64,000 nt of DNA from an uncultured Acidobacteriaceae bacterium. GTDB taxonomy: Bacteria > Acidobacteriota > Terriglobia > Terriglobales > Acidobacteriaceae. The stretch is from assembly GCA_963800145.1 (NCBI GenBank), contig CAWCZX010000003.1, forward strand, positions 9,880 to 73,879, in the 5' to 3' direction. Made by a program: the position numbers and the translations under genes. Of this stretch, positions 1 to 64,000 are shown one piece after another. Below the pieces are notes generated by a model. That model was not told where the DNA came from and searched no databases. It was given only the letters and a program-made list of their open reading frames with translations. Numbering within the stretch: position 1 is the first letter of the stretch; every line of letters begins with the position of its first letter.

Positions 1-672
1 GTTGCGGCGATCGCCGCGATCGCGATCCTGATTGCTGTGCGTCACGTCGCCACGCCTGGAGATATCTCGTATGCGTTGAGCTATAACCCGTCAGCTTACA
101 AGCTTTCTCTGGGGCACATGGAAGATCTAACGCTGGACTCATTCGCATATCTTCGTGCCCCGCTGGCGCTGGCCGCTCTAGCATTTCTTATTGGTGTCTT
201 CAGCACCTTCCGGACGACGCGGAGGAACGTATACTTTGGCGTTGCAATCATGATGGTCGTGTTTTTGCATGCAGCCAGGATGGCGATGGTCACCTTCGAT
301 CCTTACCTCTCCTCGCGTCCGTTAGTCAAGGTACTTGATCGGTCCCCGCGAGGAGACCTGATCATCGATCATCACTACTTCTGGTATTCGTCCGTTTTTT
401 TCTACACCGACAGAACGGCACTGCTGCTGAACGGCCGATTCTTCGGCCTGGTTTACGGGTCCTATGCACCGACATCTGCCGACCCTTTTATCGATGACGC
501 TCAGTTACAGCGTCTTTGGCGGACGCCGGCGAGATATTACCTTTTTGCCAAGGCAACACAACTCGAAGATCTGGCGTCTCTTGTGGGCAAGAACCAGTTG
601 ATCACGGTGAGCACCAGCGGGGGCAAAGTTCTGCTGACGAATCATCCTCTCTCCGCTGTGGGTGGCACCTGA
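1..672 (+). CDS. 3' part of a polytopic membrane glycosyltransferase, ArnT/GT39-like (GT-C fold); 5'-truncated by the window edge
   Basis: Frame is open from base 1 (VAAIAAIAILIAVRH...). Several hydrophobic helices are followed by a soluble tail (YSSVFFYTDR..LLLNGRFFGLVYGSYAP..FIDD) that resembles, from memory, acidobacterial GT39 C-termini. The catalytic N-terminal region lies outside the window. Confidence 0.55.
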   Translation, partial: VAAIAAIAILIAVRHVATPGDISYALSYNPSAYKLSLGHMEDLTLDSFAYLRAPLALAALAFLIGVFSTFRTTRRNVYFGVAIMMVVFLHAARMAMVTFDPYLSSRPLVKVLDRSPRGDLIIDHHYFWYSSVFFYTDRTALLLNGRFFGLVYGSYAPTSADPFIDDAQLQRLWRTPARYYLFAKATQLEDLASLVGKNQLITVSTSGGKVLLTNHPLSAVGGT

Positions 673-778
673 AATCGGCGAAGGCGCGATCGGGTGGGTG
701 GACACGGCCAGCGGATAAGGGAGTGTAAGTGCTCACTAATTGGGGCCTGGAGCCGTGTGGCGAGCAGCGGCGTCCTTT

Positions 779-2076
<1,298 letters not shown>

Positions 2077-2220
2077 GAGCGAATTTCGGACGGTTGTGGA
2101 ACACTCAATCAACGATCTTGGATTGCCGCGACGGAAAACTGCCGTTAGTTGGCGAAAGCGCGAGGTGCTTCTTGTCGCAAGTGCCTTGGATGAGTTGAGC
2201 GGTCTTGATGCCACCTCGGT

Positions 2221-3375
2221 CTAGATGTTGACGGCGGGGACCGGCTCGGCCGGAACCAGTTCTCCGTTCACGATCAGATAATCCTGCCCGCGCCAACGGA
2301 TCGATTTCCGCGTGAAGCTCACCAGCCAGATAAGGCTTGCCAACGCATCCCATATGGGGATAAGGACGAGCTTCGGCCACACCCCTGGCTGTTTGAGGCC
2401 CATTGAGCCTACGAGCAATGTCAGAACAGATCGAACTAGAAAATACCCGCCGAGATATGCGGCAATAACCGCAGCTTTTGGGTCGATTGCCACGGCCAGC
2501 AGAGACCAAGGAAGTCCCAGCGTAAAGATCAGGCCCACATGTCCCCAAGGACGCATATGACGCATTACCGTGATCCATCGCAAACGCTTTAGGAACAGCG
2601 CGCGCAAAGAATCGTAGTCCGGAACGGTCGATATCGCGTATGGCAGGAGTACAACCTCGTGCCCTCGTTCTTCAATCGAGCGTCCGACGATTAGATCGTC
2701 GGCCGGCATGTTCTCGATGGAGGCATAGCCGCCAAACTCTTGCAGATGCTTTCGAGTCGTGCAGATGGTGGGGCCGAGAGCGAATTTTATGCCATCCAAT
2801 TGCTTGGCAACCAGGATGCCTGGGTAGAAATCGGACAACATTCCAACGTCCTGGATCCGCTGCACCCAGGTTGTGTCTTTTGTCGGTACATAAAAGCAGG
2901 TGACTGCACCCGTTCCCGGGTCAGCTAACGGTGCTACCAACCGGCGCAGGTATCCCGGCTCTACACGCACATCACTGTCGCTAATAACCAAGTGCTCATA
3001 AGACGCTTCTGCGACCAGCCGGGCCAGTTTGGCAACCTTATCGTTGGTAGCCTTACGGCCGCCAGTGCCGATCAGAATACGAATTTGCGCCTCGGGAAAA
3101 TCGGCCTTAAGCTGCTGCAGCACGGGCAGCGCGGGATCACTGACATCCCCTACACAGAAAAGGATCTCGTAGCTCGGATAATCCTGCCGGCAAAAGCTTG
3201 CGAAGTTCTCGTAGGCTTCAGGATCAAGCCCTCGTACGGGCTTGAGATTGCTGATGGGCGGCAGGAATTCCTTGCTCTTCGGTCTTTTTGAAAGGAAGAA
3301 CCGCAGGCAGCTAAACACCGCAATTCCGTAGTAAATGAAAGGGATCGCTGCGATCGCAAGGAGTGCAATCCGCAT
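2221..3375 (-). CDS. hpnI: HpnI-like / ceramide glucosyltransferase family (GT21) glycosyltransferase
   Basis: N-terminal TM helix, then PISNLKPVRGLD, SFCRQDYPSYEILF, NDKVAKL, VISDSD, ADDLIVG and KRLRW, followed by C-terminal TM helices. Start taken at ATG 3375 (the ORF track extends to 3402). Confidence 0.75.
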   Translation of the reverse strand: MRIALLAIAAIPFIYYGIAVFSCLRFFLSKRPKSKEFLPPISNLKPVRGLDPEAYENFASFCRQDYPSYEILFCVGDVSDPALPVLQQLKADFPEAQIRILIGTGGRKATNDKVAKLARLVAEASYEHLVISDSDVRVEPGYLRRLVAPLADPGTGAVTCFYVPTKDTTWVQRIQDVGMLSDFYPGILVAKQLDGIKFALGPTICTTRKHLQEFGGYASIENMPADDLIVGRSIEERGHEVVLLPYAISTVPDYDSLRALFLKRLRWITVMRHMRPWGHVGLIFTLGLPWSLLAVAIDPKAAVIAAYLGGYFLVRSVLTLLVGSMGLKQPGVWPKLVLIPIWDALASLIWLVSFTRKSIRWRGQDYLIVNGELVPAEPVPAVNI

Positions 3376-3582
3376 TGTAGGAATGATCAACAAGGGAAAC
3401 ACACACTTAAGACCATTGAGACCAAACTCCGGCTATCCTACCACAATAGCGAAGGCAAACCGCGCAGATTGGCTGGATTCTGTCAATTGTTGAAATGAAA
3501 TTTTCGTCATCTGTCAGGGTGCAAGGCCAGATTCTCAATCTAAACGCCAATCCAGATGAGCGTGATTCTATAAAATGGAACC

Positions 3583-4047
3583 GTGTCGATAGAACTCACT
3601 GGCAAGGGATCTGCAGAAACGCCGCATAAGCCTCTTCGACTGAAAACGTTTTTGATGATCCTGGTCATGGTGATTACCGGTCCTCTCGGTAACATCCTTC
3701 TCGGCAAGGGTATGAAGCATGTAGGCAAGCTTGCGTTGTGGCCAATCTCGCAGGGGTTTCATACCGGTCTGACGATTTTTACGTCGCAATTTATCTGGTT
3801 GGGGATTTCATCCCTGATCGCGTTTTTTGTTTCGTACATGCTGGTGCTGTCCTGGGCGGATTACAGCTTTGTACAACCTGCATCATCGTTGGCATATGGC
3901 GTGGTGGCGCTGCTTGGTTACTTGATGCTGGGGGAGCGCGTTTCCCCGTTGAGGTGGGTTGGCATTGCAATCATCTGCCTGGGCGTGTTCGTCGTAAGCC
4001 ATACCGCACCGCGGACGACCAATCCCGAATCAGCGGAGCAAGGTTGA
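3583..4047 (+). CDS. Small 4-TM DMT/EamA (ArnE/ArnF-like) transporter subunit
   Basis: Four hydrophobic helices; LSWADYSFVQPASSLAY and LGERVSPLRWVGIAIICLGV are typical SMR/DMT signatures. Confidence 0.75.
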   Translation: MSIELTGKGSAETPHKPLRLKTFLMILVMVITGPLGNILLGKGMKHVGKLALWPISQGFHTGLTIFTSQFIWLGISSLIAFFVSYMLVLSWADYSFVQPASSLAYGVVALLGYLMLGERVSPLRWVGIAIICLGVFVVSHTAPRTTNPESAEQG

Positions 4048-4048
4048 A

Positions 4049-4423
4049 TTGCGAGACCTCATTTTGTTTACAGTGATCGTGGCGGCGGGAACCGGAGGTG
4101 AACTCTGTGTGTCGCGCGCGATGAAGAGCGTTGGCGAGGCAACCAGCTTTCATCCTGTTGAGATCGTCAAGGTTGTCCGGCGAGCGCTCTATCAGCCCTG
4201 GATGTGGGCTGGGCTTAGCATGATGACACTGGCTTTCTTCGCACTTCTCGGCGCTCTGTCGTTGTACAACGTTAGCTTTGTCGTTCCGGTGACTGCACTG
4301 AGCTACGTTGCCGGGGCACTGGGAGGAGTCGTCTTCCTGCATGAACGAGTCAGTTTGTGGCGATGGTTTGGCGTTCTTCTGGTGGCTATCGGAGTAACGA
4401 TCGTATTTCTCAGCAAGGGCTGA
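4049..4423 (+). CDS. Small 4-TM DMT/EamA (ArnE/ArnF-like) transporter subunit, partner of the upstream gene
   Basis: TTG start 1 nt after the upstream stop; LSLYNVSFVVPVTALSY and LHERVSLWRWFGVLLVAIGV are paralogous to the upstream protein. Confidence 0.75.
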   Translation: MRDLILFTVIVAAGTGGELCVSRAMKSVGEATSFHPVEIVKVVRRALYQPWMWAGLSMMTLAFFALLGALSLYNVSFVVPVTALSYVAGALGGVVFLHERVSLWRWFGVLLVAIGVTIVFLSKG

Positions 4424-4428
4424 ACTCT

Positions 4429-4451
4429 GCATCAAGAGGTCCTTTTGATGC
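4429..4451. terminator. Stem-loop between convergent genes, probable terminator
   Basis: GCATCAA-N9-TTGATGC inverted repeat directly after the stop at 4423. Confidence 0.45.
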
Positions 4452-4518
4452 CTGCCTTGAATGATTGAAGATTCAAGAGTCGCCACTTAGCGAAAATAAC
4501 CCGCGAGGGAGCGCCACT

Positions 4519-6126
4519 TTAGCGCGGCTCCTCCGTCACCTCGATGGCGCTCACGCAAGCGTAATTCCTAACCGGGACAAAACTCATAACGATCAGGCCA
4601 GCCGCATTTGGCTCGATACCGCGGAAGGTTTCCGCCACCTGTTTGTTAGGTCCCCCGGCCTTCCCCAAAATATCGAAATTCCGCAGCAATGCCGTACCGT
4701 TTGCGTAAACGTCAAAGACACGGGGTGGGCCGGCATCGGGCGCGGCAGCTACAGTGCCGTAATACGCCTCAGTGAAATGCAGAGTAACTGTATAGCGGCC
4801 TGGAGCCACAGGGATCTGATAAGTGAAGTGGCCAAACCGCTCACCATCGAACAGATGCGGATCGCTCGTGTTCACCGGCGTTTTCACGTGCGAATCTAGA
4901 ACTCCTCCGATGGCATACTGGTCAGCCCCCCAAAGGCTTCCGGCATGATCGACGAATGAATTCGCTTGCATCACAATTCGGACGGGATTCATTCTGCTTC
5001 CCGACTGGGGTATTAACTCAATGGCATTGACGAGCGGCTGATCGAATTGCCGAATGAACTTGAGATGAACCATCCCATCACTGCTCGGTGAAACGCCTGT
5101 GAACACCCGCGTAAACGCCCGATAGGCCCCGCCCGCCTCACTCAGAACGTCGAAATCCACCAATAACGGCCGCCCGTTCAGGGACACCGAAAAGACCCGA
5201 CTGCTCTCTCCCCTGGCAGTGAAGGTACCCGGTCCGAAGGTGGTCTCGACGAAATGCAGCCGAAGTTCATAGTTGCCTGGCTTTGCGGGTATGTCGTAGC
5301 TGAAATCCCCGCTTCGAGCAGTGCGATACATTGTCATATCTGCCGCACCCTGAATATATGGCAGTTTCAGCTCAACTGCCTCTCCGCCTGTAAAGTAGCG
5401 ATCGCCTTTCCAGACGCTCCCATCGCGGTCAATGTACATCTCCTTCTGATAGCCGGCGAGAATCAGGATGGTCCCGGAATCGGGTGTTATGGTGGTTGGC
5501 GCAACAAGCGCGGTCGCAGTCGGCGGGGTCGAGGTGCGGGCAAAGCTTACGCGCGACCGTGTCCCGATCACCACCCAAACCGCAATGGCCGCCAAGACGA
5601 CCATTGCGGTGAGGATTGCCACTCCTTTGGCAGAAAACAGGAAGGGGCGACGTATCCCGGTCGCCTTCTCATCGGCAGTCTCTTTGACCGCAAGGGACCC
5701 TTGTTGGGTTAACCCGTCCCCCTGTTCTACAGCGGGATTCTCGGGCCCTCGTGACCCGTTGGAAGAGGTTGCGGCATCTTCACGCCGAACGAACTGAAGT
5801 TCGTAGTGCCCCTCCTCCAAGACGATTTTGACGACGTGGTTCGCTCCCTCAGTCTCGTAATACGCGCGAAGTTTTCCACGGAGCCGGTGCGCCTCTACGC
5901 GCACACTGGAGTTCTTTGAGGGGTCAAAGTCCGCGGGACGCCCCATCGCTTCCACGCCAATTCTGTACTCGTTAAGGGCGCTTCGATTCTCGCTGAAATG
6001 GTTACTACACAAATATTTAAACAGTCTAGTCAGGCCAGGAGAACTGGAAAGAGCTTCCGAAGAGAGCACCGCCTGGATCTCTTCAGCCTCTTCCCTCGTT
6101 TGTGCTTGTGCTGGTATGAGGAGCAC
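4519..6126 (-). CDS. Membrane-spanning one-component regulator: cytoplasmic wHTH-like domain, one TM helix, two tandem malectin domains
   Basis: N-terminal EYRIGVEAMGRPADFDP..SSVRVEAHRLRGKLRAYY; TM segment AILTAMVVLAAIAVWVVIG; two repeats of the malectin pattern (W..D.Y..GG / Y.IP..PG.Y.L.LHF.E / RVF.V..NG..LL..FD). The start is uncertain (GTG 6126 used; the ORF is open to 6225). Confidence 0.75.
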   Translation of the reverse strand: MLLIPAQAQTREEAEEIQAVLSSEALSSSPGLTRLFKYLCSNHFSENRSALNEYRIGVEAMGRPADFDPSKNSSVRVEAHRLRGKLRAYYETEGANHVVKIVLEEGHYELQFVRREDAATSSNGSRGPENPAVEQGDGLTQQGSLAVKETADEKATGIRRPFLFSAKGVAILTAMVVLAAIAVWVVIGTRSRVSFARTSTPPTATALVAPTTITPDSGTILILAGYQKEMYIDRDGSVWKGDRYFTGGEAVELKLPYIQGAADMTMYRTARSGDFSYDIPAKPGNYELRLHFVETTFGPGTFTARGESSRVFSVSLNGRPLLVDFDVLSEAGGAYRAFTRVFTGVSPSSDGMVHLKFIRQFDQPLVNAIELIPQSGSRMNPVRIVMQANSFVDHAGSLWGADQYAIGGVLDSHVKTPVNTSDPHLFDGERFGHFTYQIPVAPGRYTVTLHFTEAYYGTVAAAPDAGPPRVFDVYANGTALLRNFDILGKAGGPNKQVAETFRGIEPNAAGLIVMSFVPVRNYACVSAIEVTEEPR

Positions 6127-6187
6127 CTCCCCAAGGTGGGAGGATGGTAGCAGACATAAGAGCCTATTGACAAACAGGAAACGCACC

Positions 6188-6203
6188 GTTACAGCCAAGT
6201 AAC
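6188..6203. promoter_or_regulatory. Palindromic candidate operator GTTAC-N6-GTAAC in the regulator/receptor divergent region
   Basis: GTTACAGCCAAGTAAC read directly; a similar 15-mer occurs at 50320-50334. Confidence 0.3.
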
Positions 6204-6270
6204 GCAACCATGAAACGGCGCACAAGTAAATCAGTTATTCGCGCGTAACAGTTGCGTAGCGGGTGCTGGC

Positions 6271-6300
6271 TTGACATACATCAATGGATACTTCTAGAAC
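6271..6300 (+). promoter_or_regulatory. Candidate sigma70 promoter for the first TonB-dependent receptor
   Basis: TTGACA (6271-6276), an 18-nt spacer, then TAGAAC (6295-6300), about 110 nt upstream of ATG 6411. Confidence 0.35.
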
Positions 6301-6410
6301 CCTGGGCAACGATACCGCGTCTCACTTTGATTCCGAACGAGAAACAGTATCCGGTCAGTCGACTCGTCGGACAGCGGTAAAACGACCAACGCTACAGGGA
6401 GACAATCCAG

Positions 6411-9400
6411 ATGACGCGCATCAAATTTCTGTTGACAACTCTTATGCTTCTGGCCTTTGCCGCACCCTCGGCATGGGCGCAGTCAATGTTCGCAACCCTC
6501 AGCGGAACGGTGCTGGACAGCCAGTCTGCAGTCGTTGTCGGGGCAGCCATTACGGTGAAAAACTCGGCCTCTGGCGAAATCCGGGTGACGACCACCAACC
6601 GTGAGGGGTATTTTTCCATCACGGCATTGCCTGCGGCGACCTACGAGGTGATCGTAACCGCCAAAGAGTTCGAGAAATACCATGCGTCAGGCATCGCCCT
6701 TACTGGAGGCGACGACCGCGCGATCAGCATCGCGCTTCAAGTCGGGTCCGCCACTGAAACGGTGGAAGTGACGTCCACAAAAACCGAGTTGGCGCAAACG
6801 GACTCCGGCGAGAAATCCTACACCATCTCCGCCGCCGACCTGCAGCAACTCACCCTGGTCAGCCGCGACGCCACCGAGATTGTGAACATGATGCCCGGGG
6901 CGGTGATGAGTGCCAACGGGGGCGTCAACGCCAAGGCATTTAATGGACAGACAGTCGGCTTGAACCTGAACGGCCCGCTGGATAACGAAAACGTTAACGG
7001 CCAAGCGGTGGACGTGACCATGGACGGCGGTCATACCTTCGATCCTGGCGCATACGGTAATTCGGTTCCGGTGACCGCCAACCAGGACATGATCTCCGAA
7101 GTCAAGATCCTCACTTCGAACTTCACTGCCGATAACGCTAAGGGGCCGGTGGTGGTCAACGTCGTCTCGAAGTCGGGTGGCGCGAGTTTCCATGGGGACT
7201 TTCACTTCAATGCCCGGAATGCCGCACTGAATTCGCTCGAGTCCGATGAAAAGGAAAACGGGATCACGACCAGACCGCAAGAATCCTACTACTATCCCGG
7301 TGCGACCATCGGCGGCCCGGTGATCATTCCGGGGACCGGGTTCAACAAAAGACGCAACAAGTTGTTCTTCTTTGACGGCTACGAGTACTACAAGCAGCTG
7401 AACGACGCGGGGATCGAGTCCGCCTTCGTGATGACCCCGCAAATGCTCACCGGAGACTTCAGCGCGGTCGGCGGCTACGGCTCCAATGTCACCGGGGGAG
7501 GCACTCTCACTGCCACTCCAACCACGCCGCCGGGGCCCGGCTATATAGCCCCGGCGAGCGGAACCCCCGGTCAGAGCGGGTATGTTCCACCAACTCCGAA
7601 TCCGTACGACGGTTTCCTGGCCCTGACGCCCGGAAAATCGGTATCCGCAGCGCGCCTGGCGGGGTGCACGATCACCGGTGGCGTTCTTTCTTCGGCCTGT
7701 CTCGATCCCAACGGTGTGGCCCTGATGAATGCCTATATGCCGAAGCCTACGACTCCGAACGGTGCTCCAGATGCCAACGGCAACAACTATATTCAGGACA
7801 TTACCCAGCCCATGAACATGACCCAGAACCTGGCGAGGGTGGACTTCGACTATAGCGACAAGACCAAGCTGTATGCGACCTACAACCGCCAGCATCAGAC
7901 CGCGACCTGGGCAGTGGGGATGTGGGCCAACACCGCCTCCGCAGACGCTGTTCCAGCGCCAACACCGCTGCTGGGCGGGGATCTGTCCGATTTTGTGAGC
8001 GTCAATTTCATGCACGTCATATCGCCCACGATGACCAGCGAGAGCAGGTTCACCTTTACCTACGAGGACTATCCTGCAGTTGCGCAAGATCCTGCCAAAC
8101 TGCAGCGCTCGGATATCCCGAACTTCACGCTGAAGGGCATCTACGGCCAGCCAACGGCGCCCATGTTTGCCACATGGGGTTCGGGCTTTCCCAATTTAGG
8201 GGATGTAGGCTATCAATTCCCCCTCACCTGTTACAAGAAGATCCCCGCTGCCGGCGAGGATCTGACCAAGGTCATCGGCACGCACACTGCAAAGGCAGGC
8301 GTCTACTGGGAGTTCGTCAATAACGTGCAGAACAACTGGGGGCAATGGGGAGACTTGGGCTACGGAACCTGGACGCCGTTCGTCTCCGGAAACATGTATG
8401 CCGACACATTGATGGGCGTTGGTCAAACAGGCTATACCGAATTTGCATCGCCTCCGCCGCAGGAGATGGCCAACAAGATTCTCTCCTTCTATGCCCAGGA
8501 TGACTGGAAGCTTACCCGCCGTTTGACAGTGCAATACGGACTTCGCTTCGAGCACTATGGCAAGCCCTATTCGCCGCCTTTCGGCCTGGCCCAATTCAAT
8601 CCGAAAACCTATAACAACGCTCCATCCGCAGTGGGACAGAACACCGGCGTTTCTTGGCACAAGGCCGATTCTGCCATCCCGCTTTCGGGCACCAACAGTC
8701 GCTTCGTTTTCTTCTCGCCACGTATCGGCGCAGCCTTCGATGTCTTCGGCAATGGGCACACCATCGTCCGCGGCGGATATGGCAAGTACCGCGCGTACGA
8801 CTCGGTGCAAAGCGGCACTTATACCAATGCTGCCGCGACGGCTATCGGTTCGGTTGCCTGGACCTGCGGCTGGAACGATGCGAATTGCCCCTCCTGGGAA
8901 GACGTCGACACGCACGCACAAGGCCCGGCCGTCTTCGGCCAGGGGATTCCGGCAGGTACGCTGGCCTCGCCAAACGGGATCGACACGGTGACTGCGGGAG
9001 ACGATGAGCAGCCCCTGGTGACCACCTACAGCGTCACGGTCGATCAGAAGCTGCCCGGCAAGATGAATATCGAGGCTTCCTATGTGGGCAATACCTCCCG
9101 GTACTTCCAGCCGGAGATCAACGTCAACGCAATTCCGCTGGGAGCGATGAACGGGTTTATCTGCCCATCCAGTTCAACTGCGACCGCTTGCCAACAGCCA
9201 TATCGTCCCTATCAGAATTACCAGGACATTCTGTCGGAAAACACCGCCGGGAAGGCGCGGTTCGACTCTCTGCAAATGAGCCTGCAGCGCACCTCCGGCT
9301 TCCTCACCTTGATGGTCAACTACACCTACTCCAAGGCGTTGAGCGATGGTTATCTGGGTGCCGACAACGGCAGCGGCTACGCGGACGGCGGGACCAGCGA

Positions 9401-10052
9401 ATTTTATGGTGCCTCACCCATAAACCGGCCCAATGTCTTGAGCACTGCATATGTGATCCACGTGCCGCATATGCAAGGCGGCAACTCGATCCTGAGGGGC
9501 GTGGTCAACGGCTGGGAAGTCTCCGGCATGACGCAGATTGAAAGCGGCGCCAACCTGACCTCGGGACCCGATGGCTGGAACTTTGGGTACGCTCCCGCCG
9601 CGATTTCCACGTCGCAACCGGTAAACAACACTGCGCTGCTGGGAACGCCGGATATTACGCTGATGCCTCTGCTCACCTGCAACCCGAGCAAAAACAACCC
9701 GAAGGGTTTTTACATCAACGCTGGCTGCTTCAGCCTGCCGGCGGGCAATGGGGCGAATGGCACAACCAAAATGCCGTACATTCCGGGCCCGCAGTACTGG
9801 AAGAGCGACCTTACCGCGATCAAGAACTTCAAGGTCGGGGAGCACCAGAACGTACAGTTCAGGGTTGCCGGATTCAACTTCCTCAACCACGCGCTGACAT
9901 CGTTTGAACCGGGCGACGGGAACCTCGATCTGACCAACCTGACGTACGACAGCGCTACCGGAAAGGAAGTGAACGGCAACCCCGACTTCGGTCACGCAAA
10001 GTGGCATTTTGGCCAGCGCATCCTGGAGGTGGGCGCCAAGTATTCCTTCTAA
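6411..10052 (+). CDS. TonB-dependent receptor-like outer membrane protein with N-terminal carboxypeptidase-regulatory-like domain (Oar-type)
   Basis: Signal peptide ending AWA-Q, LSGTVLDSQSAVVVGAAITV N-terminal domain, plug motif ISEVKILTSNFTAD, barrel motifs YAQDDWKLTRRLTVQYGLRFE and SPRIGAAFD, C-terminal KYSF; GGGAG RBS. Confidence 0.9.
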   Translation: MTRIKFLLTTLMLLAFAAPSAWAQSMFATLSGTVLDSQSAVVVGAAITVKNSASGEIRVTTTNREGYFSITALPAATYEVIVTAKEFEKYHASGIALTGGDDRAISIALQVGSATETVEVTSTKTELAQTDSGEKSYTISAADLQQLTLVSRDATEIVNMMPGAVMSANGGVNAKAFNGQTVGLNLNGPLDNENVNGQAVDVTMDGGHTFDPGAYGNSVPVTANQDMISEVKILTSNFTADNAKGPVVVNVVSKSGGASFHGDFHFNARNAALNSLESDEKENGITTRPQESYYYPGATIGGPVIIPGTGFNKRRNKLFFFDGYEYYKQLNDAGIESAFVMTPQMLTGDFSAVGGYGSNVTGGGTLTATPTTPPGPGYIAPASGTPGQSGYVPPTPNPYDGFLALTPGKSVSAARLAGCTITGGVLSSACLDPNGVALMNAYMPKPTTPNGAPDANGNNYIQDITQPMNMTQNLARVDFDYSDKTKLYATYNRQHQTATWAVGMWANTASADAVPAPTPLLGGDLSDFVSVNFMHVISPTMTSESRFTFTYEDYPAVAQDPAKLQRSDIPNFTLKGIYGQPTAPMFATWGSGFPNLGDVGYQFPLTCYKKIPAAGEDLTKVIGTHTAKAGVYWEFVNNVQNNWGQWGDLGYGTWTPFVSGNMYADTLMGVGQTGYTEFASPPPQEMANKILSFYAQDDWKLTRRLTVQYGLRFEHYGKPYSPPFGLAQFNPKTYNNAPSAVGQNTGVSWHKADSAIPLSGTNSRFVFFSPRIGAAFDVFGNGHTIVRGGYGKYRAYDSVQSGTYTNAAATAIGSVAWTCGWNDANCPSWEDVDTHAQGPAVFGQGIPAGTLASPNGIDTVTAGDDEQPLVTTYSVTVDQKLPGKMNIEASYVGNTSRYFQPEINVNAIPLGAMNGFICPSSSTATACQQPYRPYQNYQDILSENTAGKARFDSLQMSLQRTSGFLTLMVNYTYSKALSDGYLGADNGSGYADGGTSEFYGASPINRPNVLSTAYVIHVPHMQGGNSILRGVVNGWEVSGMTQIESGANLTSGPDGWNFGYAPAAISTSQPVNNTALLGTPDITLMPLLTCNPSKNNPKGFYINAGCFSLPAGNGANGTTKMPYIPGPQYWKSDLTAIKNFKVGEHQNVQFRVAGFNFLNHALTSFEPGDGNLDLTNLTYDSATGKEVNGNPDFGHAKWHFGQRILEVGAKYSF

Positions 10053-10072
10053 CTTGGATTGCATCTCGCTCT

Positions 10073-10103
10073 GCGGGCGGCCGGGCGGCCGCCCGCTTCA
10101 TTT
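10073..10103 (+). terminator. Strong GC hairpin after the receptor gene (terminator or mRNA-stabilising/attenuating stem)
   Basis: Perfect 10-bp stem GCGGGCGGCC-GGGC-GGCCGCCCGC (10073-10096) followed by TTCATTT. Confidence 0.55.
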
Positions 10104-10146
10104 CCAACGGTGGTTACTTGTGAATCGTCCGTGTTATGGTTCAACC

Positions 10147-11298
10147 ATGTTCCTGGTGTTCTCTCTAGCCGCCTTGCTGTCTTTAGGCGGCCCCGCCTCT
10201 GCGTCACCCCCGCAAAAGAGCTTTGATGAAATTGCGAGACAGGCTGAAAGCGCGCGCACGGCGGACCGGATGACGGAAGCAATTGAGCTCTACCGCGAGG
10301 GAGTTCGCCTGCGCCCCTCCTGGAACGAAGGATGGTTGTGGCTGGGCAACCTTCTCTACGATCAGGACCGCTTTCCTGAGGCGCAATCTTCTTTCGCTCA
10401 CTACGTGGCACTCGCGCCAAAACCGGGTCCAGTCTTTGCCTTGAAGGGCCTTTGCGAATTTGAGATGCGCGATTGGGACCGCTCCAGCTTGGACCTCGAG
10501 ACATGGGCGCATGGCGACTTTCACGGAAGCAGCGACATGACTGAGGTTGCGGCCTTTCACTGGGCACTGCTGCTGACGCGGCAACACCGCTTCGCGCAAG
10601 CACTTTACGTTCTGGCGGACAGGGCGCAACGCAGTGGGGAAAGCCCGCTGTTAGTCGAAGCGATGGGTCTGGCTTCGCTGCGTATGCCGAGTCTGCCCGA
10701 GGATTACTCGCCGGAGTTCCGCGAGCGGGTTTGGTTGGCGGGAAAAGCCGCATTTTACGTGTCCCGGCATGACTTTGCTCGCGGCCAGGAGTATTCCCGT
10801 CGATTGCTGGCTGAATATGGCCAGCAACCAGAAGTGCACTACTTTCAGGGAATGCTTCTCAAATTTGAGTTAGAGCCCGCCAAGGCGGCGCAGGAGTTCC
10901 GCAAGGAACTTGAGATATCTCCCCAGCATGTTTCGGCGATGCTGGAACTGGCGCAATTCGAGATTGACACCAGTGAATTAACTGAGGCAGTGTCCCTGGC
11001 GAGGCACGCCGTAGAGATTGAACCCACCAATCCGGATCCACACCATATTCTTGGCCGCGCCCTGCTGGCCGCTGGAGAGGCAAGGGAAAGCGCGCAGGAA
11101 TTGGAGTCGGCGGAGCGTCTCGCGCCGCGAAGTTCAGCAATTCACTTTCATCTCGCCGCGGCTTACCGGGAATTGGGACGCAGAGAGGACGCGCAGCGGG
11201 AGATGGCTGCGTACGTCACGAGCAAGAAGCGAGAGGGGGATTTGGATCGTGCCGCAGGAGGGCAAGACGCGGAGCATTCCCTGGAGCCGCCGCAGTGA
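10147..11298 (+). CDS. Secreted tetratricopeptide-repeat protein
   Basis: Signal-peptide-like N-terminus (MFLVFSLAALLSLGGPASA) and multiple TPR-like helical repeats (LELAQFE..GELTEAV..ARHAVEIEPTNPDPHHILGRALL). Confidence 0.8.
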   Translation: MFLVFSLAALLSLGGPASASPPQKSFDEIARQAESARTADRMTEAIELYREGVRLRPSWNEGWLWLGNLLYDQDRFPEAQSSFAHYVALAPKPGPVFALKGLCEFEMRDWDRSSLDLETWAHGDFHGSSDMTEVAAFHWALLLTRQHRFAQALYVLADRAQRSGESPLLVEAMGLASLRMPSLPEDYSPEFRERVWLAGKAAFYVSRHDFARGQEYSRRLLAEYGQQPEVHYFQGMLLKFELEPAKAAQEFRKELEISPQHVSAMLELAQFEIDTSELTEAVSLARHAVEIEPTNPDPHHILGRALLAAGEARESAQELESAERLAPRSSAIHFHLAAAYRELGRREDAQREMAAYVTSKKREGDLDRAAGGQDAEHSLEPPQ

Positions 11299-12425
11299 TC
11301 GCTCTTCTGGCTCCGGCGCTGCTGATGCTGGCTACCGGGTTCCCGGCCCAGGCCGCTGCAACTGCGCGCCCGAGCGACACGGCTATGCACGGTGCCACTA
11401 GCTTTGAGCAGGTTGCCGAGGCCGCGAAGCGGGCGCGGGACGAGAACCGCGACGATGCCGCTATCGAGAGCTACCGCCAGGGCCTGAAGCTCAAACCGGA
11501 ATGGGACGAAGGGTTGTGGTACCTGGGCACGCTGCTGTACGAGAAGGAGAATTATTTCGAGGCATGCACAGCACTGCGCAGCTTTCTCGGCCGCAATCCC
11601 GAAAACGGATACGGATGGGCGTTGCTGGGATTGAGCGAGTTTGAGACGCGCGACTACACGCGAGCCCTGGATCATCTGCAGCAGGGCATGGTAATCGGAT
11701 TGGGCGACAACCGGAAGATGGCATCCACCGTTTCCTACGTCACCGCGATATTGCTCACTCGGTCTGAAAAATTTGATGAAAGTATGGCCCTGCTTTTTAC
11801 GCAAGTGGCATCGGGCCACAACGCGTCGCCGTTGATTGAGCCGCTTGGCTTGGCTGCCTTGCGCTTGCCCTTCTTGCCCGCAGAGATTCCCGCTGATCGC
11901 CGGGAAATGGTTCAAATGGCGGGCGCCGCCGCGCTCGCCGTTGAAGCGCAACATTACGAAGAGGCCGACAAACTCTTCAACGAACTTGAAGCCAGGTATC
12001 CCGACCAACCCGGAGTTCACTTCCTCATCGGCGCTTACCTGCTGCGCGCGCGTCCGGACGATGGGATCAAAGAACTGAAACGCGAGATTGATATCTCACC
12101 GTCACATGTGCCCGCGAGGATCCGGCTGGCGGAAGAATATATTAAGCGGCAAGACATGAGCCAGAGCATTTCCTTCGCCCAAGAGGCATTGAAACTCGAG
12201 CCTGGGAATGGTTTGGCCCATATGGTGCTCGGTGAAGCATTGGTCGCGAAAGGAGATCCTGTGACCGGAATTCCGGAGCTCGAGATTGCTCAGGGCTCCT
12301 TGCCCGATGAATTACGGATTCGCTGGGACCTGTTTCGCGCTTACAACTCCACGCAACGCGAGGAAGACGCTGCCCGGGAGAAGGGTGAGATTGAAAGGCT
12401 CGGCAAACAAGATGCGGCGCATTGA
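11295..12425 (+). CDS. Secreted tetratricopeptide-repeat protein, tandem paralog of the upstream gene
   Basis: GTGA overlap with the upstream stop; collinear similarity (YRQGLKLKPEWDEGLWYLGTLLY vs YREGVRLRPSWNEGWLWLGNLLY). Confidence 0.85.
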   Translation: MIALLAPALLMLATGFPAQAAATARPSDTAMHGATSFEQVAEAAKRARDENRDDAAIESYRQGLKLKPEWDEGLWYLGTLLYEKENYFEACTALRSFLGRNPENGYGWALLGLSEFETRDYTRALDHLQQGMVIGLGDNRKMASTVSYVTAILLTRSEKFDESMALLFTQVASGHNASPLIEPLGLAALRLPFLPAEIPADRREMVQMAGAAALAVEAQHYEEADKLFNELEARYPDQPGVHFLIGAYLLRARPDDGIKELKREIDISPSHVPARIRLAEEYIKRQDMSQSISFAQEALKLEPGNGLAHMVLGEALVAKGDPVTGIPELEIAQGSLPDELRIRWDLFRAYNSTQREEDAAREKGEIERLGKQDAAH

Positions 12426-14124
12426 ATCCGACAAAAGGTTGCCGGTCCTGCACGCACTTTCAATCGCCTTCACGGCACTGCTGCTGTCACGCGCCGCATT
12501 GCTCTTCACGCAACAACAGATTCCCATCGCCGAACCGGACAAATCACCTCTCCATTTCACGCCCCATCCCATTCCCTTTTCGCTGGACAGTTGCGAGACG
12601 CCGGAGCGGCACGTCCCGGAAACCATGGCTGGGGGAGTTGCCGTCTTCGACTACAACAATGACGGGTATCTGGATATTTTCTTCACCAATGGAGCTGATA
12701 TCGCGAGTCTGAAAAAGACCTCGCCAAAATACTGGGACAGGCTGTTCCGAAACAATGGCGATGGAACATTCACGGACGTAACTGAAAAAGCGGGGCTTGC
12801 AGGGACAGGTTACGACACAGCGGTTGCAATCGGCGACTACGACAATGACGGATACGAGGACATCTTCGTCGGCGGCGTCTATCGGAACACGCTCTATCAC
12901 AATAACGGCGATGGGACCTTCACTGATGTTACCGAAAAAGCGGGACTCGCGAAGCTCGATAAGCAGTACGGGCCTCTTTGGTCCACCGGCGCGGCCTGGG
13001 TGGATGTAAACAATGATGGCCTGTTGGATCTCTTCGTAGTGAATTATCTGAGCTGGGACCGGTCGAACGAACCAGTCTGTAAGGTCAACGGCAAACCGGA
13101 TTATTGCCACCCAAAATTCTTCAAGGGACTTCCCAATCAGCTCTTCCTGAATAATGGCGATGGAACATTCACAGATATATCAGAGCAGTCAGGAATCCGC
13201 GCGCATATTGGAAAAGGCATGGGAGTCGCGGTCGCGGATTTCAACGGCAACGGGCTGCCGGATTTCTTCGTGACCAATGACAAGCTCTTCAGTTCACTGT
13301 TCCATAACAAAGGCAATCTCCATTTCGAGGAAGTTGCGTTTGACGCCGGTGTAGCCCTGCCCGAGCACGGCAATCTCATTTCCGAGATGGGCGCGGATGC
13401 TCAGGATCTCAACAACGATGGGTTTCCCGACATCGCATTCACCGCGCTGGTCAATGAGACTTTCCCCATTTTCCAAAACAACGGCAAAGGTGAATTCACA
13501 GAGATTACGGCACGCAGTGGAATGACCGCTCTCAGCAGTCCCATGTCTGGCTACAGCCTGAATATTGCCGATTTCGACAACGATGGTTGGAAGGATATTT
13601 TTGTCGCCCGAGGCGATGTGCAATCACCGACCATGGCTTCGATTGTCCAGATCGATCAGCCCAACACGGTTTTCTTGAACGCCCCTGGAGGCCGCTGGTC
13701 CGCATTGACAGCGGAGGCCGGTTTTGACGCGCTTCCCCCGCGCCGCCACCGCGGCGCCGCCGTTGGCGACTTCAATCACGACGGAAAACTCGATATTGTG
13801 GTGACCGCGCTGAGCGCTCCCGCGGAAATCTGGATGAACGACAGTCCGAATCACAACCAATGGCTGGAACTCGTCTTGCGAGGCACCAAAAGCAACCGGG
13901 ACGGAATCGGAGCGCGAATTCGGATCGTGGCCGGCGGGCAGGCTCAGTTCAGCTACAAGTCCACTGCGTCGGGATATGCCTCCTCCAGCGCCGGCCCTGT
14001 CCACTTCGGCCTGGGTTCGGCGAGCATGGTGGACGAAATCGATATCCGCTGGCCATCGGGAACTGTGCAGGTCCTGAAAAACGTCGCGGCAAACCAGACA
14101 CTGGCGATCACAGAACCCAAATGA
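12412..14124 (+). CDS. CRTAC1/ASPIC-UnbV family protein with FG-GAP-like Ca-binding repeats
   Basis: Repeated DYNNDGYLD / DYDNDGYED / DVNNDGLLD / DFNGNGLPD / DFDNDGWKD motifs and a C-terminal GIGARIRI...VHFGLG...IDIRWPSG ASPIC/UnbV domain; start ATG 12412 overlaps the upstream gene. Confidence 0.88.
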   Translation: MRRIESDKRLPVLHALSIAFTALLLSRAALLFTQQQIPIAEPDKSPLHFTPHPIPFSLDSCETPERHVPETMAGGVAVFDYNNDGYLDIFFTNGADIASLKKTSPKYWDRLFRNNGDGTFTDVTEKAGLAGTGYDTAVAIGDYDNDGYEDIFVGGVYRNTLYHNNGDGTFTDVTEKAGLAKLDKQYGPLWSTGAAWVDVNNDGLLDLFVVNYLSWDRSNEPVCKVNGKPDYCHPKFFKGLPNQLFLNNGDGTFTDISEQSGIRAHIGKGMGVAVADFNGNGLPDFFVTNDKLFSSLFHNKGNLHFEEVAFDAGVALPEHGNLISEMGADAQDLNNDGFPDIAFTALVNETFPIFQNNGKGEFTEITARSGMTALSSPMSGYSLNIADFDNDGWKDIFVARGDVQSPTMASIVQIDQPNTVFLNAPGGRWSALTAEAGFDALPPRRHRGAAVGDFNHDGKLDIVVTALSAPAEIWMNDSPNHNQWLELVLRGTKSNRDGIGARIRIVAGGQAQFSYKSTASGYASSSAGPVHFGLGSASMVDEIDIRWPSGTVQVLKNVAANQTLAITEPK

Positions 14125-14128
14125 CAAC

Positions 14129-15325
14129 TTATGGCTGGGATTGGCTGGGAGCCTGTTCGCGCGCTTTCTCGTCAAGTTGGAAGACAGCAGCGCGCTCACG
14201 CTTGCTGTCTTCGATGAGGTGCAGACGAGCATACAAGGCGGCCAGTTGAACATGGACCTCCTTGAAATCAGGAGACTGGCGCTCCACTTGTTGCAAAATG
14301 GATAGGGCGTCTTGTAAATGCCCTTCGGCCAGATTCAGCAAGCCAATCTGGAAACGCGCCTCAACACTAGAAGGCCGCAACATCCGCGCTTTTTCGAGGT
14401 ACGGGGTTGCATCGGCGATATTGCCGTCGTAACGCAACATTCCTCCAAGATAAAGATTGGCTTCGAAATCGTTCGGATCAGCCCGCAGTGCTCTTAGAAA
14501 CGCGATTCTTGCGCCCTCATGGTCTCCACTGTCAAGCAGGGCCCGCGCATATAACATCCAGCCGCCAGGCAGGTCGGGCTCGCTTTCAAGAGCCTTATGA
14601 ATCCTGTTTGCCGCCGCCTTACTGTCATGTGCGGCGAGCTGTGCGGCACCTGTTAACAGATCTACTTCATTTTGGTTGCCTGTCTTTGCGACCTGTTCGA
14701 TGATGACCTCTCCCTGCTTGATCTGCCCGGCGCGAATCAGCGCCGTGCCAAGTGCAAAATCCACCGCACGATCGTTTGGATTGGCGTTGTAAGCAGGCTG
14801 AAGCAGTGCCACAGCATCTTCATTTCGGCCGAGGCGCAGGTAGCAGTCGGCGAGAAGATAAAGTGACTGCCTGTTCTCTGGGTGCTTCGCACGCAGACGT
14901 TCGAGGTTGACAGCGGCCTTATCGAAAGCGGCCTGTTTGTACCAGGCCAACGCAAGGTTGAGAAGAATGCTGGGGTTGCCCGGGGCTCGTTTCAGCGCTT
15001 CATTGTACTGGGCAACCGCATCGTTGTAGCGTCCGACCCGTGCCATTGCGACTCCCAGGTTTGTCCTTGCTTCCACCGAAGCAGGCTGTATCTTGATCAG
15101 CTCTTCATAAAGGCGTATGGCCGCTCGCACATCACCGCGCACATAAGCTGCATCGGCATCCCTCGAGAGACTTTGCGGAGAGCGGGTCTGGCTCCAGACT
15201 TGAAGCCCGATGGTGGTCCACATGCCGATCAGACAACAGCTCAGCACGCAGGAGGCGAATACTCGCCGCAACGCACATCGCTGCCGCAGTAGAGCAAGCA
15301 CAACGCGCCTGAATTCTTCCGGCAT
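14129..15325 (-). CDS. Tetratricopeptide-repeat protein with N-terminal signal/TM segment
   Basis: Canonical TPRs (EARTNLGVAMARVGRYNDAVAQYNEALKRAPGN; EANLYLGGMLRYDGNIADATPYLEKA). Start uncertain (15325 or 15349). Confidence 0.8.
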   Translation of the reverse strand: MPEEFRRVVLALLRQRCALRRVFASCVLSCCLIGMWTTIGLQVWSQTRSPQSLSRDADAAYVRGDVRAAIRLYEELIKIQPASVEARTNLGVAMARVGRYNDAVAQYNEALKRAPGNPSILLNLALAWYKQAAFDKAAVNLERLRAKHPENRQSLYLLADCYLRLGRNEDAVALLQPAYNANPNDRAVDFALGTALIRAGQIKQGEVIIEQVAKTGNQNEVDLLTGAAQLAAHDSKAAANRIHKALESEPDLPGGWMLYARALLDSGDHEGARIAFLRALRADPNDFEANLYLGGMLRYDGNIADATPYLEKARMLRPSSVEARFQIGLLNLAEGHLQDALSILQQVERQSPDFKEVHVQLAALYARLHLIEDSKRERAAVFQLDEKAREQAPSQSQP

Positions 15326-15534
15326 GGCTCGGAAAGAATAGCAGAACACGAAGCTGCCATCCAGCGATGCATCTTTCTGTGAAGCATAAGTGGCGGCCTA
15401 TTGCTCTTCCCCTGAATTGGGCGGACTGACGTTGAGCACATAATAGGCACGCACGTCCCCTATGCACTTGCCAGGCAGACCACTTGCTGAGTTCACGTGG
15501 CGCGTCCTCAATCGCCGTGGTGTGCACCGACTGG

Positions 15535-17775
15535 CTAGAAAAAGCGCCCCAGAGAAAAGAACCACGCACCGTGCCCTGTGTCTCCGACACTTCCCCCCAA
15601 AAACATGGGGCCCAGCGCGGTCCGCACGATCGCACCGGCCGCGCCGTCAGTGGGAAGTTTGCTCACGCCGGGAGCGTTGAACATTTTTCCGACCTCGTAC
15701 AATGAGACGGCGTAAAGGCCATTGCCGAGGAAGGGCGGGAGGGTGAGCAGTCTATGCAGGTATCCCACGCGGAAAAGGTAATACTGATTTCCGCGGACCT
15801 CGTTCTCGCCATAGGCAAGCAACCCGGCCGCGCCTCCGAGGAAGTATTGAGGAATGCCGGTCTTCTCGTAGCCGACGGTAGAGCCACCTTGAGCTCGCAG
15901 GAAGACAGAGGCCGGTCGTGACACGACTTTGAAAACCTCGTTATCCGATTCCAGATTTGGAAACGCAGCCGGGGCACCCGGACTCGCATCCATCCAGTGG
16001 AAAGTGAAATCGCCCGAATAGCCCTGCCTGGGAATGACCGGGTCATCCCGATGGTCAGTGACGTAGCGAAATCGCGAGCCGCGCTCTTGCCCCTTGACTG
16101 ATTGGAAGAGTGGAGTACCCAGCTTCAGGTTCGCATCCAAATAGCCGATCTCGTATCCAGCGCGGACTTCGCTGAAGCGGTTCACTGCGTAGCCGAGGTC
16201 AGTCCCAAATTCCGCTCTCCCGAGGCGGTACTCGGCTTGAGGATTGTTGTAGGAAAAGATCCACTGCGCCGAGTCGCTTGCACCCACGTAGGGCGCGAAG
16301 AACCATCGGGTGGTTGGGGTAAATGGTTTGTACAGCTCTGTTGAGATTCCGTAGGTGTTTCCAAACGTAAAATCCGTTCGCAATTCGGAACCGTATCCTG
16401 CGATATCGAGAAACGTCAAACGTCCTCCCATCGTGAAGGTGACGTTGTCGGGTTCGGTCCCGTTCACGGCAATAGCAGGTTGCAGAACAGGCGGTGCATA
16501 GTTCTTCTCACGAACAGTGACGAGAAGGCCGAGCTGACCGTCATTCTCGGTCAAACCATAGGAAGCGCTTTCGAATCTGCCGATTCCTGTCAAGCGGGTC
16601 AGATAGGTGTCCAGAATCTTCGGGTCGATCGGCTTACCGACAAGGGGCTGGAGAAATTTCTGGATCTTTTGCTCAGCGTCATGCGTGGTCCCATCCACTC
16701 TCACAAATTGTGGAATTCCCACGGCTCCTTTCTTGCGGGCATCGCGGCGTGCCACATATTCATTCCAAGCGGCCTGATCGAGGGAATAAGGAAGTAATAT
16801 CTTGGATTTCTCTTCTGCCGCTTCCCATCCCTTTTGGATGAGTTCATGCGCTTTATTGAAATCCAGGCTGGTGAATTTCTGTACATCCACTTTAACGACG
16901 ATGTCCGCTTCTTCCATCCCCCTGAGCTCCGTGGCAGCGACGCCGACAGTGATTGACCGGCCGAGCACACTGAAGAGAGATTGGATTTCATCTGCGGTTG
17001 TAGGAGCGACCTGAAGATGAATCGCTATGACCACGTCAGGGCCCATCTGCCGGGCGAGGTCCGTAGGCAGGTTGTCGACCAGTTCACCATCGACGAAAAC
17101 GTGGTCTCCTTCACGTACAGGAGCGAAGATTGACGGCAGGGACATGGAGGCCCGCATCGCCCGACCAATCGGACCGCTGGAAAACACATGCGCCTTTCCC
17201 GAAATCAGGTCAGTGGAAACGCAGCGAAAAGGGATGGGCAGGTCGTCGAACGATTTCACGGTCGAGTATGCCATCGTTTCCCTGTCAATGAGCAGGCTGA
17301 TTTGATGCCCCGAGCTCAATCCGGATGGGAGCGTCGCCCCATGTTTGAAACCGATGACCAAGCTGTTTTGAACCGCGCGCGCATCCTCCTTGCGGCGGAA
17401 AGAGAGGTCTTCGTAGGGGGTTTCGCCCCCGATAACAAGAGGCCAGTCCATTTGTTTAACGAGCGCCTCGAGTCCATCGGGGCTCATGCCGGTCGCGTAC
17501 ATGCCTCCTACCAGGGCCCCCATGCTATTTCCAGAGAGATAGTCGATGGGAATGTGATGCTGCTCAAACCACCTGAGCACTCCGATGTGAGCCAGTCCGA
17601 GCGCACCGCCGCCTTCGAGGGCGACCCCAATCGTCAACCGTTTGGGGGCTGACTGTCCGCTTTGGGCAAATGCGATGACAGAAGACACGCTCAACGCGAA
17701 GAGGACGAGCGCAATTCTCAACGGTGGGTACAAACAACTCCAGCAGCTTGCTCCGAATGAACAAATGAATTCCAT
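15535..17775 (-). CDS. Patatin-like phospholipase fused to a POTRA-like domain and a C-terminal outer-membrane beta-barrel (PlpD/type Vd-like)
   Basis: ALEGGGALGLAHIGV oxyanion loop, GNSMG nucleophile, FVDGELVDNLP catalytic-Asp motif, C-terminal amphipathic strands ending FFSLGRFF. Confidence 0.85.
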   Translation of the reverse strand: MEFICSFGASCWSCLYPPLRIALVLFALSVSSVIAFAQSGQSAPKRLTIGVALEGGGALGLAHIGVLRWFEQHHIPIDYLSGNSMGALVGGMYATGMSPDGLEALVKQMDWPLVIGGETPYEDLSFRRKEDARAVQNSLVIGFKHGATLPSGLSSGHQISLLIDRETMAYSTVKSFDDLPIPFRCVSTDLISGKAHVFSSGPIGRAMRASMSLPSIFAPVREGDHVFVDGELVDNLPTDLARQMGPDVVIAIHLQVAPTTADEIQSLFSVLGRSITVGVAATELRGMEEADIVVKVDVQKFTSLDFNKAHELIQKGWEAAEEKSKILLPYSLDQAAWNEYVARRDARKKGAVGIPQFVRVDGTTHDAEQKIQKFLQPLVGKPIDPKILDTYLTRLTGIGRFESASYGLTENDGQLGLLVTVREKNYAPPVLQPAIAVNGTEPDNVTFTMGGRLTFLDIAGYGSELRTDFTFGNTYGISTELYKPFTPTTRWFFAPYVGASDSAQWIFSYNNPQAEYRLGRAEFGTDLGYAVNRFSEVRAGYEIGYLDANLKLGTPLFQSVKGQERGSRFRYVTDHRDDPVIPRQGYSGDFTFHWMDASPGAPAAFPNLESDNEVFKVVSRPASVFLRAQGGSTVGYEKTGIPQYFLGGAAGLLAYGENEVRGNQYYLFRVGYLHRLLTLPPFLGNGLYAVSLYEVGKMFNAPGVSKLPTDGAAGAIVRTALGPMFLGGSVGDTGHGAWFFSLGRFF

Positions 17776-17809
17776 GGTGGCCTCTGAATTTTCAAATCTC
17801 CAGTGCGAC

Positions 17810-18910
17810 TCAAAATCCGATCCGCCCCACTCGAATCAGCGCGGAGAAGTCAGGAGAGCCGTCCGCCGCTCGAGCCGCGGCATTGATGTGCTCGCGTTGC
17901 TTCAATTCTGGAAACGGAAGTCCGCCAGAGACCAGTCGTCCGCGGTCATAGAGCAACTCATCGAGCGTGCCGTTAAGTAAGAATTGGTAGTTCCAGGGCT
18001 GCGGGTTGCTCACTGTGGCGGCAAGCGGTTTGTCGATCGTAGTTGTGCAGTTTCTTGTTACTTCGTTGTACCACTCCGGCTGATTCTTCAGTTTATTCAG
18101 GTAGGTAACGTAAGTGAGGAACATGGCCCGCGCTACTTCCGGCTGTATATGGATGCGGTACATATACACTTCTTCATTATCTTTACGGTAGTTGGTGCGT
18201 AATCGAATTACATCGCGCTCATCCGCCGCAATAACAATCAACTCGTATTGACGAAAACATCCAAGAATTGTCGAATACGCCTGACCTACTTTGTAGCGCG
18301 CCTCAATCGAAAATGCGACGTGCTGGTTATCTCCAAATTGAAAACTGACAATCGGGTGGCTGGCAAAGCGAATCCCCCAGTTCGTCAGAAAAAAGTCGGC
18401 ACCCCGAATTTGTGAAAGATCGAGGGTCCGGTCGCTCCAGCAATTCGTGTAGTCGGATTCAGTGCGATAGTCGCAGTTGCGCAAATTGTGAATTGTGACT
18501 CGATCTCCATCCAATTCGGCCCAGGCGGTTTGAGCGGCGTTGCGTTGCCAATCGGCCGTGTTCGAGGGCTTCAGGGTGAGCCACCATGCGAGCACACAAA
18601 AAAAGGCGAGGAGAACCAAGGCAACAGACCAACGGGACCACTTGAATTTGAATAAAATCGCGATGATCACGAGAACGTAGATCACAGCCATCGGAATTCG
18701 CAATGCCGGGATCCGAAAATCGATATAAAGAGCTGCCACCGCCCATAGCGTAAGCAGCGTGAGAATTGTCCACACAATCGTGATTTCAGTCGCCCGCAGC
18801 ACGGTCAACCAAGTCGGCGATGCAGCCGGGCGACGAGGGGCATCGTCCCAGAAAGAGCTTGTTGAAATTTTCCCTCGTGAATTCATAACATGAACTGACC
18901 GATCTCGCAC
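17810..18910 (-). CDS. DUF4105 (Lnb N-terminal-like) membrane protein
   Basis: Three N-terminal TM helices, then ITIHNLRNCDY-type segment (VTIHNLRNCDY), ASHPIVSFQF, FRQYELIVIAADERDVIRLRTNYR, EVYMY and WYNEVTRNCTT, with a His...Cys pair. Start 18910 or 18886. Confidence 0.75.
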   Translation of the reverse strand: MRDRSVHVMNSRGKISTSSFWDDAPRRPAASPTWLTVLRATEITIVWTILTLLTLWAVAALYIDFRIPALRIPMAVIYVLVIIAILFKFKWSRWSVALVLLAFFCVLAWWLTLKPSNTADWQRNAAQTAWAELDGDRVTIHNLRNCDYRTESDYTNCWSDRTLDLSQIRGADFFLTNWGIRFASHPIVSFQFGDNQHVAFSIEARYKVGQAYSTILGCFRQYELIVIAADERDVIRLRTNYRKDNEEVYMYRIHIQPEVARAMFLTYVTYLNKLKNQPEWYNEVTRNCTTTIDKPLAATVSNPQPWNYQFLLNGTLDELLYDRGRLVSGGLPFPELKQREHINAAARAADGSPDFSALIRVGRIGF

Positions 18911-19383
18911 CTTTCACCTGGCATGGTTTTCATCGTCGCGTTCTTTCAGCGTCGGAGATCGAATTGGCTTTCACGAGCCTCGATTGATTGATTTAGCTCA
19001 ATGCTTGCATTCGGTTTTGCAGGAACCGGTGCGCGGACAGACAAATCACTTTCAACTGGATTCAGTTGTCCACATCGTCAAGCTATTAGGCATCATGCCT
19101 CTTGGGAAACTGGCAGAATTACCAGCCCACGCGGAGAATAGTCTGAGTCCCTGGATGGTGCCCGCGTGACAGACTGCGGGGAGGATCCAACGCTTTGCAT
19201 CGAGATCGAGCGATCGCGTGGCTAGGCGACGTTCTTCCGGTGCCTTCTGGCGTAGAGGCAGGTGGCAGACCGGGGCTGCCCGATTTCAATGAGAAGCAAC
19301 CAGTCATGAAAGGCTAGACCAAACTTTCCAAAACGTCCGGATTCCGACAGCCGAATTTTCAGTTGTAATCACCCGAAGGATGT

Positions 19384-20496
19384 CTACTTCGGATCTGATT
19401 CCGATTTCGTTCCCGAAGAGTCGTCAGTGGATGTTGCGCCAGTGGGGAGAAGTCTGTATCCGTCTCGAGATCGGATGTGATACTTCTGCAAATCTTTGCC
19501 CGCCAGCTTCACTTTGATGGAGCGCCAGCCACGATTGGGGTTAGCCTGGGGATAGTAACTCAGGGTATAGAGATGAACCAGATCCTCGCGGATCGAGGCG
19601 AACGCCTGCGTCTCCTCGCGCCAACTTTTAGCGAAATATGCTTTCCCCCCGGAGACCTTGCTCACGCGTTCAAATGCGGCGGCGGACACAGGATCATCCT
19701 CAGCCTGCCGCGTACTGATGATGTAGATAATCGTTCCTGTTGACTGGGCCAACTCTGCCACATCCTCGGGAGGAACCGAACTGGCGTTGTCCGGTCCGTT
19801 TGAAAAGACCACGATTGCCTTGCGTCCTTTCAGGGGCGCCGCATCTTTTACGGTCAATAGAAGGCTGTTATAGAGTGCGGCATCATCGCCTGCGACCGTG
19901 TTGCGCACGCCACTCACAACGCGGAACTGATCTGAAGTGAGTGCGGCCATTCGCGACAGGTTCCGGCTATATGAATAAAAGGCCACCTTGCTGGCATCAT
20001 CCATAGAACGTACGAAGTCGGCGATGGCGTCCTGAGCAAAAACGAAACTTCGGTACATGTAGTTGCTCGTGTCGAAGAGAATGAACACATTCGATTCGGC
20101 CACGCGCGAAATCGCTATGCCGGCCGGTCCCTTGAGCGTTGGCTGCAAATCCGCGCCGGGGACGCCGCCGGCGTCGTTCGATTGGCGATTTTGATTTCGC
20201 CGGGCAATCTCGACTGAGTTATGGCCAGTCTCGCTGCTCTCCTCGAAGGTGGAGATTTTCTGGGGAATTTTATCCTCTGTAATGAGAAAGTCTTCCGGGC
20301 GAAGGCCAGTTACATAGTCGCCCTTGTTATCGGTCACGGCGACGTTGAGCTGGACCAGGACGACATTGACTCGAAGATGTCGGGGATCGTCCTGAGCAGC
20401 AGACCGGGATTGATGACCGTGCATGAAGAACAAGAGCGAAAACACTCCAAGACGGGCGATGGTTTTCTTTGACACAACGAATTCGATATGCACCAC
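19384..20496 (-). CDS. Acidobacterial VWA-domain protein with degenerate MIDAS
   Basis: LRVNVVLVQLNVAVTDNKGDYVTGLRPEDFLITEDKIPQKISTF N-terminus, LFDTSNY, ALYNSL, RKAIVVFSNGPDN and YTLSYYP..WRSIKVKL. GTG start with a GAGGG RBS just after the upstream stop. Confidence 0.85.
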   Translation of the reverse strand: MVHIEFVVSKKTIARLGVFSLLFFMHGHQSRSAAQDDPRHLRVNVVLVQLNVAVTDNKGDYVTGLRPEDFLITEDKIPQKISTFEESSETGHNSVEIARRNQNRQSNDAGGVPGADLQPTLKGPAGIAISRVAESNVFILFDTSNYMYRSFVFAQDAIADFVRSMDDASKVAFYSYSRNLSRMAALTSDQFRVVSGVRNTVAGDDAALYNSLLLTVKDAAPLKGRKAIVVFSNGPDNASSVPPEDVAELAQSTGTIIYIISTRQAEDDPVSAAAFERVSKVSGGKAYFAKSWREETQAFASIREDLVHLYTLSYYPQANPNRGWRSIKVKLAGKDLQKYHIRSRDGYRLLPTGATSTDDSSGTKSESDPK

Positions 20497-20510
20497 GATA
20501 CCCTCGATGT

Positions 20511-23500
20511 CTATTGCCGTGCGACGGTAGTTGTACCCTGGACGGCAATCTTTCCATTTCGAAATTCGTCCCCGGTTTCCTCCATGGCGCGTAACAGCGC
20601 GGGCCAATCGTCGATGTTGCTCGCGAAAATGTTGGCGATCATTCGGCGCGTCAACGTGGGGACCAGAACGTTAAGCATCACTGGGGAATCGCCCATCTCA
20701 TCTGCGAGGCGTGCCCAGTAAAGGTTATTGGATTGCCAAGATTCGGCAAGGAGCCTGCTGGCGTCCCCCCCGAAAGCGGGAACTGGCTTCATGTTAAAGA
20801 GTGCGCAGGAGTTACCTTGCACAAACGCCGAATGCGGCACACCGAAGTCTCTCGATATTCGGTCTGGACTGACATCGGACGGACTTCTCCGCGAGAGTTC
20901 GTCCAATTCGCGGCCCGCAGGTCCCCACGTCGAAGCCTTGTCTGAATACCTTTTCCGAAATTCGACAGCAAGATAGAAAGTGTCAGCAGGGGGTGTTTGG
21001 GGAACGAGTGCATTGGCGCTTTCCGGACTCCGAAGAGCCTCCTCAATCCTTTCCATCCAGTCCGGTGTCATGCGATCGGAGAGAATTTCTATCACCTTAG
21101 CCTTCAGATCAGGGTTGGAGACGGAGGATGTGAGTAGCTCTTCCCCGAGGCGTTGATAAAGAGCAACAGAATGCAGTTCGTTTCGGGATACGTCCCACCA
21201 ACGAGGCAGGACTGCGCTCACCAGAAGATCTGGTACAGTTTCCCTCCAGATCAGGGCCTGGACATTCTTCGGAGCGATGAATTCCTCTTCGGTGGACGCA
21301 AGCGCATACGGCAGATCGGCAAGTGAACCCATCAGATAGGCGCCGCCCCCGGCTGTAGCGCCAACGCCGATCAGATTCGGAACACCCCATATCTGCTCGA
21401 CCCCTTGAACCGAAAGAGACGAGAAATCATGTGAGCGGACGAAGAGTGGATTGTTGTGAAGAACCTCAGCTCCCGGGGGTTCATAATAGGCGTAATTTAG
21501 TCCAACCAATGTATCTCGCAGAAACGGAGTGAGTTGGCCGCGTGCGGCTTCAAGCTGCGATGGCGAGCCCGGAGAGCGAATGATCTTGGTCAGGTCCGTT
21601 CGTATCTGCAATTCCGCATGGCGGCTGACGTAGATCAAGGGAGACCACGAACTCCTCTCACTTCCGGTGAAAATGGGGCGTGGCATCTCGAATTCCCGCA
21701 GGTCTCCTGCAAGCAAGAGCATGGTGTTGCCGACCGGTGCTCCGTGCGCCATATCAGACAGCCCGTCGTAGAGCCCGAAAAGGGTATCGAGGGAAACCAA
21801 TCGCTGGTCATCCAGCACCGCTCGGATTCTCGCGGCCAATTCCCGATGCACGCGTTGAGCGTCCTGACCGTCCTGAGTTGGGCCCGCCAGCAGATCGACG
21901 ACCTGATCCTGGGTCAGATTTCCGCTTCCCGTCGCCGCGAGCAGGAGCGATTGGAGCGAACTCCTGGCCGCGCCGAAGAGCTGTACAGACGAAGAAATCC
22001 CGATAAACGGCTGAACCGCACCCTGCCATGATGCGTTCAATCGCTCATTCGGAATCTGGCCCTGGTGGGCTAGTATCCGCCAGAGTCCGATATTTGCTTG
22101 AAACGCTCCGAGGGCATTCGCGCGCAACGGGGAACTCGAAATCCCATTGATTCCATCGGCAGCGCTTACAAATCGGTCGATCGATGCATCATCCAAAGCC
22201 GGAAAATCAGAAAAGATTGGGAACCAGTGTTCGAATTCGGAGAACCTGCGGGCGATCAACTGCTCAGTTTCGCCGGACAAATGTCTTGATGAGGGCCTTC
22301 CGGCATCAATTGCACTCAGCAGCAGGAAGACACGCATCGGGGTGGCGGGCATCTCAAGATTTGAAGACGCAACCAGTGCTTCGAGCAATTGCTCCGAGCT
22401 ATCGCAACAATGGGCCCACGTTGCCCACTCTCGCATTTCGTTCCGTTTCGTTCCCTGGGAAAAAATTTCCTTCCAAACTTCAAGCCCCCCCGGAATCGCA
22501 ATATCCCCGCTCGCATCCCATTTCAGAGATGTGAGCAGTATCAGGAGTCCAGCATTCTTTGGAAAAACACCATATGCCGCATTAACATTCGGCGCAGTCG
22601 ATCGATAGGCATTGAAAAGTCCCGCGAGACGAGATCCTTGGACGAGGTGGGCCTGCTGGGCTTGGTTCAAGCGCGTCTCGACGTCAAAATAAGCAGCCAG
22701 CCAGCCGCGATCCTTCGTTAGCAGGTGGATCACGAACTCCCCGGGCGAGTTTGGATTTGCACCCACCAGTTCCTCCCAGTCTCTGTGGGCGCCGGCAGGT
22801 ACCACTACTTTCCCGGAGCGGATACTTATCCCGCTTCCGTACAAATCAAAAACAGTTGCGAGGGGCATCAATCTCTTTAGCCCAGGTGAGCGCACCAAGG
22901 CGAGCCTTGTTTCGCGATCGCACTTGGCGAGAGCCCCATAAAGATGATCCAGGTTTTGATCGTGAAGCAGCATGTCGAGAAGATCGGTGCCTGGTTTTCT
23001 CTTCCATGTCGTGACCGCCGTCCAGGTCTTCTCTTTGAAAAAGATCGGGACCCGCGTGGCAGGAAAGGAGTAGGTAAACGGTTCATTCCTTTGCAGGGCT
23101 TGTTCCAGCGCAGTGAGAGGGAAGCCTGAATCGATGGTCAGAAACGCCCGCTCCGGATTGGCAGTCGCCAGGGCGGTGTTTTTCTGTCCACAAGGTCGCT
23201 CAAACTTGTACCCGAGAACCTGAATCAGGCGGCCCGCGTCTTCGCAACCCGTCACGCGAATTGTGCCGGTCTTATCCGCCAGGAGCTGCAATTCTCGGGA
23301 CTGGTGCACATAACGATCCACGAGCACAAGGTACTCGGTTTCCTTCCCGTACTCGAAGCCGTGGAGGGAAACGTTGCGAGCCAGCATGGGCAGCAAATCG
23401 CCGGGAGAAACCTCCTGACTCAATCCGGCCATGCGAAGGAATGATCGCAACGGGCCGGGAATCACAACGGTATCCGCCGGCGATTGCGATGGTTGGTCTT

Positions 23501-23633
23501 CGGGATCTTCCGCCTGCACGCCGACTGAGTTGGAGCTCGAATGCGGCAATGCGTTGACATGGACCGGGCAGCAGGTTCCGAGAAACAAGAGATCTGCTAC
23601 GCAGATGATCCGAGAGAAAAGCGGGAACTTCAT
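20511..23633 (-). CDS. Large (~1040 aa) helical protein of unknown function, probably exported; co-transcribed with the VWA gene
   Basis: Long uninterrupted ORF with a hydrophobic N-terminus after ATG 23633; no motif recognised. Confidence 0.65.
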   Translation of the reverse strand: MKFPLFSRIICVADLLFLGTCCPVHVNALPHSSSNSVGVQAEDPEDQPSQSPADTVVIPGPLRSFLRMAGLSQEVSPGDLLPMLARNVSLHGFEYGKETEYLVLVDRYVHQSRELQLLADKTGTIRVTGCEDAGRLIQVLGYKFERPCGQKNTALATANPERAFLTIDSGFPLTALEQALQRNEPFTYSFPATRVPIFFKEKTWTAVTTWKRKPGTDLLDMLLHDQNLDHLYGALAKCDRETRLALVRSPGLKRLMPLATVFDLYGSGISIRSGKVVVPAGAHRDWEELVGANPNSPGEFVIHLLTKDRGWLAAYFDVETRLNQAQQAHLVQGSRLAGLFNAYRSTAPNVNAAYGVFPKNAGLLILLTSLKWDASGDIAIPGGLEVWKEIFSQGTKRNEMREWATWAHCCDSSEQLLEALVASSNLEMPATPMRVFLLLSAIDAGRPSSRHLSGETEQLIARRFSEFEHWFPIFSDFPALDDASIDRFVSAADGINGISSSPLRANALGAFQANIGLWRILAHQGQIPNERLNASWQGAVQPFIGISSSVQLFGAARSSLQSLLLAATGSGNLTQDQVVDLLAGPTQDGQDAQRVHRELAARIRAVLDDQRLVSLDTLFGLYDGLSDMAHGAPVGNTMLLLAGDLREFEMPRPIFTGSERSSWSPLIYVSRHAELQIRTDLTKIIRSPGSPSQLEAARGQLTPFLRDTLVGLNYAYYEPPGAEVLHNNPLFVRSHDFSSLSVQGVEQIWGVPNLIGVGATAGGGAYLMGSLADLPYALASTEEEFIAPKNVQALIWRETVPDLLVSAVLPRWWDVSRNELHSVALYQRLGEELLTSSVSNPDLKAKVIEILSDRMTPDWMERIEEALRSPESANALVPQTPPADTFYLAVEFRKRYSDKASTWGPAGRELDELSRRSPSDVSPDRISRDFGVPHSAFVQGNSCALFNMKPVPAFGGDASRLLAESWQSNNLYWARLADEMGDSPVMLNVLVPTLTRRMIANIFASNIDDWPALLRAMEETGDEFRNGKIAVQGTTTVARQ

Positions 23634-24232
23634 TGGGAATACCCCCCGGTCAGCGATAGCCTCAGACGGCTCGCTGAACGCCCTGGACTTACATGGGCAA
23701 CCAAAGGTCAATAAATGCGATGGTTATCTCGTCAGCACGATACTTGGACGACTTCGACCAACTTGCAGCAAAACGCTAGGGATTCACGACCTCAGTGGGA
23801 GTTACCTGCGGGAGAGCCACAGGGCCCTCGAATTTGCGACCTTCGTTCAGAGACATGCCGGCGGTTCAGGCGACGTTGGGGAAGTCGCGCTCACCGGTGC
23901 ATCATCATCGCAAATCTTCATTCGTCAGGCAAGTCATTCGGCGGGAAGTTCGGGGTGTCCGTCCAAAACGTCTGCCATTTGAGATGGAAGTGGCGACTTG
24001 TTGCGCCGGCACGCAGATTGGTTCGACCCCGGCAATCACCTATAACCCATTTGATATGTTCATTTAATGGAAGATGAGCCAAGTGTTTTCCCCTTAGGCG
24101 GGGAACGGCTTGCGGGTTTGCGCGTTGCACCACACCAGCAGACGCGAACTGTGGGAGTCGAGAATCGTACCTGCGGCATATTTTGCAGCGGCGATTTATT
24201 TTAGCCAAGGGCCCGACAACCCCGCTCCATGT

Positions 24233-25693
24233 CTACCCGGCTACTTGTTTGAGATCGGCGCGCTTGTCTTCGTAGGTCATGGAATAGGCAAGTAGATTTG
24301 GATCAGGTTCAGTGCCCCAATATTGGCAGGCGGCCTGGTACACGTCCGGCCACCAGTTGTGGTGGGCAGTGAGGCCGTCCTGTTTCCATTTCTTCCAGTC
24401 GACCAAAATCTTCGACCATGCTCGGTCACCAAATTCCATCGCTTCCACTTGAGTGCCAATCTCGGGTACGATCCACTCGCGTCCGATTTTGGCATGCAGA
24501 ACTTCGTCCGCCCAGTCATAGTCCTGAATTAACGCAGTCAGCGGATTTGCCGTGGCCATGGCCACTTCCCACTCATACTCCTTGCCGATCTTCCTGGGCA
24601 TAAGCCCCTGCTCGATCGTGAACAAGACAGCATGGCGCTCTTTTCGCGTCAGCATGGTATTCAGGCCCATTGACCAGGTAAAGTTGAACGGGATCATAGT
24701 CCAATCGATTCCCATAGAGACAAATCCAACTTCACCCATCATGGCGTGGCGAGCCTCATCCCAGAGTTGGCGTGTCATGTCGCGGTAATATCCCCAGGGC
24801 TTGTCGCGAGCTTCCACAATGATGCTTGCCATCATTTCAGGCACGTCGATTTCGCGCATGCGTTTGAAATAGAGCATGATCGTTTTGGGAAGCGGTTCGA
24901 TGCCCGGATCGAGAAGCATAGCTTCTGCATTGACGCCCATATTGTAGGGATCCTGGAATCGCGCATCGCGGTGCGGAACAGGGTCATATGTATAAGGAAC
25001 CGCGGAGGTTTTTCGCGCCAGGAGCTCCCCGGTCGGTTCCCTCTTCCCATCCAGGTCGCCCGCGGCAGCGAGCATGCGATCGAGCAGGTGAAGCCACTCG
25101 TGAAACTCTGCGCGCTGCTCATCCTTCACCAGGCACCGGGTCGCTTCGATTCCGTATTGCTGTATGTCTTGTATCTCGAGAAGTGTCAGGCGGCAGATAC
25201 GCCACGTAGGGTGATCGAAAAGCTTGTTCGTGTCGGCCATCAGGTTCTCAAGCGCGCGGACGAGGGCCGGCACCGCACACTCATACAAGCCCGAAATCAG
25301 CATTTCGGTGTTCGGCGCAGACAATATTTCATCGAAGAACATGTCAAGAGAGTCGTGAGGACAAACCTCTAGCCCATAGGGCGGTTGTCTCATCTCCTTT
25401 ACGCGCACGGCAAACTCGCCCACATGCTCCACGCAGTAGTGGGCATGCAGACTGAAGGCCATCTTCAATTCATAAAACGGCATGCTCGTAATGCGCGACA
25501 CAAAAATATGGTGGAGACGATTGAGAGACCAATGAATACGCTTCAGGCGCCCGACTGATTCGTTGACAGTCAATCCGGTGGAAACGACTTCGCGCATGGA
25601 ATGCAGGCCGACCAGAGGAGGAAGACCATCAAGGCCCTTATAGGAATCAATAGTGTTGATTGACGTGCTTGCATCGTTTCCGTTCTGTGTCAT
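24233..25693 (-). CDS. Ferritin-like diiron protein (DUF455-like C-terminal domain plus an N-terminal ferritin-like domain)
   Basis: EIDVPE, YYRDMTRQLWDEARH and DYDWADEVLHAKIG give two ExxH ligand motifs; the N-terminal half has VEHVGEFAVRVKEM. Strong GAAGGAGG RBS, 59 nt after the corrinoid gene stop. Confidence 0.65.
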   Translation of the reverse strand: MTQNGNDASTSINTIDSYKGLDGLPPLVGLHSMREVVSTGLTVNESVGRLKRIHWSLNRLHHIFVSRITSMPFYELKMAFSLHAHYCVEHVGEFAVRVKEMRQPPYGLEVCPHDSLDMFFDEILSAPNTEMLISGLYECAVPALVRALENLMADTNKLFDHPTWRICRLTLLEIQDIQQYGIEATRCLVKDEQRAEFHEWLHLLDRMLAAAGDLDGKREPTGELLARKTSAVPYTYDPVPHRDARFQDPYNMGVNAEAMLLDPGIEPLPKTIMLYFKRMREIDVPEMMASIIVEARDKPWGYYRDMTRQLWDEARHAMMGEVGFVSMGIDWTMIPFNFTWSMGLNTMLTRKERHAVLFTIEQGLMPRKIGKEYEWEVAMATANPLTALIQDYDWADEVLHAKIGREWIVPEIGTQVEAMEFGDRAWSKILVDWKKWKQDGLTAHHNWWPDVYQAACQYWGTEPDPNLLAYSMTYEDKRADLKQVAG

Positions 25694-25752
25694 GGCGAAT
25701 GCCTCCTTCAGTTACATCCTGCAAATGGACGACCCGCGGGATCTGAGCTCGG

Positions 25753-26385
25753 TCATCCGATCAGGCTCCTGACCAGGCCAACCGCGCCGCTGGCATTTTC
25801 GCTGTATCCGTCTGCACCAACCTCTTTGGCGTACTGCAAAGTGACCGGAGCGCCGCCAATCAAAACCTTCACGCGGGTACGCAGACCGGCGGTCTGCAGC
25901 GCTTCAATGGTGGTCTTCATGGCCGGCATGGTCACGGTGAGCAGCGCAGACATGCACACAATCTGCGGCTCCTGCTCGGCCACCGCGGCCACAAATTTTT
26001 CAGGTGCAACATCGGTGCCGAGATCGATCACATCGAATCCGCTTCCTTCAAGCATCGAAGCAACAATGTTTTTACCGATGTCGTGCAGGTCGCCCTTCAC
26101 TGTGCCGATGACTACTTTGGCAGACAGCTTCTCGCCGGCAGCCACCATCAACGGCCGCAGCACCTGCATCGCGCTCTTCATTGCGCGGCCTGCCAACAGG
26201 AGTTCCGGAACAAAATATTCCTCCTGCTCAAAAAGCCGTCCCACTTCGTCCATCGCCGGCACCATGGACTCGGCAATCAGCGCCATCGGTTCCGTGCCAG
26301 CTTCGATTTCTGCATTCGTTGCTGCAAGCGCTTTTTTTGCATCACCATTGAGAATTGCTTCGTAGAGTTCCTTGGATTGAGCCAT
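25753..26385 (-). CDS. Stand-alone corrinoid (cobalamin-binding) methyl-carrier protein, MtbC/MttC/MtvC-like
   Basis: B12 cap domain (MDEVGRLFEQEEYFVPELL) plus the DxHxxG motif GDLHDIGKNIV, SALL and IGGAP. Confidence 0.92.
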   Translation of the reverse strand: MAQSKELYEAILNGDAKKALAATNAEIEAGTEPMALIAESMVPAMDEVGRLFEQEEYFVPELLLAGRAMKSAMQVLRPLMVAAGEKLSAKVVIGTVKGDLHDIGKNIVASMLEGSGFDVIDLGTDVAPEKFVAAVAEQEPQIVCMSALLTVTMPAMKTTIEALQTAGLRTRVKVLIGGAPVTLQYAKEVGADGYSENASGAVGLVRSLIG

Positions 26386-26452
26386 GATTCACCTGCCAAA
26401 TGGAAATGCCGCGGGAACAAGTCAAACAACAAGCTGCATTATCAACACCGCC

Positions 26453-27478
26453 TCATGCGTTCACATGAGCTGAGCGGTCGCGAGCGAAGTTCACCATTGC
26501 ATCTACGTTTTCGTGGGGCGTATCGCGTACGATCTCGCATCCCGCAGCGATGATCCATTGTTCACCCACTTGTTGCCGGAGCACTTCAAGCGATTTCATG
26601 ATTGCTTCAGGAGATCCATTGCGCACGTCCCTCACCGGGTCCAGATTCCCTGCCAGGGTCTGTTGCGGGCCGGTCTGGGAGCGCGCTAGGTCCATGGCTA
26701 CGGGATAATCAATATCCACCAAGTCGCAACCCAGCTTGCCCAAGCCTTGGAGAATTCGGCGCGTATTCCCGCAGATGTGAAGACGGACTTTTGCCCCGCC
26801 GGCATGGATGGAGTCAACGAGTTTTTTCTCCCACGGCCACACAAATTCGTTGTAAATGCGTGGGCCCACCAGGGATGCGGCGGCATCTCCGATCCCAATA
26901 ATGTCTGCGCCAGCTTTGATCTGCGCGGACGCGAACCGAACCGCAATTTCCAGGGTGAACTCGAACAGATCTTGAACAAAGGCAGGGTCGTCGGAAAAAT
27001 CGATCATCAACCGGCTGATCCCGCGCAGGTCAGCAGCTTCGGCACAGGGGCCTTCCACCCAGCCCTCGACGAATAGTTTTTCCCCTGCATACTTCCGCAA
27101 CAGTTCGACTCCCCTGATGCGGTCTTCCATGCGTCCCCCAAGGATCGCGCCGGGAATTTTCAGTTGAGCAAGAACCGACTTTTCCTGCAAAAGCGCTTCT
27201 TCTTCGACAATCCCCGGAGGCCGGTCTTCATACCACTGGATCTTAGCGCCCAGATCAGTTGCTTCGCGGGTGGGGTCCGAGATCGCCGAGACATGGTCGA
27301 AGCCAAACATTTCGGCCGTCTTGGCCTGTGCTTCCGCCAGAATTCTGTAATCCCGGACATACTGCGCGTATTTGACGCCAAGAATATCCGCGGCAAACAT
27401 CATGGTGATGGGCATGCATGGAATGCGGTCAGTCTTTTGCCCGGCAAGAATTCCGAGAACTCGTTCGCGACCTGTCAT
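26453..27478 (-). CDS. UroD-fold corrinoid methyltransferase (MtaA/CmuA family)
   Basis: MTGRERV N-terminus, DPTREATDLGA, VEGPCAEAADLRG, GADIIGIGDAAAS, and the Zn-site pattern LHICG...AGCEI (H-x-C...C). Start may extend to 27511. Confidence 0.85.
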   Translation of the reverse strand: MTGRERVLGILAGQKTDRIPCMPITMMFAADILGVKYAQYVRDYRILAEAQAKTAEMFGFDHVSAISDPTREATDLGAKIQWYEDRPPGIVEEEALLQEKSVLAQLKIPGAILGGRMEDRIRGVELLRKYAGEKLFVEGWVEGPCAEAADLRGISRLMIDFSDDPAFVQDLFEFTLEIAVRFASAQIKAGADIIGIGDAAASLVGPRIYNEFVWPWEKKLVDSIHAGGAKVRLHICGNTRRILQGLGKLGCDLVDIDYPVAMDLARSQTGPQQTLAGNLDPVRDVRNGSPEAIMKSLEVLRQQVGEQWIIAAGCEIVRDTPHENVDAMVNFARDRSAHVNA

Positions 27479-27816
27479 AGCGTGCACGTTCATTTCAGAG
27501 ACGGGCGCCAACCCTCGGCTTTGCTTTTATCCGACGAGATATATGGGGCAAGCATCCGCCGCAATTGTGATCTTAGTTGCAAGCACCTCAACGATAGTCC
27601 AGAAGACCCACGGGTGTCCTGTCTTTGGTTGAAGAATTTCAAATTCCCGCTGACGGACTGGCAAGTTATTTACCACCGCCGAAAACCGTGAGAATCAGCC
27701 CCAATCTGCCGCTGCCCTCATTAGATGTTCGAGCGTAGAATTGCAGCTGCGTTCCGGCGGAATCATTGCTTCGATTTATCCTGTCCCCGGACAACGATCT
27801 ATCGGCGGGGAAAGTC

Positions 27817-28557
27817 ATGCGCTTTAAACTGATTAGCTGCCAGGTTCTCACCCGAGAAATCAGCTATCTTCTCGCCCGCTCACCTCACTCGATTGCGCCG
27901 GAGATCCTGACCATGGGGCTGCACGACCTAGGCGCTTCGATGCGCCCCTTTCTGCAGGAGAGGATTGATGCCGCGGATGGGGAAGGCTACGACGCGATTC
28001 TACTGGGATATGCGCTCTGCGGTAGAGGTACGGAGGGCCTGCGCGCGAGGAAGACGCAGATCGTCCTTCCCCGGGCACACGATTGCATCGGGTTATTGAT
28101 GGGGAGCCGTTCACGCTATCAGGCCTATTTCGATGCTCATCCCGGCGTTTACTTTCGATCCCCCGGCTGGCTTGAAAATCAAGGTCCGGGTGAAATTCTT
28201 CAGCCTGCCAATTCCTCAAAGCAGAACACGATTGGAGAACGCCGCAGCCGCGAAGAACTCATCGCGCAATACGGCGAAGAGAACGGAAACTATCTTTTTG
28301 AGCAGTTCAATCTCTTTCGTCGCCATTACTCAGGGTTGACCTATATCTCCACCAGTGTTGGACCGGAGGACGCCTATCGCAATCAGGCCCGTGCTGAAGC
28401 GGAAAAAGAGGGATGGGCGTTTGATGAAATCAAGGGCTCACTCACCCTGCTCGAACGGCTTGTCAACGGAGAGTGGAACTCCGCGGATTTTCTTGTCATT
28501 GGTCCCGGCCAGACGGTGCAGGACGTTTTGGGCGAGCCCGCCGTGGAAGCGATATGA
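27817..28557 (+). CDS. DUF1638 domain protein (commonly found beside corrinoid activation genes)
   Basis: SCQVL, GLHD, YDAILLGYALCGRG and PRAHDCIGLLMG; ATGA overlap with the downstream ASKHA gene. Confidence 0.8.
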   Translation: MRFKLISCQVLTREISYLLARSPHSIAPEILTMGLHDLGASMRPFLQERIDAADGEGYDAILLGYALCGRGTEGLRARKTQIVLPRAHDCIGLLMGSRSRYQAYFDAHPGVYFRSPGWLENQGPGEILQPANSSKQNTIGERRSREELIAQYGEENGNYLFEQFNLFRRHYSGLTYISTSVGPEDAYRNQARAEAEKEGWAFDEIKGSLTLLERLVNGEWNSADFLVIGPGQTVQDVLGEPAVEAI

Positions 28558-30050
28558 GCGCTGAGACGGTAAGGATTCGGCTGGAGCCGCTGTCGACAAC
28601 GGTCGAAGTGCCTTGGAATAGTTCGCTAAAGTCTGCGCTCTGCGTGCACGGGGTCGAATTTCCATGCGGGGGAATAGGTATTTGCGGTGGTTGCCGTTTT
28701 CGAGTTCTGGCTGGAGAGCTTCCGGTGACCGGGCAGGATGTTGCTGTCTTCTCGGCGATTGAGCTTGGCGACGGATGGCGGTTGGCCTGCCAGGCGCGCG
28801 CCGAGAGTTCCCTGGTGCTTGAGTGCAGTCAATGGAAAATGGACGTGCTGACCGATGATTCGGGCCTTTCCACCGCGGGAAAATCCGGGCTGGGAATTGC
28901 CATCGATCTGGGCACGACCACTGTTGCCGCGCAGTTGATCGATATGGCCACGGGCAACGTGCTCGCTGTGGAGACCTGCCTCAATCCACAAGCGTCGCAC
29001 GGCTCTGACGTGATGAGCAGAATCAAGGCAACCCTATCCGGAGTCGATCTGACGGCGTTGGTTCGCTCTGCAGTGGAGCAGATGATTGCAAAGCTGGCAT
29101 GCGGCCGCGAACAAGAGATCGTCGAGGTCGTTCTTGTCGGCAATACGGTGATGCATCATCTTTTTTGCGGACTTAATGTTGAGCCGCTCTCGCATGTGCC
29201 GTTCGAATCTCCTCACCCAGAAGTACAGGCCTTCGACTCCGGTGAACTCGGCTGGAAGTTGTCACGGGATTGCCGCGTGCGTTTTGCACGATGCCTCGGC
29301 GGATTTGTAGGTTCTGACATCCTTGCCGGAATGATTGCTGTCGGCATGCCGGTTTCAGTGGGCTTGATTGCGTTGATCGATCTTGGCACCAACGGAGAGA
29401 TCGCCATTGGCAATCATGATGGGATTGTCTGCGCGTCTACGGCGGCGGGGCCGGCCTTTGAAGCCGGTTCGATCCGCATGGGAATGCGCGCGGCGACGGG
29501 CGCTATCTCGCGTGTCTATCCCTTGCATGAGAGAATTTGTGCCGACGTAATTGGAGACGTAGACGCCAGGGGTATCTGCGGCAGTGGCCTGGTCGATGCG
29601 GTCGCAGTCGGGTTGCAAAGCGGGCGCATTCTGCCTTCTGGACGCATTGCCGGACAGACAAAGCTCTTTCCGATAAAGGATCCGGTCGTCCTCTACCAAT
29701 CGGATATTCGCGAACTGCAGTTGGCGAAGGGGGCCATCGCGTCCGGGTTCAGGCTCCTGCTTCGGCACCTGGGCACGAGCGCCGACCATCTGGAAAGCCT
29801 CTACCTGGCAGGGGCATTCGGCAATTACATGCAGATTGAAAGTGCCATTGGCATCGGGCTCATTGAGGCGCCTAAGCAGCGAATTCGCGCGGCCGGGAAC
29901 ACGGCTTTGCGCGGGGCCAAGATTCTGCTTTTGTCGGATGGTGAGCCATGCCTGCCGAGGATCGAACATATAAGTTTAGCCGCTGATCCTGATTTTCAGG
30001 ATGAGTTTTCCAGTTGCATGACGTTTCCCGAGATCGCGAGCGCAGTTTAA
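28554..30050 (+). CDS. ASKHA-family reductive activator of corrinoid proteins (RACo/RamA-like, DUF4445) with an N-terminal 2Fe-2S domain
   Basis: CGGIGICGGC...RLACQ 2Fe-2S motif; IDLGTTT, IDLGTNGEI, CASTAAGPAFE, GICGSG, LAGAFG and GNTALRGA. Confidence 0.9.
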   Translation: MSAETVRIRLEPLSTTVEVPWNSSLKSALCVHGVEFPCGGIGICGGCRFRVLAGELPVTGQDVAVFSAIELGDGWRLACQARAESSLVLECSQWKMDVLTDDSGLSTAGKSGLGIAIDLGTTTVAAQLIDMATGNVLAVETCLNPQASHGSDVMSRIKATLSGVDLTALVRSAVEQMIAKLACGREQEIVEVVLVGNTVMHHLFCGLNVEPLSHVPFESPHPEVQAFDSGELGWKLSRDCRVRFARCLGGFVGSDILAGMIAVGMPVSVGLIALIDLGTNGEIAIGNHDGIVCASTAAGPAFEAGSIRMGMRAATGAISRVYPLHERICADVIGDVDARGICGSGLVDAVAVGLQSGRILPSGRIAGQTKLFPIKDPVVLYQSDIRELQLAKGAIASGFRLLLRHLGTSADHLESLYLAGAFGNYMQIESAIGIGLIEAPKQRIRAAGNTALRGAKILLLSDGEPCLPRIEHISLAADPDFQDEFSSCMTFPEIASAV

Positions 30051-30127
30051 AGTGGCAATCAAGAACGACAGGAACAATTCGGAATGCACAAAGAAACAAT
30101 TGGACGGGATCGTAAACGGGTCGCAAT

Positions 30128-32398
30128 ATGACGATCAGTACCAGCCCACCGGTCATTCTCGACTACAGTCTCACCGGCCTGAACGCTACTCTCGCGGTGG
30201 AGAGAGGGCTGGCCGAGGCTGATTGGTACCAATGCGGTGTACCGCGAGAGACGATGCGCAAACTTCTCGAGCGGCGAAACGGTCCTGCAATCCGCGACAC
30301 GATGCTCTGGTTTGCGCTCATTCTGGGTAGCGGATTCGCCACCTATGTCTTGTGGGGCACCGGTTGGGCGATCCTGCCTTACTTTGTCTACAGTGTCCTC
30401 TACGCGTCAACATCTGATTCGCGCTGGCATGAAACTGGGCACGGCACGGCATTCAAGACAGACTGGATGAATAATGCGCTCTATGAGATCGCTTCGTTCA
30501 TGGTGATGCGCGAATCCACGGTCTGGCGATGGAGCCACAACCGGCATCACAGCGACACGATCATCGTTGGACGAGACCCTGAAATCGCTGTGCCGCGCCC
30601 ACCGGATTTGAAGGGCGTCATCCTCTCGTTCTTCAATCTCGGTGTATATCCGAAGTATTTCAAGCACATTCTTCTGCACTCGGCGGGACACATGACGGCT
30701 GCTGAAAAGACTTTCATACCCGAAATGGAATATTCCGCCGTATATTGCAGGGCGCGCGTTTATGTTTCGATCTACGCCTCGGTCATTAGTCTCGCCATCT
30801 TAAGCCGCAGTGTGCTGCCGCTGCTGTTTGTGGGATTCACTAACCTGTTCGGCACATGGCTTCTGGTTGTTTATGGGCTCACTCAGCATGCAGGTCTCGC
30901 AGAAAACGTCCTGGACCACCGTCTTAACTGCCGCACGGTGTACATGAACCCTCTTCACCGCTATCTCTACTGGAACATGAACTACCACGTTGAACACCAC
31001 ATGTTCCCGCTGGTCCCTTATCACGCACTCCGGAAGTTACATGATGCTGTGAAAAACGACTGTCCGACGCCCTATACAAGTCTCTTTGCTGCCTGGTGTG
31101 AGATCGCCCCAACCATTCTTAGACAGGTTAAAGATCCCGCCTATCACGTCAAGCGCCGTTTGCCCACCAGCTATGCTGCAGTCAATGCGCACTCTCACGT
31201 CTCCAACTCCGAACCCGACACTGCGGGCTGGGTGAGAGCGTGCTATCGAGGCGACCTGGTTGCAGCGGACATTATCCGCTTTGACCATGGCCGAAAGAGC
31301 TTTGCACTTTGCCGTGATGAGCAGGGCCGGCTTCACGCCATTGACGGAGTCTGCACGCACGGCAACACCCATCTTTCCGAGGGCTTGATCGTGGGAAATA
31401 TGATCGAGTGCCCAAAGCACAACGGACGTTTCAATCTTATCGACGGTTCGCCTGCCCGCGTGCCGATCTGCCGCGGAATCGCCACCTATCCGATAGAGGA
31501 AAGGGGCGAGCAGATCTATATCAACGTTGCGAACGCTCGCGGAGTCGGGGCGCGATCGCACAAGACTCTCCATTTCCGCGTCCTGAGCAATCAAAGCGTT
31601 GCCACGTTTATCAAAGAACTCGTTCTCGAGCCCCTGAATGACGCAGAACCCATCGGCTTTACACCGGGCGATTACCTGCAACTGGATATTCCCCGCTACG
31701 ATGCCATCCGCTTCAGGGACTTTAATATTCCTGAGCCGTTCGCAACGGTTTGGGAGCGTCAGCATGTTTTTGATCTGGTTGCCAGCAATCCCGAGGGCGG
31801 GCGCCGCAACAACTATTCGATTGCAAGTAATCAGTGGACCGAGCGCACATTACGCTGCAACGTGCGCATCGCGACTCCTCCGCCCGGGCAGGACTGCGCT
31901 CCGGGCATTGGGTCCAGCTACATCTTCAGCCTCAGACCCGGTGACCTCGTCTCTGGCATCGGGCCCTTTGGGGATTTCCATATCAAGCCGACATTACGCG
32001 AAATGGTTTACATCGGCGGGGGTGCGGGAATGGCCCCACTGCGCGCCCACATCTCACACCTTCTCGAGAATGAACGGACAGCGCGCAAGATCAGCTACTG
32101 GTATGGTGCGCGTTCCAGGCAGGAGGTTTTCTATCAAGAATATTTCGCTCAACTGGCCAAGGAGCACCATAACTTTGCATTTCACGTCGCCTTGTCCTCA
32201 CCGCAACCTGAGGACGAGTGGACGGGCCCCGTCGGTTTTATCCATGACGTCGTTCTGGAACAATACCTGATCGAGCATACTCATCCCGAAGCCTCAGAGT
32301 ATTATCTTTGCGGCCCTCCGCTGATGATCAAAGCATGCACGCGAATGCTTGCGAACCTGGGAGTTTCTGACCATCAGGTTTCGTACGATGAATTCTAA
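30128..32398 (+). CDS. Three-domain fusion: MocD-like fatty-acid-desaturase-family diiron oxygenase + MocE-like Rieske ferredoxin + NqrF-like FAD/NAD(P)H reductase
   Basis: His boxes HETGH, HNRHH and HVEHH with TM helices; Rieske CTH...CPKH; FNR motifs GDYLQL, RRNYSIAS, GPFGDF, IGGGAGMAP, YWYGARS, LCGPP and C-terminal YDEF, all in one frame. Confidence 0.88.
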   Translation: MTISTSPPVILDYSLTGLNATLAVERGLAEADWYQCGVPRETMRKLLERRNGPAIRDTMLWFALILGSGFATYVLWGTGWAILPYFVYSVLYASTSDSRWHETGHGTAFKTDWMNNALYEIASFMVMRESTVWRWSHNRHHSDTIIVGRDPEIAVPRPPDLKGVILSFFNLGVYPKYFKHILLHSAGHMTAAEKTFIPEMEYSAVYCRARVYVSIYASVISLAILSRSVLPLLFVGFTNLFGTWLLVVYGLTQHAGLAENVLDHRLNCRTVYMNPLHRYLYWNMNYHVEHHMFPLVPYHALRKLHDAVKNDCPTPYTSLFAAWCEIAPTILRQVKDPAYHVKRRLPTSYAAVNAHSHVSNSEPDTAGWVRACYRGDLVAADIIRFDHGRKSFALCRDEQGRLHAIDGVCTHGNTHLSEGLIVGNMIECPKHNGRFNLIDGSPARVPICRGIATYPIEERGEQIYINVANARGVGARSHKTLHFRVLSNQSVATFIKELVLEPLNDAEPIGFTPGDYLQLDIPRYDAIRFRDFNIPEPFATVWERQHVFDLVASNPEGGRRNNYSIASNQWTERTLRCNVRIATPPPGQDCAPGIGSSYIFSLRPGDLVSGIGPFGDFHIKPTLREMVYIGGGAGMAPLRAHISHLLENERTARKISYWYGARSRQEVFYQEYFAQLAKEHHNFAFHVALSSPQPEDEWTGPVGFIHDVVLEQYLIEHTHPEASEYYLCGPPLMIKACTRMLANLGVSDHQVSYDEF

Positions 32399-32488
32399 AA
32401 AGGCTGAGGACCTGGGTATGAGACAGATTCATTTGGACACAACGGAACATGGAGAGTGTTGTTTAAGCGGCTCTGACTTCGCGATCGT

Positions 32489-33088
32489 TTAAATTCCAGG
32501 TACAGGCGGGCACCCGGGGAACTCGGTTAGAAACGTGTTTCCCTTGTAACCCAAATACTTGATACCGATCTTGCTCGTGAAGAACCCGTCAGCGGTCATG
32601 TTCCTCAACAGCGAGAAGAAATCCACGGCGTCACGCAGGCTCTCGTCTTGTATTGCATTCTTGTTATAAGCGATCTGGTCGACAATCTCTGCCTGTTGTG
32701 GCGGTGCGCAATCGAGATAGGCCTTTCCGTACCGGCTCGAGCATGTTGAATCGAGCCACGTGAACCCGGCTCTCAATCTGGATTGATATTCCGCGTTCTC
32801 GCTGGTGAGCAGATCGATAAACTCCGGAGCACCAGCCTCAATCGCGCCACCGCATTCCGGGTCGGCCGGCAGAATGGTCTCGCACAGCGCCTGCAGCGTT
32901 TCGAATTGATGTGCCGCGAAGAACTTCGGAACATAGCCCCCTGCCTTGGGCTCTGCCCTTTCTGCCTCGATCAGATTGTGGGCGTATTCGGCAGCCTCAA
33001 GCGGGATGACTCGGAGGACCGAACCCGCCACCGCTCCGATGCTCAGTGATCTTAATACAGCGCGCCGTGTAATGGATTCTCGGGTCAT
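32489..33088 (-). CDS. Gluconate 2-dehydrogenase subunit 3 family protein with Tat signal (small subunit of a GMC sugar dehydrogenase)
   Basis: Twin-arginine SITRRAVLR; LCETILP...GAIEAGAPEFID; FFSLLRNMTADGFFTSKIGIKYLGY.GN. Confidence 0.85.
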   Translation of the reverse strand: MTRESITRRAVLRSLSIGAVAGSVLRVIPLEAAEYAHNLIEAERAEPKAGGYVPKFFAAHQFETLQALCETILPADPECGGAIEAGAPEFIDLLTSENAEYQSRLRAGFTWLDSTCSSRYGKAYLDCAPPQQAEIVDQIAYNKNAIQDESLRDAVDFFSLLRNMTADGFFTSKIGIKYLGYKGNTFLTEFPGCPPVPGI

Positions 33089-33097
33089 GCCTTTCGC

Positions 33098-34819
33098 TTA
33101 GAGCTCCCCTTTCTTTGCCTGGTCGAGCAAATACTCTGAGGTTCTCCACGAAAGGGCCATGATGGTCAGAGTGGGATTCTTATCCGGATTGGTCACGAAT
33201 GGAGCGGCGTCGGCCACGAACAGGTTCTTAACGTCGTGCGCCTGGCAATTGCTATTCAGCACCGACGTCTTTGCATCTTTGCCCATGCGAACCGTTCCCA
33301 ACTCATGAATGATTTCTCCGCCTCCCGCAATGCCGTTGGGCCGCGGTGCTTCGCTCTTTGGCAGCGGGTGCCGGCGCGTGCCCGCTATCACGGTCCCGCC
33401 TGCGGCTTCGACGATGGAGCGGAAAGTGGCCTGCATATCGGCAGCCATCTTCAACTCGTTCTCGCCTGCCTGCCAATGAAAGCGCAGCACTGGAATGCCC
33501 CACTGATCTTTCACGTTGGGGTCGAGTTCGCAGAAGCAGTTTTCGTTGGGGATCATCTCGCCTCGTCCGCTGAACCCAATAAACGTGCCGTAAGAGCTGC
33601 GGCACTTTTGCTTCAGGCCGATGCCATAGCCTTCTTGCTCTTCGCACACTCCGTCAAACCCGCCAACCCCCGGCATGTCGCGACCGCCGCCAAACTCGAT
33701 GTGATATCCGCGCAGGAAGTCGTTCTTCTTGCCGAACCGCCACCAGGGCATATACAGATGCATGCCGCCAACGCCATCGTGATTGTGCGCAGGCATTTTT
33801 TCAAGTTGAGGGAAGTACCCCGCGAGATCGCTACCCACCGAATCGGTGAGATAGCGCCCCACCACTCCCGATGAATTCGCAAGCCCATTGGGAAAGCTCG
33901 GCGAGCGTGAATTCAACAGCAGGCGTGCGGACTCACAAGCACTCGCCGCTACCACAACGGCCCTGGCATAGACGCGCTGTTCGCTCTTCGTCGGCTTGTC
34001 GATGTAGGAAACGGCCTCCGCTTTGCCGCTTTGGCCCAGCACGATTTCGCGGGCCATCGCATTGGGAATCATCGTCAGCCGACCGGTGGCGGTTGCTGGT
34101 GGAATCATCACCTGGCTTGAGCTGAAGTTGGAGGCGGATCTGCAGCCGCGTCCGCATTGCGCGCAGTAGTGACACGCGTCGCGGCCATTCAGGGGCTCGG
34201 TTAAAATGGCGAGCCGCGACGGGATGCACGTGATGTTCAGCTGGTCGCAAGCCTTTTTGATCAGGATCTCGGTGCAGCGCGGTTTAGGTGGCGGCAAAAA
34301 AACGCCATCCGGAGAATTGGGGATGTTCTCCTTCGATCCGAATACACCGATGTAGGCTTCGACCTTGTCGTAGTAGGGAGCCAGTTCCGCATAAGTGATT
34401 GGCCAATCGTCGCCCATTCCGTCAATTGAGCACGCTCTGAAATCTGCCGGCCCGAAGCGCAGCGCGATGCGCCCCCAATGATTGGTTCGGCCTCCCTCAA
34501 TCCGTGACCGGAACCAGCGAAACGATGAGCCGGGCGCCGTTGTATACGGTTCGCCTTCGATCTCCCAGAACCCGTTCGGTGCCATGAACTCGTTGCCGAT
34601 TCCGCGCTGTTTGCCACCAATACCCACACCGCGATGGGCCAGTTGATAGGGCCACACATGCTCCTTGAAATCCTTGTCCGGGTCGAGTCGCGGTCCGGCT
34701 TCAAGCATCACCACGTTTAGCCCACCTTCGGTGAGGACCTTTGCCGCGGTCCCGCCTCCTGCGCCGGAACCAATAATACAGACGTCAAAAACCTTCCTGG
34801 GCGGGTTCAGTTGGGCCAT
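33098..34819 (-). CDS. GMC-family flavoprotein oxidoreductase (glycoside 3-dehydrogenase-like large subunit)
   Basis: IGSGAGGG FAD motif, GGRTNHWGR, DDWPITYAELAPYYDKVE, CHYCAQCGRGC, HELGTVRMG and KNPTLTIMAL. Confidence 0.88.
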   Translation of the reverse strand: MAQLNPPRKVFDVCIIGSGAGGGTAAKVLTEGGLNVVMLEAGPRLDPDKDFKEHVWPYQLAHRGVGIGGKQRGIGNEFMAPNGFWEIEGEPYTTAPGSSFRWFRSRIEGGRTNHWGRIALRFGPADFRACSIDGMGDDWPITYAELAPYYDKVEAYIGVFGSKENIPNSPDGVFLPPPKPRCTEILIKKACDQLNITCIPSRLAILTEPLNGRDACHYCAQCGRGCRSASNFSSSQVMIPPATATGRLTMIPNAMAREIVLGQSGKAEAVSYIDKPTKSEQRVYARAVVVAASACESARLLLNSRSPSFPNGLANSSGVVGRYLTDSVGSDLAGYFPQLEKMPAHNHDGVGGMHLYMPWWRFGKKNDFLRGYHIEFGGGRDMPGVGGFDGVCEEQEGYGIGLKQKCRSSYGTFIGFSGRGEMIPNENCFCELDPNVKDQWGIPVLRFHWQAGENELKMAADMQATFRSIVEAAGGTVIAGTRRHPLPKSEAPRPNGIAGGGEIIHELGTVRMGKDAKTSVLNSNCQAHDVKNLFVADAAPFVTNPDKNPTLTIMALSWRTSEYLLDQAKKGEL

Positions 34820-35133
34820 CCATTCTCTCCGACTGCGAAAAAATATTCTTGAAACGGGGAAATCTGCAGTACTCGCTCCAGGCCAGCATCAGCGGGCATG
34901 TCTTGGTATTCACTTCGAAACACGCGCTTCTCTTTCTGATAATCGATCAATATACGCCCCGCGCCTTTACCCACGCGACGTTTTTCTCGCCCCCGATCCA
35001 GGGAAAGCGAAGAAGTTGCCAAAAGATTTCGGGAATCCTCTTGTTGTTCTCCAATTGACTTGACCGGGATTCCATTTGACACCCCGGTAATTTGTCCGAA
35101 ACCTCCACTCGACTTTCAGATAGAATCCTGCCT

Positions 35134-36051
35134 GTGACGGATGCGCTCTCACAAATCGATGCTCTTGATAAACGTTTCGGAATCTCCGGGATTGCCGAGG
35201 TGGTTCCTGGAAATGGCGGACTGCCGAAAGTGCGCGTCACCACGCGCTCTGCTTCGGCGGATATCTATCTGCACGGTGCACAGGTCACGTCGTGGCGGCC
35301 AGCGGATGCTGAAGAAGTGATCTTTCTCAGCGAGCATTCGTATTGGGAACATGGCCATGCGATTCGCGGAGGCATCCCGGTCTGTTTTCCATGGTTCCGA
35401 GCGAAGACGGACGATCCCCATGCGCCGGCTCATGGCGTGGTTCGAACGAAAGAATGGAAGCTTGACTCCATTGCTGCGGAGACAGACGGATCTGTAATTG
35501 TCAGTTTCTCAACGGAAAGCGATGAGTTCACGCGCCGTTGGTGGCCTCATGATTTTCGTCTGGTTCATCGTGTGTCAATGGGCAAGACGCTTCGGCTGGA
35601 GCTGACGGCGAAAAACGCGGGGTCCACAACTCTACGCTTCGAAGAGGCGCTGCATACGTATTTCCGGGTCGATCAGGTAGACAATGCACGCGTGCGGGGT
35701 CTGGATCAGGTCCAGTATCTCGATAATACGGATGGAAATCGCGAGAAGATTCAGTTCGGAGACGTGGTGTTCGCCGCTCCTATCGATAATGCATACCTCA
35801 ATACCTACGGTGCTCCGGAGTTAATCGATCCTGTCTTGCGCAGAACACTTCGCACCGATAAGGAAAATTCAGCAACCACGGTGGTCTGGAATCCCTGGCA
35901 GCAGGGCGCGGCCGCTCTCGCCGATCTTGGAAATGATGAGTGGCGACGCATGGCCTGCGTGGAAGCCAGCAACATACTTGGTGCGGCGGTTTCGCTGGAA
36001 CCAGGCGAAGAACACACGATGCGCGCAACAATTAGCGTTGCCGCGGAATGA
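35134..36051 (+). CDS. D-hexose-6-phosphate mutarotase / aldose 1-epimerase family (YeaD-like)
   Basis: LHGAQVTSW, AIRGGIPVCFPWF, HGVVRT, ALHTYF, VVWNPW and CVEA. Start uncertain (GTG 35134; ORF open from 35092). Confidence 0.88.
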   Translation: MTDALSQIDALDKRFGISGIAEVVPGNGGLPKVRVTTRSASADIYLHGAQVTSWRPADAEEVIFLSEHSYWEHGHAIRGGIPVCFPWFRAKTDDPHAPAHGVVRTKEWKLDSIAAETDGSVIVSFSTESDEFTRRWWPHDFRLVHRVSMGKTLRLELTAKNAGSTTLRFEEALHTYFRVDQVDNARVRGLDQVQYLDNTDGNREKIQFGDVVFAAPIDNAYLNTYGAPELIDPVLRRTLRTDKENSATTVVWNPWQQGAAALADLGNDEWRRMACVEASNILGAAVSLEPGEEHTMRATISVAAE

Positions 36052-36197
36052 ACCCAGCTACGGTACGGAGGGGTCCATGACGCCTGCATACGGGCCGTTC
36101 AGCGAATGTGTACCTAACTTCTCGAAAGCGTGCGTCACTCACATACAGCCGAGTCTAAATTCCTTCGTTTATCTGGAAAGCAAGAGGCTAACTCGAA

Positions 36198-37877
36198 ATG
36201 AAGCCGGTCTGGGAGCAAAGTTACTACATCTGGGGACAAGGTCTAGCGGTATCCGCCATCATCTCCTCCATTCCGACGGCTGTTCTGCTATTTCTGCTTG
36301 GCGTTAAGCGCAAGGCGGCATGGGTCGCAGCGCTTTGGGGCCTCGGTGCGACCTTGGCGGTGGCCCTCGTAGGATATCGCATGCCGGTGCCACTTCTCTT
36401 CAGTTCAACTGCCTATGGCGCGGCGTTCGGCCTCTTTCCCATCTCCTGGATTGTCTTCTGGGCAATCGTGCTCTACAACGTGACGGTTGCGACAGGCAAA
36501 TTCTCGGTTGTCAAGGATTCCATTGCATCCTTAACTCCCGATTTGCGGATTCAGGCCATTATCATTGCTTTCGGTTTTGGTGCATTCATCGAGGGAGCTG
36601 CCGGTTTTGGAACGCCAGTCGCCGTAGCCGGTGCCATGATGGTGGGCCTGGGATTTTCTCGGTTCAATGCTGCCGCGCTCTGTTTGCTGGCAAATACCGC
36701 ACCCGTCGCGTTCGGATCGATTGCCATTCCTATCATCACATTGGCAGGTGTCACGGGACTGCCGCTTGATAAGCTGAGTGGCGCGGTGGGGACACTTTGC
36801 GCCCCAATCGCGATCATCCTGCCCGCATACATGATCGTGGCTATGGGGGGAGTGGCCTCAGCCCTCGAGGTTTGGCCCGCTCTGCTGGTGGCAGGGCTGA
36901 CGTTTGGCGGAGTTGAATGGTATGTCTCAAATTACATTAGCGCGCAGATCACGGTGATGGTCAGCTCGATTGCGTCTATGGCTTCCGTCGTCGTCCTCCT
37001 CAAATTCTGGAATCCCCGGTCGCGTGCTCTTAAGCGGCGCATGCCTGGCACCGATGTCGCTGAATCAGGATCCTTCGAAATTGCGAAGGCGGCTTCGCCA
37101 GAGGAATTCATGCCGTCCAAACATACGGTCAGGCAGGTTTTCTCCGGATGGATGCCTTATATCTTTCTGGTCATCCTCGTTCTTCTATGGGGATTTAAAC
37201 CTCTTCAATCCATTCTGAACATGGCAACCTTCGCGGTTCCATGGCCGACGCTTCACAATCTGATTCTCCGCACGCCGCCCGTTGTGGCAAGATCGTCTCT
37301 TTATCCGGCCGTATTCAATTTGAATCTGATTTCAGCGGCCGGAACGTCGTGCATGTTTGCGAGTATGCTGTCAGCGATTTTTCTGCGGATGTCGATCAGG
37401 GACTTTCTTAAGGTGATCCTCGCGTCGGCCCGGCAGTTAGCTCTTCCTATCCTGACGATTTCAGCAGTACTGTCGATGGCTTTTGTGATGAATTACTGCG
37501 GCGCCACGGGTACGCTCGGCCTCGCATTTGCGACCACCGGCGTTGCATTTCCTTTCTTCAGTCCATTGCTTGGCTGGCTGGGCGTTTTCCTTACCGGGTC
37601 TGATACTTCATCGAATGCCCTCTTCGGAAGCTTGCAGGTCATCACCGCAGAGCGGCTCGGGTTCAGCCGGATTCTGATTGCGGCTGCGAATTCGTCCGGC
37701 GGGGTGATGGGCAAGATGATCAGCGTGCAATCCATCGCAGTAGCCGCCGCGGCAACCGGAATCACCGTGCAACAACAGTCAAAACTGCTCCGCTTCACGC
37801 TGAAACACAGCATTATCCTAGCCGCATTTGTCGGTCTCGAGGTGTTAATTCTTGCCTATTGGAGCCGAGCGATTTGA
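36198..37877 (+). CDS. lctP: L-lactate/glycolate permease (LctP/GlcA family)
   Basis: FIEGAAGFGTPVAV, LLANTAPVAFGSIAIP, FLTGSDTSSNALFG and ANSSGGVMGKMIS. Confidence 0.9.
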   Translation: MKPVWEQSYYIWGQGLAVSAIISSIPTAVLLFLLGVKRKAAWVAALWGLGATLAVALVGYRMPVPLLFSSTAYGAAFGLFPISWIVFWAIVLYNVTVATGKFSVVKDSIASLTPDLRIQAIIIAFGFGAFIEGAAGFGTPVAVAGAMMVGLGFSRFNAAALCLLANTAPVAFGSIAIPIITLAGVTGLPLDKLSGAVGTLCAPIAIILPAYMIVAMGGVASALEVWPALLVAGLTFGGVEWYVSNYISAQITVMVSSIASMASVVVLLKFWNPRSRALKRRMPGTDVAESGSFEIAKAASPEEFMPSKHTVRQVFSGWMPYIFLVILVLLWGFKPLQSILNMATFAVPWPTLHNLILRTPPVVARSSLYPAVFNLNLISAAGTSCMFASMLSAIFLRMSIRDFLKVILASARQLALPILTISAVLSMAFVMNYCGATGTLGLAFATTGVAFPFFSPLLGWLGVFLTGSDTSSNALFGSLQVITAERLGFSRILIAAANSSGGVMGKMISVQSIAVAAAATGITVQQQSKLLRFTLKHSIILAAFVGLEVLILAYWSRAI

Positions 37878-38014
37878 GTCTGCTCCAAGATGACTAGTCT
37901 TCAACCCCGCCACGAAGGTTTGCTTCGCTATGAATGCTTAGGACGGGAGCGAATCCAAAGAAGGGCCTAAATAGATCCCGCACTTCCTTTGAGTACGCTC
38001 CCGATAGCCGTGAT

Positions 38015-41000
38015 TTACTCGGCCCCCTTTGTTTTCGCCACCGCATAGAGTTTCACGGGGCCCAGGAGCCCTGAAGACAACAACGGAGAATTGGCCTTGT
38101 AAGGCTTCATCGGCGTAAAGGTATATTTCGTTGTCGCGCCCGGTTGCTCATCGCCAATTAGCCTGTTCACCCATGCATTGGTGACTCTGATGGTTACGTC
38201 GTTCGCGCCGGGTTTCAATGCACCGGTCACATCGACTCGATACGGTGCATGCCAAACGATTCCGAGAGCCTTTCCATTCACCGTCACTTCCGCCAGGTTC
38301 TTGACGTCGCCCAGGTCGATCCAGACCCTAGCGCCATTTTTGAACCAGTCATCTGAGGCCTGAACCGTCTTCGTGTACGTGCCCGCTCCGGAGAAGTACT
38401 TGATGCCGGTGTCGTCGCTGTCGTTCCACGCTATCAGCTTGTCAAACGTGGTGGACGACGGCGCCCCGCGGTCAGCTTGAAAGCTTACGTTCCATGGTCC
38501 ATCCACCGTGGTTAATTCAGTCTCTGCCGGCTTGGGCAATGTTTGCGAACTCTGCTTTGCCTCGTTGCGGAACACAACGAAAAGCGTGCCCCACGGTTCG
38601 AATTGGAGCGGCACCGTAGTGCGACCATCCGCTATCTTGTACGAGGCCGGCTCAATCTTGCCCGTGTCGGAGTGCCAAAGTTCAGGGACCTTGCCTGTGA
38701 TGCGAAAGCTGGCGTCGACCGAAGAGTTTTGATCGCCGCGATTATCCACGAAGTAAATGTCGGCGTCGGCCGTATGCCGATGAAGGAAGAGGATCTGCTG
38801 ACCGTTGTCCGTATGACTATATTCAAAATCCGGAGAAACTTTCAATTCTTTGAGCGCGGCTTCAGCGTTCGCCCCTGCGTAAACTTTTCCCTTCCCGACA
38901 ACGTGTACACCCGCTCCGTCGCCAAACAGTTCATCGCTGAGCTTTTTGAATTCGGATTGATCGTCGGCGAGGCTTGGCGTATCGGTTGGCTTTTCGCCAG
39001 CTACAACCGCTCCCTGCTCAACCAGTTTGTGAATTGCGCGAAGCACCGGAAGCGACATGTGCTTGCTGTATGGATCAAGCGCAAGAACACGATACTTCAT
39101 ACCGCTTCCGGTTGTGATGTAGCCATTTTCCGCGCCCAACTCATGGATCAGCCCATCGGCGTTGATGTAGTCGAAGTTGTATCCGGCCGGCACGTCCGGC
39201 GATTTAGCAGCAAACTCAGCGGTGACGTTCGAGTCTTCGCCGTAGAAATAAATCACGTCCGCGACGAAGCGGCCTTGCTGCAACAGGAAGGCGTTGCGAG
39301 CCAGGTAATCGATCCACACATGCGCATCTTCGGCCCATGTTTCATTGCGATTGAACCACTGACCGCAAGGTCCTAAAGTCAGCCCCGGGACCTTGCCGAT
39401 AAGTGGCTGATGTGCCGACTCGTGAATCACAATCCGGTTAATGCCGTTCAGGAATTCCATGTCCGCGGTAGGCTTGAGTGTTGCAGGTGACCACGCCCAG
39501 GCCGTTGTCTGGTCGCATGACGTCATTGACTCCGCCGCGGCGAGGTTCTGTCCATAGATGTGCGCCACCGACGCCGATTCCCGGTCATCCGCGTTGTAGC
39601 CATACTGAACTTTGTTGATGCCCGGCTTCTGTGTCCACATCGCGCTCATGGGGATATCATCAAGCTTCTTCACTTCCATACCATCGGCAATGAAGGCGCG
39701 CCCCTCTTCGTGTGATTCTCCATAGTGGCCCATCCCTCTCGCCTTGAGCGATGCCTCCACCTGGCCGTAGTGCTCATCCGCGGTCAGATCGGCGATGGTC
39801 TTACGCAGGTCCCACAGGAATTGGTCGCTGGCTTGGGCGCTCTCGACCACGCGGCCCGTGAGAACCGGCAGCCATGGAGTGGGATCGTAGCCGCGGCGCT
39901 TTTTGAACTGCTCGATCATATTGTCGGTCCAGTTCTGCGCCCCGGCCTCCCAGCTATCAGTGACTACGTACTTGATGCCGCGTTTGCCCATCATGTCGGC
40001 ACCCACCGTGTCTTTGTAGCTGTTCAGATAGCCGTCCATGTAGTGCTTCACAAATCCCGCATTTAGCTTGTCGACTTCAAGGCCCGTGGCTTCTGCCGTT
40101 GCAGGGTGATTGGCAATGCCAAGCAGCGAATAGCCGAACCGCAAAACCACCCAGTTGCCCGGCGGCGGCGTCCATTCCAGAGTGCCATCCGCATGCATCT
40201 TGCCGGTCAGATCCACCACGTCACTCTTCTGAATTGCATCCGCCGGCGCGACTTCAGGTGTCGCAAACTGATACAGATCCGGCATCTGGTTGAAGGCCGC
40301 CTTCTCTTCAAAGCGATTGACACGCGCGCCCGGATGTAGCACCAACTCTGAAATCTCATGATTTGTTGGAGGCGGTGGAGTAGGAAAGCCCATAGCGGCA
40401 AAGGGATTCGGAGGCACAGGCTGCGTCTTGAGCGTCACCCGAAAGAACTTGGCTGTAACTGGAGCAAATGCGATCGTATGCTCTGTTGATCCGCTCTTGG
40501 GGATATCCACAACCACGTGATAGTTCTGCCCATCGTCACTTGCCTCAAGCGCCCGGCCGCTCTCTCCTGTCGACGGCACAAATGCATCGAACGGGCTTTT
40601 GCCGCCCACAACAATGGTGAGTGCGCGAATCGTCTGAGCTTGCGGGTATTCGAACTGGATCCACGCCTTATCGCCGATCTCCTTGGCCATGGGCAGCGAA
40701 ACTGTCTTCACCAGATCGCCATCGCTCAACAGCGCCGGATTGATCGTTCCGCCACTCGAGGTAATTGTCGGCTGTAATTGGTCAGCTGCGACTTCATTCG
40801 CGGGGACCTTGTATGCGACAACCACACTGTCCGCATAGAACTCGGGTGCCTTGAACGGCGTTCCCAGGGCACCTCCAAGATCTTCAATCGGCAGATTCTG
40901 GAACGCGCCCGTATTTGAGGGCGGATGAGCCAGCGTGCCCGTGAATGGCTGCCCACCTTCCACGCGCGTCTCGCTCCACACATACTTTTTCATTGCTTCG

Positions 41001-41401
41001 TTCGCGGGAACCCATGGACCACCAGTCTCGCTCCAGCCCGGCGAACCGGCGATAGCTTCCTCCAACCCGAGTTGATCCGCCAGCGTGGTAGCGTATTTGA
41101 AGGCGTCCTTCCACTCCGGCGTCATATAAGCCAGTCGCTTGTCCACGACCTGGGGTGTGAAAAGTGCTGCGTCGAAGTTCTGGAATCCACCCAGGCCGGC
41201 CCGATGCATCCACTCCTCATCGAGTTTGATGCCTTCCTTGGTAATGTTGCCGTTCATCCAGTGCCACCAGACACGGGGCCGAGCGCTCGCGGGCGGATTT
41301 TCGAAGCCACTTTTGAGCGGATCAGCTTGTTTTTGCGCGGTTGCCACTCCGAGGCTCAACACCATCGTTAGACTTGCAGTGACGATCTTAGTGAATCTCA
41401 T
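38015..41401 (-). CDS. Secreted GH106-type alpha-L-rhamnosidase-like glycoside hydrolase
   Basis: Signal peptide; ARPRVWWHWMNGNITKEGIKLD, GSPGWSETGGPW, DSWEAG, VASVAHIYG-like segment (SASVAHIYGQN..AAES), GINRIVIHESAHQP, C-terminal IDLGDVKNLAEV..NGK.LG..W..PYRVDVT and SGLLGPV. Confidence 0.82.
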   Translation of the reverse strand: MRFTKIVTASLTMVLSLGVATAQKQADPLKSGFENPPASARPRVWWHWMNGNITKEGIKLDEEWMHRAGLGGFQNFDAALFTPQVVDKRLAYMTPEWKDAFKYATTLADQLGLEEAIAGSPGWSETGGPWVPANEAMKKYVWSETRVEGGQPFTGTLAHPPSNTGAFQNLPIEDLGGALGTPFKAPEFYADSVVVAYKVPANEVAADQLQPTITSSGGTINPALLSDGDLVKTVSLPMAKEIGDKAWIQFEYPQAQTIRALTIVVGGKSPFDAFVPSTGESGRALEASDDGQNYHVVVDIPKSGSTEHTIAFAPVTAKFFRVTLKTQPVPPNPFAAMGFPTPPPPTNHEISELVLHPGARVNRFEEKAAFNQMPDLYQFATPEVAPADAIQKSDVVDLTGKMHADGTLEWTPPPGNWVVLRFGYSLLGIANHPATAEATGLEVDKLNAGFVKHYMDGYLNSYKDTVGADMMGKRGIKYVVTDSWEAGAQNWTDNMIEQFKKRRGYDPTPWLPVLTGRVVESAQASDQFLWDLRKTIADLTADEHYGQVEASLKARGMGHYGESHEEGRAFIADGMEVKKLDDIPMSAMWTQKPGINKVQYGYNADDRESASVAHIYGQNLAAAESMTSCDQTTAWAWSPATLKPTADMEFLNGINRIVIHESAHQPLIGKVPGLTLGPCGQWFNRNETWAEDAHVWIDYLARNAFLLQQGRFVADVIYFYGEDSNVTAEFAAKSPDVPAGYNFDYINADGLIHELGAENGYITTGSGMKYRVLALDPYSKHMSLPVLRAIHKLVEQGAVVAGEKPTDTPSLADDQSEFKKLSDELFGDGAGVHVVGKGKVYAGANAEAALKELKVSPDFEYSHTDNGQQILFLHRHTADADIYFVDNRGDQNSSVDASFRITGKVPELWHSDTGKIEPASYKIADGRTTVPLQFEPWGTLFVVFRNEAKQSSQTLPKPAETELTTVDGPWNVSFQADRGAPSSTTFDKLIAWNDSDDTGIKYFSGAGTYTKTVQASDDWFKNGARVWIDLGDVKNLAEVTVNGKALGIVWHAPYRVDVTGALKPGANDVTIRVTNAWVNRLIGDEQPGATTKYTFTPMKPYKANSPLLSSGLLGPVKLYAVAKTKGAE

Positions 41402-41925
41402 CCTGCTCCTATCTCCTGAACAATTCGAGTACAGCTGGCGCGGTTAGTACTCTCGCGTGCGGGTAATAGCTTCCGTCAGAATTCTTCATGGCATCGTTGC
41501 GGTGTAGTGCACCGATCAATTTCATTCCGCATTCTCCTCATCAGGGAGACGGCCAACAGAAGTGGGGTGACTCAACGCTTGGGGAACGACAAGCGCCTTC
41601 GGCAGAAAGGCGGACACACTTTTACGGGTTTTCGAGTGTTCATGCACTGTACGAAGTGATGCGTACTGTACATAACATCTATAAATGTCAATAAGCAAGT
41701 AATTTCTTATTCGGTTTTATTCGACCCCGGAGCTTTGCCTGAGCCTTCTGGATACCGCTGGCTAAGCTTGAGGGATTAAACCAATGATTTGAAAAGGCAA
41801 ATTGAAGGTACGGCATCACCTAATGGTGCGCGCAGGAACCGTGACTGAGGTCAGCTCGATCGCCGACCGCGCGAACTGCCAGTAACGAACTGTAGCAGGC
41901 TTGACCGTGCCACATCCGATCCGCT

Positions 41926-44481
41926 TTATTTCAGATCGACCACCATTCCTTTCCCATTATCTTCAGAAACGAAAGCGAAGGCCCCGGCCTTCTGCTCTAT
42001 ATGATTTGGAACCTGCTTCGAATTGATGTAAGTGTCGCCTTTTTGCGGCGTCCAACCAAATATCTCCACTTCTATTTCTTTCCACCAGGCCGGATAGGTT
42101 CCTTCGTGCGGGCCGATGTTGAGGCGCATGCCATCTGCGGTTTGCTGGCAGCTGAACTTCATGCGCAAGAAAGCTCCTTGCTGATAGGCATAGGTCTTTC
42201 CGTCGTCCTGATATAGCTGGCCGGAACATGCGTCACCCACGTAAACGCGGAGAGTAAGTGGTCCTTGTGGAGTCATGTCGGTACTCTGAACGATGGGCGC
42301 AATGGGCAAGATGGAGCCGGCGCGGACAAAGACCGGCAACTCTGCCATCTTTGGGCTCAGGCTGATTGAAAGTTGCGGATGCGCGTCGTGCAATGAAGCG
42401 GGATCGGGGGCGCTCGAGGTGCCTGCGAAAGACGGAGGGATTTTCTCGCCTGTCCAATAGTCGTACCAGTCGAGAGAAGGAAACTCCACCACGTAGCTAT
42501 CGAGTGCTTCAGGGTAGGGTGCGGGCGCAATCAGCAAGTTAGAGCCAAGCATGAACTCGCTTGCTGCAGCGGCGTCAGTGTCGATTGGATGATGGTCCGG
42601 GGCGGCATTGGGAAATTCCAGGAACAAAGGCCGCACCAATGGCAGGCCGGTTCGCGACGCTTCATCGGCCAGCGTGTAGAGGTAAGGCATAAGCTGGTAG
42701 CGCGCCTCGATGAAATGGCGTCGGATCGCTTCCTGTTCAGGGCCTCCGACCCAGGGTTCCTGATCGCCAGAACCTTTTTCGGCATGATCGCGGTCGATGG
42801 GTTGAAAAGCCGCGACTTCAAACCACTTGGTCAATAAATCAGTGGCCGGTGTTCCTGAATACCCTCCCACATCGGCACCGCTGAATGCGAAGCCGCTCAG
42901 TCCAAGGTTTTCAAGCATCGGGGTGGTCATGCGGAGATGGTTCCAGCTACTGCTGTTGTCTCCCGTCCATGTCGCGGCATACCTTTGCCCACCGGCATAC
43001 GTTGCCCTGGTCAAAACAAAAGGCCGCGTGTTGGGATCGAGATTCCTGAGACCGTCGAAGGTCGCCCGCGAATTTTCCATGCCATACACGTCGTGAATTT
43101 CGGCGTGAGTTGCAATGCGCGAAGCAAAGCCAGGTTCATCGATGCGATGCAATGTGTTTTCGGGCATCGTGTGGGTGGCCGTATCGAAGATCGACGGCTC
43201 ATTCATGTCGTTCCAGAATCCATCCACGCCATCACGCCTGAAATCGCGATAGAGTGTTCCCCACCACGCGCGCGTCTGCTGGCGCGTGAAATCAGGAAAG
43301 ACACTTGGGCCAGGCCAGACGCCGCCTGTGTAGATAGACCCATCGGCATTCTTGACAAAGTGATTGCCCGTAATCCCGCTGTCATATGCGTAATAGTTTT
43401 GTCCTGGCAGGTTTGCGATGTGCAGATCGGTAATGGCAATGACGTGGAGGTTCTCCGCGTGAAGCTTTGCCATCATCCCGGAAAAATCTGGAAACGCCGC
43501 TCGATTGACCGTAAATGGCCGGTTCTTATCCTGGTAATCGATGTCGAGATAGATCGCATCGGCAGGAATGCGATCGGTACGAAGGCGATTGGCAACTTCG
43601 AGGACGCGGTCCTGCGACATGTAGCTATAACGCGACTGCTGGTAGCCCAGCGCCCAGAGGGGTGGAAGCGGCGGCGTTCCAGTGAGCCATGCATACGTCT
43701 CAACAACCTGCTTCGGCGTCGGCCCATAAAACAGGTAGTAATCCACTGGCCCCGCAACCGCGCCGAAGGAATACGCGTTACCCGACTCCTTGCCGAAGTC
43801 AAAACTTGTGCGCCAGGTATTGTCGAGGAGCACGCCCATTGCCCGCCCAGCGCGATACGTCATGAAGTATGGAATGCTCTTGTAGAGCGGGTCGGTCGAT
43901 TCCTGGAAGCGGTAGGCGTCCGTGTTCCAAAGCGTGAATGCTTCGTTGCGACGGTCAAGCGGTCCAGTCTTATCGCCGAGTCCGAAGTAGTGCTCATCAA
44001 GAGGCATGACCTTAGAAATGCGGAATGCGTCACCGTCGAAATGAACTGCGCATGCATCTTGCTGAAGGATATTTCCGGCCAAGTCACTAATTGTGAGTTT
44101 GAGAGAGTTCTTGTCTAAATCAACGATCAACGCATGCGTGCGGAATCCGAGATTTTTGCTGCTTGCCACGATCTCAACCGGAACCGAACTATGCCGTGAA
44201 CCGGGAAGCACAGCCCAGGATGCATCTTCGGGCAACGAACTGCCGTGCGCAAGAGTTACCCGCAAGATATCCTCGCGCAGGGCAACGATCTTGAGGCGCA
44301 TGTCGCCATTTTGCACGTCGATCCCATTGGCCAACTTGGTCACGATCGTTGGATGCACCGTCGGACGCACCCGCGGCGCGGCGGATTTGAATTGAGCCCA
44401 GGCCACGCTGGAGCCCGCCCACAGCATGGCAATAAAGAAAAAGACAAAGAATTTCCGATGATATTTGCAGTACAAGCGCAT
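41926..44481 (-). CDS. Secreted GH31 glycoside hydrolase (alpha-glucosidase-like)
   Basis: YFGLGDKTG, LYKSIPY, PPLWALGYQQSRYSY, the catalytic WNDMNEP and WTGDN motifs, GADVGG and LYQDDG. Confidence 0.92.
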   Translation of the reverse strand: MRLYCKYHRKFFVFFFIAMLWAGSSVAWAQFKSAAPRVRPTVHPTIVTKLANGIDVQNGDMRLKIVALREDILRVTLAHGSSLPEDASWAVLPGSRHSSVPVEIVASSKNLGFRTHALIVDLDKNSLKLTISDLAGNILQQDACAVHFDGDAFRISKVMPLDEHYFGLGDKTGPLDRRNEAFTLWNTDAYRFQESTDPLYKSIPYFMTYRAGRAMGVLLDNTWRTSFDFGKESGNAYSFGAVAGPVDYYLFYGPTPKQVVETYAWLTGTPPLPPLWALGYQQSRYSYMSQDRVLEVANRLRTDRIPADAIYLDIDYQDKNRPFTVNRAAFPDFSGMMAKLHAENLHVIAITDLHIANLPGQNYYAYDSGITGNHFVKNADGSIYTGGVWPGPSVFPDFTRQQTRAWWGTLYRDFRRDGVDGFWNDMNEPSIFDTATHTMPENTLHRIDEPGFASRIATHAEIHDVYGMENSRATFDGLRNLDPNTRPFVLTRATYAGGQRYAATWTGDNSSSWNHLRMTTPMLENLGLSGFAFSGADVGGYSGTPATDLLTKWFEVAAFQPIDRDHAEKGSGDQEPWVGGPEQEAIRRHFIEARYQLMPYLYTLADEASRTGLPLVRPLFLEFPNAAPDHHPIDTDAAAASEFMLGSNLLIAPAPYPEALDSYVVEFPSLDWYDYWTGEKIPPSFAGTSSAPDPASLHDAHPQLSISLSPKMAELPVFVRAGSILPIAPIVQSTDMTPQGPLTLRVYVGDACSGQLYQDDGKTYAYQQGAFLRMKFSCQQTADGMRLNIGPHEGTYPAWWKEIEVEIFGWTPQKGDTYINSKQVPNHIEQKAGAFAFVSEDNGKGMVVDLK

Positions 44482-44547
44482 GATGGCTCCTGGGCTGAGA
44501 TGATGCCTGTGCTTTGTTCGTGATGAGTGGGTGGGAGCGCAGCCCCG

Positions 44548-46509
44548 CTAGGGCGTGGACGCTGGGCCGGGTGGAGATTCGATCCCGGAAAGATCGGGAT
44601 CTTCGACCAACTTCACTCCGCGGTCGCGACCCCGTTGCTTGATGGTTTTCACCTGGTCGATTGCGGCGGACGCGTCCCGGGTATCGCCGATCTGGCGGTA
44701 TAGCCGTGCAAGAAGATAGTGAATTGAGCCATTCTCATCGCTCGACAAGCCCATGTTCAGTTGGTCGATGGCGTCCCGGGTTCTGCCTGTTTCCGCATAG
44801 ATTTTGCCGATCAAGGCATGTACGTGACCAACCATCTGCGGCTTCACGGTCAAGCTTTTCATCAGGTACGGCTCGGCCTGAGCATATTGCTCTTTGGCTA
44901 CCAGGGTCTCTGCCATAATTAAATTCAGTTCCGCGTCCTGCGGGTTGGTTTCCAAGGCCAACCGCGCGGTGTCCATGGCTTTATCGACGTTGTTGTTGTT
45001 CAGAAAGGCAGAAGCCAGACCGACCAAAGCAGCAGTGTCGCCGGGAGCGATGCTGAGTGCCCTGCTGTATTCCGACTGTGCGTCGTCGAATCTTTCCAGT
45101 TGATCGTAGATGTCGCCGAGCAGCACATGGCTTCTCGCCGAGTCCGATTCCAGTAGTTGGAAGCGCGCAAGAGATTTGAGGGCGAGCCGTTGGTTGGCTT
45201 GAATCGACCAGTAGAGAGCTTCGGGGGAATGCGGCTTCAATGCTTCCAGAGCAGTCGCTGCCCTGAAGGCAAGCTCATTATCACCGGCAAAGAATGAGCA
45301 GGCCGCAAGCAGCGGAAGTTTGTCCGCGCGTGCCGCAGTGAGCGCCGAATCAAATTTCTCCGCGCACAGTGTAAACTCTCCTGCCGCGTAATGCGCTTCC
45401 GCGGATTGGCGATCGGTGGACACCGTTTCTATCGACGGCAGTGCGTCCGATTCACGCGGATTCGAATTGTCCGCTAGAGTTTGGTCGTTTCCGTTGAACG
45501 CGGCCAACAGAACTCCGCGCAAATCCACCGGCAAGTCTGTGCTTTGCTGCGAAAAATAGCCGGCTGCGTTTGCTGCTGAATCGCTGGAGATTCCCTCAAC
45601 AAGGAAGGCAACGTTGGAAACGACAAAGCCGTGATCGCGCGCCCACAACTCCTTGAGCAATTTGACTGCCTGCTCCTTGTCGCCGCGATCAATGGCTATG
45701 CGCGCCTGCCCAAGCATTGCGAGTCCGCATTCGGGATGTGTAGTACGTTCGGCCGCAAACTCCGTGGCCGCGCTGTCCGCGTCGCGATGCCTGAGAAGCG
45801 CAAAGCCCAACTCCGAATGAATGCATGGGGGTTGAGGACGGGTAGCAAGCAAACTCCGATAGAGGGTTGCGGCCTCTCCGAATCTCGCCTGCTTTTCCAG
45901 CGATTCGGCATAGAGCGCTCCCGCGAAGGGGGAGTCCTTGGCTTCTGTCGACATTTCGCGGGCGTCGGCTTCCACCTGGTTCAGGCGGGCAATTCCGAGT
46001 GCGAACCACGCGTCACTGAGCCTGGGGTCGAGTGTAGTCGCGCGCTCAAACTCGCGCGCAGCCACTGTAAACTTGCCCGTTGCGAAATAGGCGCGCCCCA
46101 ACGCGAGTGGAGCCTGCGGGTCCGCCTTGTTGATCTTTTCCGCTTTGGTCAGAAATGGAATCGCGTCCTGCGCTTTATGAATCCGCAGATCGTCGATACC
46201 AAGAAAAAGGTTGGGGACATATAAAGACGGGTTGAGGTGATTAGCGTAAAGAAAGCTCTTGACTGCCGCGGGAATGTTGCCGGCTTGCTGCTCCATCAAT
46301 CCGAGATTGGCCCAAAGTTCCGGCATCTGTGGCTCGATTCTTACAGCCTGTCTGTATGCGTTTTCAGCCGCGCCGTAATCATGCGCAGCCTGGGCCTGTT
46401 GAGCCGTCGCCACGAGGGATTCGAGCCTGGATGCCGGCCCCTGCTGGCCCGCCCCGGATATGGGGCTGGCCAGCAAGACCACCAGCAGTGATTTGAAGCA
46501 GTTGTTCAA
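44548..46509 (-). CDS. Secreted tetratricopeptide-repeat protein downstream of the second receptor
   Basis: TTG start 7 nt after the receptor stop, a signal peptide, and many TPRs (ELWANLGLMEQQAG; SHVLLGDIYDQLERFDDAQSEYSRAL). The ORF-track start at 46653 overlaps the receptor and is unlikely. Confidence 0.8.
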   Translation of the reverse strand: MNNCFKSLLVVLLASPISGAGQQGPASRLESLVATAQQAQAAHDYGAAENAYRQAVRIEPQMPELWANLGLMEQQAGNIPAAVKSFLYANHLNPSLYVPNLFLGIDDLRIHKAQDAIPFLTKAEKINKADPQAPLALGRAYFATGKFTVAAREFERATTLDPRLSDAWFALGIARLNQVEADAREMSTEAKDSPFAGALYAESLEKQARFGEAATLYRSLLATRPQPPCIHSELGFALLRHRDADSAATEFAAERTTHPECGLAMLGQARIAIDRGDKEQAVKLLKELWARDHGFVVSNVAFLVEGISSDSAANAAGYFSQQSTDLPVDLRGVLLAAFNGNDQTLADNSNPRESDALPSIETVSTDRQSAEAHYAAGEFTLCAEKFDSALTAARADKLPLLAACSFFAGDNELAFRAATALEALKPHSPEALYWSIQANQRLALKSLARFQLLESDSARSHVLLGDIYDQLERFDDAQSEYSRALSIAPGDTAALVGLASAFLNNNNVDKAMDTARLALETNPQDAELNLIMAETLVAKEQYAQAEPYLMKSLTVKPQMVGHVHALIGKIYAETGRTRDAIDQLNMGLSSDENGSIHYLLARLYRQIGDTRDASAAIDQVKTIKQRGRDRGVKLVEDPDLSGIESPPGPASTP

Positions 46510-46516
46510 GTGCCGT

Positions 46517-49500
46517 TTACCAGTAGAACTTCCCAGCCCACTGGACAATTCTGCCCGGGAAGCTGTTCGTGATTTGCCCAAAGCTGCTGCCGCAACTTGA
46601 GCTGGCGTTCGGATCGCACCCGGAGTAGCTTGTCGCCCCTGCTCCTGGTGCATAGAAGTTCGGATGGTTGAAGGTGTTGAAGGTCTCGAGACGGAACTGG
46701 GCCCTCATCGACTCCCTGAATGTCCAGTTCTTTTCGAGGACTGTATCCCAGTCCTGATAACGGGGCCCACGCACATTTGAGAAGTAACGAGGAGCGGTGC
46801 CGAATGTGCCGAAGTCCGCGTATTTGAATGCTGCCGTGTTGAACCACTCGTGGATCGTGGGGTGAGAGAGCTTGGGATTCGCGATTACATCCGGCCTCGG
46901 ATTGCCGCCATAGGAAGCAATATCGTTGCCGAAAATGCCCAGCGGAATTCCCTGCTTGAAGGTTGCAATTCCTGAAACTTCCCAGCCGCCAAACACCGCG
47001 TCCGTTGCTCGATTCATGCCCGAACCCCAGCTCTTGCCACGGCCTACCGGAAGTTGGTACGTATAGCTCGCAACCAGCGATTGCGGGATATCGCCACCAT
47101 CGACGCTCTTGTCGGCGGCCATGTTGTAGTTGTTCGCCGGAGTAACGCCCCAGTTAGTCGGTCCGTTGTAGGACCAGGCGTTGTTGCCTGCGACGTTGTC
47201 AAGGAACTTGGAGTAGGTGTAGGAAACCAACGCGGTGAGCCCCTTGCTCACCCGGTGATTGTAAGTGACTTGCAATGCATTGTAGAGCGACTGGCCGACA
47301 GGTGCGTCGGTTTGGCTTACAGAGCCATTGCAATACTGTGGATATGGAGAGAGCAATTGAGCGTTAGTCACAGTTGCATTGTTCAGACCACACGAGCTTG
47401 GGGCAACGCTTCCAGTGGCGGACAGCGCTGTGAGAGCCGCGCCCAGCGGATTGGGCGCCTGGGCATTAAGGAACGTTGCTCCTTGCGCCAGGTACTTCGG
47501 ATCCAGCTGGTTGTAATTGTGGGCACCAACCATGCGGACGCCGCGGTTCCCAATGTAATCGACTTCAAGTTCGTCGCTCCGCCCTATGGCGTATTGCACG
47601 CCTAACAACCATTGCTGAACATAGGGTGAGGGGCGGCTTCTGAAAACGCTGCCGACTCCATTACCGTCCTGTTGGTACCCTCCGTTGGAGCTGCCCGTGA
47701 TTTGCGCGTAGTTACCGCCCCAGGGATTGCTAGTGCTGATATTCGGGTTAGGGCTGATTCCGCCATCGAGTGTGGGATTCGAATACGTTTGAGCTGAAAA
47801 TCCATCCGCATCGCCAGGGAAACAGCAGGTGACCGATTGCGGAAAGAAGATTCCATAACCGCCGTGGATCACCGATTTGGCGTTCGGCTCATACGAGAAG
47901 CCAAGACGAGGCGCCATGTTGTCGTAGTTCAGGTTGTAGACGTCGCGATTTCCGGCGCCAAGAAACTCCAGCGCGCCCAAATAGGGTTTACCCACTGAGT
48001 AGCTGATGGGGTTGATTGCGTTCGGATTGAAGATCGACGCCACGTTATGGCGGTAGGTGTCCGGGGTCTGAAGTTCATACCGGAAGCCCAGGTTCAAAGT
48101 GAGGTTATGGGTCGCTTTCCAATCGTCCTGCACATATCCGCCTAACAGATGGTTTGAAACGAGCGGATTGTAGACGGTTCCGACTTTGGTTCCGGTGGTT
48201 CCGTTGTCCACCACACCGAGCAACATCTGCGCGACCCCATTGCCGCTGGCGAATCCCGATGCATTCACTGGATCCGGCCCTGAAGTGAAGCCTCCTGTGA
48301 ATGTCAGCGTTGTCTGGTAGTAGTTATGCTGGCTGTCTACCTGCTCAACACCCATGAAACCGAAGTTCAAGGTGTTGTTGCCGAGAAGCTTGATGAAGTC
48401 TGTTGCCACGGTGCCGATCGGTCCATGGTTGGTGACGGCCTGCTGGTTGTTGCCGCCTGGTCCCAAAGAGGACACGCTTCCGACATCGACGATCGGGAAC
48501 AACGGACTGTTGGAAGAGACGTACCCCGGGAGGCCAAGCGTGCCTGACGGATCGAAGCCGAAGGATTGGTTGTCTGACGTTTCATGCCAGAGTTGAACGC
48601 CCGAAGTTACATTCATGGTGAAGGTGGGACTGAAGATTTGCGTGAGTCCGGCCCACATACCCCAGCGGTTGTTTGGCCGGGCATTTCCGGGGCCTGCCGG
48701 GTCAGATCCCCAGTCATCCGCTGCGCCTGTCTTGAATTCTTCCTTGTAGGCGTAGCGGAAATAGGCATTGGTTTTGTCGGAGATGTTGTGGTCGACGCGA
48801 ATATTGTATTCGTTCGAGTGTGCCGGCGCGGATCCGGATACGACGAGGTTGTTTGAAAGTCCACTTCCCGTCGCCTTGGGATAGAAACTCAGCAACTTCG
48901 CGCCAACTGCGTCCGGTGCATATCCAGCAAGGTTGCTAAGAATGTTGCCCGGGATGGGGTCGCGGATGTAGCCAGTCTGCGTAGCAGTCAGGCCGGTTTT
49001 AGGATCCACCGAACCGGCGGTAATTGCGCGTCCGCTATGCGGATCGTAAATCTGTCCAGCCAGGATGGGCCGGCCGAGTCCGTCGGTTTTGCCTGTCGCA
49101 CCGCCCAGTATCTCTGAGAAGTCGCCAGCCAGGAACTTGGCGTCAGGCACGGTGTAGGTTGTGACCGAGGGGGTAGACACTGCGAAGTGTTCGAACAGGC
49201 CGAAGACGAACGTCTTATCGCGCTGTCTATAGAGTCCGGGAATGTAGAGAGGGCCGCCTGCCGAAGCACCCAGCTGGTTGCGATTCAGGGTCGCATTCGA
49301 AGTTGAGAAATAATTCAGCGCGTTGAGTTTATTGTCGGCGTAGAACTCGTAAGCCGAGCCGTGAAAATTGCGCGTTCCGGCTTTCGTCACGACGTTCACC
49401 ACGTTGCCGGTGCTCCAGCCATACTGGGCGGTGAAGGAGTTGTTCTGAATTCTGAATTCCTGCACTGCATCCACTGAGGGAACGAAAATGACTGCGCCCC

Positions 49501-50197
49501 ACTCAGGGTCCGTATCCCACGAGCCGTCGAGCATAAAGCCGGTTGTGCCAAAAAATCCGCCGGCGAAGTTAAGGAACGAGACGTCCTGGTCAGCATTGTC
49601 GGTGCTGTTGCTGCCGCCGCCCAGAAGCATTTGACCTTCTGATGTGTTGCTTACGGAAGAATTAAGAGTGGTGAGACCGTATACGTTGCGCACGTTGAGC
49701 GGAAGCTCGACGATCTCTTTCGCTTCGAGGTCAGCGGCCACATTGGAATTGTCGGTATTGAGTTGTGCAGCATCGGCTGTGACCGTTACTGACTGTGTCT
49801 CAGCTCCAAGCGTCAGCGTCACGCTCTGCGCTGCAGACTGGCCCGCATTCAACAGGATGCCGTTTTGCTGATACGTCTCAAAGCCCTTGGCCTTGATCGT
49901 CAGGCTATAAGTGGATGGCGGAAGTTGACCGAACAGGTATCTGCCTCCTGGATCGGTGCTAAATGTTCGAGTGACGCCTTTTTCCCGGCTCATCAGAGTC
50001 ACGGAGGCTGTCGGCACCACCGCTCCAGTGGGATCCGTGACCACACCGGAAAGCGTTGCTGTCGTCGTTGCAATTTGCGCGTTAACCCATGGAGTGCTGC
50101 CTGCCAACATCGCAAGCAGAATCGCGAATCCACCCCAGTACCAAAGAGACCTTGGTCTCCAACTGCCTCTTGAACTCAATGTGCAGCCTCCAGTCAT
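46517..50197 (-). CDS. Second TonB-dependent receptor-like protein with carboxypeptidase-regulatory-like domain
   Basis: LSGVVTDPTGAVVP, SVDAVQEFRIQNNSFTAQYG plug, YVQDDWKATHNLTLNLGFRYE, APRLGFSY, C-terminal KFYW. Confidence 0.9.
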   Translation of the reverse strand: MTGGCTLSSRGSWRPRSLWYWGGFAILLAMLAGSTPWVNAQIATTTATLSGVVTDPTGAVVPTASVTLMSREKGVTRTFSTDPGGRYLFGQLPPSTYSLTIKAKGFETYQQNGILLNAGQSAAQSVTLTLGAETQSVTVTADAAQLNTDNSNVAADLEAKEIVELPLNVRNVYGLTTLNSSVSNTSEGQMLLGGGSNSTDNADQDVSFLNFAGGFFGTTGFMLDGSWDTDPEWGAVIFVPSVDAVQEFRIQNNSFTAQYGWSTGNVVNVVTKAGTRNFHGSAYEFYADNKLNALNYFSTSNATLNRNQLGASAGGPLYIPGLYRQRDKTFVFGLFEHFAVSTPSVTTYTVPDAKFLAGDFSEILGGATGKTDGLGRPILAGQIYDPHSGRAITAGSVDPKTGLTATQTGYIRDPIPGNILSNLAGYAPDAVGAKLLSFYPKATGSGLSNNLVVSGSAPAHSNEYNIRVDHNISDKTNAYFRYAYKEEFKTGAADDWGSDPAGPGNARPNNRWGMWAGLTQIFSPTFTMNVTSGVQLWHETSDNQSFGFDPSGTLGLPGYVSSNSPLFPIVDVGSVSSLGPGGNNQQAVTNHGPIGTVATDFIKLLGNNTLNFGFMGVEQVDSQHNYYQTTLTFTGGFTSGPDPVNASGFASGNGVAQMLLGVVDNGTTGTKVGTVYNPLVSNHLLGGYVQDDWKATHNLTLNLGFRYELQTPDTYRHNVASIFNPNAINPISYSVGKPYLGALEFLGAGNRDVYNLNYDNMAPRLGFSYEPNAKSVIHGGYGIFFPQSVTCCFPGDADGFSAQTYSNPTLDGGISPNPNISTSNPWGGNYAQITGSSNGGYQQDGNGVGSVFRSRPSPYVQQWLLGVQYAIGRSDELEVDYIGNRGVRMVGAHNYNQLDPKYLAQGATFLNAQAPNPLGAALTALSATGSVAPSSCGLNNATVTNAQLLSPYPQYCNGSVSQTDAPVGQSLYNALQVTYNHRVSKGLTALVSYTYSKFLDNVAGNNAWSYNGPTNWGVTPANNYNMAADKSVDGGDIPQSLVASYTYQLPVGRGKSWGSGMNRATDAVFGGWEVSGIATFKQGIPLGIFGNDIASYGGNPRPDVIANPKLSHPTIHEWFNTAAFKYADFGTFGTAPRYFSNVRGPRYQDWDTVLEKNWTFRESMRAQFRLETFNTFNHPNFYAPGAGATSYSGCDPNASSSCGSSFGQITNSFPGRIVQWAGKFYW

Positions 50198-50429
50198 TCG
50201 TGGTCCCCCAGCGTTCCGAGCTTCAGGGGCCCGTGGTGCGTCCCTGTAGCGGTCCTCAGAGATCGGTGCTTAAAAGCCAGACCCCTTTTAGGCGTCTTGA
50301 TAAGAGGCTGTGAAGGTCCTTACAGCTAAGTGACAGGAAACTTATCAGGTAAACATTTATATAAGTGTCTGTTTATAAAGCGCTTATTCATTGGTTATCA
50401 GTAACACGGCATATCGATTCTTATCGGGG

Positions 50430-50435
50430 TATAAT
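50430..50435 (+). promoter_or_regulatory. Consensus -10 box upstream of the second membrane regulator
   Basis: TATAAT 35 nt before ATG 50471, in an AT-rich divergent intergenic region that also holds TTATCAG(G)TAA direct repeats at 50342 and 50395. Confidence 0.35.
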
Positions 50436-50470
50436 CGCTTGAATCTTAAACAGGACGGGCCCTTTTCTCT

Positions 50471-51724
50471 ATGGCAGCAAACTCAACAGGCAGCCAGCAC
50501 GCAACTCTGAGCAAATCGGAGCAGGAAGAAGTGCGCGAGCAGTTGGGCAGGCTACTGGACAATCCATTCTTCAGCCACAGCAAGCGGTTCCCAACTTTTC
50601 TGCGCTTTGTGGTCGAACAGACCCTGGCCGGAGAAGTTGATAGCATCAAGGAGCGGACCCTCGGGATTGAGATCTTCGGCAGGGATGCGGATTACGATAC
50701 CGCCTCCGACCCTATCGTTCGCGTCACGGCCGCAGAGATCCGAAAACGCGTCGCCCAGTATTACCAGGATCCCGCCCATGTGGACGAACTCCATATCGCG
50801 ATACCTTCCGGCTCCTATATACCCCATTTTCACTGGCCCAACGGGTCTGACGATCCGATTTTGAAAGAATTGGCACAGGCGGCCGCGGAAGACGATCCAG
50901 TTTCCGCTATGCATCCCGACTCCACTGCTGCGCCGGCTCATCGCCATTCTTCAGTTCTATTGGCGATTGCCTGCGTCGCAACGGGACTGCTGTCGGTGGG
51001 TTCAGTCCTTTTATGGCAAGCAGCGCATCGTCCAGCACCGGACTTCTTCTGGGCGCCGATCACGAGCTCGCCAGATCCCGTGTTGCTCTGCGTCGCCGAT
51101 CAACTTGAGTACTCGAGCATCGCACTGCGCGACGCGGCCCAACCATCCCATCTGACTGTTTTGAAAGATAATCTCACCGCTATGGTCAGCGATGATGTGA
51201 CCGCAACCGTCAAAGTTGCTGGAATCCTCCAGTCGAGCGGCAAGCAGTACAGGGTGAAACCCGAGGGCGCAACCAATCTCGAAGATTTGCGCAATGGTCC
51301 TACGATTTTTGTTGGGGCATTCGACAACGCCTGGACGCTTCGCCTCACCAACTCCTTGCGCTATCACTTTGCGAACGACGCTGCCATGACGAAGCTGAGA
51401 ATCGTCGATAGCACGGCGCCGTCACAGACAAGGTGGGTAATCGACAGATCAGTGCAGATGGCGACCAATAACTATCGAGACTATGCGATCGTGGCGCGGT
51501 TTACCGATGGGAATACAGGAAAAGAAGAGGTCATAGTTGCAGGAATCAGCCGCGGCGGAACGATCGTCGCTGGAGAGTTCCTGACCGACGCCGCCGATCT
51601 CGCCGAGTTAAAGCGTGCGGCTCAGGCAGCAGGGGGCAAAAAGAACGTCGAGATCGTATTGAGCACTGAGATTATCGATGGCGAACCCGGCTCTCCGAAG
51701 GTTGAGGCTACCTACTTTTGGTAA
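50471..51724 (+). CDS. Membrane-spanning one-component regulator: wHTH-like domain, TM helix, uncharacterised periplasmic domain
   Basis: ERTLGIEIFGRDADYDTASDPIVRVTAAEIRKRVAQYY is clearly paralogous to the N-terminus of 4519-6126; TM segment SSVLLAIACVATGLLSVGSVLLW. Confidence 0.75.
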   Translation: MAANSTGSQHATLSKSEQEEVREQLGRLLDNPFFSHSKRFPTFLRFVVEQTLAGEVDSIKERTLGIEIFGRDADYDTASDPIVRVTAAEIRKRVAQYYQDPAHVDELHIAIPSGSYIPHFHWPNGSDDPILKELAQAAAEDDPVSAMHPDSTAAPAHRHSSVLLAIACVATGLLSVGSVLLWQAAHRPAPDFFWAPITSSPDPVLLCVADQLEYSSIALRDAAQPSHLTVLKDNLTAMVSDDVTATVKVAGILQSSGKQYRVKPEGATNLEDLRNGPTIFVGAFDNAWTLRLTNSLRYHFANDAAMTKLRIVDSTAPSQTRWVIDRSVQMATNNYRDYAIVARFTDGNTGKEEVIVAGISRGGTIVAGEFLTDAADLAELKRAAQAAGGKKNVEIVLSTEIIDGEPGSPKVEATYFW

Positions 51725-51849
51725 AGTTTCACCCCCGGCGCCGCTGTTGGCCGACAAGTCCTCCCATACGGAAGATGTTCGTTTGAGAAAATCGTAATCT
51801 AAAGTCAGCCGTGGCGATTCAAGGGTTCGCCCCAGAACAAAGTCTGTCG

Positions 51850-53184
51850 TCAAATCTGTTCAAGCTCACCCTGAGTCGACAGTCTCGGCCAAAGAATTGA
51901 ATAGAGAGCCACGACTAAATAACCCAGTAGAGGCAGCAGATAGGCGAGAGCGATTCCTGGAATATGCCGGCTTCGTGACTGAGAGATAAGACCCATCAGG
52001 GGTGTCATCACGGCACCGCCCGAGACCGCCATCACCAGCCACGAACCGCCGATCTTAGTGTTCCGGCCGAGTCCTTCCAGTCCGAGCGCAAAGATCGTGG
52101 GAAACATGACCGACATGAAGAAACTCGTCAGGAATATTGCCCAGAGTCCGATCCATCCGGGAAACAAAACCCCGACTGCCACCAGAACAACATTGATAAC
52201 GGCGTAGGTCGCCATCAGCTTGTGGGGTCGGACGTACGTCATGATCGCGGAAGACGCGAACCTTCCTACGGCAAATGCCGCCAGCGTTCCTGTAAGCAGA
52301 TAACCGGCGAACTTCTCGTGTTCGTGGGTCGATTCCTGTATGTATTGGATAAAGTAGCTCCAACTGCCCACCTGCGTTCCGACATACATAAACTGGGCAA
52401 ACACTGCGAAGAGGAAACTTGGATGCCGCAATAGTTCCGAGAAGTGCCCATGATCCTCTCCTCGTCCCTCATGCTCGCTTTTGATGGTGGGAAACTTGGT
52501 GATACCAATCAGGAACGCCCAAATCAAAGTGATGGAGCCAAGCACAATATAAGGGATGATGACGCGCATCGTTTCATGGTGAAGGTACGACGTGTAGGTA
52601 TTGGCCGCCTGCATCGCCTCGGTTTGCGCAGGCGAGAGTTCGATTCCTGAAAAGATAAAGATCGTTCCCGCCAAGGCGCCGGTGATGTCCCCGAGCGGAT
52701 TGAAGGATTGCGCAAGGTTCAGCCGTTGGGCCGCAGTCTCCGGGTCGCCGATTTGGACAATGAAAGGATTCGATGCAGTTTCAAGGATTGACAAACCGCT
52801 GGCAATCACGAACAGGGCGGCAAGGAAGAATCCGTACTGCCCGACGATCGCCGCCGGCCAAAAGAGAATTGCTCCAGTTCCAAACAGCAACAGGCCCATG
52901 ATAAAGCCAAATTTGTATCCATACCGACGCATCAAAAGCGCAGCCGGCATGGCAAGTACAAAGTAGCCCATGTAGAAGGCCGATTGAACCAGGCCGGCGC
53001 GGAAACGGGAGATCGCAAAGGCCTTCATAAACTGGCGGATCAAGACGTCGTTCAGGTTATGCGGAATCCCCCAGAGAAAAAAGAGCGCCGTTACGAGGAA
53101 GAACTGTAACGCCATGTTAGGGGGAATGAGACGTGGTCTCCTTGCTTCCGTGATGACAGTCGGCCTTTGTGCCGCTTCGGACAT
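51850..53184 (-). CDS. fucP: L-fucose:H+ symporter family MFS permease
   Basis: LFFLWGIPHNLNDVLI, LVQSAFYMGYF, LETASNPF, RLNLAQSFNPLG, QFMYVGTQVGSWS and FMSVMFPTIF. Confidence 0.88.
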   Translation of the reverse strand: MSEAAQRPTVITEARRPRLIPPNMALQFFLVTALFFLWGIPHNLNDVLIRQFMKAFAISRFRAGLVQSAFYMGYFVLAMPAALLMRRYGYKFGFIMGLLLFGTGAILFWPAAIVGQYGFFLAALFVIASGLSILETASNPFIVQIGDPETAAQRLNLAQSFNPLGDITGALAGTIFIFSGIELSPAQTEAMQAANTYTSYLHHETMRVIIPYIVLGSITLIWAFLIGITKFPTIKSEHEGRGEDHGHFSELLRHPSFLFAVFAQFMYVGTQVGSWSYFIQYIQESTHEHEKFAGYLLTGTLAAFAVGRFASSAIMTYVRPHKLMATYAVINVVLVAVGVLFPGWIGLWAIFLTSFFMSVMFPTIFALGLEGLGRNTKIGGSWLVMAVSGGAVMTPLMGLISQSRSRHIPGIALAYLLPLLGYLVVALYSILWPRLSTQGELEQI

Positions 53185-53769
53185 CCTGTTTCGACCTCGC
53201 CTATGTTTTGGGCCTCGATGGGAGCAGCAGTGTTATGTGCTGAAGAGAATCTCACTCTACCGCAAAGATGTATATGAACGTCAAGCTTACCGATCATCGC
53301 TGCTTCGACGGCCAGAGCCTCTGGCGCCGTTTGCGCATCTGGCGCACGCGCGAACACGACAACGGAACTACGCCGGCGCAGTATGGGAGGCTCTTGGGAG
53401 AATTGGCGCCGGAAGAAGAATCTAAGATTCATCCGACGGCAGCGTGCGAATGAGAAGGCCATCGAAAAGCTTATTGCAGCCTTCGCTGAGATGTGGGTCG
53501 ACCGACGGACCGAGTTACCAGGGCTTCGGGATTGAAGGGCAGGGCAAATCTATATTCTCTGAGTCGAGATTTCTTTGTGGGCCTACTCGATAAAGTGCTT
53601 TCGCGGCATCAGTGAACTACTTCGAAGATGTCGCAAACCCGATCAACCTCCTGGCGCGGGCCGAGACTCGTTGCCCGGTCCGCGCAAAGATTGAATCGGC
53701 TAATTCAAGCGAATGTCGACGTGAGGGCTTCTCGGGGAAAATCAAGTCTTCCCCTTACGGGCTGGTTGC

Positions 53770-54630
53770 TTAGGCAGCCTCTCTTTGCGACTTGCCCTTC
53801 TCCCCAAGGAAGCCCACCAATGCGCCATTTACTTCCTCCGCGTGCGTCCATGTGATGCAATGTGGGCCTTCCTTCACGATCAGTTGGCGCGCTCCTTTGA
53901 TCAGCTTGGCGGTACGCAGTCCCGCTGCGGTTATGGGAAGTATGCGGTCGGCATCCCCGTGTATCACAAGCGTGGGCACATCAATCCGAGCCAGGTCCCC
54001 GCGGAAGTCTTCGTGCCAGGTTGGGACACAAGCCAGGCTGGCGGTCGCGGATGCTTCGGCCGCGACATTCCAACTGGCCTGGACGACTTGTTCGCTGACA
54101 CGCTTACCCAGGAGCAAGTCGGTATTGTAGAAATTCTTGAAGAATTCCGTGAAGAACGCATAGCGATCCGTTGCCACTGCTTTCTCGATCCCGGCAAACA
54201 CGCTGGCATCCACGCCCTCGGGGTTGTCGGGGGTCTTAAGCAGGTACGGTGGCACACCCGAGATAATCACGGCCTTGCTCACATCCTTGGAACCGAATTT
54301 TCCCAGGTAGCGCGCCACCTCGCCTCCTCCCATAGAGAATCCGACCAACGTTAAATCGCGCAGCTTAAGATGGGCGATTAGCTTGTGAAGGTCCTCTGCG
54401 AACGTGTCGTAGTTATAACCTGCGGTCGGCTGGCTTGACTTGCCAAAGCCCCTGCGATCGTAGGTGATAACCCTGTACCCCGCGCTTAGAAGAACAGGCA
54501 GTTGCTTCTCCCAGGAAGCACCGCTCAGTGGGTATCCATGGATCAGGACCACCGGCTTACCGGAGCCATGATCTTCGTAGTAAAGTTCCACGTTCCCAGA
54601 GTTTTCAGTTGCGACTGTGACGTTTGGCAT
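53770..54630 (-). CDS. cpo: Non-heme haloperoxidase / arylesterase-type alpha-beta hydrolase
   Basis: LYYEDHGSGKPVVLIHGYPL, YDRRGFGKS, GFSMGG nucleophile, IHGDADRILP and GPHCITWTH. AGGAG RBS before ATG 54630; the longer ORF-track start is spurious. Confidence 0.9.
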   Translation of the reverse strand: MPNVTVATENSGNVELYYEDHGSGKPVVLIHGYPLSGASWEKQLPVLLSAGYRVITYDRRGFGKSSQPTAGYNYDTFAEDLHKLIAHLKLRDLTLVGFSMGGGEVARYLGKFGSKDVSKAVIISGVPPYLLKTPDNPEGVDASVFAGIEKAVATDRYAFFTEFFKNFYNTDLLLGKRVSEQVVQASWNVAAEASATASLACVPTWHEDFRGDLARIDVPTLVIHGDADRILPITAAGLRTAKLIKGARQLIVKEGPHCITWTHAEEVNGALVGFLGEKGKSQREAA

Positions 54631-54799
54631 TGCGTATCTCCTTTTTCGCGATGAAGTAAGTCCGTGGTTGGCTGCAATCATTCGGTCGTACCTTTGACGC
54701 TTCCTGAATGTCATAGGACTAGCGACACGGGACCGCCCCTGGTAAACGAGGTCGGCCGCGTCGCCGAAGATAGTGTTGTCTGCCCTGCGAGGCTGCCGT

Positions 54800-55822
54800 C
54801 TAGGCGGCCTCCTTCTGCGGTCTGCCTGCCCCGCTCGATTCTGCAGACCGGACCTTGTGCGGCGGCCCAACGTAGGGGAACGCGGCGAGCAGGTCGCTGT
54901 GCGGTCCCACCTTGTCTCCGGTCACCTTCCCATTTGTGAGAATTGGAAGAAAGACGTCGATTGCGTCGTCGGTGAGTTTCCGCCCATTCGCCGGATAGGA
55001 CGCCGGCTGCCTGGGATCATAGTGGAGGATGTCCGGCAGCAGAGTACTTGCCACTCGCGTTGCTTCCTCCGGTGTGTACCCGCCTGTGTGCTCCAGCGAG
55101 TGCGCGAAGACGGCCACGAAACAGGCATCGTCTGCCGGCTGCGCAGCGAGGTAAGCGACTCTCTCATCGCCGGGGAGGAAGACGGATTGCGAGGGCAGCG
55201 CGCCGCGGTCCGCCTGAACCCAACTCCCGCTCGTTCCATCCAACGTGCGGTGCCACAGGCCAATCCTTCCATGCCCGAGAGCGGAGTTGGGTACTTCCAG
55301 CGCAATACTGCACACGTCGGCATCGGCGAAGAAATCGTGGCCTGTGAATTGCAAATTGTTGAGCGCGCCCTCTGTGTCAAAGAAAAAGGGATCGCTGCGC
55401 CAGCCTGCGAAGAAGCGGTAGTCGCCAGCCTCAGTCACCAGCGCGTCACGCCCCATTGAGACCGGTGCCCGGTCGACGATGATCTGGCCACCGTCGCCTG
55501 TACCGGCAGCCTCCACCCCTTCAATGCGGCGAACCGTCGCCGTCTGCATTCCGCCCTCTGGGGGCGAGAAGCGAATCCGGTACGCGATATCAGCGACCGC
55601 ATCACCGTTCGTATCAATCTTGAGTTCATAGATTGCCTCGGACGCGAAGGGATCGGGAGTGGTGGGTCCTGGCGGAGTCACGCCGACGGAGGGATGCACG
55701 TCCATAATCAGTATTGATTTGCCGGCACTTCCAGGCTTCGGGAAGGCAAACAAATCGGTGAGGTCAAGACGGGCATCCCCATGGGGGAACCCGAAGTCGG
55801 GACCAGAATAATGGTGCGACAT
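54800..55822 (-). CDS. DUF4331 family protein
   Basis: MSHH start, DARLDLTDLFAF, FFAGWRSDPFFFD, LLPDILHYD and NGRKLTDDAID. Confidence 0.8.
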   Translation of the reverse strand: MSHHYSGPDFGFPHGDARLDLTDLFAFPKPGSAGKSILIMDVHPSVGVTPPGPTTPDPFASEAIYELKIDTNGDAVADIAYRIRFSPPEGGMQTATVRRIEGVEAAGTGDGGQIIVDRAPVSMGRDALVTEAGDYRFFAGWRSDPFFFDTEGALNNLQFTGHDFFADADVCSIALEVPNSALGHGRIGLWHRTLDGTSGSWVQADRGALPSQSVFLPGDERVAYLAAQPADDACFVAVFAHSLEHTGGYTPEEATRVASTLLPDILHYDPRQPASYPANGRKLTDDAIDVFLPILTNGKVTGDKVGPHSDLLAAFPYVGPPHKVRSAESSGAGRPQKEAA

Positions 55823-56219
55823 AGATCATCTCTCCTCATGATTGGGATACGAAGGGCCACTCGCGCAGGGCAGTCCAGCAAGGCAATTGAGGACGCCAAC
55901 CCTCCAGGAAGGTGTCGATTGATATGCGGGCGTTTGCTATCGCGGATCGGAATCGGGCGGCGGTATTTTTGACGACCCGTCCAGTTTTCGATCAGACTTG
56001 TTGTCAGAGCACGGTTGCGCTTGCGGTAAGTTTCTTTCTGATCCACTTCACGAAAGCGAGCGTCGTCGAATAGCGGACCATCACACTAAAATGCACCACT
56101 CCGTGCGGAGTGTCAACCGTGCTTTGGTATCGAAATTGTCAATATCGGTGCGGCATTCCTCAGTGTGTGCGCCAATATTCGTATCTAGCTCTTTCCATGG
56201 CCTGCGCAGTTTCCAATCG

Positions 56220-56250
56220 TAGAAAAGACCGCTCATGGCGGCCTTTTCTA
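56220..56250 (-). terminator. Intrinsic (probably bidirectional) terminator at the end of the polysaccharide operon
   Basis: TAGAAAAG-ACCGC-TCATG-GCGGC-CTTTTCTA: GC stem flanked by A and T tracts, about 50 nt past the GT2 stop. Confidence 0.6.
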
Positions 56251-56302
56251 AGCTCTTTGTTTTGTTAAGTAATATTGATTGTGGGGGCTGCCTCCCGAAA
56301 CC

Positions 56303-57070
56303 CTATCGAGGAAGCGCGTGACGATGAAGCCAGAAGCTGTTCCACGCGTATTCTGTCCACCACAGCGCCGCGCGCATCGGTGGCAGCTTCGAAATGTTGC
56401 GATAGATCATCCAAGTTTGTACCGCTGCGAACAGTTTGTTGGCGGACCTGCTGCCCTGTGACAAACGATAGCGGCCGAGATCCGCGGGCAGACGGTGCCC
56501 AATGTGCCCCTCCTGGATAAGGCTTAACCAAGCACAGAAATCCTCATGGAGATAGCGGCAATTCTCAGGAAATCGGAATTCGCCAACGCGATTGCGATCG
56601 AGGACTATGCTCAGGCACCCAAGACCGCGCCGCGTGTGCAAGGTGCGCAGGTCCAGTATGTCGAAGGCATTGATCAATGCGCCTACGCGCGCGCCGTCGT
56701 TCGACATATGCCGGTAATCGTGATAGATAAATGCGTAGCGATTCGCGGTTATCCATTCCACTGAGCGGGCAAGCTTCTCGGGAAGCCACAGGTCGTCTGC
56801 GTCGAGAAAGGCAATGTATCTGCCACGGGCTGCATCGAGAGCCAGGTTACGCGCTTTCGATGGCCCTCCATTGCGCGGTGTATGCAACAGGCGAAAACGT
56901 GCATCGTCTCGGGCCGCGGCTTCCAGAAGGACAACTGAGTCATCGGTCGAACCGTCGTCGACGAGGATTTGTTCCCAGTCCGCCAGCGTTTGTGCATGAA
57001 CCGAGGCCAGGGTCTCCGGCAACCAACGAGCCGCGTTATAGACCGGCGTAATAATCGAGACCAGTGGCAT
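56303..57070 (-). CDS. GT2 glycosyltransferase (TuaG-like)
   Basis: VSIITPVYN, VDDGSTD, GPSKARN, YIAFLDADDLW and HEDF. Confidence 0.9.
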   Translation of the reverse strand: MPLVSIITPVYNAARWLPETLASVHAQTLADWEQILVDDGSTDDSVVLLEAAARDDARFRLLHTPRNGGPSKARNLALDAARGRYIAFLDADDLWLPEKLARSVEWITANRYAFIYHDYRHMSNDGARVGALINAFDILDLRTLHTRRGLGCLSIVLDRNRVGEFRFPENCRYLHEDFCAWLSLIQEGHIGHRLPADLGRYRLSQGSRSANKLFAAVQTWMIYRNISKLPPMRAALWWTEYAWNSFWLHRHALPR

Positions 57071-57162
57071 GTTCAGCACCCTTCTCTTCTACGACTGTTC
57101 GATAGTGGCTTGGTTCAGCGTCCGTAACGGCACGCCATCCGGGGTTTCTAGCAAGTTCAGCT

Positions 57163-58248
57163 TCAATCGCTCAGAACCTCCCGCCACCGCGACACAACGC
57201 GATCCTCCGAGAATTCTTCCGAGACGCTCCGTGCCGAATCGCCAAGTCTCTGGCGCAATGCCGGGTCCCTACCAAGCTCCACGATTGCATCCGATAGAGC
57301 GTCCACGCGTTTCGCGGGGACCAGGATGCCATTGACTCCGTGCTCGATCAATTCACGCGGCCCGTTCGGACAATCGAAGCTGATGCAGGGAGCGCCGCAG
57401 GTCATCGCCTCGATCAGTACAAACGGCAACCCCTCAAATCGCGAACTGAGAACGAAGATGCCGCATCCCGAATAGAGGGCAAAGGGCTTGTTTGAGAACG
57501 GCTCGAAAACCACGGATTGCTCCATCCCGAGGCTGCACGCCAGACGCATCAGTTGGTCGCGCTCTTGTCCGTCTCCCACGATTCGCAGCGACCAACCAGG
57601 CAGCTTCTTGGAGGCAACGGACCAAGCTTGGAGCAGCAGATCGAATCCTTTTTGTGGGACCAGGCGCCCCAACGCAAGAACTTCTTGGCGGCGAAAGGCC
57701 TTCTCCAGAACAGGTGGAGCGACAATGTTGGGAATCACCCTGAGATCACCGGCGGGCGCGAAGAGTTTTGCGAACATTTCCGAATCGCGCTCGGTCAATG
57801 TGACAATGCGCGCTGCAAGGAGAGCCGCCAACCGTCTGGCCAGCCTTCCGCGCGACTTGGTGACACTGTGAGACAGAGCGAAATGCTCCCACACAGCGAG
57901 ACGAACACCGGGCACGAACACCGCAAGCAGGGCAGCAATCAGCACATTTGTATCCGTGCATACGATCCATTGCGGCCGAAGGCGAATTACATGGATCGCA
58001 AAAATGCACATCAACCACGGATAGTCCAGAAAGAATGGCAGAGGAGTGTCACGCCCGTAGCTCACCCGCACATCGCTTGAAAGCGGAAACCAGGCGTGTC
58101 CGCCATCACGATAGAGCGACCAAATTGACACGGATTCGTAACGAGCTGCGAGTGCATTGGCAAGATTGACTTGCGCGCGCTCAGTGCCTCCGCGCTTTGT
58201 GATGTCGTGAATGACGAAACATATCTTCATAGGAGTTCGGTGCGACAT
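57163..58248 (-). CDS. GT4 glycosyltransferase
   Basis: GGTERA, ALGRLVPQKGFDLLL, IVGDG and SSRFEGLPFVLIEAMTCG; start 58248 or 58230. Confidence 0.9.
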   Translation of the reverse strand: MSHRTPMKICFVIHDITKRGGTERAQVNLANALAARYESVSIWSLYRDGGHAWFPLSSDVRVSYGRDTPLPFFLDYPWLMCIFAIHVIRLRPQWIVCTDTNVLIAALLAVFVPGVRLAVWEHFALSHSVTKSRGRLARRLAALLAARIVTLTERDSEMFAKLFAPAGDLRVIPNIVAPPVLEKAFRRQEVLALGRLVPQKGFDLLLQAWSVASKKLPGWSLRIVGDGQERDQLMRLACSLGMEQSVVFEPFSNKPFALYSGCGIFVLSSRFEGLPFVLIEAMTCGAPCISFDCPNGPRELIEHGVNGILVPAKRVDALSDAIVELGRDPALRQRLGDSARSVSEEFSEDRVVSRWREVLSD

Positions 58249-58279
58249 CCGAAAAACCCGATCGTCTTTCGCGTGGCAA

Positions 58280-59216
58280 TCAGGATGAGTGCGTTGACAT
58301 CCGCATCGCGACTCGAAAGCGGACACGGTCAAGAAAATATCGCGCCTGCCAAGGCGACAGCAATGCGGATGCAATCACACAAAGGACGCGCACAATCCGG
58401 CTCGACGACCGAATGCCTTTCTGAGTGCACAATGTTGCAAGGCGAAAGGCAGGTCCCTCCAATCTACCCGGGGTGACGGCCCGTTGATACCTTTCCAGAT
58501 TGAAGCTGTCCTGTCCGCATCTCAGGCGCTCGTAATAACGGCGGACGATGTAGCGGTGCGCCTTCCTCTGTTCGAGCCGCGAAGATAGATTACCAGGCCG
58601 TGTCCGAATCAGCATCAACGCCCGGCAGGTTGCTTACTTTAAATCCTGCAGTTACGGAGCGAAGTAGAAAGTCGTAATCTTCGGCAAACATCATTTCGCG
58701 GTAGCCCGATAACTTGTCGTATACCTCACGTCGCGCGAGCCAAACATGAAGGCATGGCGCGCAAAGCAGCATGGTTTTGGCGATAGATTTCTGAGTCGCG
58801 GGCCTTAGCGATATCCCCAATCCGGGGATAGGTTTCCCTTGCCTGTCGATTGCCGCGGTTGCACAGCCCACAAGCGCGATTTCCGGATGTTCTTCGAGAA
58901 ACCGCAGTTGTTTCTCCAGCCGCGTTGGAAGGGCGATGTCGTCTCCGTCTATTTTTGCGATGAAGGGCGCTCGGCAAAATCTGAGCCCAAAATTGAGGGC
59001 GTTTGGTATGCCTCGATTTTCATGGGTACCGACGATCCTGATTCGTGAGTCCACGGAGGCAATCTTCTCAACGATTCGCCGTGTACCATCGGTCGACCCG
59101 TCATCGGCGACAATAATCTCGATGTCAGTGAGGGTTTGCGACTGAACGCTCGCAAGCGTCTCGGCGATGTAAGGTTCGACATTGTAGACGTTTATCAGCA
59201 CGCTAATCTTGGCCAT
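58280..59216 (-). pseudogene. GT2 glycosyltransferase split by a frameshift near 58620 (true pseudogene or sequence error)
   Basis: The N-terminal frame (ISVLINVYN, DDGSTD, KIDGDD, AEDYDF..SNLP) stops at 58590. A second frame resumes at the same point with LMLIRTRPGNLSS... and runs to a stop at 58280, just before the GT4 gene. Confidence 0.75.
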
Positions 59217-59225
59217 GCCATCCTC

Positions 59226-60431
59226 TCAAGCATTCGCTATTTGTTGTTTCTCGCCCGAAATGCAGGGCCCGTCGCGATTTGAACCGCGCAGCGCGCCGAG
59301 CAAACCGAGCGCGGCGATGAAGTAAGGCATCGATGTACTTACTGCAGAAAATCCGTTGACCACAACGGGCAACACGAGCAAATAGATGGAAGCAGGGCAT
59401 TTTCTCGAAAGGATCCAGATGTAGCCGACTAACAAAAGCGAGCCAACAATCCCTAACTCGGTAACAAATGTTGCCAGGATGTTATCCGCGGGGAATACCC
59501 CACTTAGATTGATGAAGTTACCTGCTCCAACGCCAAACAGCCTTTGTACCGCACTTGAGTTGTTATAGATACTCACCATTTGGGAGAGGATTAAGAACTT
59601 GGTTGAGAAGCTCCCGTCAACGGCAAGTGTTGCATCCGGCCCTCGTGCGGAGTAGTCGACTAATAGCCTACTAACGATGAACAATTGTGCTGCTAGCAAG
59701 GCGAAGAGTATTCGACCTCGCCAGCGCCAGAATTTGTACACGACGAGCTGGCAAATTCCGGCGGCGATGGATGCCCTAGACAACGATGCAAACAGAAGAA
59801 GGTAGACCAGTAGCCATTTCTTCCGTCCAATCTCTTCTTTGAAGGCGAACATGATTGAGAGTAGGCACAGAATCTCGATGCCTACAAAGTTGGAGTTGTA
59901 ATGGAAAAGGCTAGTTTTATAGAGATAGAAGCTGTCGGAGATATCCGTCTCTGCAGTTACGCCCATGTGGGGCGAAAAGATAAACCGAGTAACGCACTCG
60001 ATGGCCAGAGCTGTAAGAATCCAGTTAACCACGCGAAGTACGGTGCGATCGAGATTCGCCGAAGAGCACGATTTCGCCAAAATCATCATGACTGGCCCGA
60101 TCAGCAAGGTGGTGACAAAGAGAAAAGGTGAAAGATAATTTCTTTCGTCGCTCGGGGAATGAGTGATCCCGATCGATTGCGATATCGAGATCAAGGGAAT
60201 CAGCAGCAGCGCGGCGAATGAATCGAATTTGAATGTGAGAATGTGGACGAACAGGGTGACCACGCAAAGGCCGAGCAGAATGGCCTGCGAGAGGTTGATA
60301 TAGATTGGGATCGGCACGAAGGAGAATGTCAGAAGGGCGCCGAAGACGATGAGCTTAATGCGCGCCAAATGAGATTGAGAAAAGTCGAGTGGATGCGGCT
60401 TGGGCGCGATTTCGATAGGATTAAGCGCCAT
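59226..60431 (-). CDS. wzy: Wzy-like polysaccharide polymerase (polytopic membrane protein)
   Basis: About 10 TM segments, ASLSRASI, a periplasmic loop, RLFGVGAG..DNILATFVTELGIVG; located between a flippase and glycosyltransferases. Confidence 0.7.
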   Translation of the reverse strand: MALNPIEIAPKPHPLDFSQSHLARIKLIVFGALLTFSFVPIPIYINLSQAILLGLCVVTLFVHILTFKFDSFAALLLIPLISISQSIGITHSPSDERNYLSPFLFVTTLLIGPVMMILAKSCSSANLDRTVLRVVNWILTALAIECVTRFIFSPHMGVTAETDISDSFYLYKTSLFHYNSNFVGIEILCLLSIMFAFKEEIGRKKWLLVYLLLFASLSRASIAAGICQLVVYKFWRWRGRILFALLAAQLFIVSRLLVDYSARGPDATLAVDGSFSTKFLILSQMVSIYNNSSAVQRLFGVGAGNFINLSGVFPADNILATFVTELGIVGSLLLVGYIWILSRKCPASIYLLVLPVVVNGFSAVSTSMPYFIAALGLLGALRGSNRDGPCISGEKQQIANA

Positions 60432-60503
60432 TGGGTCGCCCACTTACAACTCCAACGCCAGCTCCGAGGTTGGCCGTCGAAACCGTTTTTGGAGGTCTGA
60501 TGC

Positions 60504-61870
60504 TCATCCTGCTTCACCGCCCCTAACAAGCGGGCCCATGGCCAAATATCTCCGGCGGGCGCGCACGAAGATCGTCAAAGCCAAGGGCAAACCGATGCCC
60601 GCAGTCGCGGCTAGATAACTCAGCGTAACGCCGGCATTGCCCCACTGCGCGCGATGAACACAGCCAGCACCAGCGTTAGCGAAGCCACCACGAGCGACTG
60701 CACCAGAAAGGGCTCCCGCTTGAATGAGCGCAACAGCGTAGCCAGGCTCTGCACGACGAAGTTGGCTCCGGCGGCCAGCACCAGCACCGCAAAAAGCCCG
60801 GGTGACACCATGCGCGCAGCCAGCCTTGGAGCGACAACCGTCAGTAACAACGCCCCGGCGTCAGCAGCCAGTGCAATCGCCGCGAAGATGGCCAGGGCCT
60901 GGCCCAACGTGCGCAGGAACAACCGATCGAGCCCCTGAAACTGGCGCTCGGCGATCATGCGGCCAAACGGAGTTGCCTTCGTTGAAATCCAGGGCAGCAC
61001 CAGGCTTGCCATGTAGCCAGTGATGCTGAGTGACATACCGATTTGTCCAGCTTCGACCGGGCCACGCAGCGCGAAGATGATGGGGATGAAAACCTGAGCG
61101 ATGAAGTAGGAGCACATCCAACTGACAGCGATGCGCCACTGGAAGGGCCAGACTTCGCGGTTCCAGTGGATGGCTGCCTCCGTGGTGAAGTGGCGAAATA
61201 ATCCTGTCAGTAGACGGCGATGCGAGGCCAGAAAAAAGAGGCCGGTCCCAACCTGGCCCACAATGACGAGAGCCGGTGAGTACAGGCCGTGGTGCAGCAG
61301 CATGGCCGTCCAGGCGAAAAGGGAAGCAGCGATAGCCTGGCGCAGGCGCATTGCGGCCACAGCGCGCACATGCCCGCACCCTTCAAGGAATGAGTAGAAA
61401 GGAAGGCACCAAAGGCCTATCGCTGACGCAAAGACCGCTGTGAGCCAAGGCCCCTGCCAGGCAACCGGATGCGCTCCTGCGGCATGATGGGAAAAGAAAA
61501 CGATCCCTAGCGGAGCCAAAATCACGCCCATTGCGACGGCAGCGACGGTATACCACCGCAAGGTAAGTTGCAGGGCCGATGCCAGACGAGCATGTGCCAC
61601 TGGATCACCGCTCACGGTGCCGTCCGGGAGTAATTCAAGATGAACGCATTCGTGAGCTGCCAACTGCTGAATCACAAATGAAAAGCCCAGTTCGAAGACC
61701 ATCTGCAATGAGACCAGGCTCAACAGCGTGTAGTAATATCCCTGCTCAACGGAACTGAGGAAACGCACAATCAGCAGCACGGTTCCAGTGCTACCCACGA
61801 TGTTGACGATGCGCGCTAAAAATGTGTAAGCAACCGGGCCGTCGAGGCCGAGTCTCTTGCGGAGGCTCAT
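60504..61870 (-). pseudogene. wzx: Wzx-like flippase with a frameshift near 60650 truncating the last TM helices (true pseudogene or sequence error)
   Basis: ATGA overlap with the upstream gene; EQGYYYTLLSLVSLQMVFELG and FQWRIAVSW. The annotated frame ends abruptly at 60620, while another frame continues WGNAGVTLSYLAATAGIGLPLALTIFVRARRR to a stop at 60504. Confidence 0.72.
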
Positions 61871-63087
61871 TGCCACGCCTCGAGGACCTCTTCCAACGCG
61901 GCGGGCCACGAACCAGACCGGCGGCGCGCCCGGCGCACAATGGCAATCACCTCGGCGGCCAGCGCCGCTAACAGAGCCAGGGGCAGAGAGCATACCAGCG
62001 CGGCCAGCAAGATCCAAAGCCTGTAGGAAGAATCGGGACGGTCCGGCTCGACCGCCGGTTCAACGATCTGCACCAGCGCCCCCTGGCGTGCCTCGTCTAC
62101 ACGGGCTCCCTCGTACTGGCGCATCAGAAGATCCTGAATGGTCTCGCGATATTTCACCTCGCGCAGGGCGCGCTCATAGTCCAGGGCAGCCTGGGTTACC
62201 GTACCCTTTGGCGCGATCAGGTCACCCGACTTGCGGTCGTTCGCTGCATCCATCGCAGCCAGCTGACCTTCAATCCCAGCAGCCTCTTGTTCCGCCCGCA
62301 GCAAATCGGGATTTCCGTCTGCGGCAAATTCGCGCATGCCCCTGATCTCGATCTGCTTGGCTGCAAGTTGGCCGCGCAGAACTGCTGCCGATGCGATCAT
62401 GCTGCGGCCCTGGCCCTCAATGTCGATCACACCTGTGCGTTGTTCGGTCCGTTTCATCTCTTCTTCGGCATTGGCCAGGTCGTCGCGCGCGGCGCTCAGT
62501 TGCCGCTCATAGAAGAGCCTGCGCTGCGAGGCTTCAGTAATGGCCAGTGTCGCGGAAAAACGACGGTATTCTTCCACCCATGCGTTGGCCATCTCCGCGG
62601 CACGGTGCGGGTCTCGATCCGTCACCGAGAGACGAATCAGGCCATCCTTCAATCCGCTGTCGGCTTTGGTTAACTTCTCCCAGCGCTGGCGTGCTTTGGA
62701 GACGTACCGGCAATGATATAGATCTTGAAGATGAAAGCGCGTCACCATGGCATCTTCGACGATGCGGCTCTTCAGAAGCGCAATCTGCTGATCGTTGGGA
62801 TTCTTTATGCCCAGGCCGCCTGCCGCGGAGGCAACTGCTCCCAAGCTGCTGAGCTGCGCCATCATTGCGCTTCCTGCGGAGCCGGCTTGTTGTGGCGGCA
62901 GAATGACGACGGTGGCTGTATAGCGTTTGGGCACGAACAAAGCCACTACGAACGCAATAACAATAATCGCGATGGTCATGGACAAGATCAGCCTCTTCCA
63001 CTCGATCGCTACCCTCAGCCAGGTCAGCAGGGATCCAGCAGGAGTAATGGTCGGGCTGGCGGGCTGTACCAGTTCTTCTGCTTTCAC
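61867..63087 (-). CDS. Polysaccharide co-polymerase / chain-length determinant (Wzz/GumC-like, no kinase domain)
   Basis: TM1 plus YTATVVILPP, ALLKSRIV, a long coiled coil, ARVDEA..VQIVEPAVEPDRP and TM2; GAAGGAG RBS before GTG. Confidence 0.85.
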   Translation of the reverse strand: MKAEELVQPASPTITPAGSLLTWLRVAIEWKRLILSMTIAIIVIAFVVALFVPKRYTATVVILPPQQAGSAGSAMMAQLSSLGAVASAAGGLGIKNPNDQQIALLKSRIVEDAMVTRFHLQDLYHCRYVSKARQRWEKLTKADSGLKDGLIRLSVTDRDPHRAAEMANAWVEEYRRFSATLAITEASQRRLFYERQLSAARDDLANAEEEMKRTEQRTGVIDIEGQGRSMIASAAVLRGQLAAKQIEIRGMREFAADGNPDLLRAEQEAAGIEGQLAAMDAANDRKSGDLIAPKGTVTQAALDYERALREVKYRETIQDLLMRQYEGARVDEARQGALVQIVEPAVEPDRPDSSYRLWILLAALVCSLPLALLAALAAEVIAIVRRARRRSGSWPAALEEVLEAWQ

Positions 63088-63387
63088 GCTCTCCTTCTTC
63101 GATTAAGCAGGATCTTCGCCGCGTAAGCACGCTAGGCTTCGGGCCATAGGTGGACGTTCTTGCACGACCGACTTGCTCCCTCGCAGCGGTCAGCTTTGCA
63201 TTCAGAAAACGCGGTTGCCCTGGAGTAAAAGTTCGGCAATTCGCCTGAAACGCCACGGCGGATTTCAAGCGTTAGTTTCGTTGGGCTTGATATGAACGTC
63301 TTCTCTACTCTATGAACCGCATGAAGAAACCACGGTGATGTTGATCACACTCAGCGTCATGCAGAGTTCTTACTCTATCTATAGATA

Positions 63388-64000
63388 ATGAACAACAATC
63401 GTGATTCCCATCGCGCTCGGCCGTGGTTTGCCTTCATTTGGTTGGCTGCCGCCACAGCGAATGTTTGCATCCTTTCAGCGCTTCATGCGCAATGTCCGAA
63501 TGGGAACGATCCTGACTCGCCTGGCTGTGCCGTCGCCTCCGCGCCCCAATCTCAACAAAAGGACACTCCTGCATCGGTAAAGATCGACGCAAGTTCGCAA
63601 AGCGAGCTGCCCTACCCGGGAAACTACAGCGACACTCCCGCCGGTGAGAGACCACTTGGTGTCAAAGACCGCACGGAGGGCAAAGAGGAACAACGTCGTC
63701 GTTTGGAGATGCAGGCAGAAGCGCCCACGGAATTTCAGCGATTTGTTGCAGCCTCGACGGGGCAGACGCTTCCTATATTCGGAGCGAATCTATTCAACTC
63801 GACTCCCACCTCATTTGGCCCTCTCGATCATGGGCCGGCACCAGGAGAAATGATCGTTGGTGTCGACGACGAGCTCAGAATTCGCGTTTGGGGTCAAGTC
63901 AATTTCAGCGCAAATCTGCGTGTCAGCCGTGAGGGCGAGATCTATATTCCCAAAGTTGGCGCGGTGCATGTGGCTGGACTGCCCTTTTCCGCGGTCTCAA
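63388..64000 (+). CDS. 5' part of a Wza/KpsD-like SLBB polysaccharide export protein; 3'-truncated by the window edge, absent from the ORF track
   Basis: Frame is open from ATG 63388 to the end: signal peptide, then EFQRFVAASTGQTLPIFGANLF and DELRIRVWGQVNFSANLRVSREGEIYIPKVGAVHVAGL. Confidence 0.85.
   Translation, partial: MNNNRDSHRARPWFAFIWLAAATANVCILSALHAQCPNGNDPDSPGCAVASAPQSQQKDTPASVKIDASSQSELPYPGNYSDTPAGERPLGVKDRTEGKEEQRRRLEMQAEAPTEFQRFVAASTGQTLPIFGANLFNSTPTSFGPLDHGPAPGEMIVGVDDELRIRVWGQVNFSANLRVSREGEIYIPKVGAVHVAGLPFSAVS

Follow-up and report, generated by a model that had tools for sequence, protein, structure and literature searches.

A divergent locus combining corrinoid methyl-transfer and diiron oxygenase genes in an uncultured Acidobacteriaceae bacterium, with a possible role in sugar demethylation

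What do genes for a corrinoid methyl-transfer module and for predicted O2-dependent diiron oxygenases do together in one divergent locus among sugar genes? The question is raised by a 64,000-nucleotide stretch of DNA (hereafter, the window; GCA_963800145.1, contig CAWCZX010000003.1) from an uncultured Acidobacteriaceae bacterium of soil, for which the original prediction had proposed two routes of O-demethylation, anoxic methyl capture and oxic hydroxylation, acting on the same methyl-ether sugar. The source genome is designated G000; other G-numbers denote genomes, and L-numbers denote compared loci or contigs. The features of the locus and its flank were assigned as follows.

24233-25693, minus strand: 486-aa ferritin-like diiron protein, probable oxygenase (ligand motifs, AF2 fold)
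25753-26385, minus strand: corrinoid (B12-binding) methyl-carrier protein (PF02607, PF02310)
26453-27511, minus strand: UroD-fold, MtaA/CmuA-like methyltransferase (UroD_MT) with a Zn-type HxC...C site (PF01208)
27512-27816, no strand: divergent intergenic control region between both operons
27766-28557, plus strand: DUF1638 (PF07796); likely start, ATG at 27817
28473-30050, plus strand: RACo/RamA-type ATP-dependent reductive activase (RACo) with an N-terminal 2Fe-2S domain (PF00111, PF17651, PF14574); likely start, ATG at 28554
30051-30127, plus strand: 77-nt spacer between RACo and the fusion gene, with no terminator-like hairpin
30128-32398, plus strand: predicted self-sufficient membrane diiron oxygenase, a fusion of MocD-like FA_desaturase, MocE-like Rieske and NqrF-like FAD/NADH reductase (PF00487, PF00355, PF00175)
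32489-36051, both strands: sugar-oxidation flank with Gluconate_2-dh3 and GMC oxidoreductase (minus) and aldose 1-epimerase (plus)
36198-37877: lactate permease, absent from the original prediction
51850-53184: true FucP, above the TIGR00885 cut-off

All six genes of the leftward and rightward operons were found as had been claimed (Pfam and NCBIfam profiles, motifs), and the reported lack of an evident terminator between RACo and the fusion was borne out. The claimed flank was also recovered, with GH106 and GH31 genes in addition to the sugar dehydrogenase, epimerase and FucP genes listed above. About 300 nt separate the start of UroD_MT from the likely ATG of DUF1638; within 27512-27816, neither a sigma-70-like consensus site nor an Rfam element was found, and no regulator gene adjoins this region.

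The corrinoid protein scored 198 bits with TIGR02370 (just below the cut-off of 215) and carries a DLHDIG motif at residue 99 (D99xH101xxG). G000 has no other stand-alone corrinoid protein, and its sole other B12 domain is that of MetH. UroD_MT matched PF01208 with 194 bits and scored 167-168 bits with the MtaA/CmuA subfamily models, under their cut-offs (235-244); its closest solved relative was MtaA (PDB 4AY7; E=6e-21, full length), and its motif consists of H245-I-C247 and C325. The stop codon of DUF1638 (126 bits with PF07796) overlaps the ATG of RACo as ATGA, and RACo (266 bits with an AcsV-like model) has Cys65/71/74/106. MtaB was found neither in the window nor in G000, and MetH was the only pterin-binding protein that could serve as a partner. 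A divergent 425-aa UroD (UroD425), for which no solved or curated relative was found, is encoded in G000 on contig C2 with an MFS sugar transporter, flanked by GH88 and a rhamnogalacturonase-like gene; UroD425 is probably the substrate-side enzyme, located together with its transporter on this off-window contig.

The DxHxxG corrinoid protein, MtaA-like UroD, RACo/RamA-type activase and DUF1638 are common to the window and the three- or four-component corrinoid systems with which it was compared, namely, MtaABC (methanol), the O-demethylases that act on aromatics in acetogens and Desulfitobacterium, and, in aerobic Roseobacters, MtgBCD together with RamA and DUF1638 (PMC12478193, PMC3727330). 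The window differs from them in having a single methyltransferase gene (UroD_MT) and no folate-side one, with the likely substrate-side UroD425 encoded elsewhere, in its context of sugar transporters and glycosidases instead of methylamines, methanol or lignin aromatics, and in the two predicted O2-dependent diiron oxygenase genes interleaved with the module. Type 1 mlp clusters (Kountz and Balskus, PMC10418091) differ in that they have at least two Mlp paralogues (Mlp2 and Mlp3), are found only in obligate anaerobes (mostly Firmicutes), have methyl-sulfur or methyl-selenide metabolism as the proposed role, and are without DUF1638, oxygenases and sugar genes.

In Phaeobacter inhibens, a B12-dependent reaction needs a DUF1638 and RamA-like pair, which in Ruegeria pomeroyi is co-induced with MtgBCD, and RamA/DUF1638 corrinoid methyltransferases function in aerobes (PMC5764234, PMC12478193). 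The module of the window could, as in P. inhibens, be a methionine synthase in split form or serve to reactivate one, with no role in sugar metabolism, a reading in line with the Zn thiol-activating-type motif of UroD_MT. However, MetH of G000 has S-methyl_trans, Pterin_bind and B12-binding domains as well as a Met_synt_B12 activation domain of its own, the corrinoid module is scarce (8 of the 301 genomes of the family sample), and the module of relatives is accompanied by sugar transporters and glycosidases; we regard this reading as the most improbable of those considered here. Since MetH has its own reactivation domain, RACo and DUF1638 would serve the local corrinoid protein. G000 lacks MetE, so that B12 is required anyway, and lacks CbiC and CobS, so that corrinoids must be scavenged.

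The fusion has an FA_desaturase (FADS) domain with the His boxes HETGH, HNRHH and HVEHH, a Rieske motif CTH...CPKH (CxH/CxxH), and the reductase motifs RxYS, GGxGxxP and CGP. Its database label is NqrF, and it exceeded the cut-off of the nqrF model (330 bits; cut-off, 295) with residues 482-756 only; the PDB matches were FAD domains of NqrF and dioxygenase ferredoxins only. In rhizobia, MocD, MocE and MocF are described as a "ferredoxin oxygenase complex" of rhizopine (3-O-methyl-scyllo-inosamine) catabolism, the function being a genetic model (Bahar et al. 1998, as cited in PMC10107442). The fusion resembles MocDEF in the order of a membrane diiron domain of the FA_desaturase type and a MocE-like Rieske ferredoxin, in its match over residues 12-468 to rhizobial two-domain MocD-MocE proteins (45-48% identity), and in the reaction proposed for it, in which a cyclitol or sugar would lose an O-methyl group by oxidation. 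It differs in that all three parts are held in one chain, whereas rhizobia have a separate adjoining reductase gene, in that its reductase is of the NqrF-like FNR type and not of the Pyr_redox_2 type, in its score with the MocE_fam model (93.5 bits, under the cut-off of 136), and in having no moc or inositol-catabolism neighbours.

Hosts of the fusion are Acidobacteriota, Verrucomicrobiota, Bacteroidota and Chloroflexota, with the gene lying in glycoside-hydrolase loci, and every member of the family keeps the FADS catalytic domain with its His boxes intact. More than 590 fusion loci were found overall, and 80 species-level oxygenase loci were surveyed over 10 kb around the gene. The commonest upstream neighbour was aldose 1-epimerase (9 of 80 loci), a Sugar_tr MFS gene was near the fusion in five, and sugar catabolism is supported as the consistent context of the fusion loci. 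A PanB-like gene adjoins the oxygenase in 17 of the 80 loci; the PanB family uses methylene-THF. In L027, L034 and L191, the fusion operon has true FdhA (705-707 bits; cut-off, 637) as a neighbour, an adjacency limited to one lineage. These FdhA and PanB-like neighbours hint at formaldehyde.

The 486-aa protein had no match in Pfam, NCBIfam or PDB sequences. Its family, with more than 7,104 homologues that form 950 clusters at 50% identity, has the invariant ligand set E286/E313xxH316/E361/E397xxH400, and the AF2 model (pLDDT 91, pTM 0.90) has a tandem two-lobe architecture, in which the ligands are kept in the C-terminal lobe only. Foldseek with this model returned only ferritin, Dps and bacterioferritin bundles, none with E<0.04 (best, 0.047 for Dps and bacterioferritin). 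The protein is probably a diiron oxygenase, of a family without a Pfam model. Its four-helix-bundle core with the E/ExxH/E/ExxH set is shared with the ferritin-like diiron oxygenases that use a Fer2-FNR reductase (PaaE- and MmoC-type), and in six or seven relatives a Fer2-FNR reductase gene lies directly downstream (best NCBIfam matches: flavohaemoprotein, GbcB, PaaE, BenC and MmoC, all under cut-offs). In relatives, genes for an esterase and a class-III-like alcohol/formaldehyde-type dehydrogenase also follow the 486-aa gene, both scoring far under the formaldehyde-pathway cut-offs. The two-lobe architecture, the missing database relatives, and the lack of a reductase gene adjoining it in the window set it apart from those systems. 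GAAGGAGG lies 8 nt upstream of the ATG, which is 59 nt beyond the corrinoid gene. Neighbourhoods of the family include AraC (14 of 60 loci), GH127, GH31 and TonB receptors.

The claim that fusion and corrinoid genes are linked in other genomes held in part. No corrinoid or UroD gene was found within 10 kb in 73 of the 80 oxygenase loci (about 90%), none of the five same-genus fusion copies has such a neighbour, and both oxygenases are absent from four same-genus corrinoid clusters; the three modules are separable. However, a corrinoid protein gene lies within the oxygenase operon in 3 of the 80 independent loci, where about 0.01-0.2 would be expected by chance, and a tree calls for three or more independent joinings. 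The link is real and recurrent, but facultative, in operons of at least three independent lineages that also encode sugar transporters. Contig L110 aligns with window positions 26480-30086 and 30107-32411 at 84-86% nucleotide identity; between these blocks, in the RACo-fusion spacer, the window has about 20 nt and L110 has 1.3 kb encoding UroD425. The L110 operon (DUF1638-RACo-UroD425-fusion-Sugar_tr) is divergent from UroD_MT-486aa, and that of L024 is the same without the fusion, with UroD-corrinoid-MtaB-486aa-fucosidase in addition. L024 also has a P450 gene, of which an 87%-identical copy is found elsewhere in G000. In L084 (an Opitutaceae MAG), the order on one strand is UroDdiv-Sugar_tr-DUF1638-fusion-RACo-corrinoid-MtaB-UroD, and in L060 it is corrinoid-UroDdiv-fusion...Pterin_bind. 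In a Chloroflexi-type clade, genes for UroD, oxygenase, corrinoid protein and pterin-binding methyltransferase occur together without FNR and RACo, e.g., L073 (UroDdiv-PanB-like-FADS/Rieske-corrinoid-Pterin_bind). In L067, L071, L074 and L105, UroDdiv adjoins the oxygenase.

At the level of the 301 genomes of the family, where counts are small and uncorrected for phylogeny, co-occurrence of the fusion and DUF1638 was not significant (p=0.19), and the overlap of the fusion with the 486-aa family was three of nine genomes versus 5-6 of 300 (p≈2-4e-4). UroD425 was found only in G000 and G020, the only two genomes with both the fusion and DUF1638. In G265, the fusion and 486-aa genes are 6.6 kb apart.

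These arrangements bear on three further readings. In the window and L084, the fusion directly adjoins RACo or DUF1638, and the 2Fe-2S domain of RACo needs an electron donor; both would fit a redox-supporting role, in which the Rieske/FNR part or the diiron protein feeds electrons to RACo in an aerobe, or protects or repairs the corrinoid. However, the FADS domain is never lost, most fusions have no corrinoid neighbour, the Chloroflexi version occurs without FNR and RACo, and the four same-genus corrinoid clusters work without the fusion; electron supply to corrinoid reactivation, an alternative in the original prediction, is thus unlikely as the main role, and we give this reading very little weight. 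A second reading is that a sugar-catabolic island has brought together modules with separate functions: a non-sugar C1 donor (e.g., methanol from pectin methyl esters) would be used by the corrinoid module, and the oxygenases would hydroxylate or demethylate sugars independently. The MtaB-family genes in the clusters of L024, L084 and G020, the separation of the modules in most genomes, and the pectin-type locus of UroD425 in G000, where methanol would be released, are in its favour. G000 itself has no MtaB, though, the MtaB-like protein scored 391 bits against a cut-off of 720 for true MtaB, the corrinoid operons contain a sugar MFS, and unless a pathway is shared, it is difficult to account for operon-level joinings that arose independently in three lineages; we consider separate functions unlikely. 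The strict dual route, with the relay and the fusion acting on the same methyl-ether sugar and switched by oxygen or B12 supply, draws on L110 and L084, where one operon holds the fusion, the corrinoid genes and just one sugar transporter, on the presence or absence of the fusion at one same operon position across L024, L110 and G000, and on the need of G000 to scavenge corrinoids. Co-transcription in one operon speaks against the two routes being regulated alternatively by O2, neither a B12 riboswitch nor any other Rfam element was found in the window, L110, L024, L084 or L073, B12 is needed by G000 in any case, and RamA/DUF1638 systems operate in aerobes. The dual route is doubtful, somewhat less so than separate functions; the recurrent operon linkage and sugar context of the original prediction stand, and the linkage is missing in most oxygenase loci.

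We give an even chance to the reading that the locus is a composite and facultative toolkit, reshuffled by horizontal transfer, which takes methyl ethers off the sugars that the glycoside hydrolases nearby set free. What has been established is the identity of the genes, their motifs, the fold, and a recurring place in operons of different phyla. We infer the substrates, the release of formaldehyde, the role of each UroD, and either one shared substrate or a split among the methylated sugars of one polymer. In such a toolkit, the first module would be a B12-dependent methyl-transfer relay: UroD425 (on contig C2 in G000, inside the operon in relatives) would transfer the methyl group from the substrate onto the corrinoid protein in its Co(I) state, UroD_MT would unload methyl-Co(III) onto an acceptor, likely a thiol because of its Zn-type site, and RACo with DUF1638 would re-reduce oxidised Co(II). 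The second module, the fusion, would hydroxylate the O-methyl group with NAD(P)H and O2, and the hemiacetal would break down to formaldehyde and the demethylated sugar, the course proposed for MocDEF. The 486-aa protein, as the third module, may be a second, soluble oxygenase, which in relatives has its own Fer2-FNR reductase.

The carbohydrate demethylases found in our literature search were P450s only; those of marine Bacteroidetes act on 6-O-methyl-D-galactose and have been characterised in structure and mechanism (PMC6292453). The proposed O2-dependent demethylation of a methylated monosaccharide to yield formaldehyde and the setting in polysaccharide-utilisation loci are common to both, whereas the P450s use haem thiolate and the predicted enzymes of the window non-haem diiron or cobalamin, and the folds are unrelated. 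If the toolkit reading is true, B12 methyl transfer and two unrelated O2-using iron enzymes would all strip methyl groups from sugars of plant or microbial origin.

The six genes predicted at this locus were all confirmed by ORF calling, and their families, as judged with Pfam and NCBIfam models, were those given in the original prediction. The genes and the basis of each assignment are as follows:

27766-28557, + strand: DUF1638 protein (Pfam/NCBIfam)
28473-30050, + strand: Fer2 and RACo-type reductive activase (Pfam/NCBIfam)
30128-32398, + strand: FA_desaturase, Rieske and NqrF-like FNR fusion (domains, motifs)
26453-27511, - strand: URO-D-fold protein (best curated models MtaA/CmuA)
25753-26385, - strand: corrinoid protein with cap and Rossmann domains and DLHDIG (Pfam, motif)
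24233-25693, - strand: 486-aa protein, outside Pfam, NCBIfam and PDB sequence relatives

The likely start of the activase gene is ATG 28554, which overlaps the DUF1638 stop codon as ATGA; on the opposite strand, the gene for the 486-aa protein is served by the ribosome-binding site GAAGGAGG and lies 59 nt past the corrinoid protein gene. As had been claimed, no terminator-like hairpin was found in the 77-nt spacer between the activase and fusion genes. Two operons are thus supported by the RACo/DUF1638 overlap, the spacing of the ribosome-binding site and the terminator-free spacer. The expected sugar-related surroundings were also found: sugar dehydrogenase-type genes (Gluconate_2-dh3 and GMC oxidoreductase), aldose 1-epimerase, GH106, GH31 and FucP, the last scoring above its equivalog cut-off. 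The flanks contain a lactate permease and a TonB-type barrel as well. Two other ORFs matched no Pfam or NCBIfam family: one of 1,066 aa (20511-23711, - strand) lies directly past the diiron gene, gave no tblastn match (E<1e-8) among the related loci screened with it, and may encode an undescribed carbohydrate-active enzyme; one of 417 aa (50471-51724, + strand) adjoins the TonB-type barrel and FucP genes.

The corrinoid protein combines PF02607 and PF02310 with a DxHxxG-type motif (DLHDIG at residue 99), as in corrinoid carriers, and the activase has the ASKHA and Fe-S composition of RACo/RamA (PF00111, PF17651 and PF14574). A substrate-side (MT I) and acceptor-side (MT II) pair was not found with the carrier, the window encoding a single UroD methyltransferase (UroD_MT). 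UroD_MT scored 167-168 bits against the MtaA/CmuA models, under their cut-offs (TIGR01463, 166.7 bits versus 235.4), has an HxC...C zinc-type site (H245xC247...C325), and is matched over its full length by its best PDB relative, MtaA 4AY7. The closest known corrinoid systems are of the MtaABC, O-demethylase and MtgBCD types. The type 1 mlp cluster (Mlp2 and Mlp3, corrinoid protein and Ram, in an obligate anaerobe) differs in composition and host; membership was rejected on the single UroD gene, the Acidobacteriaceae host and the presence of O2-dependent enzymes in the cluster. In the host genome (G000), neither MtaB nor a pterin-binding methyltransferase besides MetH was found, and two more UroD-like genes are located on contig C2. 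One of them encodes a divergent 425-aa UroD (UroD425) and lies with an MFS gene between GH88 and a rhamnogalacturonase-like gene; the other is in the same place. The pectin-type operon of this region (C2:811000-828000) encodes a rhamnogalacturonase-like/SGL protein, an MFS transporter, a 179-aa protein of no assigned family, divergent UroD-like proteins of 357 and 425 aa, a Sugar_tr MFS transporter and a beta-lactamase-fold and GH88 fusion.

The host belongs to the Acidobacteriaceae, in the same genus as a MAG labelled Terracidiphilus. Its MetH is encoded in two parts, one gene for S-methyl_trans and another for Pterin_bind, B12 and activation domains, and CbiC, CobS and MetE were not found in the 94%-complete genome. 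On this gene content a B12-independent lifestyle was rejected, and the organism is apparently bound to scavenge corrinoids, so that B12 would always be needed rather than optional. Genetic work on aerobes connects the pair of RACo/RamA-like and DUF1638 proteins with B12-dependent reactions (PMC5764234, PMC12478193). A role of the pair as MetH reactivators was rejected for G000, since its MetH carries its own activation domain (PF02965, 416 bits) and so does not need them; a split methionine synthase with RamA-like/DUF1638 reactivation, which is defined by a MetH devoid of that domain, was likewise not found. A second DUF1638 gene (L110:9616-11071) adjoins the corrinoid protein gene of the related contig L110, at a position beyond the diiron gene, so DUF1638 may pair with individual corrinoid proteins. 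The DUF1638 homologues G020:C23:30254-31015 and G066:C7:185066-185725 each contain one in-frame TGA, which could reflect a pseudogene, a sequencing error or recoding.

The interpretation in the original prediction, in which the corrinoid relay and the oxygenase demethylate the same methyl-ether sugar and are switched by oxygen, is partly supported and in parts does not fit. Against an oxygen switch, both routes are placed in one operon. Rfam scans of the window and of four compared loci (L110, L024, L084 and L073) detected no cobalamin riboswitch and no other family, so regulation as a B12-repressed backup is without support, and the absence of MetE from a corrinoid scavenger speaks against B12-optional use. 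The enzymes may equally divide different methylated sugars of one polymer among themselves.

The membrane domain of the fusion is of the MocDEF type (PF00487, 112 bits; His boxes HETGH, HNRHH and HVEHH). The Rieske domain retains the CxH...CxxH motif, and TIGR02377 (MocE) was its best Rieske model, yet the score (93.5 bits) was under the cut-off of 136.15. Against full-length NqrF (TIGR01941), only residues 482-756 matched, to positions 131-403, and the fusion has no nqr neighbours, so that it is not a full-length NqrF of an nqrABCDEF operon. Public sources name the family 'Na+-transporting NADH:ubiquinone oxidoreductase subunit F'; the nqrF equivalog cut-off is exceeded with just the 275 C-terminal residues, which accounts for a systematic mis-annotation. 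MocDEF, a rhizobial oxygenase that is among the closest known systems, has been proposed to demethylate 3-O-methyl-scyllo-inosamine (cited in PMC10107442). In MocDEF the reductase is a separate MocF-type Pyr_redox_2 protein, whereas here it is the fused NqrF-like FNR domain. The rhizobial two-domain MocD-MocE loci include ABC sugar transport, LacI, Pyr_redox_2 reductase and PanB-like genes; Pyr_redox_2 reductase, ABC sugar transport and LacI genes were not found at the window locus, which is therefore outside the moc/inositol context. Fusion loci number more than 590 in all; in the 80 loci surveyed, the usual neighbours were a tightly coupled gene encoding about 300 aa and belonging to no known family (13 loci), aldose 1-epimerase (9) and Sugar_tr MFS (5). 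The first of these, present at L030:12323-13321, at L191:12197-13087 and in 11 further loci, shows translational coupling with the fusion gene's 3' end, and in L191 its start overlaps the fusion stop; it matched no Pfam or NCBIfam model and is absent from G000.

For the 486-aa protein, more than 7,104 homologues were found (950 clusters at 50% identity), and E286, E313xxH316, E361 and E397xxH400 did not vary among 31 sequences, the most distant at 25% identity, giving the E/ExxH/E/ExxH ligands of a four-helix bundle. The AlphaFold model (pLDDT 91, pTM 0.90) has two helical lobes, and the Foldseek matches were confined to bundles of ferritin, Dps and bacterioferritin, without any at E<0.04, with target-normalised TM-scores of 0.6-0.7 for Dps and bacterioferritin. 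There was no Pfam or NCBIfam match at E<0.01, which places the protein outside curated families such as DUF455, MiaE and AurF, and no meaningful PDB sequence hit was obtained, whether the query was the protein itself or its profile. The invariant ligands, the predicted structure and the retrieved bundles support the description 'ferritin-like diiron', but the protein is a member of no described family. In a neighbourhood survey of 87 loci, the commonest neighbour was a divergent AraC regulator (14 of the 60 loci with enough upstream sequence), and GH127, GH31, MFS sugar transporter and TonB receptor genes were recurrent. A Fer2-FNR reductase gene stands directly downstream in 6-7 loci; among NCBIfam models it scores best with flavohaemoprotein and with the oxygenase reductases GbcB, PaaE, BenC and MmoC, always under the cut-offs. 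G000 has a homologue of this reductase at C3:2030510-2031550. Such a reductase gene directly behind the oxygenase gene is what two-component oxygenases usually show. The preferred reading of the 486-aa protein is that of a second oxygenase, a soluble one. In 4-5 of the 87 loci, the 486-aa gene is followed by genes for a class-III-like ADH and an esterase; they were not accepted as formaldehyde-pathway enzymes, the resemblance being under the family cut-offs.

The expected linkage of fusion and corrinoid genes was found at the operon level in independent lineages (L110, L084 and L060/L073) but not in general. Neither a corrinoid nor a UroD gene was present in 73 of the 80 oxygenase loci (species-level, GTDB genomes), five fusion copies in four same-genus genomes had no cluster gene within 10 kb, and four same-genus corrinoid clusters lacked both oxygenases. 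In a sample of 301 genomes of the family, the fusion occurred in 10 and DUF1638 in 8, both in two, which is not significant when the index genome G000 is left out (p=0.19). Within this sample, UroD425 was found only in those two genomes, G000 and G020; in G020 the three genes are on different contigs. The fusion and the 486-aa family co-occurred in the same sample (p≈2-4e-4), 6.6 kb apart in genome G265 and its relatives. The exceptions to the missing linkage are operon-level and independent. L110 shares 84-86% DNA identity with the window over the whole cluster, in the order DUF1638-RACo-UroD425-fusion-Sugar_tr, divergent from UroD_MT-486aa; at the 77-nt spacer the window precisely lacks the 1.3-kb UroD425 gene, and its corrinoid gene, unlike that of L110, is flanked by UroD_MT and the 486-aa gene. 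The related contig L024 has DUF1638-RACo-UroD425-Sugar_tr with no fusion, together with UroD-corrinoid-MtaB-486aa-fucosidase. In L084, from an Opitutaceae bog MAG, the order on one strand is UroDdiv-Sugar_tr-DUF1638-fusion-RACo-corrinoid-MtaB-UroD, UroDdiv denoting a divergent UroD. In the Chloroflexi-type clade the orders are corrinoid-UroDdiv-fusion...Pterin_bind (L060) and UroDdiv-PanB-like-FADS/Rieske-corrinoid-Pterin_bind (L073); UroDdiv adjoins the oxygenase also in L071 and L074 of this clade. The oxygenase tree requires at least three separate joinings, and three adjacencies were observed in the 80 loci versus 0.01-0.2 expected by chance at realistic corrinoid-gene densities. The alternative that the FNR/Rieske part of the fusion feeds electrons to corrinoid reactivation is weak, because the catalytic FADS domain is always retained and the L073 form has neither the FNR domain nor RACo.

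We consider that a general toolkit for methyl-ether sugars has an even chance of being the correct model. We infer the substrates, the products and the role assigned to each UroD: UroDdiv would be the substrate-side methyltransferase, the corrinoid protein the carrier, and the pterin-binding enzyme the acceptor side, a complete logic in L060 and L073, while in the acidobacterial/verrucomicrobial version an MtaA-like UroD with a thiol-type zinc site would be the acceptor-side enzyme instead. RACo and DUF1638 would maintain Co(I), the fusion would be a self-sufficient version of the MocDEF-type oxygenase, and the 486-aa protein would add the second oxygenase of the toolkit. It appears rather improbable that the three enzymes all share the same methyl-ether sugars as substrates and are interchangeable according to the supply of O2 or B12. 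We give a similarly low probability to the proposal that bog and soil Acidobacteria and Verrucomicrobia have three carbohydrate O-demethylases of unrelated mechanism, which are shuffled into and out of a single operon, namely a cobalamin relay with a new UroD-fold family of 425 aa as its substrate-side enzyme, a self-sufficient membrane diiron FADS-Rieske-FNR oxygenase, and a new soluble tandem ferritin-like diiron oxygenase family.

As to possible handling of formaldehyde, a PanB-like (ketopantoate hydroxymethyltransferase family) paralogue adjoins MocD/E-type oxygenases in 17 of the 80 loci (L073:8851-9768, L071 and 15 alphaproteobacterial loci) and may capture formaldehyde as methylene-THF. 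In one lineage of acidobacteria, a gene for glutathione-independent FdhA, scoring above the equivalog cut-off, stands between the 486-aa gene and the operon of the fusion (L027:2171-3367, L191:10940-12136 and L034:13217-14410); the G000 copy is distant (C3:2433992-2435185). FdhA beside the fusion was rejected as strong evidence for formaldehyde, being limited to that lineage; with the PanB-like genes it gives a hint of formaldehyde or methylene-THF handling. The only carbohydrate demethylases found in the literature searched were P450s, from marine Bacteroidetes (PMC6292453), which also count among the closest known systems, and no description of corrinoid- or non-haem-diiron-dependent sugar demethylation was found there. 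In L024, a distance of 3 kb separates a cytochrome P450 gene (14765-16000) from the corrinoid/diiron cluster, and G000 has an 87%-identical copy elsewhere (C2:976798-978030); as P450s were the only sugar demethylases found, this enzyme may provide a fourth route.

In many sugars of plants, algae, mosses and microbes, methyl ethers prevent catabolism. If the three-demethylase proposal is true, such sugars (candidates are 2-O-methyl-fucose or -xylose and 4-O-methyl-glucuronate) would be usable with or without O2 or B12, the relay would be the first corrinoid-dependent sugar demethylase, and the 486-aa family of more than 7,000 members would gain a function. If the modules act as their genomic context suggests, they would correct the widespread 'NqrF' mis-annotation, provide a testable function for the fusion, the 425-aa UroD and the 486-aa diiron protein, all of them uncharacterised families, and extend cobalamin methyl-transfer chemistry to carbohydrates in aerobes. 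They would also explain the use of methylated pectin and hemicellulose sugars by abundant soil and peat bacteria, and would tie polysaccharide turnover to B12 cross-feeding, formaldehyde and C1 metabolism.

What the first reader, a model, noticed from the sequence alone, without database searches (positions are those of the whole stretch)
30128..32398. Self-sufficient single-chain membrane oxygenase: desaturase-family diiron + Rieske + NqrF-like reductase
Seen: all three domains lie in one 756-aa frame with intact His boxes, Rieske ligands (about 31350-31420) and FAD/NAD motifs. The reductase resembles the NqrF flavin domain but lacks its plant-type 2Fe-2S domain and anchor, with a Rieske centre in that position. 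Established: rhizobial mocD, mocE and mocF are separate genes, and MocF is a different reductase type. Inference: an NADH-driven stand-alone hydroxylase/demethylase, also of biocatalytic interest.
Basis: partly seen in the sequence, partly recalled or inferred. Interest (0 to 1): 0.7.

Follow-up and report, generated by a model that had tools for sequence, protein, structure and literature searches.

The report
Single-chain MocD-type membrane oxygenase
One gene joins a membrane di-iron oxygenase to its own Rieske iron-sulfur carrier and NADH-flavin reductase. The family is real, widespread, untested and usually mislabelled as a sodium-pump subunit, and its neighbours suggest it removes methyl ethers from sugars using oxygen.

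Summary
ORF 30128-32398 (+) encodes 756 aa in three domains. These are a FA_desaturase-family membrane domain with three intact His boxes, a ferredoxin-type Rieske domain (ligands at nt 31352-31420), and an NqrF-type FAD/NADH domain. The NqrF-type domain lacks NqrF's anchor and plant-type 2Fe-2S.

It is not an artefact. Thousands of ~760-aa homologues with the same three domains occur in Acidobacteriota, Verrucomicrobiota, Bacteroidota, Kiritimatiellota, Planctomycetota and a betaproteobacterium, at 60-91% identity.

The first two domains are 53% and 40% identical to adjacent, separately encoded MocD-like and MocE-like genes of rhizobial plasmids. There the reductase is the unrelated MocF type.

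Context across 114 loci is sugar catabolism, not lipid metabolism. It includes aldose 1-epimerase, a novel TIM-barrel partner, AraC regulators, MFS sugar porters, and rhamnosidase or rhamnose genes (a GH106 lies in this window). It also shows C1/methyl handling: corrinoid methyltransferase modules, as in this window, formaldehyde and formate dehydrogenases, and in one locus a close homologue of the P450 6-O-methyl-galactose demethylase.

Best reading (confidence about 0.5): an NADH/O2-driven, self-sufficient O-demethylase for methylated sugars. The substrate is unproven. I rate it a new variant of a known kind, of moderate to high interest.

The parts
30128..32398 (+). Complete ORF of the three-domain fusion (756 aa, P0001)
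30128..31177 (+). Membrane di-iron oxygenase domain (residues ~1-350), MocD-like, FA_desaturase family. It has four hydrophobic helices, at about residues 58-95 and 211-251.
   Evidence: Pfam PF00487 at 111.6 bits. 53% identity over 339 aa to an R. etli MocD-like protein. Hydropathy and AF2 helices.
30428..30442 (+). His box 1, HETGH (residues 101-105)
   Evidence: invariant
30536..30550 (+). His box 2, HNRHH (residues 137-141)
   Evidence: invariant
30986..31000 (+). His box 3, HVEHH (residues 287-291)
   Evidence: invariant
31220..31537 (+). Rieske [2Fe-2S] ferredoxin-type domain (residues ~365-470), MocE-like
   Evidence: Pfam Rieske 4e-16. TIGR02377 at 93.5 bits. PDB sequence hits to naphthalene, toluene and biphenyl dioxygenase ferredoxins. 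40% identity to a MocE-like protein.
31352..31420 (+). Rieske ligands C409-T-H411 ... C428-P-K-H431. There is no extra disulfide Cys pair, so this is the low-potential ferredoxin type.
   Evidence: invariant
31571..32395 (+). NqrF-type FAD/NADH reductase domain (residues 482-756). Motifs: RNNYS at nt 31805-31819, GGGAGMAP at 32015-32038, CGP at 32309-32317.
   Evidence: TIGR01941 at 330 bits, model positions 131-403. 2r6h at 281 bits. Foldseek TM 0.93-0.96 at 46-49% identity.
27766..30050 (+). Upstream genes on the same strand: DUF1638 (27766-28557) and the corrinoid reductive activator RACo (28473-30050). RACo ends 77 nt before the fusion. The order DUF1638-RACo-(GalM)-fusion is syntenic with relatives L152 and L098.
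24233..27511 (-). Divergent genes: an MtaA-like URO-D methyltransferase (26453-27511), a B12-binding corrinoid protein (25753-26385) and a 486-aa DUF455-like putative di-iron protein (24233-25693). This is associated context and is not shown to act with the fusion.
38015..41401 (-). GH106 alpha-L-rhamnosidase, 5.6 kb downstream. This is context that matches the rhamnose link seen in other loci.
   Evidence: Pfam PF17132 at 1144 bits

Best explanation
The gene encodes a self-sufficient, membrane-anchored monooxygenase of the MocD/MocE lineage.

**Proposed electron path**
1. NADH reduces FAD in the C-terminal NqrF-type domain.
2. Single electrons pass to the central Rieske [2Fe-2S] domain.
3. 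They then reach the His-box di-iron site of the N-terminal four-helix membrane domain, on the cytoplasmic face.
4. The di-iron site activates O2.

**Proposed reaction**
The most likely reaction is hydroxylation of the methyl group of an O-methylated sugar that has been imported into the cytoplasm. The hemiacetal formed would fall apart into the free sugar and formaldehyde, giving an oxidative O-demethylation. The best substrate guess is a methylated deoxyhexose or hexose released from rhamnose- or galactose-containing glycans.

**Status of each step**
- Shown from sequence: the three domains, all metal and flavin ligands, the fusion itself and its breadth.
- Inferred: the electron path, the use of NADH, the demethylation chemistry and the substrate class.
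For: **Architecture and ligands**
- Domains and motifs.
- NqrF-type domain at 46-49% identity, TM 0.93-0.96.

**Homology**
- 53% and 40% identity to adjacent MocD-like and MocE-like genes. 417 plasmid records hold such relatives (273 cover at least 80% of the query), and in the listed annotated hits the two are adjacent.
- mocDEF is required for catabolism of the methyl ether rhizopine (PMC10107442).

**Context in 113 other unique loci**
- A TIM-barrel partner directly downstream in 50 loci (median gap 8 bp).
- Aldose 1-epimerase directly upstream in 36.
- AraC regulators in 56.
- MFS sugar porters in 14.

**Operon-level links to rhamnose**
- Inside a rhaD-I-STPQ-M-K operon in Verminephrobacter.
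- Overlapping a GH78 gene in Chthoniobacter.
- Inside GH78/GH106 PULs in Mucilaginibacter and a Prolixibacteraceae genome.
- A GH106 gene in this window.
- Rhamnose markers lie near 12 of 114 loci, against 2.8% background in this genome (p about 1e-4).

**Links to methyl/C1 handling**
- Corrinoid modules (B12 protein, RACo, DUF1638, +/- MtaB) in 7 of 114 loci including this one, against 0.7% background.
- FdhA-like formaldehyde dehydrogenase in 4-6 loci.
- Mo-formate dehydrogenase/FdhD in 3 loci.
- In L161, a P450 plus ferredoxin scoring 378 bits to P450ZoGa, the 6-O-methyl-galactose demethylase, sits divergently next to GalM-fusion-c1.
Against: - No member of the fused family, and to my knowledge no MocD, has been assayed in vitro. 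The demethylase role of MocDE rests on genetics.
- This window and its whole genome lack the two commonest partners, the GalM-type epimerase and the c1 TIM barrel.
- The enrichment figures use one genome as background and treat related loci as independent.
- The P450 link is a single locus.
- Roughly half of the loci show none of the informative neighbours.
- The AF2 inter-domain geometry is unreliable (pTM 0.53), so cofactor distances could not be checked.
- The membrane domain has no significant structural match.
- A water-soluble substrate for a four-helix membrane enzyme is unusual.
Confidence: 0.5

Rival explanations
1. It is a cyclitol methyl-ether demethylase acting on pinitol, ononitol or a rhizopine-like compound. 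That would be the same job proposed for rhizobial MocDE, feeding an inositol pathway.
For: - Its closest annotated relatives are MocD/MocE-like pairs.
- In Acidiphilium pACMV1 these pairs sit with Gfo/Idh/MocA and sugar-phosphate isomerase genes typical of inositol catabolism.
- The c1 partner family also follows mocDEF-like genes there (163 bits).
- MFS Sugar_tr porters include inositol carriers (general knowledge).
Against: - The fused clade is flanked by aldose 1-epimerase, which acts on aldoses and not cyclitols, in 36 loci.
- It is also flanked by rhamnosidases and rhamnose genes.
- No iol or Gfo/Idh/MocA genes appear among the conserved neighbours or in this window.
Confidence: 0.15
2. 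It is a sugar or small polar metabolite oxygenase that does not demethylate. One example would be C-H hydroxylation or desaturation of a deoxy sugar such as rhamnose.
For: - The sugar and rhamnose context does not by itself specify a methyl ether.
- The FA_desaturase superfamily performs hydroxylation, desaturation and epoxidation (general knowledge).
Against: - In Verminephrobacter the canonical rhamnose pathway is already complete in the same operon. The added genes therefore more likely feed it.
- The recurrent corrinoid methyltransferase, formaldehyde/formate dehydrogenase and P450ZoGa-like neighbours point to a methyl group.
Confidence: 0.15
3. It is a membrane lipid or hydrocarbon desaturase/hydroxylase (acyl-lipid, hopanoid, alkane) that merely carries its own redox partners.
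For: - The Pfam family is FA_desaturase and the domain is an integral membrane protein.
- AlkB-AlkG is among the top, non-significant, structural matches.
Against: - No lipid, fatty-acid or alkane genes appear among the conserved neighbours in 113 loci.
- It is 53% identical to MocD-like proteins but only marginally similar to bacterial DesB (E 1.5e-5).
- Its distribution is patchy and accessory: 2 of 151 genomes of its family, 4 of 401 of its phylum. That fits a catabolic trait, not membrane homeostasis.
Confidence: 0.07
4. It serves the adjacent corrinoid system directly. It might supply low-potential electrons to RACo, or oxidatively process the corrinoid or its methyl donor.
For: - It lies 77 nt downstream of RACo on the same strand.
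- The order DUF1638-RACo-(GalM)-fusion recurs in L152 and L098.
Against: - About 94% of fusion loci have no corrinoid genes.
- The di-iron oxygenase domain would be superfluous for electron supply.
- RACo-type activators carry their own 2Fe-2S domain.
Confidence: 0.03

Closest known systems
MocD / MocE / MocF of rhizobial rhizopine (3-O-methyl-scyllo-inosamine) catabolism, and the many MocDEF-like cassettes on alpha- and betaproteobacterial plasmids
   Same: - The membrane His-box oxygenase is 53% identical and the Rieske ferredoxin 40% identical.
- The logical electron chain is the same: reductase, then Rieske, then di-iron.
- A c1-type TIM barrel follows the cassette in Acidiphilium.
   Different: - Here there is one polypeptide instead of three genes.
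- The reductase is an NqrF/FNR-fold domain, not the MocF-type pyridine-nucleotide-disulfide oxidoreductase (no similarity).
- The context is aldose and rhamnose genes, not inositol genes.
- The Rieske domain scores below the MocE family cut-off (93.5 against 136.15).
Two-domain MocD-Rieske fusions (~474-498 aa)
   Same: They share the first two domains in the same order. They are the nearest non-identical architecture, at 41-58% identity to the oxygenase domain (P0123, P0129, P0140, P0142).
   Different: They lack the reductase domain. The three-domain form collapses into a single 50%-identity cluster (P0121), which suggests one later fusion event.
NqrF, subunit F of Na+-translocating NADH:quinone reductase
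   Same: The FAD/NADH domain is 46-49% identical and superposes at TM 0.93-0.96. It scores above the NCBIfam equivalog cut-off.
   Different: - No N-terminal anchor and no plant-type 2Fe-2S.
- No adjacent nqr genes or NqrF paralogue; other nqr subunits were not searched.
- The database names 'NqrF' seen are mislabels.
P450ZoGa / CYP236A 6-O-methyl-D-galactose demethylase with ferredoxin and reductase (PMC6292453)
   Same: The proposed reaction type is the same: hydroxylation of a sugar O-methyl group, then loss of formaldehyde. A close homologue lies beside the fusion operon in L161.
   Different: It is an unrelated soluble haem-thiolate enzyme with separate redox partners. There is analogy but no homology.
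Self-sufficient fusions of other oxygenases: AlkB-rubredoxin and ferredoxin-reductase-AlkB fusions, P450 BM3, P450 RhF (from my own knowledge, not tested here)
   Same: They follow the same principle of fusing the redox chain to the catalytic domain. AlkB belongs to the same His-box superfamily.
   Different: The carrier differs (rubredoxin or plant-type ferredoxin or FMN against Rieske), as do the domain order and the substrates (alkanes, fatty acids).

Membership tests
Membrane fatty-acid desaturase / alkane hydroxylase superfamily (PF00487) | Profile match above the curated gathering score | tested here: met
   111.6 bits against 29.7, residues 79-320
Membrane fatty-acid desaturase / alkane hydroxylase superfamily (PF00487) | Three His boxes (HX3-4H, HX2-3HH, HX2-3HH) | tested here: met
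   HETGH, HNRHH and HVEHH are present and invariant in 35 sequences
Membrane fatty-acid desaturase / alkane hydroxylase superfamily (PF00487) | Fold resembling solved members (AlkB, SCD1) | tested here: inconclusive
   The domain model has pLDDT 67.6. AlkB-AlkG (8f6t) ranks 4th at TM 0.39, E 0.5. No match reaches E <= 0.001.
MocD/MocE/MocF ferredoxin-oxygenase system | MocD-type oxygenase sequence | tested here: met
   53% identity over 339 aa to an annotated MocD-like protein. 417 plasmid records match at about 50%. The genetically studied MocD of S. meliloti L5-30 itself was not compared.
MocD/MocE/MocF ferredoxin-oxygenase system | MocE-family Rieske ferredoxin (TIGR02377 cut-off) | tested here: not met
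   93.5 bits, below the cut-off of 136.15, although 40% identical to a MocE-like protein
MocD/MocE/MocF ferredoxin-oxygenase system | Three separate polypeptides with a MocF-type FAD-dependent pyridine-nucleotide-disulfide reductase | tested here: not met
   It is a single chain with no similarity to the MocF-like protein, and the reductase is of NqrF type
MocD/MocE/MocF ferredoxin-oxygenase system | Activity on 3-O-methyl-scyllo-inosamine; moc/iol gene context | tested here: not met
   The context test failed: there are no moc or iol genes among the window neighbours or the conserved neighbours. Activity is not testable with these tools.
NqrF (TIGR01941) | Score above the equivalog cut-off | tested here: met
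   330.4 bits against 295. This explains the database mislabel.
NqrF (TIGR01941) | N-terminal membrane anchor plus plant-type 2Fe-2S domain (model positions 1-130) | tested here: not met
   Only model positions 131-403 are matched
NqrF (TIGR01941) | Encoded in an nqrABCDEF operon | tested here: not met
   The neighbours are corrinoid and GMC genes. No other NqrF-like sequence above 29% identity exists in the genome.
Rieske non-haem iron oxygenase (alpha subunit) | Rieske domain followed by a mononuclear-iron catalytic domain | tested here: not met
   The Rieske domain is about 100 aa and of ferredoxin type. No catalytic-domain family was hit.
Carbohydrate O-demethylase (functional class; only P450 CYP236A is characterised) | O2-dependent release of formaldehyde from a methoxy sugar | not testable with these tools
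   Only context supports this

The most novel reading that the evidence does not exclude
The ~760-aa fusion family would be a second, widespread class of carbohydrate O-demethylase, unrelated to the P450 system. It would be membrane-bound, di-iron and fully self-sufficient.

In loci like this one it would be paired with a cobalamin-dependent methyltransferase module. The same methoxy sugars could then be demethylated with O2 (giving formaldehyde) or without O2 (giving methyl-corrinoid). Candidate substrates include 3-O-methyl-rhamnose from moss, fern, charophyte and cyanobacterial glycans.
Probability: 0.3. Interest if true: 0.8.

Novelty: new variant of a known kind. Interest (0 to 1): 0.6.

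Why it matters
**Carbon turnover.** Methyl ethers block ordinary sugar catabolism. The only characterised sugar O-demethylase is a marine P450. If this family does that job, it would explain how abundant soil, peat and freshwater glycan degraders (Acidobacteriota, Verrucomicrobiota, Bacteroidota) use methylated sugars. It would also add a formaldehyde source to their carbon budgets.

**Enzymology.** As far as I could find, this would be the first His-box membrane di-iron oxygenase carrying a Rieske centre and a flavin reductase in one chain. One gene could be expressed and driven with NADH alone, which makes a notoriously hard enzyme class easier to study and to use as a biocatalyst.

**Annotation.** Thousands of database entries named 'NqrF' are wrong.

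Tried and rejected
- **Assembly artefact.** Rejected by breadth.
- **Obligate link to the window's corrinoid genes.** Rejected. Only 7 of 114 loci have them, although that is enriched.
- **Literature.** Seven full-text searches found no paper on this fusion or on any non-P450 sugar demethylase. One search was spoiled by word-start matches to 'moce...'.
- **The look-up of encoding contigs.** It failed for two Flavobacteriaceae proteins, probably because of start-codon choice.
- **Promoter/terminator scan.** It gave nothing above shuffles. No clear Shine-Dalgarno sequence lies before the ATG.
- **Full-length AF2 model.** It has pTM 0.53, so inter-domain distances were not used. Foldseek on it returns only the NqrF-type domain.
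- **Membrane-domain model.** It gave no significant PDB match.
- **c1 partner.** It has no Pfam or NCBIfam hit. Only a profile search tied it weakly to xylose-isomerase-like TIM barrels (AsbF, 4e-6).
- **FdhA link.** It is real but holds in only 4-6 loci.
- **Pure vertical inheritance.** Rejected. The same-genus genome G280 has a copy only 73% identical, in a different operon.
Full report
**1. Observation**

The frame 30128-32398 (+) is open for 756 codons from an ATG.

- Pfam finds FA_desaturase (residues 79-320, 111.6 bits), Rieske (368-455) and NAD_binding_1 (629-737), all far above their gathering scores.
- NCBIfam aligns residues 482-756 to positions 131-403 of the 405-position nqrF model at 330 bits. 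The part of that model holding the anchor and plant-type 2Fe-2S is missing. NCBIfam also aligns residues 368-467 to the MocE family model at 93.5 bits, below its cut-off of 136.
- All are invariant in a 35-sequence alignment spanning five phyla, whose mean column identity is 72%.
- Against solved structures, residues 482-756 match NqrF FAD domains (2r6h, 281 bits) and residues 365-470 match dioxygenase Rieske ferredoxins. Residues 1-360 have no solved relative.
- The AF2 model's C-terminal domain superposes on NqrF FAD-domain crystals at TM 0.93-0.96 and 46-49% identity.

**2. Not an artefact, and not rare**

- A search of 5.8 billion proteins gave 7165 hits among 8000 scored candidates. The best 120 are 739-777 aa, share the same three Pfam domains and are 73-91% identical. 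Sources name them 'NqrF' or 'MocE subfamily Rieske protein'.
These lie in Acidobacteriaceae, many Verrucomicrobiota, Bacteroidota, Kiritimatiellota, Phycisphaerae and Verminephrobacter, at 60-78% identity.
- A tree of 114 copies mostly follows phylum: 8 label changes against a minimum of 4 and a shuffled mean of 43.
- The gene is nonetheless accessory. It is present in 2 of 151 genomes of the window's GTDB family, 4 of 401 of its phylum and 2 of 5 of its genus.
- The same-genus copy is only 73% identical and sits in a different operon.

**3. What it is related to**

- The first 467 residues find 417 plasmid records at about 50% identity, 273 of them covering at least 80% of the query. In the listed annotated hits the match spans two adjacent genes, annotated as fatty acid desaturase/MocD-like and MocE family ferredoxin.
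- In R. etli and Acidiphilium the pair is followed by a FAD-dependent pyridine-nucleotide-disulfide oxidoreductase, the MocF type.
- The fusion is 53% identical to the MocD-like protein over 339 aa and 40% identical to the MocE-like protein over 103 aa. It shows no similarity to the MocF-like protein.
- mocDEF is one transcription unit of three genes needed for rhizopine catabolism (PMC10107442).
- An exhaustive search with the oxygenase domain gave 350 clusters at E <= 1e-30:
  - The three-domain form collapses to one 50%-identity cluster (P0121).
  - Several two-domain oxygenase-Rieske proteins of 474-498 aa exist (P0123, P0129, P0140, P0142, P0253).
  - Many stand-alone proteins of about 330-370 aa also exist.
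- The likely history is MocD plus MocE, then a two-domain fusion, then capture of an NqrF-type flavin domain.

**4. Gene neighbourhood**

I pooled 113 unique loci plus the window and clustered all ORFs.

*Conserved neighbours*
- A ~300-aa protein with no Pfam or NCBIfam match ('c1'), directly downstream on the same strand in 50 loci, with a median gap of 8 bp.
- An aldose 1-epimerase directly upstream in 36 loci.
- AraC regulators in 56 loci.
- MFS sugar porters in 14 loci.
- URO-D family proteins in 16 loci.

*The c1 partner*
- c1 is a divergent xylose-isomerase-like TIM barrel: a profile search hits AsbF at 4e-6.
- Its family also follows the mocDEF-like genes of Acidiphilium (163 bits).

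*Operon-level cases*
- In Verminephrobacter, the fusion and c1 close a complete rhaD-rhaI-rhaSTPQ-rhaM-rhaK operon.
- In a Chthoniobacter genome, the order is GalM-fusion-GH78 with overlapping stop and start codons, and rhaM lies divergent.
- In Mucilaginibacter, the gene lies in a PUL with GH78, SusC/D, a GH78-like gene and GH106.
- In a Prolixibacteraceae genome, it lies between GH106/GH78-like genes and two GH38 genes, with a URO-D gene nearby.
- In Oleiharenicola lentus, it follows two GH42 genes, AraC and GalM.
- The window itself has a GH106 alpha-L-rhamnosidase 5.6 kb downstream (1144 bits).

*Rhamnose enrichment*
- Rhamnose markers lie in 12 of 114 loci, against 2.8% of positions in this genome (binomial p about 1e-4).
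- Caveat: the background comes from one genome and the loci are related.

**5. Methyl and C1 signals**

- The B12-binding protein, RACo and DUF1638, usually with MtaB (528 bits to PF12176), lie next to the fusion in six other loci from Acidobacteriaceae and Verrucomicrobiota. That makes 7 of 114 loci, against 0.7% background (p about 2e-5).
- The order DUF1638-RACo-(GalM)-fusion is syntenic between the window, its closest relative L152 (78%) and an Opitutia genome.
- FdhA-like formaldehyde dehydrogenases lie beside the operon in 4-6 loci.
- FdhD plus a molybdopterin formate-dehydrogenase-like gene lie there in 3 loci.
- One Verrucomicrobiia locus, seen in two independent samples, carries all of the following:
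  - three URO-D genes, a B12 protein, DUF1638 and RACo;
  - an AraC regulator, then a ferredoxin and a P450;
  - GalM-fusion-c1;
  - two further genes, then FdhD and a Mo-oxidoreductase;
  - a second B12-MtaB-URO-D set.
- That P450 scores 378 bits (4.7e-112) to PDB 6G5O/6G5Q. The next best P450 scores 148 bits. 6G5O/6G5Q is P450ZoGa, the 6-O-methyl-D-galactose demethylase (PMC6292453).
- Elsewhere in the window's genome, two more URO-D paralogues sit with two MFS porters, a rhamnogalacturonase-like gene and a GH88-type hydrolase.

**6. Specifics of this window**

- The fusion follows RACo by 77 nt on the same strand.
- Divergent from them are an MtaA-like URO-D gene, the corrinoid protein and a 486-aa DUF455-like protein.
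- Unlike its relatives, this genome has no MtaB, no GalM-type epimerase and no c1.
- The fusion can therefore work without c1.
- This copy's partners differ from the family norm, which lowers confidence for this particular copy.

**7. Mechanism**

- Shown: three domains with complete ligand sets in one chain.
- Inferred:
  1. NADH passes electrons to FAD in the NqrF-type domain.
  2. FAD passes them to the Rieske cluster. This lacks the disulfide cysteines of bc1-type centres, so it is the low-potential ferredoxin type.
  3. The Rieske cluster passes them to the di-iron site.
  4. O2 is activated and the O-methyl group is hydroxylated.
  5. The hemiacetal collapses to sugar plus formaldehyde.
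- The demethylation step rests on the MocDE relationship and on the neighbourhood evidence above. The substrate class, methylated aldoses and possibly methyl-rhamnose, rests on neighbourhood alone.
- 3-O-methyl-rhamnose is documented in bryophyte and fern arabinogalactan-proteins, charophytes and cyanobacterial polysaccharides (papers listed). That fits the peat, soil and lake origin of the carriers, but it is only a guess.

**8. Rivals**

- Cyclitol methyl-ether demethylase: 0.15.
- Non-demethylating sugar oxygenase: 0.15.
- Lipid or hydrocarbon enzyme: 0.07.
- Helper of the corrinoid system: 0.03.
- Artefact: below 0.01.

**9. Novelty**

- No paper in the searchable library describes this fusion or any non-P450 sugar O-demethylase.
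- It is a new variant of a known kind: the MocDEF-type oxygenase made single-chain, with a swapped reductase.
- Earlier agents of this scan reached the same reading on orthologues in other genomes. I read those notes after forming mine, and they are not independent evidence.

**10. Limits**

- There is no reliable inter-domain geometry (pTM 0.53).
- The membrane domain has no significant structural match.
- There is no biochemical evidence anywhere in the family.

Noticed in passing
window 24233-25693 (-): A 486-aa protein with EXXH-type motifs and only a faint DUF455 match (E 0.025). It is the last gene of the URO-D/B12 operon. Homologues at 72-75% identity lie near the fusion in L130 and L137, and a 491-aa DUF455-like gene lies near it in Oleiharenicola (L154). 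Its function is unknown.
   Followed up: partly
window 25753-30050: This corrinoid module has the B12 protein, one MtaA-like URO-D, DUF1638 and RACo but no MtaB. Syntenic relatives (L152, L027, L028, L098) carry MtaB in that place. The listed RACo ORF overlaps DUF1638 by 85 nt, so its true start is probably the internal ATG near 28554.
   Followed up: partly
L158 (own genome, C2:810000-828000), about 7898-17071: A second methyl-related sugar locus on the minus strand. It holds a rhamnogalacturonase-A-like gene, an MFS gene, a 179-aa ORF, two URO-D paralogues, an MFS sugar porter and a beta-lactamase/GH88 fusion.
   Followed up: partly
L161 1-22292: A Verrucomicrobiia 'demethylation island'. 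It holds four URO-D genes, two B12 proteins, MtaB, RACo, DUF1638, a P450ZoGa homologue with ferredoxin, the fusion operon, and FdhD plus a Mo-oxidoreductase.
   Followed up: partly
L025:10241-11125 and 49 other loci (alignment A1): 'c1' is an unannotated ~300-aa TIM-barrel family with invariant E131, H133, R134, D159, S161, H162, H192, R194, Q202 and E245. It is apparently translationally coupled (median gap 8 bp) to the fusion and is also found after mocDEF-like genes in Acidiphilium pACMV1. Its role is unknown.
   Followed up: partly
window 32489-34819 (-): A GMC oxidoreductase plus a Gluconate_2-dh3 subunit with a twin-arginine-like leader, convergent with the fusion. This pair is not conserved next to the fusion elsewhere.
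   Followed up: no
window 35092-37877 (+) and 41926-44481 (-): An aldose 1-epimerase-family gene and an L-lactate permease lie between the fusion and the GH106 gene, and a GH31 gene lies beyond it. Lactate is an end product of rhamnose catabolism, so this may be one sugar-use neighbourhood.
   Followed up: no
window 20511-23711 (-): A 1066-aa ORF with no Pfam match, upstream of a VWA-domain protein (19384-20607).
   Followed up: no
L163 (same-genus genome G280): A congeneric genome carries the canonical GalM-fusion-c1 operon with a copy only 73% identical to the window's. Two lineages of the gene therefore circulate within one genus.
   Followed up: yes
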